The translations under genes were made by a program, and so were the position numbers. A stretch of DNA of 64,000 bases from Nemertoderma westbladi (taxonomy: Eukaryota > Animalia > Xenacoelomorpha), in assembly GCA_032718475.1 (NCBI GenBank), contig JAUCBJ010001123.1:1-64000 (forward strand), read 5' to 3'. The notes beneath the pieces were generated by a model. The model saw only the letters and a list, made by a program, of their open reading frames with translations. It was not told where the DNA came from and did not search any database. This document shows positions 1 through 64,000 of this stretch, one piece after another. Every line of letters begins with the position of its first letter. The first letter of the stretch is position 1.

Positions 1-51
1 TAACAGTAGCGTAATTCGCAAATAAATCTGTTAAACTTTTTGACCATCTGT

Positions 52-310
52 AATTCTAGTCGATTAAGATATCGTGGCACCCACCGATATACTTGAAAGA
101 CAAATTCTAGAATCAGTGGTTAACGTCCCCAGACAAGTTCTGGAATAAATCGGTGCCCATCCTAAATATTAATTTAATATTTATTAAAATCTGTAAAATT
201 CAGATCCGTTAACAATTCTAGTCGATTAAGATATCGTAGCCCTTACCGATACTCTTAAAAGACAAATTTCATAGAATTAAGGATCCTATGTCCCCAGACC
301 TGCTCTGGAA
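52..310 (+). repeat. Diverged direct repeat (~95 bp core, ~160 bp spacing) in the non-coding internal region
   Basis: aattctagtcgattaagatatcgt...aaagacaaatt...gtccccagac...tctggaat occurs at ~52-146 and ~214-310. Confidence 0.75.
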
Positions 311-1128
311 TCAAATTGTGTCAATTTTAACATCAAATAGTAAAATTCACGGGAATAAATTTAAATTCATATTCGAATGAATTTCATAAATTGTCATTTT
401 GTGCAATTTATAACATTCCCAAAATTCCAGTAATTAATAGATCATGGGAGCGGAGATTCATATTGAGTGTACTAGAGTGCGAGAATCTCCAATATATAGT
501 CAATAACCGATAAATTTTATAAAATCATGCATAAAGAGGATATTGACAATTAAAGAATTACTATTAAATAACATCCCAGATCTGTATGCATGAGAATTAC
601 CCTAATTCTACCGCTAGTTTTCCATAATGTCACCATGGCAACACCCACGCTAGAATTAGAAGCAAGTTAAAGGAACAATAAAAGGCTTGCCCCATTGCGT
701 AGCATAAGAGTATATATAGCGCACTATTAGTATCCAAGGATACATAGTAATAACGTGACATTCTGGAAGACACTGACTAACGGACAAATGGCATGCATGT
801 GTGCAGTAAGCAATGATTGTATGGAATTTGTGCGTTTATAGGTGAATGTTACTACTAAAGTGTGTTTACAGTAGCTAATCGCAATTGTAAAATAGCCCTA
901 ACTCTACCGAGATAACCTCAAGTGGATTCAAGCCTTTGGGACGGACAGTGGTGGGACTTGTGCCGGTTATCGTTGTCGTGCTGTTGCTACATGTTGGCGT
1001 AAACACTGCGACAGCGGTACATCGGCGCTGAGAAACCCACTGTCCGGGGGCAAAAGCCTAGTAGGCAGCGACGCCCGCTTGCCTAAAATATTAACTTATA
1101 TTGATATTAATAAACTCAGATAGCAGAT

Positions 1129-2577
1129 ATGACGGAATTGATAGAAGATGACCTTGGTATTAGAGAGTGATATACTCTACCTTTACAAGCGTTTGTGGAT
1201 AGCTTGATACGCGGTGAAGCCGATCCGACTATTACGGAGGACGATGGTCGTTATATCGAACCGCCGATGTCCCAAGAGCAACTTACGCGTGAATTGGACT
1301 ATTGAAAATTAACCGCTCGCTATACGCATCGTAATGGTACGTATATGGACTTCTTAACTACCGGCCATCCTATCGATTTACATGATACGGACGATGTAGA
1401 CACCGAAAGGGAAATGGTTCTATTTAAATATCATACCCAGCGGCGTCGTAACGATAAACCGAGAATAGATCACGAAAATTCTATTCGTAACAGACTGGGA
1501 AGACGAACCAATATGTCTAGAATCTGAGGAGATTCAGCCTATCGCGCTCGGAACAGCGACAACGATTACATCCTAGAATGGTATCAAAGTCCACAGTGTC
1601 TCACTGCGTACGATTATCGCCATGCCAACTATGTTTCTCGGCAACGTTGTCGGTTATGCGCATCGAGAGACCATGTTACGCCCATGGACACAAACGTCCG
1701 CTGTTCCTATTTCCACGAACAACCGGCGATGGAAATTTATTGCGCGTATTGCAGATTTAATAATTTGCACATTTTTGCGGTTTGCCCTCAATTTATGACT
1801 CAATGTCACCATTGTCAACTAAAGGGACATGCCAGTTTCGATTGCCCTTTTAATCACGATTTGGAAAGCGTAGATGAAATGATCACACTACGTTACATCA
1901 GAGCTTGGGAAGCGAACACTGATTTATATTGTGATTCGCGCCATCGCTATTATCCCGGACGCGCTTACGAAGGAGTTTATGCGTTACATCCTTATCTATT
2001 CGCTTCGGTTGAACAGAAATCACGCATATCAAGTTACGAGCTACTGAAGCGCGTCGGAGAATGTATTTCAACCAAATTCGTACGCAAATTTCTCAGGAGT
2101 GTTAATCCTAGCGACCTTCATTCCTATAACTTAATCAATCATATCCGTCAGGATCCGGACTATGGAGAATTGTTTGTTAACTCACACCCTGAGTTACAGG
2201 AAGTATATCGACGGCCTTACGAATACCGAGCCCGCGAACGCGAGTTGGAAAGAACCATTAAACCAAGGAAGTTTCTAACTGCCTATGGTCCACCCACGGC
2301 CCTCGTTCAGACCACTCGTAAAGGACCCGTAAGAGCGGCTGTCTTGAAACGAGCTCTCAAAGCCGTTAGACCCCTCTCCCCGGACGTTGATGTCAATCAA
2401 CCCGGTACTTCGACCGGCGGATATACCGATCGCAATCCCATACCTTCTGATGCAATCATATTGCACCCTTCACCCAGGAGTTATAGCCCTCCTCGTAAAG
2501 TGGCTCGCCCCAAAGAGAAAAGGACTCTTGCTAGCTTTAAAAAACTGCGTAAACGCCGTCCGCGCAAGAAAGACTAA
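1129..2577 (+). pseudogene. Accessory triple zinc-knuckle (CCHC) protein gene with three in-frame TGA stops
   Basis: One frame from ATG 1129 to TAA 2577, interrupted by TGA at 1168, 1303 and 1525 (joins track ORFs 1345-1527 and 1684-2577). Motifs CRLCASRDH, CAYCRFNNLHIFAVC, CHHCQLKGHASFDC; basic tail KKLRKRRPRKKD. Confidence 0.75.
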
Positions 2578-2655
2578 CTGTTTAGAGTATTTTTATATTT
2601 TAGAAACTGTGATTTTGTATATTTTATAGACTTAAATCCCATTTTCTGGGAGCGG

Positions 2656-3844
2656 TGTAAAAGCTTTTGTGGGATAACTGATACGTTTGCCTTTGCTGGC
2701 CAGTTCCCCCCCAGTCGCTAGAATACTCTCAAAGGGATTTATAACTAAAATAGTGCAAGCTACCAGCTTATTGGCTGATGTGCTGTACGGAGATATCTGG
2801 GCTCAGTTTAATCGGCCAACTAGCTTAGAGAGGTTGCCTTAGCCTTGCTGTTCGTGTCGGCCAATAGAATTTGCGTAGGCGTTGATTTCGACCTATCCCA
2901 GCGCTACTGAACTGAATTTCCTATCTCTATGCTCATCCTCTGTGTTGAACGGGGCTTCGTGGAATAAGAGTTTTTGGTATACTCGTATAGTGGTAGTAGT
3001 CATATGATTTTATATGATTCTGTTGTTGTGTTCCCATTTTCGCCATAACACCGGCTTTTGGGAAGAACTCTAGTAAAACTGCTTAAATTATCGAAAGTAT
3101 AAACTGTTACCTAACTCACGAATCCTACCGAATCTTAACTCACTATTAATCATATTGTTTGTACTGTTATTTACCGTCAGTTATTAATTGTACCTATTTG
3201 TTGATGGAAATATTGCTCTTTGGATAATACGGATAAATCTCCCAAATTTCCCAATTTTCTTGATACACTACAGGTTAGAGAGACGGGCTATACATAACAA
3301 TTGCGATTTATATTAATGTGGTGTGTATTGAATCTAATGTTATTTAGCAGACCCTACATGAGTCAATTGCTACTCTCTTTATGTGTGATCAAATATACTG
3401 ACGGTCGGCAGAATAGTGTGCATGATTGTGATTGGTAACAAAGTATTTCCTAAAGAATACGCTTTATACTTTAATCATAAGCAGTATCGTTGCGTTTAGT
3501 ATAAGTCCTAGTTCTGTTTAAATAGATAGAGCGCCACGTCCTAAAGGAACTGTTAATATTTCCCGAAAGCCAATAATATCTGTCAGAAATTAATTATTAA
3601 CGATCTATCGAATAATACAGTAGGTATACACTGCAACCTTACACTGCAATAATAAAATTTAAGCATCCGAATTCAGCCTCCCGGGTGTAGATCCATCGGG
3701 TGAATGATCGCGCATGGGCTGACTTCGGCTAATGTTTTGCGTATTAGCATAAAATATTGTCGTATGCTAAAGGTGTTTTAATTAACTAAAAGACATATAA
3801 ATTTTGGCAGGTTAAACTGCTAAAGGTCTTCAAAAGCGCGAACA
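2656..3844 (+). repeat. 3' LTR of family A element (~1.19 kb)
   Basis: Starts TGTAAAAGCTTTTG right after GGGAGCGG and ends GCGCGAACA. Both ends and the last ~450 bp resemble the solo LTR at 6601-8005. Confidence 0.7.
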
Positions 3845-4370
3845 GTTGTCGGAGGTTGAAGGAGTGGGTGGGGCAGGGTTGTCGGAGTTTAAAGGAGTGA
3901 GTAGGGCAGGGTTGTCGGAGTTTAAAGAAGTGAGTGGGGCATGGTTGTCGGAGGTTGAAGGAGTGGGTTTTCCAGGGTTGTCGGAAGTTGAAGAAGTGGG
4001 TGGGGCAGGGTCATTGCTGTTTAATCGAGTGGGTGGGGCAGGGTTGTCGGAGTTTAAAGGAGTGAGTGGGGCATGGTTGTCGGAGGTTGAAGGAGTGGGT
4101 GGGGCATGGTTGTCGGAGGTTGAAGGAGTGGGTGGGGCATGGTTGTCGGAGGTTGAAGGAGTGGGTGGGGCTGTGTCATTGGAGTTTAAAGGAGTGAGTG
4201 AGGCAGGGTTTTCGGAGTGTAAAGGAGTGAGTGGGGCAGGGTTGTCGGAGTTTAAAGGAGTGAGTGGGGCAGGGTTGTCGGAGGTTGAAGGAGTGGGTGG
4301 GGCAGGGTCTTTGGAGGTTGAAGGAGTGGGTGGGGCGAGGTCGTTGGATGAGGGTAGGGTTTGGGGGCAA
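3845..4370. repeat. 33-bp G-rich minisatellite (~16 units)
   Basis: Unit gttgtcggaggttgaaggagtgggtggggcagg with variants. Confidence 0.9.
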
Positions 4371-4916
4371 GGTTAACTGCGTCTGTTGTTGTTATGCAAA
4401 CCATGCGTTCATGGCATGACTTATTTGATACTTCAGATTTAACTACCACCAATGTTCTTGATATTGTTAAGGAGTTTACATGGTGCAGCAACTATGCTGA
4501 ACTTGCAGATTGCATCAGTGAGCAATCGGCAGTGAGTAACTGTGACAAGGTCTGTGTTGATTCTCAAGAAGATTAAAACAATCTATGCGATTCTGATACT
4601 GATACGGAAAATGTTTCAGGTAAAGATGATATGGAGTATGTATTTCCAATTTGAATTTATTGAATTTGAATTTTTGAAAGTATGAATTTGAATTTGAGTC
4701 AGAATCAGCTTATACAAATTATAGCAAGAAAACGAAACGTAACGTTCTTAACCTTCACATTTTGTGCTGATTTAGGAGAGAATAAGCCTGCCGTAACGGA
4801 TTTTAAATTCACTCCATAATGATTTCCTTATGCCATTATTATTATCAAACTGTGTGGATTTTCCCAATAATAAAGTAGTACAAAGCTTTCGTAAGAATGC
4901 GAAAATAAAATCATTA

Positions 4917-5374
4917 GGCCCCCCTCACACGGAGCAACTTGTTTCTGCAACTTGTTTCCGAAACTTGTTTCTGTGTGTGAAGACTCCAGCAACAAGTTTC
5001 TGCAACTTGTTTCCGCAACTTATTTCTGTGTGTGAGGGAGTCCAGCAACAAGTTGCTGGAAGTTATATTCCCAGCAACTTTTTGAAAAACTTTTATTACA
5101 TTCCATTTTGATACTAGCTAATATTAGATAATTTGAGTGATGTGATATTATATACAAATGACTGGACATGTTAGCTATTTATTTGGAAATAATTGATATT
5201 TTCTTCAGCAACAAGTTTCTGTGTGTGAGGGGGTCCAGCAACAAGTTGCAGAAACAAGTTTCGGAAACAAGTTGCTGAAACAAGTTGCAGCAACAAGTTT
5301 CTGTGTGTGAGGGGGTCCAGCAACAAGTTTCAGAAACAAGTTGCAGAAACAAGTTGCTCCGTGTGAGGGGGGCC
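4917..5374. mobile_element. MITE (PIF/Harbinger-like non-autonomous DNA transposon)
   Basis: TIRs of at least 42 bp (GGCCCCCCTCACACGGAGCAACTTGTTTC... / ...GAAACAAGTTGCTCCGTGTGAGGGGGGCC); internal caacttgtt repeats; TTA and TAA flanks. Confidence 0.8.
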
Positions 5375-5738
5375 TAAAGGAAAAGAAATTGAGATGCATT
5401 ACTGTTGCCAAAATAAATAATTATTTTCAAAAATAATTGTTGCTTTTTACTGTAGCCTGGGAGTGGCGAACTTATAGCATTAGAGGCGGGCAACAATGGT
5501 TAGTAGATAACCTCTCGTTTTGTCTGTAAGGGGCTTTTTGAGTCGAAACTACAAAGATGAAAGTCTAATATGATTGATATGTGGAAATAAAACGACAGTG
5601 GGTGTTGTTGAGCATCGAGCATAAATACAAACTAATTGATTTATCACGTTGATAAATACTAAAGTACTGTACAGCAAACCTCTGAGCATGAAAGTAACTA
5701 ATTTCTTACCCACCCTCAGCAAAAAGCTCGAATTAATG

Positions 5739-5938
5739 ATAAACTAATTAATGTCTGTTCGAGAACGGAATATACGGCTATAATACCTTCAGCAAATAAA
5801 TCATGTATAACTACTCCCTACTACTACTATAACTACTACGGCCTACGGCCTCAGTAGTTTAATTATGTAACAGATTAATTTGCTTCAGGTATTATATCCG
5901 TATATTCCGTTCTCGAACAGATAATAATTATAGTTTAT
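5739..5938. mobile_element. Short fold-back element / MITE relic
   Basis: tctgttcgagaacggaatatacggctataatacct is mirrored by aggtattatatccgtatattccgttctcgaacaga around a (cta)n spacer. Confidence 0.65.
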
Positions 5939-6600
5939 TTGGTATTGCTGAATGAAATCATAAAATAATGTGAAAAAATGGATATTTCAGGTTTAAACCA
6001 AGGCTATCGTAATATAAGGCTTGCTCACTACATTCTAGAATACCTCGATCAGCTGATATAAGAAGTCATACTTTTTGGTGTTTTATGATTGTTGTAGGCT
6101 AAAATAACAATATTACGTTATTAACGTAATATTGCGTTATATACGTTATTAAGTTATGTTACACGAGCTATAGAATAGAATAAAATAGATATAGAATATC
6201 AAATTGAAGAAGAAAGTCAATGCATTACAGGGCTTTGTGTCACTTTTGTTTATTAGGCTTGCAATTCGCATAAATATCCCATTAAATACTACTAAATATT
6301 TCAGCAATCTTTGCCGTGTTTTAATTGAAAATGGAGCATCAAGGATAGATATTAGGATAGATGTAGATCGGAAAACTGATTATACTGGGCAAATTTCTTC
6401 AAATTCTTTGCAGCGGTATAGGGTAATGATAATTTGTAAATGATAAGCAGTTTCGTATTATAGTTACTGTATATACGATAGTAACTCAATATCATCCTCG
6501 ATAAATCCTCTTCAAACTTCTTCCAGTCTGCAACTTCGATTTAAAGTACCAGTTTGACCAAGTTCAGAGGTTATGCATGGATTTACACCACTGCGCTGCA

Positions 6601-8005
6601 TGTTGAAGCTTTTGCGGCAAAAATATGTCGATTTTGTGCAATACTGACAGTACTGACATACTGACAATACTCTAAAACTGACAGTATCTCAAGAGATTTG
6701 AAAGCACATAAAACTTTTTGAAAAAGAAACAAAAATAAAACAAAAGTTTTGGTATAGAGCTCTAGCGATGAAATCACCAGCCATTGGTCAGTATTTCCTT
6801 TGTCCCGTAGCCTCTATGTTATTTTCCCGGCCAATCGGCACAATTTTCAATTTGCCAATTCTTGAAGCCTTGTTTACATATGAATATGTCGCAGTGCGGC
6901 AAAAATAATTCTTTATGACTTCTGCCCAAGACCATCAGCGGCTGGAGTGCTATAGATTATAGTAAATTAACTCGACACTCTACACAATTCACTATCAGTA
7001 CTTGCCGCATTCTGCAATCTTTGCTGCAGTCTGCAATCATCTGACTGTTGATTAACTGCCGGCACTACGTATTTTATACTGTTTTATACTGTTTTATACT
7101 GTTTTATACTGTTTTATACTGTTTTATACTGTTTTATACTGTTTTATACTGTTTTATACTGTTTTATACTGTTTTATACTGTTTTATACTGTTTTATACT
7201 GTTTTATACTGTTTTATACTGTTTTATACTGTTTTATACTGTTTTATACTGTTTTATACTGTTTTATACTGTTTTATACTGTTTTATACTGTTTTATACT
7301 GTTTTATACTGTTTTATACTGTTTTGTACTGTTTTATACTGTTTTATACTGTTTTATACTGTTTTATACTGTTTTATACTGTTATTCATTATTGTGTGGT
7401 AACATATTCAATGGATGTTTATATTTGGAGAATACGTATGAATAATCGATAATTTCCCCTAACTTTCTGTATTATTGAGGTAAGCAGAAGGGAACATTAG
7501 TAACAATTGCTTGGCCCAAATTACAGTGGTCTGTATGAACTTATGCTATTTCATAACCCCCAACGTACGTGAGCTAAATTTCTCCTTTTATATGAGTAAA
7601 ATTAGTACCAGTCGGCAAATTAACGTATTTCAGTATTATTGTCAGTAAATTGAGTGTTAGCGAATAATTACGCATTCCTAAAGAAAGTAAAACCGTGATG
7701 ACCTTTAACAACCGTTGTAATTAGTGTAAGTCATAGCTCTGTCTGATATTTAAAGCGCAGCATCTGAAAGGAACTGTTCATATTTCCCTGAAAATAAACA
7801 TAGTTTTTGGAGATTATGTAGTAGAGATCAATCGAATAATACAAATTAGCCAACCCCTCACTCTAGAATTCAGTCTCCCACACACGGCGGGTCATACGCC
7901 GCGCTAGAATGGCTTCTGCTGTGGTCATATTTTGTGCGGGCTGTCAGATATCATAAGACACATAAATTAGCAGGTTAAACTGTTAAAGGTCTAAAAGCGC
8001 GAACA
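6601..8005 (+). mobile_element. Solo LTR related to the family A LTR
   Basis: TGTTGAAGCTTTTGCGG ... AAAAGCGCGAACA termini; diverged homology to 2656-3844. TSD is not clean (CTGCA vs TTGCT). Confidence 0.65.
7071..7384. repeat. 10-bp tandem repeat (gttttatact) x ~31 inside the solo LTR
   Basis: Directly visible. Confidence 0.97.
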
Positions 8006-8545
8006 TTGCTATTGTTTTAGGTATTACAGGTGATAATTTATCTGTGAATAAAAGTTTTTTAAAAAGTTTGAAAAAGATCCAACGCGTCCGTAAATCTGCC
8101 GATCTTTAATAAAATCGTAACGATTTAATAATTCTTCGGTAAATAATTCCTCTGTAAATAAATATTCTGTAAATAATTCTTCTTAATAGTGATCCTGTGC
8201 ACGCTTTCAAGTGCATAAGAAACAATTTCCTTACTGAGGTTACCCAACAACTGAAGTTATTTATTATAGAAGACTCTTGTCAAATGCAGGTACCGACTGC
8301 CAAGTGGAGCGATTTAAGAAATCTGTTATATCTCGAGAGAAATTACATTGTGGAGTTATCTAACTTACAGAAAGATCACCAAACAATTTAGATAAACAAA
8401 ATGTCAAACTGACTCTTCAAGTGTTTTGTGATGAGAATGTATCAGCATTAACGACTAGCACAATTTCAACAGATTCATGGAAGGAGACTGCTTTATTCAT
8501 TCAATCTGTTGATATGTTCTGGAACATTATTAATATACAAACTTA

Positions 8546-11500
8546 TTTCGGGTTTTAAAACGCTCTAGAGATCCCAACCGAGCATCTTTCGGGTTTAAAC
8601 GCTCTAGAGATCCCAACCGAGCACCTTTCGGGTTTAAACGCTCTAGAGATCCCAACGTAGCACCTTTCGGGTTTAAACGCTCTAGAGATCCCAACCGAGC
8701 ACCTTTCGGGTTTAAACGCTCTAGAGATCCTAACCGAGCACCTTTCGGGTTTAAACGCTCTAGAGATCCCAACCGAGCACCTTTCGGGTTTAAACGCTCT
8801 AGAGATCCTAACCGAGCACCTTTCGGGTTTAAACGCTCTAGAGATCCCAACCGAGCACCTTTCGGGTTTAAACGCTCTAGAGATCCTAACCGAGCACCTT
8901 TCGGGTTTAAACGCTCTAGAGATCCCAACCGAGCACCTTTCGGGTTTAAACGCTCTAGAGATCCCAACCGAGCACCTTTCGGGTTTAAACGCTCTAGAGA
9001 TCCCAACCGAGCACCTTCCGGGTTTAAACGCTCTATAGATCCCAACCGAGCACCTTTCGGGTTTAAACGCTCTAGAGATCCCAACCGAGCACCTTTCGGG
9101 TTTAAACGCTCTAGAGATCCCAACCGAGCACCTTTCGGGTTTAAACGCTCTAGAGATCCTAACCGAGCACCTTTCGGGTTTAAACGCTCTAGAGATCCCA
9201 ACCGAGCACCTTTCGGGTTTAAACGCTCTAGAGATCCCAACCGAGCACCTTTCGGGTTTAAACGCTCTAGAGATCCCAACCGAGCACCTTCCGGGTTTAA
9301 ACGCTCTAGAGATCCCAACCGAGCACCTTTCGGGTTTAAACGCTCTAGAGATCCCAACCGATCACCTTTCGGGTTTAAACGCTCTAGAGATCCCAACCGA
9401 GCACCTTTCGGGTTTAAACGCTCTAGAGATCCCAACCGAGCACCTTTCGGGTTTAAACGCTCTAGAGATCCCAACCGAGCACCTTTCGGGTTTAAACGCT
9501 CTAGAGATCCCAACCGAGCACCTTTCGGGTTTAAACGCTCTAGAGATCCCAACCGAGCACCTTTCGGGTTTAAACGCTCTAGAGATCCCAACCGAGCACC
9601 TTCCGGGTTTAAACGCTCTAGAGATCCCAACCGAGCACCTTTCGGGTTTAAACGCTCTAGAGATCCCAACCGAGCACCTTTCGGGTTTAAACGCTCTAGA
9701 GATCCCAACCGAGCACCTTTCGGGTTTAAACGCTCTAGAGATCCCAACCGAGCACCTTTCGGGTTTAAACGCTCTAGAGATCCCAACCGAGCACCTTTCG
9801 GGTTTAAATGCTCTAGAGATCCCAACCGAGCACCTTTCGGGTTTAAACGCTCTAGAGATCACAACCGAGCACCTTTCGGGTTTAAACGCTCTAGAGATCC
9901 CAACCGAGCACCTTTCGGGTTTAAACGCTCTAGAGATCACAACCGAGCACCTTTCGGGTTTAAACGCTCTAGAGATCCCAACCGAGCACCTTTCGGGTTT
10001 AAACGCTCTAGAGATCCCAACCGAGCACCTTTCGGGTTTAAACGCTCTAGAGATCCCAACCGAGCACCTTTCGGGTTTAAACGCTCTAGAGATCCCAACC
10101 GAGCACCTTTCGGGTTTAAACACTCTAGAGATCCCAACCGAGCACCTTTCGGGTTTAAACGCTCTAGAGATCCCAACCGAGCACCTTTCGGGTTTAAACG
10201 CTCTATAGATCCCAACCGAGCACCTTTCGGGTTTAAACGCTCTAGAGATCCCAACCTAGCACCTTTCGGGTTTAAACGCTCTAGAGATCCCAACCGAGCA
10301 CCTTTCGGGTTTAAACGCTCTAGAGATCCCAACCGAGCACCTTTCGGGTTTAAACGCTCTAGAGATCCCAACCGAGCACCTTTCGGGTTTAAACGCTCTT
10401 AGAGATCCCAACCGAGCACCTTTCGGGTTTAAACGCTCTAGAGATCCCAACCGAGCACCTTTCGGGTTTAAACGCTCTAGAGATCCCAAAGGAGCACCTT
10501 TTGGGTTTAAACGCTCTATAGATCCCAACCGAGCACCTTTCGGGTTTAAACGCTCTAGAGATCCCAACCGAGCACCTTTCGGGTTTAAACGCTCTAGACA
10601 TCCCAACCGAGCACCTTTCGGGTTTAAACCTCTAGAGATCCCAATCGAGCACCTTTCGGGTTTAAACGCTCTAGAGATCCCAAAGGAGCACTTTTTGGGT
10701 TTAAACGCTCTATAGATCCCAACCGAGCACCTTTCGGGTTTAAACGCTCTAGAGATCCCAACCGAGCACCTTTCGGGTTTAAACGCTCTAGAGATCCCAA
10801 CCGAGCACCTTTCGGGTTTAAACGCTCTAGAGATCCCAACCTAGCACCTTTCGGGTTTAAACGCTCTAGAGATCCCAACCGAGCACCTTTCGGGTTTAAA
10901 TGCTCTAGAGATCCCAACCGAGCACCTTTCGGGTTTAAACGCTCTAGAGATCCCAACCGAGCACCTTTCGGGTTTAAACGCTCTAGAGATCTCAACCGAG
11001 CACCTTTCGGATTTAAACGCTCTAGAGATCCCAACCGAGCACCTTTCGGGTTTAAACGCTCTAGAGATCCCAACCGAACACCTTTCGGGTTTAAACGCTC
11101 TAGAGATCCCAACCGAGCACCTTTCGGGTTTAAACGCTCTAGAGATCCCAACCGAGCACCTTTCGGGTTTAAACGCTCTAGAGATCCCAACCGAGCACCT
11201 TTCGGGTTTAAACGCTCTAGAGATCCCAACCGAGCACCTTTCGGGTTTAAACGCTCTAGAGATCCCAACCGAGCACCTTTCGGGTTTAAACGCTCTAGAG
11301 ATCCCAACCGAGCACCTTTCGGGTTTAAACACTCTAGAGATCCCAACCGAGCACCTTTCGGGTTTAAACGCTCTAGAGATCCCAACCGAGCACCTTTCGG
11401 GTTTAAACGCTCTAGAGATCCCAACCGAGCACCTTTCGGGTTTAAACGCTCTAGAGATCCCAACCGAGCACCTTTCGGGTTTAAACGCTCTAGAGATCCC

Positions 11501-11847
11501 AACCGAGCACCTTTCGGGTTTAAACGTTCTAGAGATCCCAACTGAGCACCTTTCGGGTTTAAACGCTCTAGAGATCCCAACCGAGCACCATTCGGGTTTA
11601 AACGTTCTAGAGATCCCAACCGAGCACCTTTCGGGTTTAAACGCTCTAGAGATCCCAACCGAGCATCTTTCGGGTTTAAACGCTCTAGAGATCCCAACCG
11701 AGCATCTTTCGGGTTTAAACGCTCTAGAGATCCCAACCGAGCACCTTTCGGGTTTAAACGCTCTAGAGATCCCAACGGAGCACCTTTCGGGTTTAAACGC
11801 TCTAGAGATCCCAACCGAGCACCTTTCGGGTTTAAACGCTCTAGAGA
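8546..11847. repeat. 39-bp satellite (~85 units)
   Basis: Unit accgagcacctttcgggtttaaacgctctagagatccca, highly homogeneous; contains the palindromes GTTTAAAC and CTCTAGAG. Confidence 0.98.
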
Positions 11848-12459
11848 GGGAGACCTATTGAAATTACTATTACTAGTATAATGAATGGTCGACTAAAGCA
11901 GTCTCTAGGCGGGATTGAGGGACACATGTGACTGAAATATAAATTGATATTACCGCAGTATAAACTACTATAACTTGAGAGGGAATTGGGTTATTGCTAT
12001 CCTGGCCAATGGGAGATCGCGTGTGCTGCTCCGCCATTGGCTGTTGCCTAGATGATTGTTTGGATAGTTTGCTGATTATATCCCTCTCTCACTATGATGT
12101 GTTGGCAACGTGGAAGGCTTTGTGGTTGGCAAACACTTTTCCCACTTTGGTTAATACCTTATCTTGAGGTGACATATTGTTTTTTTTGGTGTGAAATCAT
12201 CTAATTTGGGGTGGCATTCAATTAGTGGCGGTATTTAATTGGTACAACCTCAAAGGGCAAACGAGCTGAGATCCCCGGTGGGAACCAGGCGTGCGACCTT
12301 AGATTCTCTACGCGAACTTAGATCCTGGGGTGATTAAAACTCAATACATTAGTAAAGAATAGTGCAAATTTCAGTCGATTAAAATGAGTGACAGAAAGTG
12401 TTTCTTTCAGATACTTTTTTTTCCTATCAAAGAACTATCGTGGCCCTGAGCGGCCAAAT

Positions 12460-13320
12460 TTTGTAATCTTTTTATTTGGTCCCACGACTTTTGCAAACTC
12501 GTTCGAACGACTTTACAAAACTCGGGGAAACAAATCTAATTGGCTGAAGTGGTTTCTATACCAACAAATACCCAATCAAGTTTGTTTCCCCGACTTTTAC
12601 AAACTCGTTCGAACGACTTTACAAAACTCGGGAAACAAATCTAATTGGCTGAAGTGGTTTCTATACCAACAAATACCCAATCAAGTTTGTTTCCCGGACT
12701 TTTACAAATTCGTTCGAACGACTTTACAAAACTCGGGGAAACAAATCGAATTGGCTGAAGTGGTTTCTATACCATCAAATACCCAATCAAGTTTGTTTCC
12801 CCGACTTTTACAAACTCGTTCGAACGACTTTAAAAAACTCGGGAACACAAAAATTTGTTTTTTTGTAATCTTTTTTTTTGTTCTCCCAACTTTTGCAAAC
12901 TCGTTCGAACGACTTTACAAAACTCGGGGAAACAAATCGAATTGGCTGAAGTGGTTTCTATACCAACAAATACCCAATCAAGTTTGTTTCCCCGACTTTT
13001 ACAAACTCGTTCGAACGACTTTACAAAACTCGGGAAACAAATCTAATTGGTTGAAGTGGTTTCTATACCAACAAATACCCAATCAAGTTTGTTTCCCCGA
13101 CTTTTACAAACTCGTTCGAACGACTTTACAAAACTCGGGGAAACAAATCGAATTGGCTGAAGTGGTTTCTATACCAACAAATACCCAATCAAGTTTGTTT
13201 CCCCGACTTTTGCAAACTCGTTCGAACGTCTTTACAAATCTCGGGGAAACAAATCTAATTGGCTGGAGTGGTTTCTATACCAACAAGCACCCAATCAAGT
13301 TTGTTTCCCAGACTTTTGCA
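12460..13320. repeat. 105-106-bp tandem repeat (~8 units) with internal inverted repeats
   Basis: GTTCGAAC recurs at 12501, 12607, 12712, 12818, 12903, 13009, 13114, 13220; arms CGGGGAAACAAA / TTTGTTTCCCCG. Confidence 0.9.
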
Positions 13321-14402
13321 GTATATGTAATTGTCTTAGAGGCACTGAATGGCAGATAAAAGGAAATTGATCGGCAAACGTGTGAAACACGAAACACCGA
13401 ACGCAACCCAAAGGCTCCCTTGTCTTGGCTGTAACCTATAAGGCAGGGAGGGCAAGGCGACAAAATAACTCCCAAGGTTGAACACACCGTAAATATCCAA
13501 ATAGTTTTCTTTACTCCCACAACATAAGCTAGGCTGTCTAACTAGCTGTCAGCACATCGCTGACAAATACAAATACATCGATAGATTTATCCAATTTAGG
13601 GAAAGGAGTAGGTTAAAGCTAAAGGGGTGGCTTTTATAACTTAAACAATAATCGAGATTTGATAAATGATTGATGTAAAGGAGCACGTTTCAAGGGCAAA
13701 CTTTTCGAAGTATTATTTTTTTTAAAATCATTAGTGGGGCTCGAGAAAATTAAAAAGAAAGGAAACACAAAACTCGCCTTAGAGCGCTTTTTTCACTAGT
13801 TGTATAATATACCGAGATTTTAGCTAATGACCTAGCTCTCCTCTCCAAATTAAATGGAGTTTTAAATCGAGGTTTAACATTATTTAGATCCTATGCCGTC
13901 GTAGGTAAATTACAATCTAAACGTAATTTTGTGTAAAGCTCGCACTTAATAGCAATCTGAGCTGTGGAGCGATTGAATGAGTTAACTAAACATGGTTCGG
14001 ATAATCTTGCCAAGTCTGGAATGAACGTCTAATGAGGAAATCGATCAAAGTCCGGTCTCACTTATTTGCTCATCTCTTTATCTGGAATTTTTCGGGAAAT
14101 GTAACTAAAAGATTCCACCCAGGATACGAGATATCTTATTGGCTATTTATGTTTGTTCTTATAACGTCATCTTCCTTCATAGCCAATACATTTCCTACCC
14201 ACTAATGTCATCATGTATTAAATTTTTTTTATATAATGTCTATCTACAGTTTCTATAAAACCATCAATCACTGTCTATATCCGGGTCATTGATTGTTTCA
14301 TATTAAACCTTTAAACCTTTAGTTGATTTAGTTCAATATAGTAAACACCCCCTAGCACCGTACCACTCGAAATTAGATTATTTGACGGCAAATAAAAGTG
14401 TT

Positions 14403-15055
14403 TCATTAGCAAGTCGTTAGTCATTAGCAAGTCGTTAGACTTCATTACTGTAAGAAAAAAAAGCTACTGGTTACTGGCTACTGACTACTGACTACTGGCT
14501 ACTGACCTAGAGCAAAAACGGCTCTATAACGATTTTGATAAAATTTTCCATGGACCATGAAAATGGATTTCTAAGGGTACTTGTGAAATCGCGGTTTAAA
14601 TTGAAACATCTCAACTTGTTTCATTTCGAAAAATAGCCCCAAAACACCACAATTGCCATAGGCGCAATGATAAAAACACCAGCTGGCACTCATGAAAAAT
14701 GTATAGAGATGGCCTGGTAATGCATTCAATAGGAAGGCCAACCAACAAAGAAGTACTTTCTCTGCCAAGTTTTATTATCACTCTACTCTACAACCCAGTA
14801 AGTAAGCAAACATTAACTGGTTTAGCTGGCTATTACAGTCACAGTTGAATAACTCTTCCCAATACATCCTTGCTATGTTAATTAATTGGCGTGCAAGCTA
14901 AATGACTATTAGTTACAGTGTGTTGGGTTGGCTACTATTGATTGTACTGTACTCTCTTAGTTATACTGTGTGTTGGCTACACAGTGTATTGTACTATGCT
15001 CTCTAGCTCTCATCTAAGTATTGTTTTATTTTAAAATCTTTGTGCCAACATTAAT
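14403..15055 (+). mobile_element. 5' part of a non-autonomous Helentron/DINE-1-like element, apparent host of the BEL insertion
   Basis: Terminal hairpin AAGTC-GTTA-GACTT, then a (ctactgr)n microsatellite, then a body similar to 47830-48200. A matching 3' end lies at 33400-33434. Confidence 0.5.
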
Positions 15056-15182
15056 TATAGAATTATATTCCCTAAATGCCGTGGATTTTCAAAATTTTAT
15101 TTTATTCGAATTAACTTTGTAAAAGATTACTTTGAGTCCTCATTTGTATTTATTATATCTATTGTACGACCTTTAGTCAAGT

Positions 15183-15269
15183 GGTTCAGTAGCTCAGTCG
15201 GTAGAGCGTTGGAAATTATATGTGTAGTAGGTATTGAGTTCGAATCCTAGTAAGTGCGAATTATTTTTT
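15183..15269 (+). promoter_or_regulatory. tRNA-like RNA polymerase III cassette in the 5' LTR (A box, B box, T6 terminator)
   Basis: TAGCTCAGTCGGTAGAGC (15190), GAGTTCGAATCC (15236), TTTTTT (15264-15269); no intact cloverleaf. Confidence 0.65.
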
Positions 15270-15899
15270 GTGCAGAATTTCAACTCATTTAAATTGACCG
15301 CTACAAATTAAATTGCATTTGTTTGTACCTAGATTAACCAATGAGACTGCAGTTATTAGATTGTAACCAATGTCGTGCAAGTTATATATTAGCTGGACCA
15401 ATAGCTATCTTTAAAAACCTGTTAGAACCTATAGAACAATCGAGAATTTTCTCGATTGATTGCAGCACAAATTTGCTATATAAAGGTGCGATTTGTTCAT
15501 TAGTTATCTATCTTTATTCATTCTAATCTTCTGTATTATTCAATATTGTTTATTCTGTCATTAGTTTCGGATTACATTTTGTATTATTATCTGCAATAAA
15601 TTCAGAAATACCGCTATCTGCTTTTCTTTTCACCATGATTCACTACGGTGAACACCTTTAGGAACAGGATGGCCGGCTAGAGATCGGGCCGCAGCAATGA
15701 ACGAGAACATCACGGGAATGTAGACAAGAGACAACCCGCAATACCATCTCAGTTATTCGCCCATCGCCTGAAAGGTTAGACAGCGTTCGACGCCTTGCTA
15801 CCTAAGCGTAAGACCAAAGATCAAAGGTAGAAGTAGTGGCACGCTGTGAGCCTAAAATTGCATCTTAGGGACTGTACTGTCTTGATTCAGGAAAACCCA

Positions 15900-15921
15900 C
15901 AGTAGACCTTCACATTCCTAC
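15900..15921 (+). other. Putative self-primer segment complementary to the PBS position
   Basis: CACATTCCTAC (15911-15921) is the exact reverse complement of 16955-16965; CAGTAGA (15900-15906) can also pair with TTTACTG (16967-16973). Confidence 0.6.
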
Positions 15922-16954
15922 GGGGGAGGGAGAGAGAGCAGGCAGATACTAGTACGCAGATAGGACGTAGGCACACCGGTACGAAGCATACACATTGGTA
16001 GGGTGCAGCAAACTGTACGCCTAACTCTTGCTAAGTGCAGGTGCGTCTGTGACTATTTGCAGTACAACAGTGTCCATTGCATTAGAACTTGTAGGCTAGG
16101 GGGGTTGCTGTGTTTTCACCTGAATTGGGATTGTACCGTTCAGGCGGTAGGGCAGTTTACAACTAGGCGCAAATAAATTGAGGCTATTAGGGATATACTA
16201 ACATCTATCGTGTCCCCGCCAACGCCCTGATAGGAAGTTACCCAGCCTACCTAGGTGACTAAAATTCTAGATAGGACGCCAGGATAGCTATTAGTAACAG
16301 TACGCCTACTGTAGTAAACTAACACATTTCTTCTTAGTATTAGGGGCCTGGTAAATTAAAATTGCCGAATTCTGGGCGTAGCATTAACCTTATGCCTGAA
16401 TTTGAGTCCTGGAAATACGCAAGAGGGGAAGGAACCTTATCATTCGTGAGTATTGGACCTACAAGTTACAAAATTAGAATATTCGTAAAATGCACACCGT
16501 ACCCAGTAATTATATATGTGAAGGAGCAAAACTGCTTTGACTGTTCAGAATTAACACACGCGCGCGTTAGAAATTATTTAAACCTCAAAATATATAAAAT
16601 TAACTTTTGTCCGTACTGTGCTTTGCCCGCTAGTTGGACATCTCCAAATCTCTGCCTCTGTACCTAGCTAGCGTCCCTTTCGCCCAACCATATAAATCAC
16701 ACCGCGGCAAAGTATATGAGCCCTTTAGTCCGTCAGTGAGTCAGCCTGATTTTAGGATTCGCTGCGCGGGATTTTGTTTTATCGAAGTTTGTCTGCTCGT
16801 AGACTGTTTTCTGCCTCAACGGTTATAAGAGATCGATACTGCAATATATTCGCTTACTTAGAGTTTACTGTTTTGGTGAGAAGGTCGGATTTATGATTTG
16901 ATTCACAAACTTTACAGTAGGATATTGCAGGTATTGTTACTGTCTCTTCGAATA

Positions 16955-16973
16955 GTAGGAATGTGTTTTACTG
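16955..16973 (+). promoter_or_regulatory. Non-tRNA primer-binding site
   Basis: GTAGGAATGTG directly abuts the LTR end and lacks the TGG expected of a tRNA PBS. Confidence 0.6.
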
Positions 16974-17765
16974 AACTACGGTTCGGTAGGACTAAAGTTA
17001 TTTGAAAATTTTGTATTTTGAGGTAAAAGTTTGTATTTGATTAGCTAAGTGCTAATTTTTTGAAATAAAATTTGATTTGAACCGCGTGTAAAATATTTTG
17101 GAATTGAATACCGGTGTTTAAAAAGGGTTTAAATACCATATTGTACCGGTACAAAATTTTTCGTAAAAGTAAAACCTAACTCTTTTGTTTTTCAGGATTC
17201 AGAACTCATTTCTAGACTGTAACGGGAGCAAGACCGTGTTTAGCAAGTTTGGGAGATAGATAACTCAACAACTTTGGTTGGGAAAATCGCGCTTCGTCCG
17301 CAACGTTAAAAACGGAAAGGTTCACGTCCGGTTTGTATCTGGGAATCTGTTTTTCTGGAGAATTATTGGAGTGGGTGAGTTTGAAAAGTTGCATAAATAA
17401 GTTAGGCATTACCGTATTAGTTAAAATTATTGTGGGTTCCACTGTCTCAAGTATTTATGCATTCCGTATGATTTCTTTGTTCATTGCTGAATTAGTCTGT
17501 AATTATTGTATTTAATTTACCTTTTGATAACGCATATCGTTATCCGATTTATTTGTTATAAAATTGGCCGCTAGGCTAATTTTATTATATACTTATTCCG
17601 TGACATTTATTTGCTGTAAAATTGGCCGTCTAGGCTAATTTTATCCATCTGCTATAAAATCGGCCGGTAGGCTAATTTTATATGACTGTAATTAGTACCG
17701 TTTAGATATAAATACGGTAAATTTGATACCTTGACACTCACTTTACTTGACTTACAACTACCGAA

Positions 17766-20074
17766 ATGAGTGACAAACAAGACTATACGAAGAATACACC
17801 TACCGACTATGACTCATGTGACGGAGATAAGTCAGCAGCGGAAGAACTACAGGGGAAGACTCGCGAGCCTACCGAACCTACACCGTGTGCGTCACCAGTA
17901 CATCCAACAGGAGTACCGGATGCCGTAGTACGAGGCGACGGCAGGACCGAGGACTTTCTAACTGTTCCGCAACCTAGAAATAGGGAAACGGACATGGTAA
18001 GTTCAGTAGGAAGCCAGGAGAGTGTGGTTAGAAGCGTCGGCGGATACATGGCGCATATTACCAGGAGTATTGGAGAAGGCCAACGCATATTAGACGAGTT
18101 AACCGCTCCGATGTCTCGGTTTGAGTTCTACACCCTCCAGGTGAGAGTACAGAGTAAAGTATATAAGTCCATAGATAACCTAATTGGTCTACAAGATCTA
18201 GCTAGACAGAGACAGGACATGGATACTCAACTTAGAATCCTCGAGAAACTAATGATCGCTAGAGAGAAACTGATTCAGTTTAAGTCGACGATTAGGCAGA
18301 TACAACAGGAACAAGCGGACCAGTTGTTAGGTGAGTCAGTTTCAGACGAATTATTGCAACCCGAGGAAGAACAGGAACTGTACCGACTGGATGGACAATT
18401 GAAACACCTGACGGATCACTTACGTATGTGCGGCGAGGACGTCGGAGATTGGGAAACCGTGCCGGAGGCTACGAGGGAAACTTCGCTCGCACAAATCGAA
18501 CTGGCACCGGGAACACTAAATCAATCACTGGTAAGTATTCGCAGCGAAATTGGCGAGGTGAGTATGGCTACGTCAGAAATTGCTCGACAACAGCAGCTCT
18601 ACAGACAACAACAGGAGATGGAGGAACAAACTCAACTGCTAATGGCACAAGCAGCCGTACAAGAAGAGAAACTACGCGTTGCGAATGTTGCAAGAATCTC
18701 TCATCTGCAAGAACAAGCCGAGTTGGAAGCAGCCGAGATGGAAAGGTTAGAGTTGGACATTGCGCAACAAACGGCGGCAGCGGCAGCGGCCGAGTTAGAG
18801 CGACAAGCGACGGCGGCAGCAGCAACGGCCGAGTTAGAGCGACAAGCGACGGCGGCAGCAGCAGCGGCCGAGTTAGAGCGACAGAGGTTAGTATCAGAAG
18901 CGAGAGCCGAGATGAAAAAACGGCAAATAAAGGCTCAATCAGCTATACGATAAGCGGAGTTCGAGGCGCAACAACAACAGACGGAACAACGCGAGAAGGA
19001 AGTTAAACTTCATTTCGAACTCGGGAAGAAGGCGAGAGAATTAGCCAACGCGAAGGAAGATCTGGATCTACAAGCCCGCGATCGATCGATGAGATCTCGT
19101 GACGGACACGATTTAGACCGGTTAGAGGTAAGACACCGCTAAATTCAGGAACGAATGAAGGAAGGTTCGATAGGAGCACCTGGACGAGAACGACAATTAG
19201 TTAAAGACTTATGTCAAAGATTTCCTAAAGTAACTCCTATGTTTGCACCGGTTACGACTAAGGAACCTGTTTCGATTGCTGGTAGTAGTAATATTTCTCC
19301 TATCCATGGTGCGATGGAACACAGGTTTGTTATTCCGGACAAGTTTACACCGCCAAGAGCAACGTCATCGCCTATTCCGAAAGTCAAGGTAAGTAACCCG
19401 CCGATTACAGATCGTAGTAGTTTATTAGTCGAACCTGTATTACTGACGACTAAACAGGTGAGTCCACCGTCGACACCTAAACCCGTTACACACTACGCTT
19501 ACCCAATGACGTTTCGACCTACAAGGCCAGTTGATTCAAATGCTGTCATTCGCCCACCGGTTCAGTTTACATCGCAATCTACGACTTCGAGGAAGACTTG
19601 TGAGCCTACCGAACAACGGAGACCAGTGGATACGCGACCGTTCAACCAGTTTACATCGCAATCTACGACTTCGAGGAAGACTTGTGAGCCTACCGAACAA
19701 CGGAGACCAGTGGACGATGTTCCAAAGCGAAACGTTAGAATTCGTACGACGCAACGGACGCGAGCACGTCGACCACCATATCCAGATGATAGTAGTACTT
19801 CGAGCGAATCGGATTACCCGAAACGCGAGGTATTTAGAACAGGGGCGGCCGATGAATACAAACGCGAGCGTTCAGACAACTCCTTTGCAGACAATCCTCC
19901 ACAAACGGACACGTTCGCAAGGATTGCCCAAATACCGACACTTGTCCATCCTGTGGACGCAACCACGACGGTCTGCTCCACACAGACAGCCACACGCCGA
20001 CAAAACGCTTCGCCAGGGAACACCCGGAAGCAGCAGCGAAATGTAATGCGGCCTACAAAAATCGAGAATCGAAA
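17766..20074 (+). pseudogene. gag: Disrupted gag (coiled-coil N-terminus; two in-frame TAA; probable internal deletion with frameshift)
   Basis: ORFs 17766-18953 and 19155-20078 share one frame, with TAA at 18951 and 19140. BEL-type knuckles LCRQSSTNGHVRKDC and CPSCGRNHDGLLH (19883-19981) lie in the pol frame, which opens at 19856. Confidence 0.8.
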
Positions 20075-23000
20075 ATGACTCCGACCTTTGTGACACATAT
20101 AAAGGATTGCTTCTCAGAACAATCCGGATCGTCGGACGAAGAGTCAGAAGACGACGACGTATATTCTGATGGAGATGAACAACCATCGATCGCGCTTCTG
20201 ACGACTGACCAACTAAAGGGATTCAGTGTAATTCCGATTAAGATTACTGGCACAAAGGGGAGCAAGAGAATCTACGCTATCCTGGATTCAGCCTCATCTC
20301 ACAGCTATGTGGATGAGCAGATAGCTGATGTAGTGACGGATCTCAAACAAGGTAAGCGCGTCAGCTATACCGTAAGTAGTATGCACGGACAACGTGCAAT
20401 ACCAGTGACACGAGTTAAGTTAAACTTAGACACTCTTCTTCCAAAATCGCAACACAGCGAAAAGGAGAGGTCTTTGTTACCCTTCAAGGATTTGACTTTT
20501 GCGGCCACAAAAGACTTTATTAACCTACTAGGTCCTGTCCCAGAACAATCCTTGGAGGACCGTAAGTATTTCAGACACCTTGGTGTACCTGAATGTCCTG
20601 TCAATTATAGATCGGTAGCAATGCTGATCGGGACGGACCAATTCAATCTACATCAAGTGTGGGAAACCAGACCATCGGCAGTCGTAGCGGGAAACGCATA
20701 CGCCTGTAGAACGCCGATAGGGTGGTATACTCGAGCGCCTGTGCGCACACTGGACATAAGTGACGAGGAAGACGATGTACAAAGTACATGTAGTTTATTA
20801 ACTACAAATTCAATTCATTCCTTTTCACATGACGTGGACTATACTACCTTACATACAAGACATGACAGACGTGTGACTAGTATGATAAGTCACAAGGAGC
20901 AGCTAATCCACCAGGTGAGTTTAGAACTTGGGGAGAAGACGAGTCAGCTAGAGATTCCATCGACGACAGATGATAACGCCGGAAGGCTTGCGAGTCTACC
21001 TACCCCAACAACCTCAACAATGCCCGTCGATATCGATGATGACGCGTTGAGAAATCATCAAGTGGAACAAGCTGCATTGGACAAAGAATTAACGGAGAAG
21101 ACTATCAGGTGGTTAGAACAAGATACAGCTGAACCTGGTAGCTACGAACCATGTATGTCGCAACAGGAGAAACAATCTTTGAGGATCATGGAAGATACTA
21201 TCCGCCAGACGAAAGACGGACATTATGAGGTAGGGATGTTATGGCGTAGCCAAAGTCCTAAACTCATAAATAACTACCCGCTAGCTTTAAGACGTCTACA
21301 CTCAATACGACAACGTCTATTAAAGGACGAGAAAGCCCATCTGCAGTACAACACTCAGATGGAGACGTATTTGACCAAGGGATACGCTATCCGGATGACT
21401 AACCCAGAGGTGACTGACCAGACGTACTACTTGCCACATCACTTCGTGAGACACCCCGACAAACCAGACAAAGTACGTGTAGTCAATGACTGTGCGGCTC
21501 TGTTTGAGGGAATGTCCCTCAATAGCGAATTGATGGATGGACCAAACATGAATAATTATCTTATGGGGGTGATTATGCGCTTCCGTCAGCGTCAAGTAGC
21601 CTTTACTTGTGACGTAGAAGCTATGTTTCACCAAGTGAGAGCGTTAGAGCGAGACAGAGACAGTTTGAGGTTCCTCTGGTACCCGGAAGGAGACTTAAGT
21701 CTACCACCGGCGACTTACCAAATGCAAGTTCGCGTTTTCGGTGCCAGAGACAGCCCAAACTGTACGATGTACGCCCTAAAACAAGCCGCTAGGGATCAGA
21801 AACATTTATATGACCCAGAGATAATTAGGATTGTGGAGCGTGACTTTTACGTCGACGACGGTTTACAGAGTTGCGACAAAGTAGAACGTGCTACAACAGT
21901 AGCACTACAATTACGGGACTGCTTAGCGGGCGGAGGTTTTAACCTCACCAAATTCGCCTCAAACAGTGCCGAATTAGTAGACTCATTCGGAACGACTGAG
22001 CGTGGAGGTGGTGACATAGACCTAGAGTTCGAACCACTACCGACGACCAAGGTGTTGGGGCTCTTTTGGGACCCAAACACGGACAACTTTCGAGTGAAGG
22101 TGAGACTGGACAGTCAAGAAAACACACTGACAAAGAGATCATGCTTGTCAAAATTGAGCCGATTGTTCGATCCATTAGGATTCATCAGTCCAATAATACT
22201 GCAAGCCCGCATTTATATGCGCAGTATTTGGAAGGATGGACTGACATGGGACGAGCCGATCTCATCAGACCAAGTGGACTTATGGAAGACCTGGGAGGCA
22301 GAATTATCTTCGCTAGAGGATTATTCCATACCCAGAGTCTACTTTCCATTACAAACAACATTTCCTGACAACTTGGAATTACATTGTTTTTCTGACGCCA
22401 GTGACAACGGTTTTGGTGTGGCAGCGTACTTGCGCAGACAAGTAGACTCAGAAGAATTCGATGTTTCGCTCATTACTTCTAAGGCAAAAACAATGCCTAC
22501 TAAGTATATGACGACACCACGAGCTGAGCTACAAGCCGCAACCCTGTCAACCACCATCGTGAACCTTATACAGACAGAACTACAGTCAAGTTTACAGATA
22601 TTTTATTGGACTGACGCGACGTTGGTTTTATTTTACATAAACAACGACACACTTGAATTCAAGACATTCGTAGCTAACCGTCGCGCGGAAATTCTAGACC
22701 GTTCAATAAAGGAAGATTGGCGACATTGTCCCGGACCACAAAACCCAGCCGATATTGCGTCGCGAGGAATGATGCCTGAGGAATTCTGTAAACCGGAAAA
22801 CAAAGAATTTTGGCAACACGGACCTCAATTCTTACAAAGATCAACACTAAATTGGCCACCACTATATGACAACAAGTCTAACACTATCCCTAAGGATGCC
22901 GAAATCAAGAAACCAAAAAAGGGGAAGGCAAAGAAAAGGACGACGGCGGCAAAACTCAAAAAAAAACCGAAGGCGAAATGGAAGGATATAACTTCAAAGG

Positions 23001-25435
23001 TCAAGAGAGGAAGACTTGCGAGCCTTTCTACACCAGACATATCGCCAGACGTATCGCCAGACACGTTTCTATACGGTCAACCAGACGTTTTGCCAGACAT
23101 GTCACAAAATGTTCTACCAGACACTAGTGACATACTGACAAATAGTAAAGCCGCAGTTTCCCTATTGGAGCGGCCTTCTGTTGACAAACAACCAGACGCA
23201 TTACTAGACAGTCGACTAGACATTTTGTCAGAAACATCACAAAATGTTCTACCAGACACTAGTAACATATTGACAAACAGTAAAGCCGCAGTTTCCCTAT
23301 TGGAGCGGCCTTCTATTGACAAACAGCCAGACACGTTACCAGACGTATCGCCAGACACGTTACTAGACGGTCAACCAGACGTTTTGCCAGACACGTCACT
23401 AGATGTTTCGCCGGATGTTCCGCGAAACATTTTACCAGACATGTCACAAAATGATATACCAGACACTAGTAACATATTGACAAACAATAAAGCCGCAGTT
23501 TCCCTATTGGAGCGGCCTTCTATTGACAAACTACCAATTTTGACGCACTTGAGCAACCATAAGCACGGTGAAACCTCATGTATTACAGATGTGGGTAGTA
23601 CCTACGCTAATGTAAATACAGGTGTTACTCTGCGCTCAAGAGACATACCAAACTTGCAACCTATGGTGAGACCCGGGATTAATATCGGCAGAAAAATAAG
23701 TTTACCGAAACCCACTGACCCCATAGAGTTCAAACCACCATTAACGATCGACTTACAAAGTACTGACAATCAAGGTAAGAAGACGAAGAAGGACAAATTA
23801 CTTGTAGACCCGGACGGATCAACAGTCAACAAGGGAATACTTACCGGCGGACCCGTGGGCCCTTCTAGTAAATCAAAACCTTCCAAAATCTCCATTGACT
23901 TACCTGATGACGTCACAAATACTTACGTCGACCGTATTGTAAACCTAACAGATTCTTGGACAAACGCTTGCCGAAAATTAGCGTGGATTGTACGTTTTGT
24001 ACAATACGTTAAAGGCAAACGAGACTTTACACGTCGACTTACATTGACTGAGATTGACAGGTGTGAGATTAAATTAATTCGCCATTACCAACTGCGATAT
24101 TTCGCGCGCGAATTCACATCTATAAATCAAGGTCAACCAATCAAGTCGTCACCAATATTGAGTTGGAGTCCGATAATTTATAATGGCTTAATTTGTCATA
24201 AATCTCGGCTTCAAAACATTGACTTTAACACAAACTTTAGATACCCAATAATAATACCGCAACATCATGAACTACAACGTGCAATGATACTGGACGCACA
24301 TTTACATCTGAAACACGCTGGAAGACACCACTGTCTTTCCTACTTACGTACAAGATTTGTATTAATTAGACCCAGTAAAGCGTTAAGTTCAGTGACACGT
24401 ACGTGTATTATTTGTAAAAAGGTACACTCTAGAATAGGTACCCAAGAAATGAGTGAACTTCCACAAGCACGACTTCAAGCATTCAGACCACCTTTTACAG
24501 AGACTGGAATTGATTGCTTTGGTCCCATACATACGAAACGTGGACGTATACTAGTAAAACGCTGGGGACTGATTTTCACATGTATGTCCAGTAGGGCAGT
24601 TCATATTGAACGTGTGATGGATCTTTCCACCAACGCGTTTATACTAGCATTGCGGCGATTTATCGCTAGACGCGGACTAGTGAAATGCTTGTACTCAGAC
24701 CAAGGGACAAACTTTGTTGGTGCTCGAAATGAGATTGCTAGAGCCTTTAAGAAATTAGATCATGATCAAATCTCGAACGAACTACAACCTCACAAGATTG
24801 TTTGGAAGTTTAATCCTCCAGATAGTCCTTGGAGAGGCGGAGTCTGGGAGAGATTGATTAGATCTATCAAAACGGCAATGGCAAAGGTCATTCCAGTAAA
24901 CCACATATTAACAGACGACCAACTGACAACATTGTTTGTTGAAATCGAGGCAATACTAAATACTAGACCAATAGTATTAGTACCCGATGACAAACAATCC
25001 CAGTTTGCATTAACACCTGCACACCTGCTAATGCAGGCACCGACAACATTGACGCCTATTTCAATTCCAACAGAAAGCGATAGCTACGGTAGAAAAGCGT
25101 GGAAAATCACGCAACTACTAGCTAACAAATTCTGGGAAATATGGCAAAACCATTATTTGCCCTCTATTTCTGCCAGAACAACTTGGTACAATAACACCCG
25201 CGCATTAAAACCGGGAGATCACGTGCTGTTAGCGGAAGTGAATCTAAAAAGACGCTTCTGGATAACAGGTGTAATTTTAGCCACACATCCATCTATGGAT
25301 GGAGTGACAAGAACTGTGACAGTACGGACAATTGACGGTCGTACAGTAGACAGACCGACTCAACGTCTCGTACTTCTTGAAGAGACTCGTAACGAGTCTG
25401 GAGACTACAAATCTCCACCTAATACTAGTAAATAA
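20075..25435 (+). CDS. pol: BEL/Pao Pol polyprotein (protease, RT, RNase H, integrase); frame open from 19856
   Basis: ILDSAS protease; FYVDD RT; HCFSDAS Pao RNase H; HLHLKH...CIIC Zn finger; GIDCFG / SDQGTNF / GGVWERLI DDE core; C-terminal GVTRTVTV...RPTQRL. Confidence 0.96.
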   Translation: MTPTFVTHIKDCFSEQSGSSDEESEDDDVYSDGDEQPSIALLTTDQLKGFSVIPIKITGTKGSKRIYAILDSASSHSYVDEQIADVVTDLKQGKRVSYTVSSMHGQRAIPVTRVKLNLDTLLPKSQHSEKERSLLPFKDLTFAATKDFINLLGPVPEQSLEDRKYFRHLGVPECPVNYRSVAMLIGTDQFNLHQVWETRPSAVVAGNAYACRTPIGWYTRAPVRTLDISDEEDDVQSTCSLLTTNSIHSFSHDVDYTTLHTRHDRRVTSMISHKEQLIHQVSLELGEKTSQLEIPSTTDDNAGRLASLPTPTTSTMPVDIDDDALRNHQVEQAALDKELTEKTIRWLEQDTAEPGSYEPCMSQQEKQSLRIMEDTIRQTKDGHYEVGMLWRSQSPKLINNYPLALRRLHSIRQRLLKDEKAHLQYNTQMETYLTKGYAIRMTNPEVTDQTYYLPHHFVRHPDKPDKVRVVNDCAALFEGMSLNSELMDGPNMNNYLMGVIMRFRQRQVAFTCDVEAMFHQVRALERDRDSLRFLWYPEGDLSLPPATYQMQVRVFGARDSPNCTMYALKQAARDQKHLYDPEIIRIVERDFYVDDGLQSCDKVERATTVALQLRDCLAGGGFNLTKFASNSAELVDSFGTTERGGGDIDLEFEPLPTTKVLGLFWDPNTDNFRVKVRLDSQENTLTKRSCLSKLSRLFDPLGFISPIILQARIYMRSIWKDGLTWDEPISSDQVDLWKTWEAELSSLEDYSIPRVYFPLQTTFPDNLELHCFSDASDNGFGVAAYLRRQVDSEEFDVSLITSKAKTMPTKYMTTPRAELQAATLSTTIVNLIQTELQSSLQIFYWTDATLVLFYINNDTLEFKTFVANRRAEILDRSIKEDWRHCPGPQNPADIASRGMMPEEFCKPENKEFWQHGPQFLQRSTLNWPPLYDNKSNTIPKDAEIKKPKKGKAKKRTTAAKLKKKPKAKWKDITSKVKRGRLASLSTPDISPDVSPDTFLYGQPDVLPDMSQNVLPDTSDILTNSKAAVSLLERPSVDKQPDALLDSRLDILSETSQNVLPDTSNILTNSKAAVSLLERPSIDKQPDTLPDVSPDTLLDGQPDVLPDTSLDVSPDVPRNILPDMSQNDIPDTSNILTNNKAAVSLLERPSIDKLPILTHLSNHKHGETSCITDVGSTYANVNTGVTLRSRDIPNLQPMVRPGINIGRKISLPKPTDPIEFKPPLTIDLQSTDNQGKKTKKDKLLVDPDGSTVNKGILTGGPVGPSSKSKPSKISIDLPDDVTNTYVDRIVNLTDSWTNACRKLAWIVRFVQYVKGKRDFTRRLTLTEIDRCEIKLIRHYQLRYFAREFTSINQGQPIKSSPILSWSPIIYNGLICHKSRLQNIDFNTNFRYPIIIPQHHELQRAMILDAHLHLKHAGRHHCLSYLRTRFVLIRPSKALSSVTRTCIICKKVHSRIGTQEMSELPQARLQAFRPPFTETGIDCFGPIHTKRGRILVKRWGLIFTCMSSRAVHIERVMDLSTNAFILALRRFIARRGLVKCLYSDQGTNFVGARNEIARAFKKLDHDQISNELQPHKIVWKFNPPDSPWRGGVWERLIRSIKTAMAKVIPVNHILTDDQLTTLFVEIEAILNTRPIVLVPDDKQSQFALTPAHLLMQAPTTLTPISIPTESDSYGRKAWKITQLLANKFWEIWQNHYLPSISARTTWYNNTRALKPGDHVLLAEVNLKRRFWITGVILATHPSMDGVTRTVTVRTIDGRTVDRPTQRLVLLEETRNESGDYKSPPNTSK

Positions 25436-26095
25436 TTAGGAGTTTACAAATAGATTTCCACGTACCTGTACACCGTAGTAAGGACAGCGGTAGAATTCCA
25501 TTGTCTTTATATGTGAACATTGAGGGTGGTACCCTTATGTGTCACATAGGAGCGGGATTTGTAGGTATAAGAAATGGAATTCTACTTGGAACTCACAATA
25601 TTGAGACATTTTCGAAATTTTAGACAATCCATTTGGATTTGAACATTTTTTAAAAATTTTCTCCAGTGAATAGATTTCAGGGTACAGTCGGGTGGAACTT
25701 AAAATTAGAGAAACAAGAGAGGAAGACTTGCGAGCCTTTCTTAAAATTTTAATTAAATTTTACACGGTCTTGTTTCAATAAGTTACGTCAAAATAGACTC
25801 CCCTATATTTATTACTAATTCTTGACTGCTTATTTTCTGATAATAGTTTGGGATCAAAAAGTGAGTATTTTAGACTCACAGCCAGTTTAGCCCAAATTCG
25901 TTTTTATTTCGGCAAAAAATTTTAGATAAGAAGCAGCGTGTCATTAAAGAAACCCTAGATCTTAGGCTATGGGTAGTAGGTTAGAGCGTTGTCGAGCCCA
26001 AAGGGCAGACGAAACTCTCACGTCTCCTCACAACTAACTACAAACTCTGTTGTATTCCCTCTAGTAGTAATGATTATGTAACTACACCCCTAATT

Positions 26096-26737
26096 ATGGA
26101 GAAAGGGATACAAGGAGAGCCGAGATGGGGATATGATATCCAAGAGGAGGCAGCAGCGCCATTCGAAAGATTTGGAGCCAAGGACTACACTATATTCGGT
26201 ATAAAGGAATTATCGGAAAGTACAGCGAAACTCGCGAGAACTAAATATGACTCAAATGTATTAAAGAGAAGGCAAAACGCATTAAACGAAAGAATCGAAA
26301 GTTTGCGCAAAACCTTCAATGAACTTTACCCGTACGACGCTTTGTGTGATACGGGAGACATTAGCGAAGACCCCGATACTGAAATTAGTCGTTTGTATCA
26401 TACCATGCAATACCTAAAGGCGCACGAACCTATGCCCGCGGTACGCGATGAATTCGATGGAATGCATCTTTACAGACGAACTCGAGGGGACGATAGAGAA
26501 ACCAAGGAAGCATTTTCAGTTTATAAACTTTATTATCAATGCGGTTCTTGTATGCGCGAACAACGAAATGCGATTCCGATGCGTTTGAATAAGGAAAATC
26601 CCGAACCGATATTGGCGAGGTGTTCGAACCATCAACAACTATGTTACCCTATGAAGGCGAACGTATCGTGGAGATTACGGATGAATCACGGCAGACGCGC
26701 GCGCCTATCGGTCACCTTGGTGATGATTTCGAAGTAA
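26096..26737 (+). CDS. Accessory ORF A, unknown function (coiled-coil plus CxxC...CxxH motif)
   Basis: 213-aa ATG ORF inside the element after pol; LKRRQNALNERIESLRK; CGSC...CSNH. Confidence 0.55.
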   Translation: MEKGIQGEPRWGYDIQEEAAAPFERFGAKDYTIFGIKELSESTAKLARTKYDSNVLKRRQNALNERIESLRKTFNELYPYDALCDTGDISEDPDTEISRLYHTMQYLKAHEPMPAVRDEFDGMHLYRRTRGDDRETKEAFSVYKLYYQCGSCMREQRNAIPMRLNKENPEPILARCSNHQQLCYPMKANVSWRLRMNHGRRARLSVTLVMISK

Positions 26738-28104
26738 CTACTACGATCACTGACGATCCTTTAGAGGAACTTCTTGAGATAGAAAGGAACCTCCCGAAGA
26801 AATCTCAGACGGAGATTCGACAACTTGAAGCAACAGATGCTATAGTTTGTATACAACCTTCAGAAACCTACCAACCCATAGATCCAGATGATTACGATTA
26901 TAGTGTGGGAGGAAGCACTCGACCAATTGGAGATCTTATATATGAACGAGTGTGGTACCCTGCCAATACGATGTGTGGTAAATGTGGCGTCGCTGGACAT
27001 CATATGACAAAGTGCAGTGGAAAGCACATTACTACGACTCAGCTAATCTGTGGATGGTGTGGAGATCAAGGGTCTCATACCTTTTATACTTGCTGGAGAT
27101 TTATGGCTCAATGTACTTATTGCAATATAAAGGGACATCGAGCATCTGAATGCCAACTAAGAGACATACCTTATGAACACGAATCTGTAAAACTCGTGAG
27201 AAAATTATTCGATGAGTGGGAAGATTTAGCCGACGAACATGTATCGGCACAAAGAAGACGGTTTCCGATGAGGGCGCATCTTGGATTTTGGGCGGTAAAT
27301 CACCAGACGATGATGTCGGAAGGATATATCTCCGCTATGCCCCAATATGACGAACTTATCGAGGTTGTCGATATTTTGCCCCACGACAGTGGATTCCGAG
27401 TAGTGCGCGAGTATCTACTGCAGATTCACCCAGATAACAAAAACACGTGGAATTTTCAGAAAGTCGTTAATCGCATTACGTATGGTGAATTCGATCGTTT
27501 CCGAAATGAAAAGCGGAACAAAGGAGCTTGGTTAACCGTTGCATGGGCGTACCGAGCCGCGTTTTACCACAAACGTATACGAGCGAGCGTATTCGAGGAA
27601 GAGGAGGTCCTAGAGGCGACAAATATACCAGCCACTCCGGTTGCGCCGTCTGCACGTCACCCTCGGGAGGACGGACAGGGTAGGATCATACGGGTCCAGA
27701 AAGTGGGCCAACAATTAAAGAAAATTATTAATATAGAAGAACGCAAGGGAGTTGAGCCGACTATTCGAATTACTCGGGATACGGTATCGCTTCCTAGAGA
27801 ACCAACAGGAGGATCGGGACATACACCAGCTGATCAAAAGGGGGCGCAAGCTACTCTTGGATCTGCGTCGTCCGCTTCTCGCGCGTTCCCAGACGTTCTA
27901 CCAACTGTAGTGACAACTGATCGGTCACGAGGAATCGGACGAGGATTTGGGATGCCAAATAGACGAATTTGCGAGGAAATAGTCGCACCATCTCTCAACG
28001 TCCAAACGAAACCAGTGACTCGCCCCACAAGTCCCATATCGCGAGCAAAGTCACCTGTGCGCAGTTTTCGAGGACGCGGCAGGGCTCGATCAACAAAACT
28101 ATAA
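26641..28104 (+). CDS. Accessory ORF B: triple CCHC zinc-knuckle nucleic-acid-binding protein
   Basis: Intact frame (first ATG 26641; track start 26620). CGKCGVAGHHMTKC, CGWCGDQGSHTFYTC, CTYCNIKGHRASEC; RG-rich basic tail; homologous to 1129-2577. Confidence 0.85.
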   Translation: MLPYEGERIVEITDESRQTRAPIGHLGDDFEVTTTITDDPLEELLEIERNLPKKSQTEIRQLEATDAIVCIQPSETYQPIDPDDYDYSVGGSTRPIGDLIYERVWYPANTMCGKCGVAGHHMTKCSGKHITTTQLICGWCGDQGSHTFYTCWRFMAQCTYCNIKGHRASECQLRDIPYEHESVKLVRKLFDEWEDLADEHVSAQRRRFPMRAHLGFWAVNHQTMMSEGYISAMPQYDELIEVVDILPHDSGFRVVREYLLQIHPDNKNTWNFQKVVNRITYGEFDRFRNEKRNKGAWLTVAWAYRAAFYHKRIRASVFEEEEVLEATNIPATPVAPSARHPREDGQGRIIRVQKVGQQLKKIINIEERKGVEPTIRITRDTVSLPREPTGGSGHTPADQKGAQATLGSASSASRAFPDVLPTVVTTDRSRGIGRGFGMPNRRICEEIVAPSLNVQTKPVTRPTSPISRAKSPVRSFRGRGRARSTKL

Positions 28105-28904
28105 AAGGGAGGGCAAGGGTGGACGGAAGACTCGTGAGCCTTTCTTGTGAATTTGTGATTTATTTTGAATTATATGTTTTATATTTAATTAGTAAGTTTT
28201 GTATTCTGGAAAAACTCATATTTAGCAAGATTTATATTTAGTAAGAATTTATATTTAGTAAGATTTACATTTGCAAGATTTATATTTTATATTTGTAATT
28301 ATTCCGAACTTATGCAATTTATATTGTTCCGAATATTATGCAATTTATATCTTATAAGCAGTATTTGTATTTACAGTGAAATAGAAAGTAAGAGTAGATG
28401 GAAGACTCGTGGGCCTTTCTTATAGTTTCATTTGTAAAAGTGTTATATTTTGTATTTAGAAAGTTTTATAGTCAGAAAGTTTTGTGCTTAGAAAGACTCA
28501 TATTTGTAATTATTCCGAATTTATGCAATCTACATTTAGGCACGAAAGTATTTGTAATTATTTGAATTTATGCAATATTTGAGATGCAATAGTAGATGGA
28601 AGACTCGCGAGCCTTTCTTATGATTTCATTTATTTGTATTTGTAATTACTTGAATTTATGCAATATTGAGATGCAATAGATTTATATTGGTGAATTTAAT
28701 TTAGATTTGTATTGTACTTACTTAGTAAAGCCTTAACTACGTAAAGTTTGAATTTGTAATTATTTTGTATCGAATCATTATGTAGAAAGGAAGTATTGTT
28801 TGAAATTTAATTGTAAATATGTAAGTACGCCCTAAGTATTCTATAGATTGATTGATTATTGGTGAAAACCGTATATTTTATGCACGATAATATCATGTTT
28901 TCAT

Positions 28905-28911
28905 GGAGCGG
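28905..28911 (+). promoter_or_regulatory. Short PPT-position motif GGAGCGG
   Basis: Abuts the 3' LTR; the same motif precedes the family A LTR (2649-2655). Confidence 0.6.
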
Positions 28912-30810
28912 TATAGAATTATATTCCCTAAATGCCGTGGATTTTCAAAATTTTATTTTATTCGAATTAACTTTGTAAAAGATTACTTTGAGTCCTCATT
29001 TGTATTTATTATATCTATTGTACGACCTTTAGTCAAGTGGTTCAGTAGCTCAGTCGGTAGAGCGTTGGAAATTATATGTGTAGTAGGTATTGAGTTCGAA
29101 TCCTAGTAAGTGCGAATTATTTTTTGTGCAGAATTTCAACTCATTTAAATTGACCGCTACAAATTAAATTGCATTTGTTTGTACCTAGATTAACCAATGA
29201 GACTGCAGTTATTAGATTGTAACCAATGTCGTGCAAGTTATATATTAGCTGGACCAATAGCTATCTTTAAAAACCTGTTAGAACCTATAGAACAATCGAG
29301 AATTTTCTCGATTGATTGCAGCACAAATTTGCTATATAAAGGTGCGATTTGTTCATTAGTTATCTATCTTTATTCATTCTAATCTTCTGTATTATTCAAT
29401 ATTGTTTATTCTGTCATTAGTTTCGGATTACATTTTGTATTATTATCTGCAATAAATTCAGAAATACCGCTATATGCTTTTCTTTTCACCATGATTCACT
29501 ACGGTGAACACCTTTAGGAACAGGATGGCCGGCTAGAGATCGGGCCGCAGCAATGAACGAGAACATCACGGGAATGTAGACAAGAGACAACCCGCAATAC
29601 CATCTCAGTTATTCGCCCATCGCCTGAAAGGTTAGACAGCGTTCGACGCCTTGCTACCTAAGCGTAAGACCAAAGATCAAAGGTAGAAGTAGTGGCACGC
29701 TGAGAGCCTAAAATTACATCTTAGGGACTGTACTGTCTTGATTCAGGAAAACCCACAGTAGACCTTCACATTCCTACGGGGGAGGGAGAGAGAGCAGGCA
29801 GATACTAGTACGCAGATAGGACGTAGGCACACCGGTACGAAGCATACACATTGGTAGGGTGCAGCAAACTGTACGCCTAACTCTTGCTAAGTGCAGGTGC
29901 ATCTGTGACTATTTGCAGTACAACAGTGTCCATTGCATTAGAACTTGTAGGCTAGGGGGGTTGCTGTGTTTTCACCTGAATTGGGATTGTACCGTTCAGG
30001 CGGTAGGGCAGTTTACAACTAGGCGCAAATAAATTGAGGCTATTAGGGATATACTAACATCTATCGTGTCCCCGCCAACGCCCTGATAGGAAGTTACCCA
30101 GCCTACCTAGGTGACTAAAATTCTAGATAGGACGCCAGGATAGCTATTAGTAACAGTACGCCTACTGTAGTAAACTAACACATTTCTTCTTAGTATTAGG
30201 GGCCTGGTAAATTAAAATTGCCGAATTCTGGGCGTAGCATTAACCTTATGCCTGAATTTGAGTCCTGGAAATACGCAAGAGGGGAAGGAACCTTATCATT
30301 CGTGAGTATTGGACCTACAAGTTACAAAATTAGAATATTCGTAAAATGCACACCGTACCCAGTAATTATATATGTGAAGGAGCAAAACTGCTTTGACTGT
30401 TCAGAATTAACACACGCGCGCGTTAGAAATTATTTACACCTCAAAATATATAAAATTAACTTTCGTCCTTACTGTGCTTTGCCCGCTAGTTGGACATCTC
30501 CAAATCTCTGCCTCTGTACCTAGCTAGCGTCCCTTTCGCCCAACCATATAAATCACACCGCGGCAAAGTATACGAGCCCTTTAGTCCGTCAGTGAGTCAG
30601 CCTGATTTTAGGATTCGCTGCGCGGGATTTTGTTTTATCGAAGTTTGTCTGCTCGTAGACTGTTTTCTGCCTCAACGGTTATAAGAGATCGATACTGCAA
30701 TATATTCGCTTACTTAGAGTTTACTGTTTTGGTGAGAAGGTCGGATTTATGATTTGATTCACAAACTTTACAGTAGGATATTGCAGGTATTGTTACTGTC
30801 TCTTCGAATA
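28912..30810 (+). repeat. 3' LTR
   Basis: Copy of 15056-16954 followed by TSD TTAAT. Confidence 0.97.
29039..29125 (+). promoter_or_regulatory. tRNA-like Pol III cassette in the 3' LTR
   Basis: Identical to 15183-15269. Confidence 0.65.
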
Positions 30811-33268
30811 TTAATACTATGGAGACTGTTACGCTGTAAGGCTGAATGTTTACTCAGCTTAATAATGATTCTCCATAAGGCTAACTAAATAGTTTGAAAT
30901 ATAAAAATCTGTTATAATATAATAATAATATAATTGTTGTATTTAATTAATATCGTGGTTTACATTGAACAGTGTAAATTGTTAATCGCGGCTTACATTG
31001 AAACATCTGAACTTGTTTTATTTATTACAAAAATATGAACGAATTTGTCTTATCACTTCTTGTGCGCGATTGTATTGAATTCATGATAACTGCTGTTATT
31101 ATTATATTAATCAATTGACACCTCGACTCCTCTCTGACTACTCTATCCGATAGAAAAAAATAATCATTTCGTTAACTGCTCTCTACTATAATCACAACAG
31201 CTTTTATAATTCATTAGAGGATTACAACATAATAATTGTAAAACGGATTCAATTCCCTACACCATGGGACCAGTGGCATTTTACAATTATAGTTGGCGAT
31301 GCGAGATTAACAATAATAATCTCGCCTCATAACCAACTCGGGGGGGGGGGGGCGACACACGCCCTAAGCCAGAGAGAGAGGTGAGAGGTCAAACCACCTC
31401 AGAGGGACAACCCAGCTAGCGAGGCTAGCACCAGGGAGTAACACCTACAGGGAATGGCGATGTGACAATTAGTATATAAGCCAATAGCGGGCAGGGAAGC
31501 ACGTGGGGAAGGACAGGAGGGCATCCATTGGGTACCAAAGGTCACAGTAGCGTAGAGGTAAAACCAATATGTATCAACCATATAGTTACTCTGATTACTG
31601 ATTTACCGGTCAGTTCATTATCACACAGTTGCGGACCGGCATAGTTTTGACCGTCATTTCATATGTGCTGCTGTCATCAGTCATTTCATATGTGCTGCTG
31701 TCGTCATTCATGCTATACTGATTATTGTTACTATACCTGTATACATCTGACTGTGCTATTATATCTGAGATTATTAATACTGAGAAACAAACTCTGTTAT
31801 TTTCCCCAAAGGCCTTCGGCCAAAGATATTAGCTCAGTAGCCCAGCAGCCAAGTGATGCGTACAATCTTACTGTGCTTTGCCCGCTAGTTGGACATCTCC
31901 AAATCTCTGCCTCTGTACCTAGCTAGCGTCCCTTTCGCCCAACCATATAAATCACACCGCGGCAAAGTATACGAGCCCTTTAGTCCGTCAGTGAGTCAGC
32001 CTGATTTTAGGATTCGCTGCGCGGGATTTTGTTTTATCGAAGTTTGTCTGCTCGTAGACTGTTTTCTGCCTCAACGGTTATAAGAGATCGATACTGCAAT
32101 ATATTCGCTTACTTAGAGTTTACTGTTTTGGTGAGAAGGTCGGATTTATGATTTGATTCACAAACTTTACAGTAGGATATTGCAGGTATTGTTACTGTCT
32201 CTTCGAATATTAATACTATGGAGACTGTTACGCTGTAAGGCTGAATGTTTACTCAGCTTAATAATGATTCTCCATAAGGCTAACTAAATAGTTTGAAATA
32301 TAAAAATCTGTTATAATATAATAATAATATAATTGTTGTATTTAATTAATATCGTGGTTTACATTGAACAGTGTAAATTGTTAATCGCGGCTTACATTGA
32401 AACATCTGAACTTGTTTTATTTATTACAAAAATATGAACGAATTTGTCTTATCACTTCTTGTGCGCGATTGTATTGAATTCATGATAACTGCTGTTATTA
32501 TTATATTAATCAATTGACACCTCGACTCCTCTCTGACTACTCTATCCGATAGAAAAAAATAATCATTTCGTTAACTGCTCTCTACTATAATCACAACAGC
32601 TTTTATAATTCATTAGAGGATTACAACATAATAATTGTAAAACGGATTCAATTCCCTACACCATGGGACCAGTGGCATTTTACAATTATAGTTGGCGATG
32701 CGAGATTAACAATAATAATCTCGCCTCATAACCAACTCGGGGGGGGGGGCGACACACGCCCTAAGCCAGAGAGAGAGGTGAGAGGTCAAACCACCTCAGA
32801 GGGACAACCCAGCTAGCGAGGCTAGCACCAGGGAGTAACACCTACAGGGAATGGCGATGTGACAATTAGTATATAAGCCAATAGCGGGCAGGGAAGCACG
32901 TGGGGAAGGACAGGAGGGCATCCATTGGGTACCAAAGGTCACAGTAGCGTAGAGGTAAAACCAATATGTATCAACCATATAGTTACTCTGATTACTGATT
33001 TACCGGTCAGTTCATTATCACACAGTTGCGGACCGGCATAGTTTTGACCGTCATTTCATATGTGCTGCTGTCATCAGTCATTTCATATGTGCTGCTGTCG
33101 TCATTCATGCTATACTGATTATTGTTACTATACCTGTATACATCTGACTGTGCTATTATATCTGAGATTATTAATACTGAGAAACAAACTCTGTTATTTT
33201 CCCCAAAGGCCTTCGGCCAAAGATATTAGCTCAGTAGCCCAGCAGCCAAGTGATGCGTACAATCTTAC
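30468..33268. repeat. Tandem duplication of ~1.4 kb (30468-31866 / 31867-33263)
   Basis: Near-identical copies differing in G-run length; CTTAC microhomology at 30468, 31867 and 33264. Confidence 0.93.
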
Positions 33269-33300
33269 CCGGTTGGTATCTCAGACTCGATCCCGTCACA
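32636..33300 (+). mobile_element. Solo LTR of a third family (665 bp); 3'-truncated duplicate at 31237-31871
   Basis: TGTAAAACGGAT...ATCCCGTCACA termini; TSD ATAAT at 32631-32635 and 33301-33305; internal TATATAAG. Confidence 0.7.
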
Positions 33301-33399
33301 ATAATTATAGTTTGAAGTTGTCTAGAAAATGGAATTAGAAATACTAATTTATTATCAAACAGAACAAAAAGCTTTTACTTGACTCGTACTGTCTCCTAT

Positions 33400-33434
33400 G
33401 ACTTGCTTCACGGGCTGCTAGGCCCATCTCTAGT
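33400..33434 (+). mobile_element. Putative 3' end of the Helentron-like element starting at ~14403
   Basis: GACTTGCT (reverse complement of AGCAAGTC at the 5' end), GGGC...GCCC hairpin, CTAGT terminus. Confidence 0.45.
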
Positions 33435-33579
33435 AAAATAGCTATTTATAACCAAAAAATAATTATTCCCACCCCAAACAATACTTATCAAACATTATAA
33501 TAATTCATGCGCCAAATATGATATGTTTCCTACAAAATTTTATGGGAAATTCATTCATTGAACTTCATCCGCCATACAA

Positions 33580-36500
33580 ATATTTATTAGAAGACCTTTA
33601 GGACTTCTTATATTTATTAGAAGACCTTTAGGACTTCTTATATTTATTAGAAGACCGTCAGGACTTCTTATATTTATTAGAAGACCGTTTGGACTTCTTA
33701 TATTTATTAGAAGACCTTTAGGACTTCTTATATTTATTAGAAGACCGTTAGGACTTCTTATATTTATTAGAAGACCGTTAGGACTTCTTACATTTATTAG
33801 AAGACCGTTAGGACTTCTTATATTTATTAGAAGACCGTTAGGACTTCTTATATTTATTAGAAGACCGTTAGGACTTCTTATATTTATTAGAAGACCTTTA
33901 GGACTTCTTATATTTATTAGAAGACCGTTAGGACTTCTTATATTTATTAGAAGACCGTCAGGACTTCTTATATTTATTAGAAGACCGTTAGGACTTCTTA
34001 TATTTATTAGTAGACCGTTAGGACTTCTTATATGTATTAGAAGACCGTTAGGACTTCTTATATTTATTAGAAGACCGTTAGGACTTCTTATATTTATTAG
34101 AAGACCGTTAGGACTTCTTACATTTATTCGAAGACCGTTAGGACTTCTTATATTTATTAGAAGACCGTTAGGACTTCTTATATTTATTAGAAGACCGTTA
34201 GGACTTCTTACATTTATTCGAAGACCGTTAGGACTTCTTATATTTATTAGAAGACCTTTAGGACTTCTTATATTTATTAGAAGACCGTTAGGACTTCTTA
34301 TATTTATTAGAAGACCGTCAGGACTTCTTATATTTATTCGAAGACCGTTAGGACTTCTTATATTTATTAGAAGACCTTTAGGACTTCTTATATTTATTAG
34401 AAGACCGTTAGGACTTCTTATATTTATTCGAAGACCGTTAGGACTTCTTATATTTATTAGAAGACCTTTAGGACTTCTTATATTTATTAGAAGACCGTTA
34501 GGACTTCTTATATTTATTAGAAGACCGTTAGGACTTCTTATATTTATTAGAAGACCGTTAGGACTTCTTATATTTATTAGAAGACCGTTAGGACTTCTTA
34601 TATTTATTAGAAGACCTTTAGGACTTCTTATATTTATTAGAATACCGTTAGGACTTCTTATATTTATTAGAAGACCTTTAGGACTTCTTATATTTATTAG
34701 AAGACCGTTAGGACTTCTTATATTTATTCGAAGACCGTTAGGACTTCTTATATTTATTAGAAGACCTTTAGGACTTCTTATATTTATTAGAAGACCGTTA
34801 GGACTTCTTATATTTATTAGAAGACCGTTAGGACTTCTTACATTTATTATAAGACCGTTAGGACTTCTTATATTTATTAGAAGACCGTTAGGACTTCTTA
34901 TATTTATTCGAAGACCGTTAGGACTTCTTACATTTATTATAAGACCGTTAGGACTTCTTATATTTAGTAGAAGACCGTTAGAACTTCTTATATTTATTAG
35001 AAGACCGTTAGGACTTCTTATATTTATTCGAAGAATGTTAGGACTTCTTATATTTATTCGAAGACCGTTCGGACTTCTTATATTTATTAGAAGACCGTTA
35101 GGACTTCTTATATTTATTAGAAGACCGTCAGGACTTCTTATATTTATTCGAAGAATGTTAGGACTTCTTATATTTATTCGAAGAATGTTAGGACTTCTTA
35201 TATTTATTAGAAGACCTTTAGGACTTCTTATATTTATTAGAATACCGTTAGGACTTCTTATATTTATTAGAAGACCGTTAGGACTTCTTATATTTATTAG
35301 AAGACCGTTAGGACTTCTTATATTTATTCGAAGACCGTTAGGACTTCTTACATTTATTATAAGACCGTTAGGACTTCTTATATTTAGTAGAAGACCGTTA
35401 GAACTTCTTATATTTATTAGAAGACCGTTAGGACTTCTTATATTTATTAGAAGACCTTTAGGACTTCTTATATTTATTAGAATACCGTTAGGACTTCTTA
35501 TATTTATTAGAAGACCGTTAGGACTTCTTATATTTATTAGAAGACCGTTAGGACTTCTTACATTTATTATAAGACCGTTAGGACTTCTTATATTTATTAG
35601 AAGACCGTTAGGACTTCTTATATTTATTAGAAGACCGTTAGGACTTCTTATATTTATTAGAAGACCGTTAGGACTTCTTATATTTATTAGAAGACCGTTA
35701 GGACTTCTTACATTTATTATAAGACCGTTAGGACTTCTTATATTTATTAGAAGACCGTTAGGACTTCTTATATTTATTAGAAGACCGTTAGGACTTCTTA
35801 TATTTATTAGAAGACCGTTAGGACTTCTTATATTTATTAGAAGACCGTTAGGACTTCTTATATTTATTAGAAGACCGTTAGGACTTCTTATATTTATTAA
35901 AAGACCGTTAGGACTTCTTATATTTATTCGAAGACCGTTAGGACTTCTTATATTTATTAGGAGACCGTTAGGACTTCTTATATTTATTAGAAGACCGTTA
36001 GGACTTCTTATATTTATTAGAAGACCGTTAGGACTTCTTATATTTATTAGAAGACCTTTAGGACTTCTTATATTTATTAGAAGACCGTTAGGACTTCTTA
36101 TATTTATTAGAAGACCGTCAGGACTTCTTATATTTATTAGAAGACCGTTAGGACTTCTTATATTTATTAGTAGACCGTTAGGACTTCTTATATGTATTAG
36201 AAGACCGTTAGGACTTCTTATATTTATTAGAAGACCGTTAGGACTTCTTATATTTATTAGAAGACCGTTAGGACTTCTTACATTTATTCGAAGACCGTTA
36301 GGACTTCTTATATTTATTAGAAGACCGTTAGGACTTCTTATATTTATTAGAAGACCGTTAGGACTTCTTACATTTATTCGAAGACCGTTAGGACTTCTTA
36401 TATTTATTAGAAGACCTTTAGGACTTCTTATATTTATTAGAAGACCGTTAGGACTTCTTATATTTATTAGAAGACCGTCAGGACTTCTTATATTTATTCG

Positions 36501-39500
36501 AAGACCGTTAGGACTTCTTATATTTATTAGAAGACCTTTAGGACTTCTTATATTTATTAGAAGACCGTTAGGACTTCTTATATTTATTCGAAGACCGTTA
36601 GGACTTCTTATATTTATTAGAAGACCTTTAGGACTTCTTATATTTATTAGAAGACCGTTAGGACTTCTTATATTTATTAGAAGACCGTTAGGACTTCTTA
36701 TATTTATTAGAAGACCGTTAGGACTTCTTATATTTATTAGAAGACCGTTAGGACTTCTTATATTTATTAGAAGACCTTTAGGACTTCTTATATTTATTAG
36801 AATACCGTTAGGACTTCTTATATTTATTAGAAGACCTTTAGGACTTCTTATATTTATTAGAAGACCGTTAGGACTTCTTATATTTATTCGAAGACCGTTA
36901 GGACTTCTTATATTTATTAGAAGACCTTTAGGACTTCTTATATTTATTAGAAGACCGTTAGGACTTCTTATATTTATTAGAAGACCGTTAGGACTTCTTA
37001 CATTTATTATAAGACCGTTAGGACTTCTTATATTTATTAGAAGACCGTTAGGACTTCTTATATTTATTCGAAGACCGTTAGGACTTCTTACATTTATTAT
37101 AAGACCGTTAGGACTTCTTATATTTAGTAGAAGACCGTTAGAACTTCTTATATTTATTAGAAGACCGTTAGGACTTCTTATATTTATTCGAAGAATGTTA
37201 GGACTTCTTATATTTATTCGAAGACCGTTCGGACTTCTTATATTTATTAGAAGACCGTTAGGACTTCTTATATTTATTAGAAGACCGTCAGGACTTCTTA
37301 TATTTATTCGAAGAATGTTAGGACTTCTTATATTTATTCGAAGAATGTTAGGACTTCTTATATTTATTAGAAGACCTTTAGGACTTCTTATATTTATTAG
37401 AATACCGTTAGGACTTCTTATATTTATTAGAAGACCGTTAGGACTTCTTATATTTATTAGAAGACCGTTAGGACTTCTTATATTTATTCGAAGACCGTTA
37501 GGACTTCTTACATTTATTATAAGACCGTTAGGACTTCTTATATTTAGTAGAAGACCGTTAGAACTTCTTATATTTATTAGAAGACCGTTAGGACTTCTTA
37601 TATTTATTAGAAGACCTTTAGGACTTCTTATATTTATTAGAATACCGTTAGGACTTCTTATATTTATTAGAAGACCGTTAGGACTTCTTATATTTATTAG
37701 AAGACCGTTAGGACTTCTTACATTTATTATAAGACCGTTAGGACTTCTTATATTTATTAGAAGACCGTTAGGACTTCTTATATTTATTAGAAGACCGTTA
37801 GGACTTCTTATATTTATTAGAAGACCGTTAGGACTTCTTATATTTATTAGAAGACCGTTAGGACTTCTTACATTTATTATAAGACCGTTAGGACTTCTTA
37901 TATTTATTAGAAGACCGTTAGGACTTCTTATATTTATTAGAAGACCGTTAGGACTTCTTATATTTATTAGAAGACCGTTAGGACTTCTTATATTTATTAG
38001 AAGACCGTTAGGACTTCTTATATTTATTAGAAGACCGTTAGGACTTCTTATATTTATTAAAAGACCGTTAGGACTTCTTATATTTATTCGAAGACCGTTA
38101 GGACTTCTTATATTTATTAGGAGACCGTTAGGACTTCTTATATTTATTAGAAGACCGTTAGGACTTCTTATATTTATTAGAAGACCGTTAGGACTTCTTA
38201 TATTTATTAGAAGACCTTTAGGACTTCTTATATTTATTAGAAGACCGTTAGGACTTCTTATATTTATTAGAAGACCGTTAGGACTTCTTATATTTGTTAG
38301 AAGACCGTTAGGACTTCTTATATTTATTAGAAGACCGTTAGGACTTCTTATATTTATTCGAAGAATGTTAGGACTTCTTATATTTATTCGAAGAATGTTA
38401 GGACTTCTTATATTTATTAGAAGACCGTTAGGACTTCTTATATTTATTAGAAGACCGTTAGGACTTCTTATATTTATTAGAAGACCGTTAGGACTTCTTA
38501 TATTTATTAGAAGACCGTTAGGACTTCTTATATTTATTAGAAGACCGTTAGGACTTCTTATATTTATTAGAAGACCGTTAGGACTTCTTATATTTATTAG
38601 AAGACCGTTAGGACTTCTTATATTTATTAGAAGACCTTTAGGACTTCTTATATTTATTAGAAGACCGTTAGGACTTCTTATATTTATTAGAAGACCGTTA
38701 GGACTTCTTATATTTATTAGAAGACCGTTAGGACTTCTTATATTTATTAGAAGACCGTTAGGACTTCTTATATTTATTAAAAGACCGTTAGGACTTCTTA
38801 TATTTATTCGAAGACCGTTAGGACTTCTTATATTTATTAGGAGACCGTTAGGACTTCTTATATTTATTAGAAGACCGTTAGGACTTCTTATATTTATTAG
38901 AAGACCGTTAGGACTTCTTATATTTATTAGAAGACCGTTAGGACTTCTTATATTTATTAGAAGACCGTTAGGACTTCTTATATTTATTAGAAGACCGTTA
39001 GGACTTCTTATATTTATTAGAAGACCTTTAGGACTTCTTATATTTATTAGAAGACCGTTAGGACTTCTTATATTTATTAGAAGACCGTTAGGACTTCTTA
39101 TATTTATTAGAAGACCGTTAGGACTTCTTATATTTATTAGAAGACCGTTAGGACTTCTTATATTTATTAAAAGACCGTTAGGACTTCTTATATTTATTAG
39201 AAGACCGTTAGGACTTCTTATATTTATTAGAAGACCGTTAGGACTTCTTATATTTATTAGAAGACCGTTAGGACTTCTTATATTTATTAGAAGACCGTTA
39301 GGACTTCTTATATTTATTAGAAGACCGTTAGGACTTCTTATATTTATTAGAAGACCGTTAGGACTTCTTATATTTATTAGAAGACCGTTAGGACTTCTTA
39401 TATTTATTAGAAGACCGTTAGGACTTCTTATATTTATTAGAAGACCGTTAGGACTTCTTATATTTATTAGAAGACCGTTAGGACTTCTTATATTTATTAG

Positions 39501-42500
39501 AAGACCGTTAGGACTTCTTATATTTATTAGAAGACCGTTAGGACTTCTTATATTTATTAGAAGACCGTTAGGACTTCTTATATTTATTCAAAGACTGTTA
39601 GGACTTCTTATATTTATTAGAAGACCGTTAGGACTTCTTATATTTATTCGAAGACCGTTAGGACTTCTTATATTTATTAGGAGACCGTTAGGACTTCTTA
39701 TATTTATTAGAAGACCGTTAGGACTTCTTATATTTATTAGAAGACCGTTAGGACTTCTTATATTTATTAGAAGACCGTTAGGACTTCTTATATTTATTAG
39801 AAGACCGTTAGGACTTCTTATATTTATTAGAAGACCGTTAGGACTTCTTATATTTATTCGAAGACCGTTAGGACTTCTTATATTTATTAGGAGACCGTTA
39901 GGACTTCTTATATTTATTAGAAGACCGTTAGGACTTCTTATATTTATTAGAAGACCGTTAGGACTTCTTATATTTATTAGAAGACCGTTAGGACTTCTTA
40001 TATTTATTAGAAGACCGTTAGGACTTCTTATATTTATTAGAAGACCGTTAGGACTTCTTATATTTATTAGAAGACCGTTAGGACTTCTTATATTTATTAG
40101 AAGACCGTTAGGACTTCTTATATTTATTAGAAGACCGTTAGGACTTCTTATATTTATTAGAAGACCGTTAGGACTTCTTATATTTATTAAAAGACCGTTA
40201 GGACTTCTTATATTTATTCGAAGACCGTTAGGACTTCTTATATTTATTCGAAGACCGTTAGGACTTCTTATATTTATTCGAAGACCGTTAGGACTTCTTA
40301 TATTTATTAGGAGACCGTTAGGACTTCTTATATTTATTAAAAGACCGTTAGGACTTCTTATATTTATTCGAAGACCGTTAGGACTTCTTATATTTATTAG
40401 AAGACCTTTAGGACTTCTTATATTTATTAGAAGACCGTTAGGACTTCTTATATTTATTAGAAGACCGTTAGGACTTCTTATATTTGTTAGAAGACCGTTA
40501 GGACTTCTTATATTTATTAGAAGACCGTTAGGACTTCTTATATTTATTCGAAGACCGTTAGGACTTCTTATATTTATTAGAAGACCGTTAGGACTTCTTA
40601 TATTCATTAGAAGACCTTTACGACTTCTTATATTTATTAGAATACCGTTAGGACTTCTTATATTTATTAGAAGACCGTTAGGACTTCTTATATGTATTAG
40701 AAGACCGTTAGGACTTCTTATATTTATTAGAAGACCGTTAGGACTTCTTATATTTATTAGAAGACCGTTAGGACTTCTTATATTTGTTAGAAGACCGTTA
40801 GGACTTCTTATATTTATTAGAAGACCGTTAGGACTTCTTACATTTATTAGAAGACCGTTAGGACTTCTTATATTTATTCGAAGAATGTTAGGACTTCTTA
40901 TATTTATTAGAAGACCGTTAGGACTTCTTATATTTATTAGAAGACCGTTAGGACTTCTTATATTTATTAGAAGACCGTTAGGACTTCTTATATTTATTAG
41001 AAGACCGTTAGGACTTCTTATATTTATTAGAAGACCTTTAGGACTTCTTATATTTATTAGAAGACCGATAGGACTTCTTATATGTATTAGAAGACCGTTA
41101 GGACTTGTTATATTTATTAGAAGACCGTTAGGACTTCTTATATTTATTAGAAGACTGTTAGGACTTCTTATATTTATTAGAAGACCTTTAGGACTTCTTA
41201 TATTTATTCGAAGAATGTTAGGACTTCTTATATTTATTCGAAGAATGTTAGGACTTCTTATATTTATTAGAAGACCGTTAGGACTTCTTATATTTATTAT
41301 AAGACCGTTAGGACATCTTATGTTTATTAGAAGACCATTAGAACTTCTTATATTTATTAGAAGACCGTTAGGACTTCTTATATTTATTAGAAGACCGTTA
41401 GGACTTCTTATATTTATTAGAAGACCGTTAGGACTTCTTATATTTATTAGAAGACCTTTAGGACTTCTTATATTTATTCGAAGAATGTTAGGACTTCTTA
41501 TATTTTTTAGAAGACCTTTAGGACTTCTTATATTCATTAGAAGACCTTTACGACTTCTTATATTCATTAGAAGACCTTTACGACTTCTTATATTTATTAG
41601 AAGACCGTTAGGACTTCTTATATTTATTAGAAGACCTTTAGGACTTCTTATATTTATTAGAAGACCGTTAGGACTTCTTATATTTATTAGAAGACCGTTA
41701 GGACTTCTTATATTTATTAGAAGACCGTTAGCACTTCTTATATTTATTAGAATCCCGTTAGGACATCTTATGTTTATTAGAAGACCATTAGAACTTCTTA
41801 TATTTATTCGAAGAATGTTAGGACTTCTTATATTTTTTAGAAGACCTTTAGGACTTCTTATATTCATTAGAAGACCTTTACGACTTCTTATATTCATTAG
41901 AAGACCTTTACGACTTCTTATATTTATTAGAAGACCGTTAGGACTTCTTATATTTATTAGAAGACCTTTAGGACTTCTTATATTTATTAGAAGACCGTTA
42001 GCACTTCTTATATTTATTAGAAGACCGTTAGGACTTCTTATATTTATTAGAAGACCGTTAGGACTTCTTATATTTATTAGAAGACCGTTAGGACTTCTTA
42101 TATTTATTAGAAGACCTTTAGGACTTCTTATATTTATTAGAAGACCGTTAGCACTTCTTATATTTATTAGAAGACCTTTAGGACTTCTTATATTTATTAG
42201 AAGACCGTTAGCACTTCTTATATTTATTAGAAGACCTTTAGGACTTCTTATATTTATTAGAAGACCGTTAGCACTTCTTATATTTATTAGAAGACCGTTA
42301 GGACTTCTTATATTTATTAGAAGACCGTTAGGACTTCTTATATTTATTAGAAGACCGTTAGGACTTCTTATATTTATTATAAGACCGTTAGGACTTCTTA
42401 TATTTATTAGAAGACCGTTAGGACTTCTTATATTTATTCGAAGACCGTTAGGACTTCTTATATTTATTCGAAGAATGTTAGGACTTCTTATATTTATTAG

Positions 42501-45500
42501 AAGACCGTTAGGACTTCTTATATTTATTCGAAGAATGTTAGGACTTCTTATATTTATTAGAAGACCGTTAGGACTTCTTATATTTATTAGAAGACCGTTA
42601 GGACTTCTTATATTTATTAGAAGACCGTTAGGACTTCTTATATGTATTAGAAGACCGTTAGGACTTGTTATATTTATTAGAAGACCGTTAGGACTTCTTA
42701 TATTTATTAGAAGACCGTTAGGACTTCTTATATTTATTCGAAGAATGTTAGGACTTCTTATATTTATTAGAAGACCGTTAGGACTTCTTATATTTATTAG
42801 AAGACCGTTAGGACTTCTTATATTTATTAGAAGACCGTTAGGACTTCTTATATGTATTAGAAGACCGTTAGGACTTGTTATATTTATTAGAAGACCGTTA
42901 GGACTTCTTATATTTATTAGAAGACCGTTAGGACTTCTTATATTTATTAGAAGACCGTTAGGACTTCTTATATTTATTAGAAGACCGTTAGGACTTCTTA
43001 TATGTATTAGAAGACCGTTAGGACTTCTTATATTTATTAGAAGACCGTTAGGACTTCTTATATTTATTCGAAGACCGTTTGGACTTCTTATATTTATTAG
43101 AAGACCGTTAGGACTTCTTATATTTATTCGAAGAATGTTAGGACTTCTTATATTTATTAGAAGACCTTTAGGACTTCTTATATTTATTAGAAGACCGTTA
43201 GCACTTCTTATATTTATTAGAAGACCGTTAGGACTTCTTATATTTATTAGAAGACCGTTAGGACTTCTTATATTTATTAGAAGACCGTTAGGACTTCTTA
43301 TATTTATTATAAGACCGTTAGGACTTCTTATATTTATTAGAAGACCGTTAGGACTTCTTATATTTATTCGAAGACCGTTTGGACTTCTTATATTTATTAG
43401 AAGACCGTTAGGACTTCTTATATTTATTCGAAGAATGTTAGGACTTCTTATATTTATTAGAAGACCGTTAGGACTTCTTATATTTATTAGAAGACCGTTA
43501 AGACTTCTTATATTTATTAGAAGACCGTTAGGACTTCTTATATGTATTAGAAGACCGTTAGGACTTGTTATATTTATTAGAAGACCGTTAGGACTTCTTA
43601 TATTTATTCGAAGACCGTTAGGACTTCTTATATTTATTAGAAGACCTTTAGGACTTCTTATATTTATTCGAAGAATGTTAGGACTTCTTATATTTATTAG
43701 AAGACCGTTATGACTTCTTATATTTATTAGAAGACCGTTAGGACTTCTTATATTTATTCGAAGAATGTTAGGACTTCTTATATTTATTAGAAGACCGTTA
43801 GGACTTCTTATATTCATTAGAAGACCTTTACGACTTCTTATATTTATTCGAAGACCGTTAGGACTTCTTATATTTATTAGAAGACCTTTAGGACTTCTTA
43901 TATTTATTAGAAGACCGTTAGCACTTCTTATATTTATTAGAATCCCGTTAGGACATCTTATGTTTATTAGAAGACCATTAGAACTTCTTATATTTATTAG
44001 AAGACCGTTAGGACTTCTTATATTTATTAGAAGACCGTTAGGACTTCTTATATTTATTGGAAGACCGTTCGGACTTCTTATATTTATTAGAAGACCGTTA
44101 GGACTTCTTATATTTATTAGAAGACCGTCAGGACTTCTTATATTTATTCGAAGACCGTTAGGACTTCTTTCATTTATTAGAAGACCGTTAGGACTTCTTA
44201 TATTTATTAGAAGACCTTTAGGACTTCTTATATTTATTAGAAGACCGTTAGCACTTCTTATATTTATTAGAATCCCGTTAGGACTTCTTATGTTTATTAG
44301 AAGACCGTTAGGACTTCTTATATTTATTAGAAGACCGTTAGGACTTCTTATATTTATTAGAAGACCGTTAGGACTTCTTATATTTATTAGAAGCCGTTAG
44401 GACTTCTTATATTTATTAGAAGACCGTTAGGACTTCTTATATTTATTAGAATCCCGTTAGGACATCTTATGTTTATTAGAAGACCATTAGAACTTCTTAT
44501 ATTTATTAGAAGACCGTTAGGACTTCTTATATTTATTAGAAGACCGTTAGGACTTCTTATATTTATTAGAAGACCGTTAGGACTTCTTATATTTATTAGA
44601 AGACCGTTAGGACTTCTTATATTTATTAGAAGACCGTTAGGACTTCTTATATTTATTAGAAGACCATTAGAACTTCTTATATTTATTAGAAGACCGTTAG
44701 GACTTCTTATATTTATTCGAAGACCGTTAGGACTTCTTTCATTTATTAGAAGACCGTTAGGACTTCTTATATTTATTAGAAGACCTTTAGGACTTCTTAT
44801 ATTTATTAGAAGACCATTAGAACTTCTTATATTTATTAGAAGACCGTCAGGACTTCTTATATTTATTCGAAGACCGTTAGGACTTCTTTCATTTATTAGA
44901 AGACCGTTAGGACTTCTTATATTTATTAGAAGACCTTTAGGACTTCTTATATTTATTCGAAGACCGTTAGGACTTCTTTCATTTATTAGAAGACCGTTAG
45001 GACTTCTTATATTTATTAGAAGACCTTTAGGACTTCTTATATTTATTAGAAGACCGTTAGCACTTCTTATATTTATTAGAATCCCGTTAGGACTTCTTAT
45101 GTTTATTAGAAGACCGTTAGGACTTCTTATATTTATTAGAAGACCGTTAGGACTTCTTATATTTATTAGAAGACCGTTAGGACTTCTTATATTTATTAGA
45201 AGACCGTTAGGACTTCTTATATTTATTAGAAGACCGTTAGGACTTCTTATATTTATTAGAAGACCATTAGAACTTCTTATATTTATTAGAAGACCGTTAG
45301 GACTTCTTATATTTATTAGAAGACCGTTAGGACTTCTTATATTTATTAGAAGACCGTTAGGACTTCTTATATTTATTAGAAGACCGTTAGGACTTCTTAT
45401 ATTTATTAGAATCCCGTTAGGACATCTTATGTTTATTAGAAGACCATTAGAACTTCTTATATTTATTAGAAGACCGTTAGGACTTCTTATATTTATTAGA

Positions 45501-47829
45501 AGACCGTTAGGACTTCTTATATTTATTAGAAGACCGTTAGGACTTCTTATATTTATTAGAAGACCGTTAGGACTTCTTATATTTATTAGAAGACCGTTAG
45601 GACTTCTTATATTTATTAGAAGACCTTTAGGACTTCTTATATTTATTAGAAGACCGTTAGGACTTCTTATATTTATTAGAAGACGGTTAGGACTTCTTAT
45701 ATTTATTAGAAGACCGTTAGGACTTCTTATATTCATTAGAAGACCTTTACGACTTCTTATATTTATTCGAAGACCGTTAGGACTTCTTATATTTATTAGA
45801 AGACCTTTAGGACTTCTTATATTTATTAGAATCCCGTTAGGACATCTTATGTTTATTAGAAGACCATTAGAACTTCTTATATTTATTAGAAGACCGTTAG
45901 GACTTCTTATATTTATTAGAAGACCGTTAGGACTTCTTATATTTATTAGAAGACCTTTAGGACTTCTTATATTTATTAGAAGACCGTTAGCACTTCTTAT
46001 ATTTATTAGAATCCCGTTAGGACATCTTATGTTTATTAGAAGACCATTAGAACTTCTTATATTTATTAGAAGACCGTTAGGACTTCTTATATTTATTAGA
46101 AGACCGTTAGGACTTCTTATATTTATTGGAAGACCGTTCGGACTTCTTATATTTATTAGAAGACCGTTAGGACTTCTTATATTTATTAGAAGACCGTTAG
46201 GACTTCTTATATTTATTAGAAGACCTTTAGGACTTCTTATATTTATTAGAAGACCGTTAGGACTTCTTATATTTATTAGAAGACGGTTAGGACTTCTTAT
46301 ATTTATTAGAAGACCGTTAGGACTTCTTATATTTATTAGAAGACCGTTAGGACTTCTTATATTTATTAGAAGACCGTTAGGACTTCTTATATTTATTGGA
46401 AGACCGTTCGGACTTCTTATATTTATTAGAAGACCGTTAGGACTTCTTATATTTATTAGAAGACCGTTAGGACTTCTTATATTTATTAGAAGACCTTTAG
46501 GACTTCTTATATTTATTAGAAGACCGTTAGGACTTCTTATATTTATTAGAAGACGGTTAGGACTTCTTATATTTATTAGAAGACCGTTAGGACTTCTTAT
46601 ATTTATTAGAAGACCGTTAGGACTTCTTATATTTATTAGAAGACCTTTAGGACTTCTTATATTTATTAGAAGACCGTTAGGACTTCTTATATTTATTAGA
46701 AGACGGTTAGGACTTCTTATATTTATTAGAAGACCGTTAGGACTTCTTATATTCATTAGAAGACCTTTACGACTTCTTATATTTATTCGAAGACCGTTAG
46801 GACTTCTTATATTTATTAGAAGACCTTTAGGACTTCTTATATTTATTAGAAGACCGTTAGGACTTCTTATATTTATTAGAAGACGGTTAGGACTTCTTAT
46901 ATTTATTAGAAGACCGTTAGGACTTCTTATATTCATTAGAAGACCTTTACGACTTCTTATATTTATTCGAAGACCGTTAGGACTTCTTATATTTATTAGA
47001 AGACCGTTAGGACTTCTTATATTTATTAGAAGACCGTTAGGACTTCTTATATTTATTAGAAGACCGTTAGCACTTCTTATATTTATTAGAATCCCGTTAG
47101 GACATCTTATGTTTATTAGAAGACCATTAGAACTTCTTATATTTATTAGAAGACCGTTAGGACTTCTTATATTTATTAGAAGACCGTTAGGACTTCTTAT
47201 ATTTATTGGAAGACCGTTAGGACTTCTTATATTTATTAGAAGACCGTTCGGACTTCTTATATTTATTAGAAGACCGTTAGGACTTCTTATATTTATTAGA
47301 AGACCGTTAGGACTTCTTATATTTATTAGAAGACCTTTAGGACTTCTTATATTTATTAGAAGACCGTTAGGACTTCTTATATTTATTAGAAGACGGTTAG
47401 GACTTCTTATATTTATTAGAAGACCGTTAGGACTTCTTATATTTATTAGAAGACCGTTAGGACTTCTTATATTTATTAGAAGACCGTTAGGACTTCTTAT
47501 ATTTATTAGAAGACCGTTAGGACTTCTTATATTTATTAGAAGACCGTTAGGACTTCTTATATTTATTAGAAGACCGTTAGGACTTCTTATATTTATTAGA
47601 AGACCGTCAGGACTTCTTATATTTATTAGAAGACCGTTAGGACTTCTTATATTTATTAGAAGACCGTTAGGACTTCTTATATTTATTAGAAGACCGTTAG
47701 GACTTCTTATATTTATTAGAAGACCGTTAGGACTTCTTATATTTATTAGAAGACGGTTAGGACTTCTTATATTTATTAGAAGACCGTCAGGACTTCTTAT
47801 ATTTATTAGAAGACCGTTAGGACTTCTTA
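33580..47829. repeat. 30-bp satellite (~475 units)
   Basis: Unit tatttattagaagaccgttaggacttctta; a single 1-bp deletion at ~44394; 2160-bp higher-order duplication. Confidence 0.99.
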
Positions 47830-48200
47830 CTGTAAAACAATTCACTATCTATCTATGTATGTGTGTATGTATATCGGATGAACTCCTCCGAAGCTATAGC
47901 TCGTCCGTCAATGAAAATTATAAAAATCGACGCAGCTCAACCCCAGGATGTGGAAAAAAAAGTTTCGAAAAAATTATTAAAGTGTCTTTTTTTATTTCGA
48001 ACAATAGCCCATAACACAACAATTGCCATAGACTCAATGATAAAAACACCAGCTGCCTAGTAAGCTACTACTATTGATTGAATGGATAAGCCAAACTGCA
48101 GAGAAGTACATTAATTGCCAAATTTATTACTATCTCACTCTATGCGAGACAGAAAGCAAACATTGTAATGTATTAGCCTGCCACCTGAATAGCTCTTCCC
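47830..48200 (+). mobile_element. Body of a Helentron/DINE-1-like non-autonomous element following the satellite
   Basis: (ctat)/(gtat) microsatellite, then tttcgaacaatagcccataacacaacaattgccatag...tgataaaaacaccagctg, similar to 14620-14870. Confidence 0.55.
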
Positions 48201-48282
48201 AGTGAATCCTATGGGAATATCTATAGGGCTAATCACTGCTATGTTAGGAGGTGGGACATTGAATATCTATAATTATCCGTAC

Positions 48283-48354
48283 ATTATTGACCGGTTGTAC
48301 ACTCGGAGTAGGAAAGCCTCGACTGGTTCCTACTCCCTAAAACCGGTCAATAAT
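48283..48354. repeat. 72-bp nested inverted repeat (hairpin)
   Basis: ATTATTGACCGGTT/AACCGGTCAATAAT and GGAGTAGGAA/TTCCTACTCC. Confidence 0.8.
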
Positions 48355-49935
48355 TGCGTTGTTGTACACTTTTACTGGACAAAACAACACAACGCGATAA
48401 GATAATTTAGTACCGCTGAAGTAATTTCAGATTACTACTACAATGAAACGACAATAATAGATTCTAAAGAGTGTTTAGTTTGGGGGGTCCAGTATAGAAA
48501 ATGGGGCTTGGTCTTTTTGGGGTTAAACAAATATGAATGTTTATTTTTCTAACGATTAGACAAAAAGCATAATGTAAATCAACATGACTATCATGTTATC
48601 AAGATGTTATAGTATAACATAAAAACAGTTTTCTGTACGTACGTGCAGTATGTCGTACGGTATGTCATAATAGAAAATGGTTGCCATTGTTGCATATTCC
48701 CGCTACATAGAGTTTGGGCTTTTTAGTGGTCGGTCCTGGAATTCTTGTTCCTATGACAAATGTCAATGGGCTGTTATTGCAAGAACAAATGTACCTATAG
48801 TCAGGGGAACAACGCCTAGTGCCATTATATCGTGTATGGGCTTTCGAATTGTCAGTATTACCGTACTGTACTACCACAGCAACACTCGCAAACAGGTTGT
48901 TATCTGTCACTTTAGTAAATTTGTAGACTCCCAAACAATACGAATACCCCCCCCCCCCCCCCCCCCCCCCCCCAGATAAAAAATATTTAATGTCAATAAT
49001 ACAAAATGTGTGTTATGCCAAAATACAATATAAAATTATATAATATAAAATATAAAATTAACCATTATCTGGAGCAGGCTAACCGAGCCCCACAGCTGTG
49101 CCCGGTGTGGCAAGGATGTTCTGTTCAGTTTAACTCGCTGTTTATCCTGGTCATTTTACCTGAATCATTTTGACCCATAAATTTGTTAAATTTGTTAAAA
49201 ATATTTTCTGACATTGCAAAAATCATATTGGGAGCTATTCTGGTCCTTCAATCGAAAAGTAGAAGTAAAAATAAATTCAAACTGTTAAATTTTGCCTTTG
49301 GTTAGTTACTTCTGAAGATATACTTGTTTTCAAGGTCGGTGAAGACGATACAATTCGTTAAATATCGTTTATATCCAATAAACCGTCATATACCGCAAAT
49401 AAAAATTGTTGTAAATTTATTTTAATATATTAAATAGTGAGCCATAAAATCTTTTAAAAATGTAGCCTCGAAAAAGCTACATATACAGTATATAGCACAT
49501 ATATACACATATAGTACATATATAGCACATAGCTACAGCATATAAATCTGGCTCCAATATAAGATGCTGCTTTACTCAATGTTAAATAATAGTGTTCTAG
49601 AATATTTATTACGTAACTAGAGAGCCGCTTAACAACAACATAAACCAATATTGGATATTGAGTTCCGTTTTGGAGTTCGCCTTGCAGACACTGTGAGTAC
49701 CAAATAACTTTGAATGTGTGCATGGATTTTGCTCAAATTACGTGCAAATATTTTCTAGTTGATTCTCTTTTAACATATGTTATAAAATTTAAGAAATTCT
49801 ACCCACCGGGGAAAAAGTAAAATCAATGCAATTCTATGAGTTACATTTTTTCCTGAAACTATTTAGAAAAACTCCTGATTTTGGTGTATAAAGTAACAAT
49901 TTAATTCAATTTAATAATTTAACAAAATCTATCTA

Positions 49936-50193
49936 TCCGCGGGAGGCCGTACTGCGGAGGAAGTGGAATCTCTAAAGATCCGCAAGTATCAGGAACTCAT
50001 GGACCGGGGCTACCTCTTCCACCCGGTAGCCTACGAGACCTTGGGCCGCCCCGGCCCTGAAACATCCGAGTTCCTGAAGGAGATCGGGGCCAGACTCCAC
50101 TCTGTCACCCAAGAGCCCCGATCTCACCGCTTCCTCCTGCAGAGGCTGGCCATCGCCATCCTAGTCGGCAACGCGGCCTCCATCATAGGGACT
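49936..50193 (+). pseudogene. C-terminal fragment of an RLE-type (CRE-like) non-LTR retrotransposon
   Basis: GC-rich island encoding KIRKYQEL...FHPVAYETLG...FLLQRLAIAILVGNAASIIGT; cut off by adapter sequence. Confidence 0.75.
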
Positions 50194-50246
50194 AGTACTC
50201 TGCGTTGATACCACTGCTTTAAGCAGTGGTATCAACGCAGAGTACT
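50194..50246. other. Back-to-back SMART/ultra-low-input amplification adapter (technical artefact)
   Basis: AGTACTCTGCGTTGATACCACTGCTT-T-AAGCAGTGGTATCAACGCAGAGTACT. Confidence 0.97.
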
Positions 50247-50340
50247 GCAGCCTTCACTTCTGCAAAGGAGATATCGCCAATGGGAATATCTGGGAGTACA
50301 GACTCAGACACTTTTACTTCTATAAAGTTATCAGTATAGT

Positions 50341-53300
50341 ATAGCCATACAACTGTGAAAGTGAAAGTTAGTTATTGCATACGGAATAGCCATACAACTG
50401 TGAAAGTGAAAGTTAGTTATTGCATACGGAATAGCCATACAACTCTGAAAGTGAAAGTTAGTTATTACATACGGAATAGCCATACAACTGTGAAAGTGAA
50501 AGTTAGTTATTGCATACGGAATAGCCATACAACTGTGAAAGTGAAAGTTAGTTATTACATACGGAATAGCCATACAACTGTGAAAGTGAAAGTTAGTTAT
50601 TGCAAACGGAATAGCCATACAACTGTGAAAGTGAAAGTTAGTTATTGCATACGGAATAGCCATACAACTGTGAAAGTGAAAGTTAGTTATTGCATACGGA
50701 ATAGCCATCCAACTGTGAAAGTGAAAGTTAGTTATTGCATACGGAATAGCCATACAACTGTGAAAGTGAAAGTTAGTTATTGCATACGGAATAGCCATAC
50801 AACTGTGAAAGTGAAAGTTAGTTATTGCATACGGAATAGCCATACAACTGTGAAAGTGAAAGTTAGTTATTGCATACGGAATAGCCATCCAACTGTGAAA
50901 GTGAAAGTTAGTTATTGCATACGGAATAGCCATCCAACTGTGAAAGTGAAAGTTAGTTATTGCATACGGAATAGCCATACAACTGTGAAAGTGAAAGTTA
51001 GTTATTACATACGGAATAGCCATACAACTGTGAAAGTGAAAGTTAGTTGTTGTATACGGAATAGCCATACAACTGTGAAAGTGAAAGTTAGTTATTGCAT
51101 ACGGAATAGCCATACAACTGTGAAAGTGAAAGTTAGTTATTGCATACGGAATAGCCATCCAACTGTGAAAGTGAAAGTTAGTTATTGCATACGGAATAGC
51201 CATACAACTGTGAAAGTGAAAGTTAGTTATTACATACGGAATAGCCATACAACTGTGAAAGTGAAAGTTAGTTATTGTATACGGAATAGCGATACAACTG
51301 TGAAAGTGAAAGTTAGTTATTGCGTACGGAATAGCCATACAACTGTGAAAGTGAAAGTTCGTTATTGCATACGGAATTGCCATACAACTGTGAAAGTGAA
51401 AGTTAGTTATTGCATACGGAATAGCCATACAACTGTGAAAGTGAAGGATAGTTATTGCATACGGAATAGCCATACAACTGTGAAAGTGAAAGTTAGTTAT
51501 TGCACACGGAATAGCCATACAACTGTGAAAGTTAGTTATTGCATACGGAATAGCCATACAACTGTGAAAGTGAAAGTTAGTTATTGCATACGGAATAGCC
51601 ATACAACTGTGAAAGTTAGTTAATGCATACGGAATAGCCATACAACTGTGAAAGTTAGTTATTGCATACGGAATAGCCATCCAACTGTGAAAGTGAAAGT
51701 TAGTTATTGCATACGGAATAGCCATACAACTGTGAAAGTGAAAGTTAGTTATTACATACGGAATAGCCATACAACTGTGAAAGTGAAAGTTAGTTATTGT
51801 ATACGGAATAGCCATACAACTGTGAAAGTGAAAGTTAGTTATTGCATACGGAATAGCCATACAACTGTGAAAGTGAAAGTTAGTTATTGCGTACGGAATA
51901 GCCATACAACTGTGAAAGTGAAAGTTCGTTATTGCATACGGAATTGCCATACAACTGTGAAAGTGAAAGTTAGTTATTGCATACGGAATAGCCATACAAC
52001 TGTGAAAGTGAAAGATAGTTATTGCATACGGAATAGCCATACAACTGTGAAAGTTAGTTATTGCACACGGAATAGCCATACAACTGTGAAAGTGAAAGTT
52101 AGTTATTGCATACGGAATAGCCATACAACTGTGAAAGTTAGTTATTGCATACGGAATAGCCATACAACTGTGAAAGTGAAAGTTAGTTATTGCATACGGA
52201 ATAGCCATACAACTGTGAAAGTGAAAGTTAGTTATTGCACACGGAATAGCCATACAACTGTGAAAGTGAAAGTTAGTTATTGCATACGGAATAGCCATAC
52301 AACTGTGAAAGTGAAAGATAGTTATTGCATACGGAATAGCCATACAACTGTGAAAGTGAAAGTTAGTTATTGCACACGGAATAGCCATACAACTGTGAAA
52401 GTGAAAGTTAGTTATTGCATACGGAATAGCCATACAACTGTGAAAGTTAGTTATTGCATACGGAATAGCCATACAACTGTGAAAGTGAAAGTTAGTTATT
52501 GCATACGGAATAGCCATACAACTGTGAATGTGAAAGTTAGTTATTTCATACGGAATAGCCATACAACTGTGAAAGTGAAAGTTCGTTATTGCATACGGAA
52601 TAGCCATACAACTGTGAAAGAGAAAGTTAGTTATTGCATACGGAATAGCCATACAACTGTGAAAGTGAAAGTTAGTTATTGCATACGGAATAGCCATACA
52701 ACTGTGAAAGAGAAAGTTAGTTATTGCATACGGAATAGCCATACAACTGTGAAAGTGAAAGTTAGTTATTGCATACGGAATAGGCATACAACTGTGAAAG
52801 TGAAAGTTCGTTATTGCATACGGAATAGCCATACAACTGTGAAAGAGAAAGTTAGTTATTGCATACGGAATAGCCATACAACTGTGAAAGTGAAAGTTAG
52901 TTATTGCATACGGAATAGCCATACAACTGTGAAAGAGAAAGTTAGTTATTGCATACGGAATAGCCATACAACTGTGAAAGTGAAAGTTCGTTATTGCATA
53001 CGGAATAGCCATACAACTGTGAAAGTGAAAGTTAGTTATTTCATACGGAATAGCCATACAACTGTGAAAGAGAAAGTTAGTTATTGCATACGGAATAGCC
53101 ATACAACTGTGAAAGTGAAAGTTAGTTATTGCACACGGAATAGCCATACAACTGTGAAAGTGAAAGTTAGTTATTGCATACGGAATAGCCATACAACTGT
53201 GAAAGTGAAAGATAGTTATTGCATACGGAATAGCCATACAACTGTGAAAGTGAAAGTTAGTTATTGCACACGGAATAGCCATACAACTGTGAAAGTGAAA

Positions 53301-56300
53301 GTTAGTTATTGCATACGGAATAGCCATACAACTGTGAAAGTTAGTTATTGCATACGGAATAGCCATACAACTGTGAAAGTGAAAGTTAGTTATTGCATAC
53401 GGAATAGCCATACAACTGTGAATGTGAAAGTTAGTTATTTCATACGGAATAGCCATACAACTGTGAAAGTGAAAGTTCGTTATTGCATACGGAATAGCCA
53501 TACAACTGTGAAAGAGAAAGTTAGTTATTGCATACGGAATAGCCATACAACTGTGAAAGTGAAAGTTAGTTATTGCATACGGAATAGCCATACAACTGTG
53601 AAAGAGAAAGTTAGTTATTGCATACGGAATAGCCATACAACTGTGAAAGTGAAAGTTAGTTATTGCATACGGAATAGGCATACAACTGTGAAAGTGAAAG
53701 TTCGTTATTGCATACGGAATAGCCATACAACTGTGAAAGAGAAAGTTAGTTATTGCATACGGAATAGCCATACAACTGTGAAAGTGAAAGTTAGTTATTG
53801 CATACGGAATAGCCATACAACTGTGAAAGAGAAAGTTAGTTATTGCATACGGAATAGCCATACAACTGTGAAAGTGAAAGTTCGTTATTGCATACGGAAT
53901 AGCCATACAACTGTGAAAGTGAAAGTTAGTTATTTCATACGGAATAGCCATACAACTGTGAAAGAGAAAGTTAGTTATTGCATACGGAATAGCCATACAA
54001 CTGTGAAAGTGAAAGTTAGTTATTGCATACGGAATAGCCATACAACTGTGAAAGTGAAAGTTAGTTATTGAATACGGAATAGCCATACAACTCTGAAAGT
54101 GAAAGTTAGTTATTGCATACGGAATAGCCATACAACTGTGAAAGTGAAAGTTAGTTATTTCATACGGAATAGCCATACAACTGTGAAAGAGAAAGTTAGT
54201 TATTGCATACGGAATAGCCATACAACTGTGAAAGTGAAAGTTAGTTATTGCATACGGAATAGCCATACAACTGTGAAAGTGAAAGTTAGTTATTTCATAC
54301 GGAATAGCCATACAACTGTGAAAGTGAAAGTTAGTTATTGCATACGGAATAGCCATACAACTGTGAAAGTGAAAGTTAGTTATTTCATACGGAATAGCCA
54401 TACAACTGTGAAAGTGAAAGTTAGTTATTGCATACGGAATAGCCATACAACTGTGAAAGTGAAAGTTAGTTATTTCATACGGAATAGCCATACAACTGTG
54501 AAAGTGAAAGTTAGTTATTGCATACGGAATAGCCATACAACTGTGAAAGTGAAAGTTAGTTATTTCATACGGAATAGCCATACAACTGTGAAAGTGAAAG
54601 TTAGTTATTACATACGGAATAGCCATACAACTGTGAAAGTGAAAGTTAGTTATTGCATACGGAATAGCCATACAACTCTGAAAGTGAAAGTTAGTTATTG
54701 CATACGGAATAGCCATACATACAATTCTGAAAGTGAAAGTTAGTTATTGCATACGGAATAGCCATACAACTGTGAAAGTGAAAGTTAGTTATTGCATACG
54801 GAATAGCCATACAACTGTGAAAGTGAAAGTTAGTTATTGCATACGGAATAGCCATACAACTCTGAAAGTGAAAGTTAGTTATTGCATACGGAATAGCCAT
54901 ACATACAATTCTGAAAGTGAAAGTTAGTTATTGCACACGGAATAGCCATACAACTGTGAAAGTGAAAGTTAGTTATTGCATACGGAATAGCCATACAACT
55001 GTGAAAGTGAAAGATAGTTATTGCATACGGAATAGCCATACAACTGTGAAAGTGAAAGTTAGTTATTGCACACGGAATAGCCATACAACTGTGAAAGTGA
55101 AAGATAGTTATTGCATACGGAATAGCCATACAACTCTGAAAGTGAAAGTTAGTTATTGCATACGGAATAGCCATACAACTGTGAAAGTGAAAGTTAGTTA
55201 TTGCATACGGAATAGCCATACAACTCTGAAAGTGAAAGTTAGTTATTGCATACGGAATAGCCATACAACTGTGAAAGTGAAAGTTAGTTATTGCATACGG
55301 AATAGCCATACAACTCTGAAAGTGAAAGTTAGTTATTGCATACGGAATAGCCATACATACAATTCTGAAAGTGAAAGTTAGTTATTGCACACGGAATAGC
55401 CATACAACTGTGAAAGTGAAAGTTAGTTATTGCATACGGAATAGCCATACAACTGTGAAAGTGAAAGATAGTTATTGCATACGGAATAGCCATACAACTG
55501 TGAAAGTGAAAGTTAGTTATTGCACACGGAATAGCCATACAACTGTGAAAGTGAAAGTTAGTTATTGCATACGGAATAGCCATACAACTGTGAAAGTTAG
55601 TTATTGCATACGGAATAGCCATACAACTGTGAAAGTGAAAGTTAGTTATTGCATACGGAATAGCCATACAACTGTGAAAGTGAAAGTTAGTTATTTCATA
55701 CGGAATAGCCATACAACTGTGAAAGTGAAAGTTCGTTATTGCATACGGAATAGCCATACAACTGTGAAAGTGAAAGTTAGTTATTGCATACGGAATAGCC
55801 ATACAACTGTGAAAGTGAAAGTTCGTTATTGCATACGGAATAGCCATACAACTGTGAAAGAGAAAGTTAGTTATTGCATACGGAATAGCCATACAACTGT
55901 GAAAGTGAAAGTTAGTTATTGCATACGGAATAGCCATACAACTGTGAAAGAGAAAGTTAGTTATTGCATACGGAATAGCCATACAACTGTGAAAGTGAAA
56001 GTTCGTTATTGCATACGGAATAGCCATACAACTGTGAAAGTGAAAGTTAGTTATTTCATACGGAATAGCCATACAACTGTGAAAGTGAAAGTTAGTTATT
56101 GCATACGGAATAGCCATACAACTGTGAAAGTGAAAGATAGTTATTGCATACGGAATAGCCATACAACTGTGAAAGTGAAAGTTAGTTATTGCACACGGAA
56201 TAGCCATACAACTGTGAAAGTGAAAGTTAGTTATTGCATACGGAATAGCCATACAACTGTGAAAGTTAGTTATTGCATACGGAATAGCCATACAACTGTG

Positions 56301-58259
56301 AAAGTGAAAGTTAGTTATTGCATACGGAATAGCCATACAACTGTGAAAGTGAAAGTTAGTTATTGCACACGGAATAGCCATACAACTGTGAAAGTGAAAG
56401 TTAGTTATTGCATACGGAATAGCCATACAACTGTGAAAGTGAAAGATAGTTATTGCATACGGAATAGCCATACAACTGTGAAAGTGAAAGTTAGTTATTG
56501 CACACGGAATAGCCATACAACTGTGAAAGTGAAAGTTAGTTATTGCATACGGAATAGCCATACAACTGTGAAAGTTAGTTATTGCATACGGAATAGCCAT
56601 ACAACTGTGAAAGTGAAAGTTAGTTATTGCATACGGAATAGCCATACAACTGTGAAAGTGAAAGTTAGTTATTGCGTACGGAATAGCCATACAACTGTGA
56701 AAGTGAAAGTTCGTTATTGCATACGGAATTGCCATACAACTGTGAAAGTGAAAGTTAGTTATTGCATACGGAATAGCCATACAACTGTGAAAGTGAAAGT
56801 TAGTTATTGCATACGGAATAGCCATACAACTGTGAAAGTGAAAGTTAGTTATTGAATACGGAATAGCCATACAACTCTGAAAGTGAAAGTTAGTTATTGA
56901 ATACGGAATAGCCATACAACTCTGAAAGTGAAAGTTAGTTATTGCATACGGAATAGCCATACAACTGTGAAAGTGAAAGTTAGTTATTGAATACGGAATA
57001 GCCATACAACTCTGAAAGTGAAAGTTAGTTATTGAATACGGAATAGCCATACAACTCTGAAAGTGAAAGTTAGTTATTGCATACGGAATAGCCATACAAC
57101 TGTGAAAGAGAAAGTTAGTTATTGCATACGGAATAGCCATACAACTGTGAAAGTGAAAGTTCGTTATTGCATACGGAATAGCCATACAACTGTGAAAGTG
57201 AAAGTTAGTTATTTCATACGGAATAGCCATACAACTGTGAAAGTGAAAGTTAGTTATTGCATACGGAATAGCCATACAACTGTGAAAGTGAAAGTTAGTT
57301 ATTGCATACGGAATAGCCATACAACTCTGAAAGTGAAAGTTAGTTATTGCATACGGAATAGCCATACAACTGTGAAAGAGAAAGTTAGTTATTGCATACG
57401 GAATAGCCATACAACTGTGAAAGTGAAAGTTAGTTATTGCAATGGAATAGCCATACAACTGTGAAAGTGAAAGTTAGTTATTGCATACGGAATAGCCATA
57501 CAACTGTGAAAGTGAAAGTTCGTTATTGCATACGGAATAGCCATACAACTGTGAAAGAGAAAGTTAGTTATTGCATACGGAATAGCCATACAACTGTGAA
57601 AGTGAAAGTTAGTTATTGCATACGGAATAGCCATACAACTGTGAAAGAGAAAGTTAGTTATTGCATACGGAATAGCCATACAACTGTGAAAGTGAAAGTT
57701 CGTTATTGCATACGGAATAGCCATACAACTGTGAAAGTGAAAGTTAGTTATTTCATACGGAATAGCCATACAACTGTGAAAGAGAAAGTTAGTTATTGCA
57801 TACGGAATAGCCATACAACTGTGAAAGTGAAAGTTAGTTATTGCATACGGAATAGCCATACAACTGTGAAAGTGAAAGTTAGTTATTGAATACGGAATAG
57901 CCATACAACTCTGAAAGTGAAAGTTAGTTATTGCATACGGAATAGCCATACAACTGTGAAAGTGAAAGTTAGTTATTTCATACGGAATAGCCATACAACT
58001 GTGAAAGAGAAAGTTAGTTATTGCATACGGAATAGCCATACAACTGTGAAAGTGAAAGTTAGTTATTTCATACGGAATAGCCATACAACTGTGAAAGTGA
58101 AAGTTAGTTATTGCATACGGAATAGCCATACAACTGTGAAAGTGAAAGTTAGTTATTTCATACGGAATAGCCATACAACTGTGAAAGTGAAAGTTAGTTA
58201 TTGCATACGGAATAGCCATACAACTGTGAAAGTGAAAGTTAGTTATTTCATACGGAATA
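50341..58259. repeat. 45-bp satellite (~175 units; 39-bp and 49-bp variants)
   Basis: Unit atagccatacaactgtgaaagtgaaagttagttattgcatacgga. Confidence 0.99.
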
Positions 58260-58560
58260 ATAATAATAATAATAATAATTTCTTTTTATTCGCAAAAACT
58301 CCGCAACAAGTTAAAAAACCGCACAGAGGCAGCCTAACAGAATAAGATCCCATTATAGCTGATTATTACGCGAATAAAGCGTCACAACCTACGATTTAAT
58401 TTGTACTATAAAATTAACAGTTTTAGTACTCAACTAATCTATAATAATGTACTGTACAATATGTACACAGTACCTTAAGCACAAACTTCGATCAAACTCG
58501 TTAGCCAGCTGTCTCCGGCATATATTTGTTTAAATTTATAGTCATATTAGTGTGTTTAAT

Positions 58561-61500
58561 TTATGTTATGTCGTCACGTGAGTACATTTTGTAAAATTCC
58601 TTCTTTAGTTTATTTGTAAATTTGCTATATGACTTTGTTTCGCGAATATTTAAATTTAGAGAATTCCACAGTCTCGTACAACTAACCATCACGCTGTTGT
58701 ATCCAAATTTTGTTTTTGGTACTTTGATACGGAATGTTCTTTTATTTATGTTTTTATTTTGCTTTTTAGAATTTTTAAGGAAAGCAATACTTAGATTTTT
58801 AAATGGTGTTGATAAATCGAAAAAATATTTAAAGAAGTATTTTAGTACGTAGAAATTTCTAAGTGCTTGTAAGTGGGGTAATTTTGCCTTAGTGCGTAAT
58901 TCTGTCCCAGTGGCATCTCTGATTTTTTTGCAGTAGACAGTGCGTAGCCCGTAGTTTTGAATTTTATCTAGCCCGTAAAGTAATTCTTTGTACCCGTGTG
59001 TCATATGTAGTGGTGTAATAATTTCACAGCAGTAATTATGTAGTGGTAGGACAGTAGCCTTATACACTGTTAGTTTCGTGTTAGTAGGTAATTGACCTTT
59101 AATAAGTCTTAAACATGATACTGCATGGGTCATTTTCTCAGCAATCAATTTTATTTGTGGCTTCCAAGTAATTTTATTATCAATTATTATTCCTAGGTAT
59201 TTAAATTGCGAGCTCTGTTTAACGGTTGCTTTTCCTATGTGCAGGTTAATTTTTTCTATCTCATTTGTTCTAGAATGTGGAGTTATTAAAATAAATTCAG
59301 TTTTTTCGGGATTTAGTTGCATTTTTAAACTTGAAAAGGTACTATCTATTTTTAATATACGACTTGATAAAGTTTGGGTAGCAGCGATCGGATCCGGTCC
59401 TGATGCAAAGATGAGAGTGTCGTCAGCGTATTGAATGATGTTAAGGTCTTCAGATTCAGCAATTTCGTTGACGTATATGAGGAACATAAGAGGTCCCAAA
59501 AGTGTTCCTTGCGGAATTCCCCGTTCAGTCTGTTCCCAACTGGAGAAGTTACCGTTGAGCTTAACCCTTTGTTTTCGTTGGCAAAGGTAGTCTTTCATTA
59601 GGGAGACAGCAGTCGAATGGAGACCAATTTCTTTTAATTTTAGAAGAAGAATATGATGATTCAACGAATCGAAAGCCTTACTTAGATCTAGTGAAGCTAC
59701 AGCCACGTGATTTCCTTCGTCAAGTTTTGATCGCCAATTCTCAGTTGCGTATATAATCGCATCCTTAGTAGAAAAAGATTTCCGAAAACCAAACTGTTTG
59801 CTAGGGAGTAGTTTATTTTTTGTTATGTATGTGATTAATTGTATATAGATGACACGCTCATATATTTTTGCAAATGAGGAAGTTACAGAAATAGGTCTAT
59901 AATTTTCAGGTATTTCTTTGTCTCCTTTTTTGTACACCGGGGTTACTTCTGCTAATTTAAGTCTATCAGGGAATTGAGATTTAGTTATAGATTGGTTAAT
60001 TAAATGAGTCATGATAAATATTATTTTAGGGGAAATTAATTTTATTATTTTCGGGGGCACCTTTGAAGGACCAGGCGATTTATTCTCATTAAGTTTTGAG
60101 ATTATATCGGAAACAGTAATCGCATCAATGTTTTTGAAACTGAAATTGTTAATTAAATCTTGATGTTTTTTACTTGGTTCATACGGAATGTCCTGTAGTC
60201 CCAGAAAATTTCCTAGATTTAGATACGTTTTGTTAAACAATGATGCCATTGCTATTGGTTTGTTTATTATCCTTTTTAATTTTTCATCCCGTAAGGAGTG
60301 AATTTTGCACGATGGACTCTCTTTATTGAGAATGTTATTTATAATTTTCCACTTTTTACGGGATGAGCTTTCAGAAATGAATTTAGATTTTATAAACTTG
60401 TTCTTAGCAGCCCTATTTGCATTATTAAATTTGTTCCTATTAAATTTGAAAATACCAAAATCTGAATCCAGTTTAGTCCTACGCCAATTTACCATTGACT
60501 GTGATTTTTTATTTTGCAGTTCTTCCAATTTATCGTTCCACCATGGGCGGTTAGTATTTTTATTGTTTTGGTTATGGCGTTGTTTCATTAGTTTTCTTTT
60601 AATCGGGGCATGTTTTTCAATAATTTTTTCTAACACATCTTCAAATAAATTAAAAGCTAAGTTTATATCATTATGCTGATAAACGTTAGTCCAATCTATT
60701 TTATTTATATCTGACAAAAACATTTTTTCTGAGAAACTACTGTAGTCCCTATAAGATACCCAGTTGCCAGTGTTGGACGCGTTCATTTTGTTTAGTTTAG
60801 AATTTATCTTAAATGTTACGAATTCATGATCTGAGAAGTAACATGGAAATGTGTTGCTCTCCGTTCTATCTAATGAAAACGAAGTAATAAAAAGGTCCAA
60901 CAGGGTGTCAATTGTTTTGCCATAACGTGTAGGATTCTTTTCATCAGCTATAGAGAGTCCATATTGGCCCAAGATTGTTTTAAAATCTTCAACTTTTTTA
61001 TCGGTGGAATTTAATATATTTATATTAAAATCTCCCATTATCACAATTTTCTTACTCGTAGAATTAATAGCACTTTCTAGTTCATCATTAAATTGATTTA
61101 TGAAGAGTGATGAATTTTTTGGTGGGCTGTATACTAGCCCAACAATAAATTCATTACTAACTTCTATCCAAATTGAATCATATTTATTTGTAGTTTTGGT
61201 TAATTTAATATCTGCTCGTACTTGATGATTAACACTGTCGGGTATATAGATAAGTACACCTCCCCCCTTTTTATTACGTCTATCAGCTCGATATAAATTG
61301 TAGCCAGCCAACTTGACACTTCTATTTGGTACGTTTTTTTTAAGCCATGACTCAGTCACACCTATAATTAGATTGTCATCTATACTGGTTAATATGTCTT
61401 TTAATTCCGAGTAGTTTTTGACGATACTTCTGGCATTTAAAAGTAAAAATTTGGTTTGGTTTTTATTTTCTAGCAAGTAGTCTCTCACATTATTTAGATG

Positions 61501-62550
61501 TTGTCTATTTTTTCCAAACTTAATTTTATATTTATTATTACTTTTAGGATCAATGTAGTTTATGTTTGGCGTCGGGCCAGGGTTCTTGTGAACATCTCCA
61601 GCACGGTTTATTATAGTTATGATGGTGTGCGAAATAATAATAATATCTGTAATATAAAATATATATCGCATGAAAATAATAATATAACATTTTATGAAAA
61701 CAAATGTATTTCTTTTCATAATTTGTCTTACTGAATTGCGTTCTTTGTTTGTAATTTTGTGTCCTAGTTTCGAGTGATGTCTTTTTTGTATTCCTATTAT
61801 ATTCGTTTGCCAAGCTGAGTAAATTAATATTAAAATTATTAGCCGTTGTGGCGAATATGTATTGTAATGCTGTGAACGTAGTATTACAATATATGTCACT
61901 ATAGTAGTTATGAATAAGAGTGTGAAATGTACAAATGGACTTCCCGCAAAGAAATGGCAGTTAATATTTATTTTTATTTTTATATTAAGGGAGATGTGTA
62001 TCAAGTTACCAATTAATGCATATAAAAATATAAATCTGTAATTATTTTTGTTACCTGATACAACACGGCTTATATGACATTTTTTATTAAAATAATTATA
62101 TATTTCAGAAAAATATTTTGGGTAAAATTTTGGGTAAAATGCTTCATAAATTGCCGCATATTGAATTATGTATCCTATTTTATAAATGGTGCTAATGACA
62201 GTTGCCAGGTACTGGTGGCTAACGAGGAAGATCAAAATAACTATAAAATAATCAATAACACAGTATTTATCATCAATAAGAGATTGTACTTGTACATGGG
62301 ATCTGTATGAGTACAATGTGGGCAATCGAAATTGTGTACCGGTACCGGTAATGCTGCTTGTGCGGTTATTACATACATTTAAAGAAATTATATCGCAATA
62401 ATTGGACCGGTAGATACATGTACCGGTATATATTTGAATATTATTTTTGCAGTAAAATAGTAAAATTACCATAAAAGGAAAAATAAAATTTATCATTGGA
62501 TGATAAACGAACATTATAAAATGGTCATTTCGTTTGATATTATTAATCAA
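58561..62550 (-). CDS. LINE ORF2: hydrophobic leader, 2A-like motif, APE endonuclease, reverse transcriptase
   Basis: NARS, TESWL, GDFN and SDH (APE); YRPIS, QFGFR, DLSKAFD, GIPQG, YADD and KYLG (RT). True start uncertain. Confidence 0.93.
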   Translation of the reverse strand: MINNIKRNDHFIMFVYHPMINFIFPFMVILLFYCKNNIQIYTGTCIYRSNYCDIISLNVCNNRTSSITGTGTQFRLPTLYSYRSHVQVQSLIDDKYCVIDYFIVILIFLVSHQYLATVISTIYKIGYIIQYAAIYEAFYPKFYPKYFSEIYNYFNKKCHISRVVSGNKNNYRFIFLYALIGNLIHISLNIKIKININCHFFAGSPFVHFTLLFITTIVTYIVILRSQHYNTYSPQRLIILILIYSAWQTNIIGIQKRHHSKLGHKITNKERNSVRQIMKRNTFVFIKCYIIIFMRYIFYITDIIIISHTIITIINRAGDVHKNPGPTPNINYIDPKSNNKYKIKFGKNRQHLNNVRDYLLENKNQTKFLLLNARSIVKNYSELKDILTSIDDNLIIGVTESWLKKNVPNRSVKLAGYNLYRADRRNKKGGGVLIYIPDSVNHQVRADIKLTKTTNKYDSIWIEVSNEFIVGLVYSPPKNSSLFINQFNDELESAINSTSKKIVIMGDFNINILNSTDKKVEDFKTILGQYGLSIADEKNPTRYGKTIDTLLDLFITSFSLDRTESNTFPCYFSDHEFVTFKINSKLNKMNASNTGNWVSYRDYSSFSEKMFLSDINKIDWTNVYQHNDINLAFNLFEDVLEKIIEKHAPIKRKLMKQRHNQNNKNTNRPWWNDKLEELQNKKSQSMVNWRRTKLDSDFGIFKFNRNKFNNANRAAKNKFIKSKFISESSSRKKWKIINNILNKESPSCKIHSLRDEKLKRIINKPIAMASLFNKTYLNLGNFLGLQDIPYEPSKKHQDLINNFSFKNIDAITVSDIISKLNENKSPGPSKVPPKIIKLISPKIIFIMTHLINQSITKSQFPDRLKLAEVTPVYKKGDKEIPENYRPISVTSSFAKIYERVIYIQLITYITKNKLLPSKQFGFRKSFSTKDAIIYATENWRSKLDEGNHVAVASLDLSKAFDSLNHHILLLKLKEIGLHSTAVSLMKDYLCQRKQRVKLNGNFSSWEQTERGIPQGTLLGPLMFLIYVNEIAESEDLNIIQYADDTLIFASGPDPIAATQTLSSRILKIDSTFSSLKMQLNPEKTEFILITPHSRTNEIEKINLHIGKATVKQSSQFKYLGIIIDNKITWKPQIKLIAEKMTHAVSCLRLIKGQLPTNTKLTVYKATVLPLHNYCCEIITPLHMTHGYKELLYGLDKIQNYGLRTVYCKKIRDATGTELRTKAKLPHLQALRNFYVLKYFFKYFFDLSTPFKNLSIAFLKNSKKQNKNINKRTFRIKVPKTKFGYNSVMVSCTRLWNSLNLNIRETKSYSKFTNKLKKEFYKMYSRDDIT

Positions 62551-62621
62551 TTAGTTTGCCTCTAGCTAAAAATAAAAGATGATGAGCATTGTATAAAGAA
62601 TATATAAATGAATATATATAT

Positions 62622-64000
62622 TTAGACACTGATATTACCGTGGGCTGTGATGGCCCTTATTAGGGCTATTGCCGAATCAACTAACGGGTTACCGGCGTTG
62701 CTGTTCAGCCCTCTGTCCGAACTAACTGTGTTGGATTGATTTGCCGCACAAAAGTCAAAATAATAGGGCTGATCGAATTGTCGATGCGGTGTAGCGATGA
62801 ATGGTTGATGGATATTCCGGTACATTGCCGTGGGTTGTTGCAAGTTGGTCGATTTACGAGGGTACTCATGGTGGAATTGCTGCGTATCTGCAGGTGTAGG
62901 ATGATATTTCCACGCAGATGCCGGGGGCAATTGCCTGTTATGTTGCAAGCGATAATTTCCTCCCCCTCTATTCATCAGAGGTGGTTGGGGGTAGGAAGTT
63001 TGTTTAAATTGATGCGGGTTCGGGCAGCGATATTCGGACGGAACGGAACTATTCGTCTGCTGCTTGTGTGCGTGAGGTCCATGTATTTGCAGCTTTATAT
63101 TTCTCGCAAGTATTCCAATATATTTTGCGGCGATATGTTTGGTGTCAAATAAGTGTGATTTTTTAATATTCGACTGCTCAACCAATCTAACACCGACCTT
63201 TTGACATAGCTTCCGGATTTCTCCGTTGATTGCGTCTACATTGACATCCGAACGAGTGATGATCTCAGAAACGTGGATATCGCAAAGAGGCCACTTTTTG
63301 CGAATAGTCTCGATACTTTCGTGTGTATTATTTATTATTAAAGAGGTATTATGATTTTCGGGATTGAAGTCATTAGTCCCCGTTTGGATATACACATGGT
63401 TGATTTTATTTGAAAATTTATTTATAGAGGACGTAGTATTCCGTAGGAGGTCGCCCGTTGTGGCACAGGGAACCATGCGGGCTGCCCGGTCAATTTTGCG
63501 CGGATATATATACTTCCGGTTACTATCCATGAATAGCAGGGTAGTAACTCTGTTATCTTTGTCTTCCGTTGGTGTAACCCTGATAAATTCGGTGGTATCG
63601 GTATCAATATCAATGACTGTCGGTGTTTCTGCGGTAGTACCGGAATTCGATTGAGTATGAGAACCGTTACCCGTAATTATTTGGTTTGAATCTGGCTGTT
63701 CCAACTCCTGTATAATTTCTGAATCAGATTGCCCAGCATCTGGATATCCCGATGCATGGTCGCATTGACCAGGAGTTAGCTGGGTTTTGTTATCGGTATA
63801 GGTCGTGGCAGTAGAACAGAGGCTAGATTCGACTATGCGCTCGAGATTATTAATGCGCATCATGTCGCCTCGCCGTATCTCTTTTACCTGGGCAAGTTCG
63901 AGTTCTACCGTAGCCAGACGATCAAGTAATCGGCTATATAATTCCAGACATTGAGCCCCATCATGTACGCCAGGTGTATGAGGGCTACCGGTACATGACG
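62622..64000 (-). CDS. LINE ORF1 with coiled-coil and SGNH esterase-like domain (5'-partial)
   Basis: FMDSN, TGTND and DTKH blocks; the frame stays open upstream of 63863 to the window edge (LLDRLATVELELAQVKE). Confidence 0.85.
   Translation of the reverse strand, partial: SCTGSPHTPGVHDGAQCLELYSRLLDRLATVELELAQVKEIRRGDMMRINNLERIVESSLCSTATTYTDNKTQLTPGQCDHASGYPDAGQSDSEIIQELEQPDSNQIITGNGSHTQSNSGTTAETPTVIDIDTDTTEFIRVTPTEDKDNRVTTLLFMDSNRKYIYPRKIDRAARMVPCATTGDLLRNTTSSINKFSNKINHVYIQTGTNDFNPENHNTSLIINNTHESIETIRKKWPLCDIHVSEIITRSDVNVDAINGEIRKLCQKVGVRLVEQSNIKKSHLFDTKHIAAKYIGILARNIKLQIHGPHAHKQQTNSSVPSEYRCPNPHQFKQTSYPQPPLMNRGGGNYRLQHNRQLPPASAWKYHPTPADTQQFHHEYPRKSTNLQQPTAMYRNIHQPFIATPHRQFDQPYYFDFCAANQSNTVSSDRGLNSNAGNPLVDSAIALIRAITAHGNISV

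Follow-up and report, generated by a model that had tools for sequence, protein, structure and literature searches.

Self-priming of reverse transcription is described for the Tf1/sushi group, for Tcn1, and for the TAR lineage of LTR retrotransposons (PMC6317226, in excerpt). In Tf1, the primer consists of the RNA's 11 nt at its very 5' end, much as the initial annotation of the locus studied here had stated (∼11 nt); the RNA adopts a pretzel structure with three duplexes and is cut by RNase H (excerpts of bioRxiv 10.1101/2022.12.06.519325, PMC7175516, and PMC5341516). In the TAR lineage (Houba as well as Osr-1; Ty1/copia) and the plant Tcn1 clade, lineage-wide self-priming was predicted from complementarity between LTR and primer-binding site (PBS), as we do below; these lineages belong to other superfamilies than BEL/Pao, and the excerpts of PMC6317226 describe no intron-assembled primer for them. 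A PBS without TGG is also found in the copia elements Osser, Bryco, and Bianca, which use half-tRNA priming, but there the PBS is constant across the lineage and matches a host tRNA (PMC6317226, in excerpt), whereas in the elements studied here it varies with the LTR of each family.

BEL/Pao elements are described as tRNA primed, a premise of the initial annotation that is borne out by the ICTV profile of the Belpaoviridae: as described there, the PBS is 18 nt long and fits host tRNA-Arg or tRNA-Gly, the LTRs measure 0.2 to 1.2 kb, and the total length is 4.2 to 10 kb (PMC8742986, in excerpt). Our literature search, which covered mainly the main texts of open-access articles, found no publication on self-priming or on an intron-split primer in BEL/Pao. 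The main texts of PMC554778, PMC6238403, and PMC3118150 mention neither PBS nor tRNA in a term look-up, and excerpts of PMC3601003, PMC6934838, PMC8220671, and PMC9094657 hold nothing on BEL/Pao priming. Here, we describe a BEL/Pao element in a 64,000-nt stretch of the genome of Nemertoderma westbladi (contig JAUCBJ010001123.1, positions 1 to 64,000; hereafter, the window) that, judging by its sequence, is likely to prime minus-strand DNA synthesis with its own LTR-derived RNA, and we place it among its relatives.

Materials and Methods

Relatives were fetched with an alignment built from the RT region and 23 of 120 homologues, which gave 94 loci: 80 from metagenomes (the best 80 of 508) and 14 from genome bins. 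The LTR end could be set by LTR-LTR alignment in 21 of the 94, with those of L072 and L091 leaning on a sister copy, so that together with the window element 22 elements of 16 families were compared; L056 was left out, its repeat being duplicated coding sequence, and the remaining loci have no definable LTR end. Under the strict rule, a PBS passed if it formed at least 10 paired bases with its own LTR at an offset of 0 to 4 nt from the LTR end, with at most one G-U pair and at most one GTRAG..YAG intron of 50 to 600 nt. Because this rule was fixed after the pattern had been spotted by eye in LTRs, we also ran a blind scan, independent of where the LTRs end, on those 80 loci that had sufficient sequence upstream, with reversed, complemented, and same-strand sequences as controls. 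Families with contiguous and intron-bearing partners were placed on a FastTree phylogeny of 105 of 109 sequences.

Results

The BEL/Pao element of the window. Self-comparison of the window revealed a single element of 15.8 kb with paired 1,899-bp LTRs (Table 1). It is young: its LTRs differ by 8 substitutions over 1,899 bp (99.6% identity) and by none in the paired segments described below. The pol frame, with the order PR-RT-RH-IN, matches the Pfam families Peptidase_A17 (E = 2e-42) and DUF5641 (E = 1.8e-20), and it is by pol alone that we assign the element to BEL/Pao (Belpaoviridae). Its RT-RNase H region has 1,654 homologues at E ≤ 1e-30, the best being 43 to 44% identical, and among the best 120 the named ones come nearly all from marine invertebrates; the viral contigs searched contain no relative. 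With the Belpaoviridae (Semotivirus) as profiled by ICTV (PMC8742986, in excerpt), it shares the Pao-type RT/RNase H, the integrase, LTRs, a polypurine tract (PPT), and a short target-site duplication (TSD); it differs in having no such tRNA-type PBS, LTRs of 1.9 kb that end in TA..TA rather than TG..CA, a length of 15.8 kb, and extra zinc-knuckle ORFs.

Table 1. Coordinates of features in and around the window element (positions within the 64,000-nt window)
Feature	Position	Strand	Remarks
5' target-site duplication TTAAT	15051..15055	+
5' LTR	15056..16954	+	1,899 bp; noncanonical TAT...ATA ends
tRNA-like segment in U3	15183..15269	+	A-box, B-box, and T6 run, boxes as presumed; 3' LTR copy at 29039-29125
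Three CCAAT motifs and TATA box	15338..15484	+	Presumed motifs; TATA box at 15477
AATAAA upstream of primer	15595..15600	+	None in the other elements among the 22
GT..AG interval absent from one run X4 contig	15775..17195	+	Takes out primer and PBS
5' arm of extension helix	15900..15906	+
Putative self-primer	15911..15921	+	Predicted 3' end at C15921
Purine run after primer	15922..15938	+
AATAAA downstream of primer	16172..16177	+	251 nt downstream of primer; use inferred
LTR segments predicted to pair with leader 16994-17024	16582..16607	+	Folding prediction; would cross primer helix, pretzel-like
Candidate primer-binding site	16955..16965	+	No TGG; abuts 5' LTR
3' arm of extension helix	16967..16973	+
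gag-like frame	17766..20078	+	In-frame stops at 18951-53 and 19140-42
Open pol frame	19856..25435	+	1,859 aa: zinc knuckles, protease, RT, RNase H (Peptidase_A17), integrase, DUF5641
Two extra ORFs after pol	25985..28104	+	Second has three CCHC-type knuckles
Short polypurine tract	28905..28911	+	Abuts 3' LTR
3' LTR	28912..30810	+	Holds second primer copy at 29767-29777
3' target-site duplication TTAAT	30811..30815	+	5-bp TSD

A Gag with the BEL/Pao capsid region (PF03564) was not found, the gag-like frame giving no Pfam match at all, and tblastn against the 120 homologues gave no match upstream of 19800, so no Gag similarity was detected. This frame has two stops and no recognizable capsid region, yet pol is open and the LTRs are nearly identical. 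Extra ORFs follow pol both here and in a second, truncated element, family A (1120-2577), one of them with three CCHC-type knuckles. The second ORF of the window element is homologous to the family A ORF at 1528-2577 (26% over 198 aa; E = 3e-17); a database search with the extra ORF gave no homologue at E ≤ 1e-3, and its best Atlas score of 0.89 is a lead only. The CCHC-knuckle product is a candidate RNA chaperone for long-range pairing. Family A lies at the window start, with its PBS outside the window, and has a 3' LTR at 2656-3294 with TGTA...TACA ends; the segment 3117-3128 is a candidate primer whose end resembles that of the window element's primer.

The LTR ends of the window element, TAT (15056-15058) and ATA (16952-16954) instead of TG and CA, have a counterpart in 4 of the 21 relatives, which also end in ATA (L016, L040, L049, and L079); this suggests relaxed end recognition by the integrase. 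The spacer between PPT and 3' LTR often equals that between 5' LTR and PBS (0/0, 2/2, or 4/4), as in the window element (28905-28912 and 16954-16955), L072, L078, L015, L016, and L022, though not in L050. The box motifs by which the U3 segment was picked out are what we take to be an A-box and a B-box. ARAGORN calls no tRNA anywhere in the window, this segment included, and Rfam does not call it either, its one match in the window (E = 0.64) being at chance level and located elsewhere; as the segment is not complementary to the PBS, we rejected it as the primer. Helenus elements reportedly have tRNA-like LTRs, which the segment recalls, here in a pol-coding element.

Elsewhere in the window, a 1.4-kb tandem duplication (30468-31871 and 31867-33268; 99.9% identity) comprises the terminal 343 bp of the LTR together with flanking sequence and is either real or an assembly artifact. 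Long tandem arrays with units of 39, 30, and 45 bp occupy 8546-11847, 33580-47829, and 50341-58259, respectively, and the minus strand carries an ORF of a non-LTR retrotransposon (58561-62550) in which endonuclease and RT domains are recognized.

A candidate PBS complementary to the element's own LTR. The sequence GTAGGAATGTG starts at the first base past the 5' LTR (16955) and occurs once in the window. At 16955-16965, it is the exact reverse complement (11/11) of LTR positions 15911-15921 and again of the copy at 29767 in the 3' LTR. The initial annotation had described this match together with a 7-bp extension containing one G-U pair, the pairing of the primer's 3' C with the first base outside the LTR, and the lack of a tRNA-type TGG; all of these hold at the coordinates given in Table 1, with the match beginning at 16955 and TGG absent from the first 23 nt after the LTR. 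The purine run is equally present, but GG follows the primer only in the window element and L050 among the 22 elements, which is why we rejected the run as a conserved signal.

In dinucleotide shuffles of the LTR, an anchored match of at least 11 bases arose in 4 of 5,000 (8e-4), close to the chance of ∼5e-4 that had been estimated for the 11-mer, and such matches exist for 12 of 11,925 internal start positions. The energy of the 20-nt duplex, −23.5 kcal/mol, was attained by none of 500 shuffles and by 10 of 1,193 internal windows. Since allowing for the 0- to 4-nt spacer seen in relatives would raise the chance ∼5-fold, the match in this single element is suggestive only, and it is the relatives that carry the weight. 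The exact 22-nt pattern has no match in metagenomes. Among the 40 variants listed (131 further ones lie beyond them), none falls in the primer or PBS, which carries no evidential weight. One divergent contig of sequencing run X4 has its alignment end at 15922, beside the primer.

Self-complementarity across relatives. Under the strict rule, 18 of the 22 elements, from 14 of the 16 families, have a PBS that pairs with at least 10 bases of its own LTR. Among the controls, 2 of 448 cross-family pairings and 1 of the 22 windows taken farther downstream did so; in an earlier round, before L040 and L049 were added, the figures were 16/20 versus 1/368 cross-family. Four elements fail (L031, L072, L082, and L088b). 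Three of these pass under looser splice rules, which give 21/22 versus 15/448 but are post hoc and choose doubtful donors in L087, L089, and L040. The blind junction scan found a match in 32 of 80 loci against 5, 6, and 6 of 80 in the three control orientations, two of the 32 (L031 and L086) resembling chance matches.

The initial annotation had proposed looking for compensatory changes between the PBS and the LTR segment in related families. Such both-sided changes do occur between sister families (L087/L089, with three bases; L033/L049; L028/L066; and L073/L006), and the partner's 3' end is AC in 17, AT in 2, and ACT in 3 of the 22 elements. These sequence comparisons indicate that a self-complementary PBS is a trait of a broad BEL/Pao lineage and not of the window element alone. 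The maintained complementarity supports the idea of self-priming put forward in the initial annotation, though not as an innovation confined to a single element, the feature being common to this lineage and mostly involving an intron-split partner. For the window element, this evidence applies by analogy, because even the closest relatives share only ∼43% identity with it and it forms a long, unsupported branch in the FastTree phylogeny.

Two observations on the sampled loci may be added. The 14 contigs from bacterial genome bins (L081 to L094) that contain BEL/Pao elements probably represent host contamination. Within the self-complementary BEL/Pao element of L088, another LTR element is nested (1575-6294, minus strand) with an ordinary half-tRNA-type PBS, presumably of the copia kind.

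A predicted intron-split primer in most relatives. The partner of the PBS is contiguous in six elements (the window element, L033, L049, L050, L079, and L086), whereas in the other passing elements it spans the exon-exon junction of a predicted GT..AG intron inside the LTR. As only these 6 of 22 pass without removal of an intron, what matches in the rest is the predicted splice junction. The 16 predicted LTR introns measure 67 to 451 nt; their donor ranks first among the GTs of its own LTR in 12 of 16 and their acceptor among the top five in 15 of 16, a ranking that is partly circular, GTRAG having been required for most introns. No spliced LTR junction or spliced 5' LTR copy is present in any contig of the 94 loci. 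The contiguous families are scattered among intron-bearing ones in the tree, which suggests repeated intron loss.

Transcript start, poly(A) signals, and folding. From the arrangement of motifs that we take to be CCAAT and TATA boxes (Table 1), the transcript of the window element would start at ∼15505. One contig of run X4, recorded (as a guess) as a DNA run, skips an interval with GT..AG ends whose acceptor is the top-ranked one in LTR plus leader and whose donor is outside the top ten; this contig is likely a spliced mRNA or a copy of one, and its joint implies that the RNA begins upstream of ∼15750. Hence the possibility, raised by the initial annotation, that transcription starts Tf1-like near 15900-15911, with the primer at the RNA 5' end, appears unlikely given both the promoter motifs and the X4 joint, although a second transcript start is conceivable. 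Unlike in Tf1, the primer is probably internal, ∼400 nt downstream of the transcript start. In relatives with a TATA motif, the primer lies >100 nt downstream of it in L019, L040, L073, L087, and L089, and ∼30 nt in L015. Contig depth in run X4 is higher over U3, contig depth being no measure of expression.

In 17 of the 22 elements, a poly(A)-type signal lies downstream of the primer; the window element has one AATAAA before the primer and another after it. The predicted probability of the primer helix is ∼0.95 to 1 for RNAs 15911-17100 and 15890-17000 and ∼0 for RNAs 15500-17100 and 15900-17100. Forcing the helix in an RNA that starts at 15505 costs 7 to 27 kcal/mol, and a predicted local hairpin (16932-43/16952-63) competes with it. 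Folding models thus disfavor the primer-PBS helix in the long RNA of the window element. The flanking helices in Table 1 are candidates put forward by a folding model that cannot score crossing helices.

Discussion

We propose as the likely explanation that the window element, and in modified form most of the relatives with a definable LTR end, makes its own primer. The RNA would start near 15505, and 15911-21 would anneal to 16955-65, with the 7-bp extension and probably a zinc-knuckle chaperone assisting. The cut 3' of C15921 would then be made by a nuclease, which by analogy with Tf1 is most likely the RNase H of the element itself, and RT would copy 16954 back to 15922. The resulting strong-stop DNA (16954-15922) could jump to the corresponding stretch of the 3' copy, a transfer in cis that needs a poly(A) site beyond the primer, for which 16172 is the candidate signal. 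The PBS would be recopied from the primer in every cycle, which explains the covariation of PBS and LTR. In most relatives, the primer would be put together when the host splices the LTR intron, with the 3' LTR copy left unspliced; the LTR intron persists only if the copy that serves as template escapes splicing. Intron-less families, including that of the window element, would carry the primer ready-made. Whether the primer acts in cis we regard as an even call; that a separate short LTR transcript primes the uncut genome in trans seems to us possible but distinctly less probable. Self-priming predicts a defined RNA 3' end at 15921.

More broadly, we lean toward the view that a large part of marine-invertebrate BEL/Pao has swapped tRNA priming for an internal self-primer, assembled by the host spliceosome across an LTR intron. 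Splicing would mark only one LTR copy, or else a short transcript of the LTR, as the primer, and occasional splicing of the other copy would give rise to intron-less families, such as that of the window element.

Three other explanations deserve consideration. The one that survives best, though we consider it improbable, holds that the pairing is real and selected but serves as a structural switch (in packaging, dimerization, or the marking of spliced and unspliced RNA), with priming from a TGG 10 to 15 nt downstream or by some host RNA. Such a TGG is found at offsets 10 to 15 in 7 of 22 elements, the ICTV profile mentions a short noncoding stretch before the PBS (PMC8742986, in excerpt), and complementarity between leader and LTR is raised in general, 8 of the 12 internal matches of at least 11 bases falling within 800 nt of the start of the internal region. 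Yet in every passing element the match begins at an offset of 0 to 4 nt from the LTR end, the place at which minus-strand synthesis has to start; of the 22 elements, none has a TGG in the 9 nt next to the LTR, and 15, the window element among these, have none in the first 23 nt; L005 lacks the TGG of its sister L073; and the partner's 3' end is conserved.

The primer could instead be a small host RNA, such as a tRNA half or a tRNA fragment, that ends in the same 11 bases; the LTR match would then be a coincidence or a captured copy. Copia lineages do include users of half-tRNA priming (PMC6317226, in excerpt), and for a single element the chance of a match is ∼1e-3, or higher with a free offset. 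This explanation nevertheless strikes us as very unlikely: the PBS sequences of the 16 families are mostly unrelated, and each follows its own LTR with no tRNA in common, while the U3 tRNA-like segment does not match the PBS and Rfam offers nothing beyond its chance-level match elsewhere. Chance or misassembly, for which one might cite a lone 11-mer in a 1.9-kb LTR and the possible assembly origin of the neighboring 1.4-kb duplication, is largely refuted by the presence of the trait in 14 of 16 families, by the coherent LTRs, TSD, and PPT, and by the coverage of this family over its full length in three independent DNA studies, and we give it scarcely any credence.

Self-priming as we propose it for the window element resembles that of Tf1/Tf2 and other Tf1/sushi elements in the lack of a tRNA site, in the ∼11 nt of LTR-derived RNA complementary to an LTR-adjacent PBS, and in the possible flanking helices. 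However, (i) Tf1/sushi elements are Ty3/gypsy chromoviruses, whereas the pol of the window element is BEL/Pao, of another superfamily; (ii) the Tf1 primer is the RNA 5' end, while that of the window element would lie inside the RNA, 1,033 nt from the PBS; (iii) the second helix of the window element extends on the 5' side of the primer; and (iv) the primer of most relatives is split by a predicted spliceosomal-type intron (Tf1 as described in the excerpts cited above). Because of this superfamily membership, we infer that self-priming arose here independently of Tf1/sushi.

If this reading is correct, BEL/Pao would be the third superfamily of LTR elements to self-prime, and would do so across many families, with a primer that is internal and outside the 5'-end rule of Tf1. 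Annotation tools that require a tRNA PBS would miss such elements or score them as incomplete. Control through tRNA supply or tRNA fragments would not reach the elements, and in most members, where the primer runs through a splice junction, host splicing would become a licensing step for reverse transcription.
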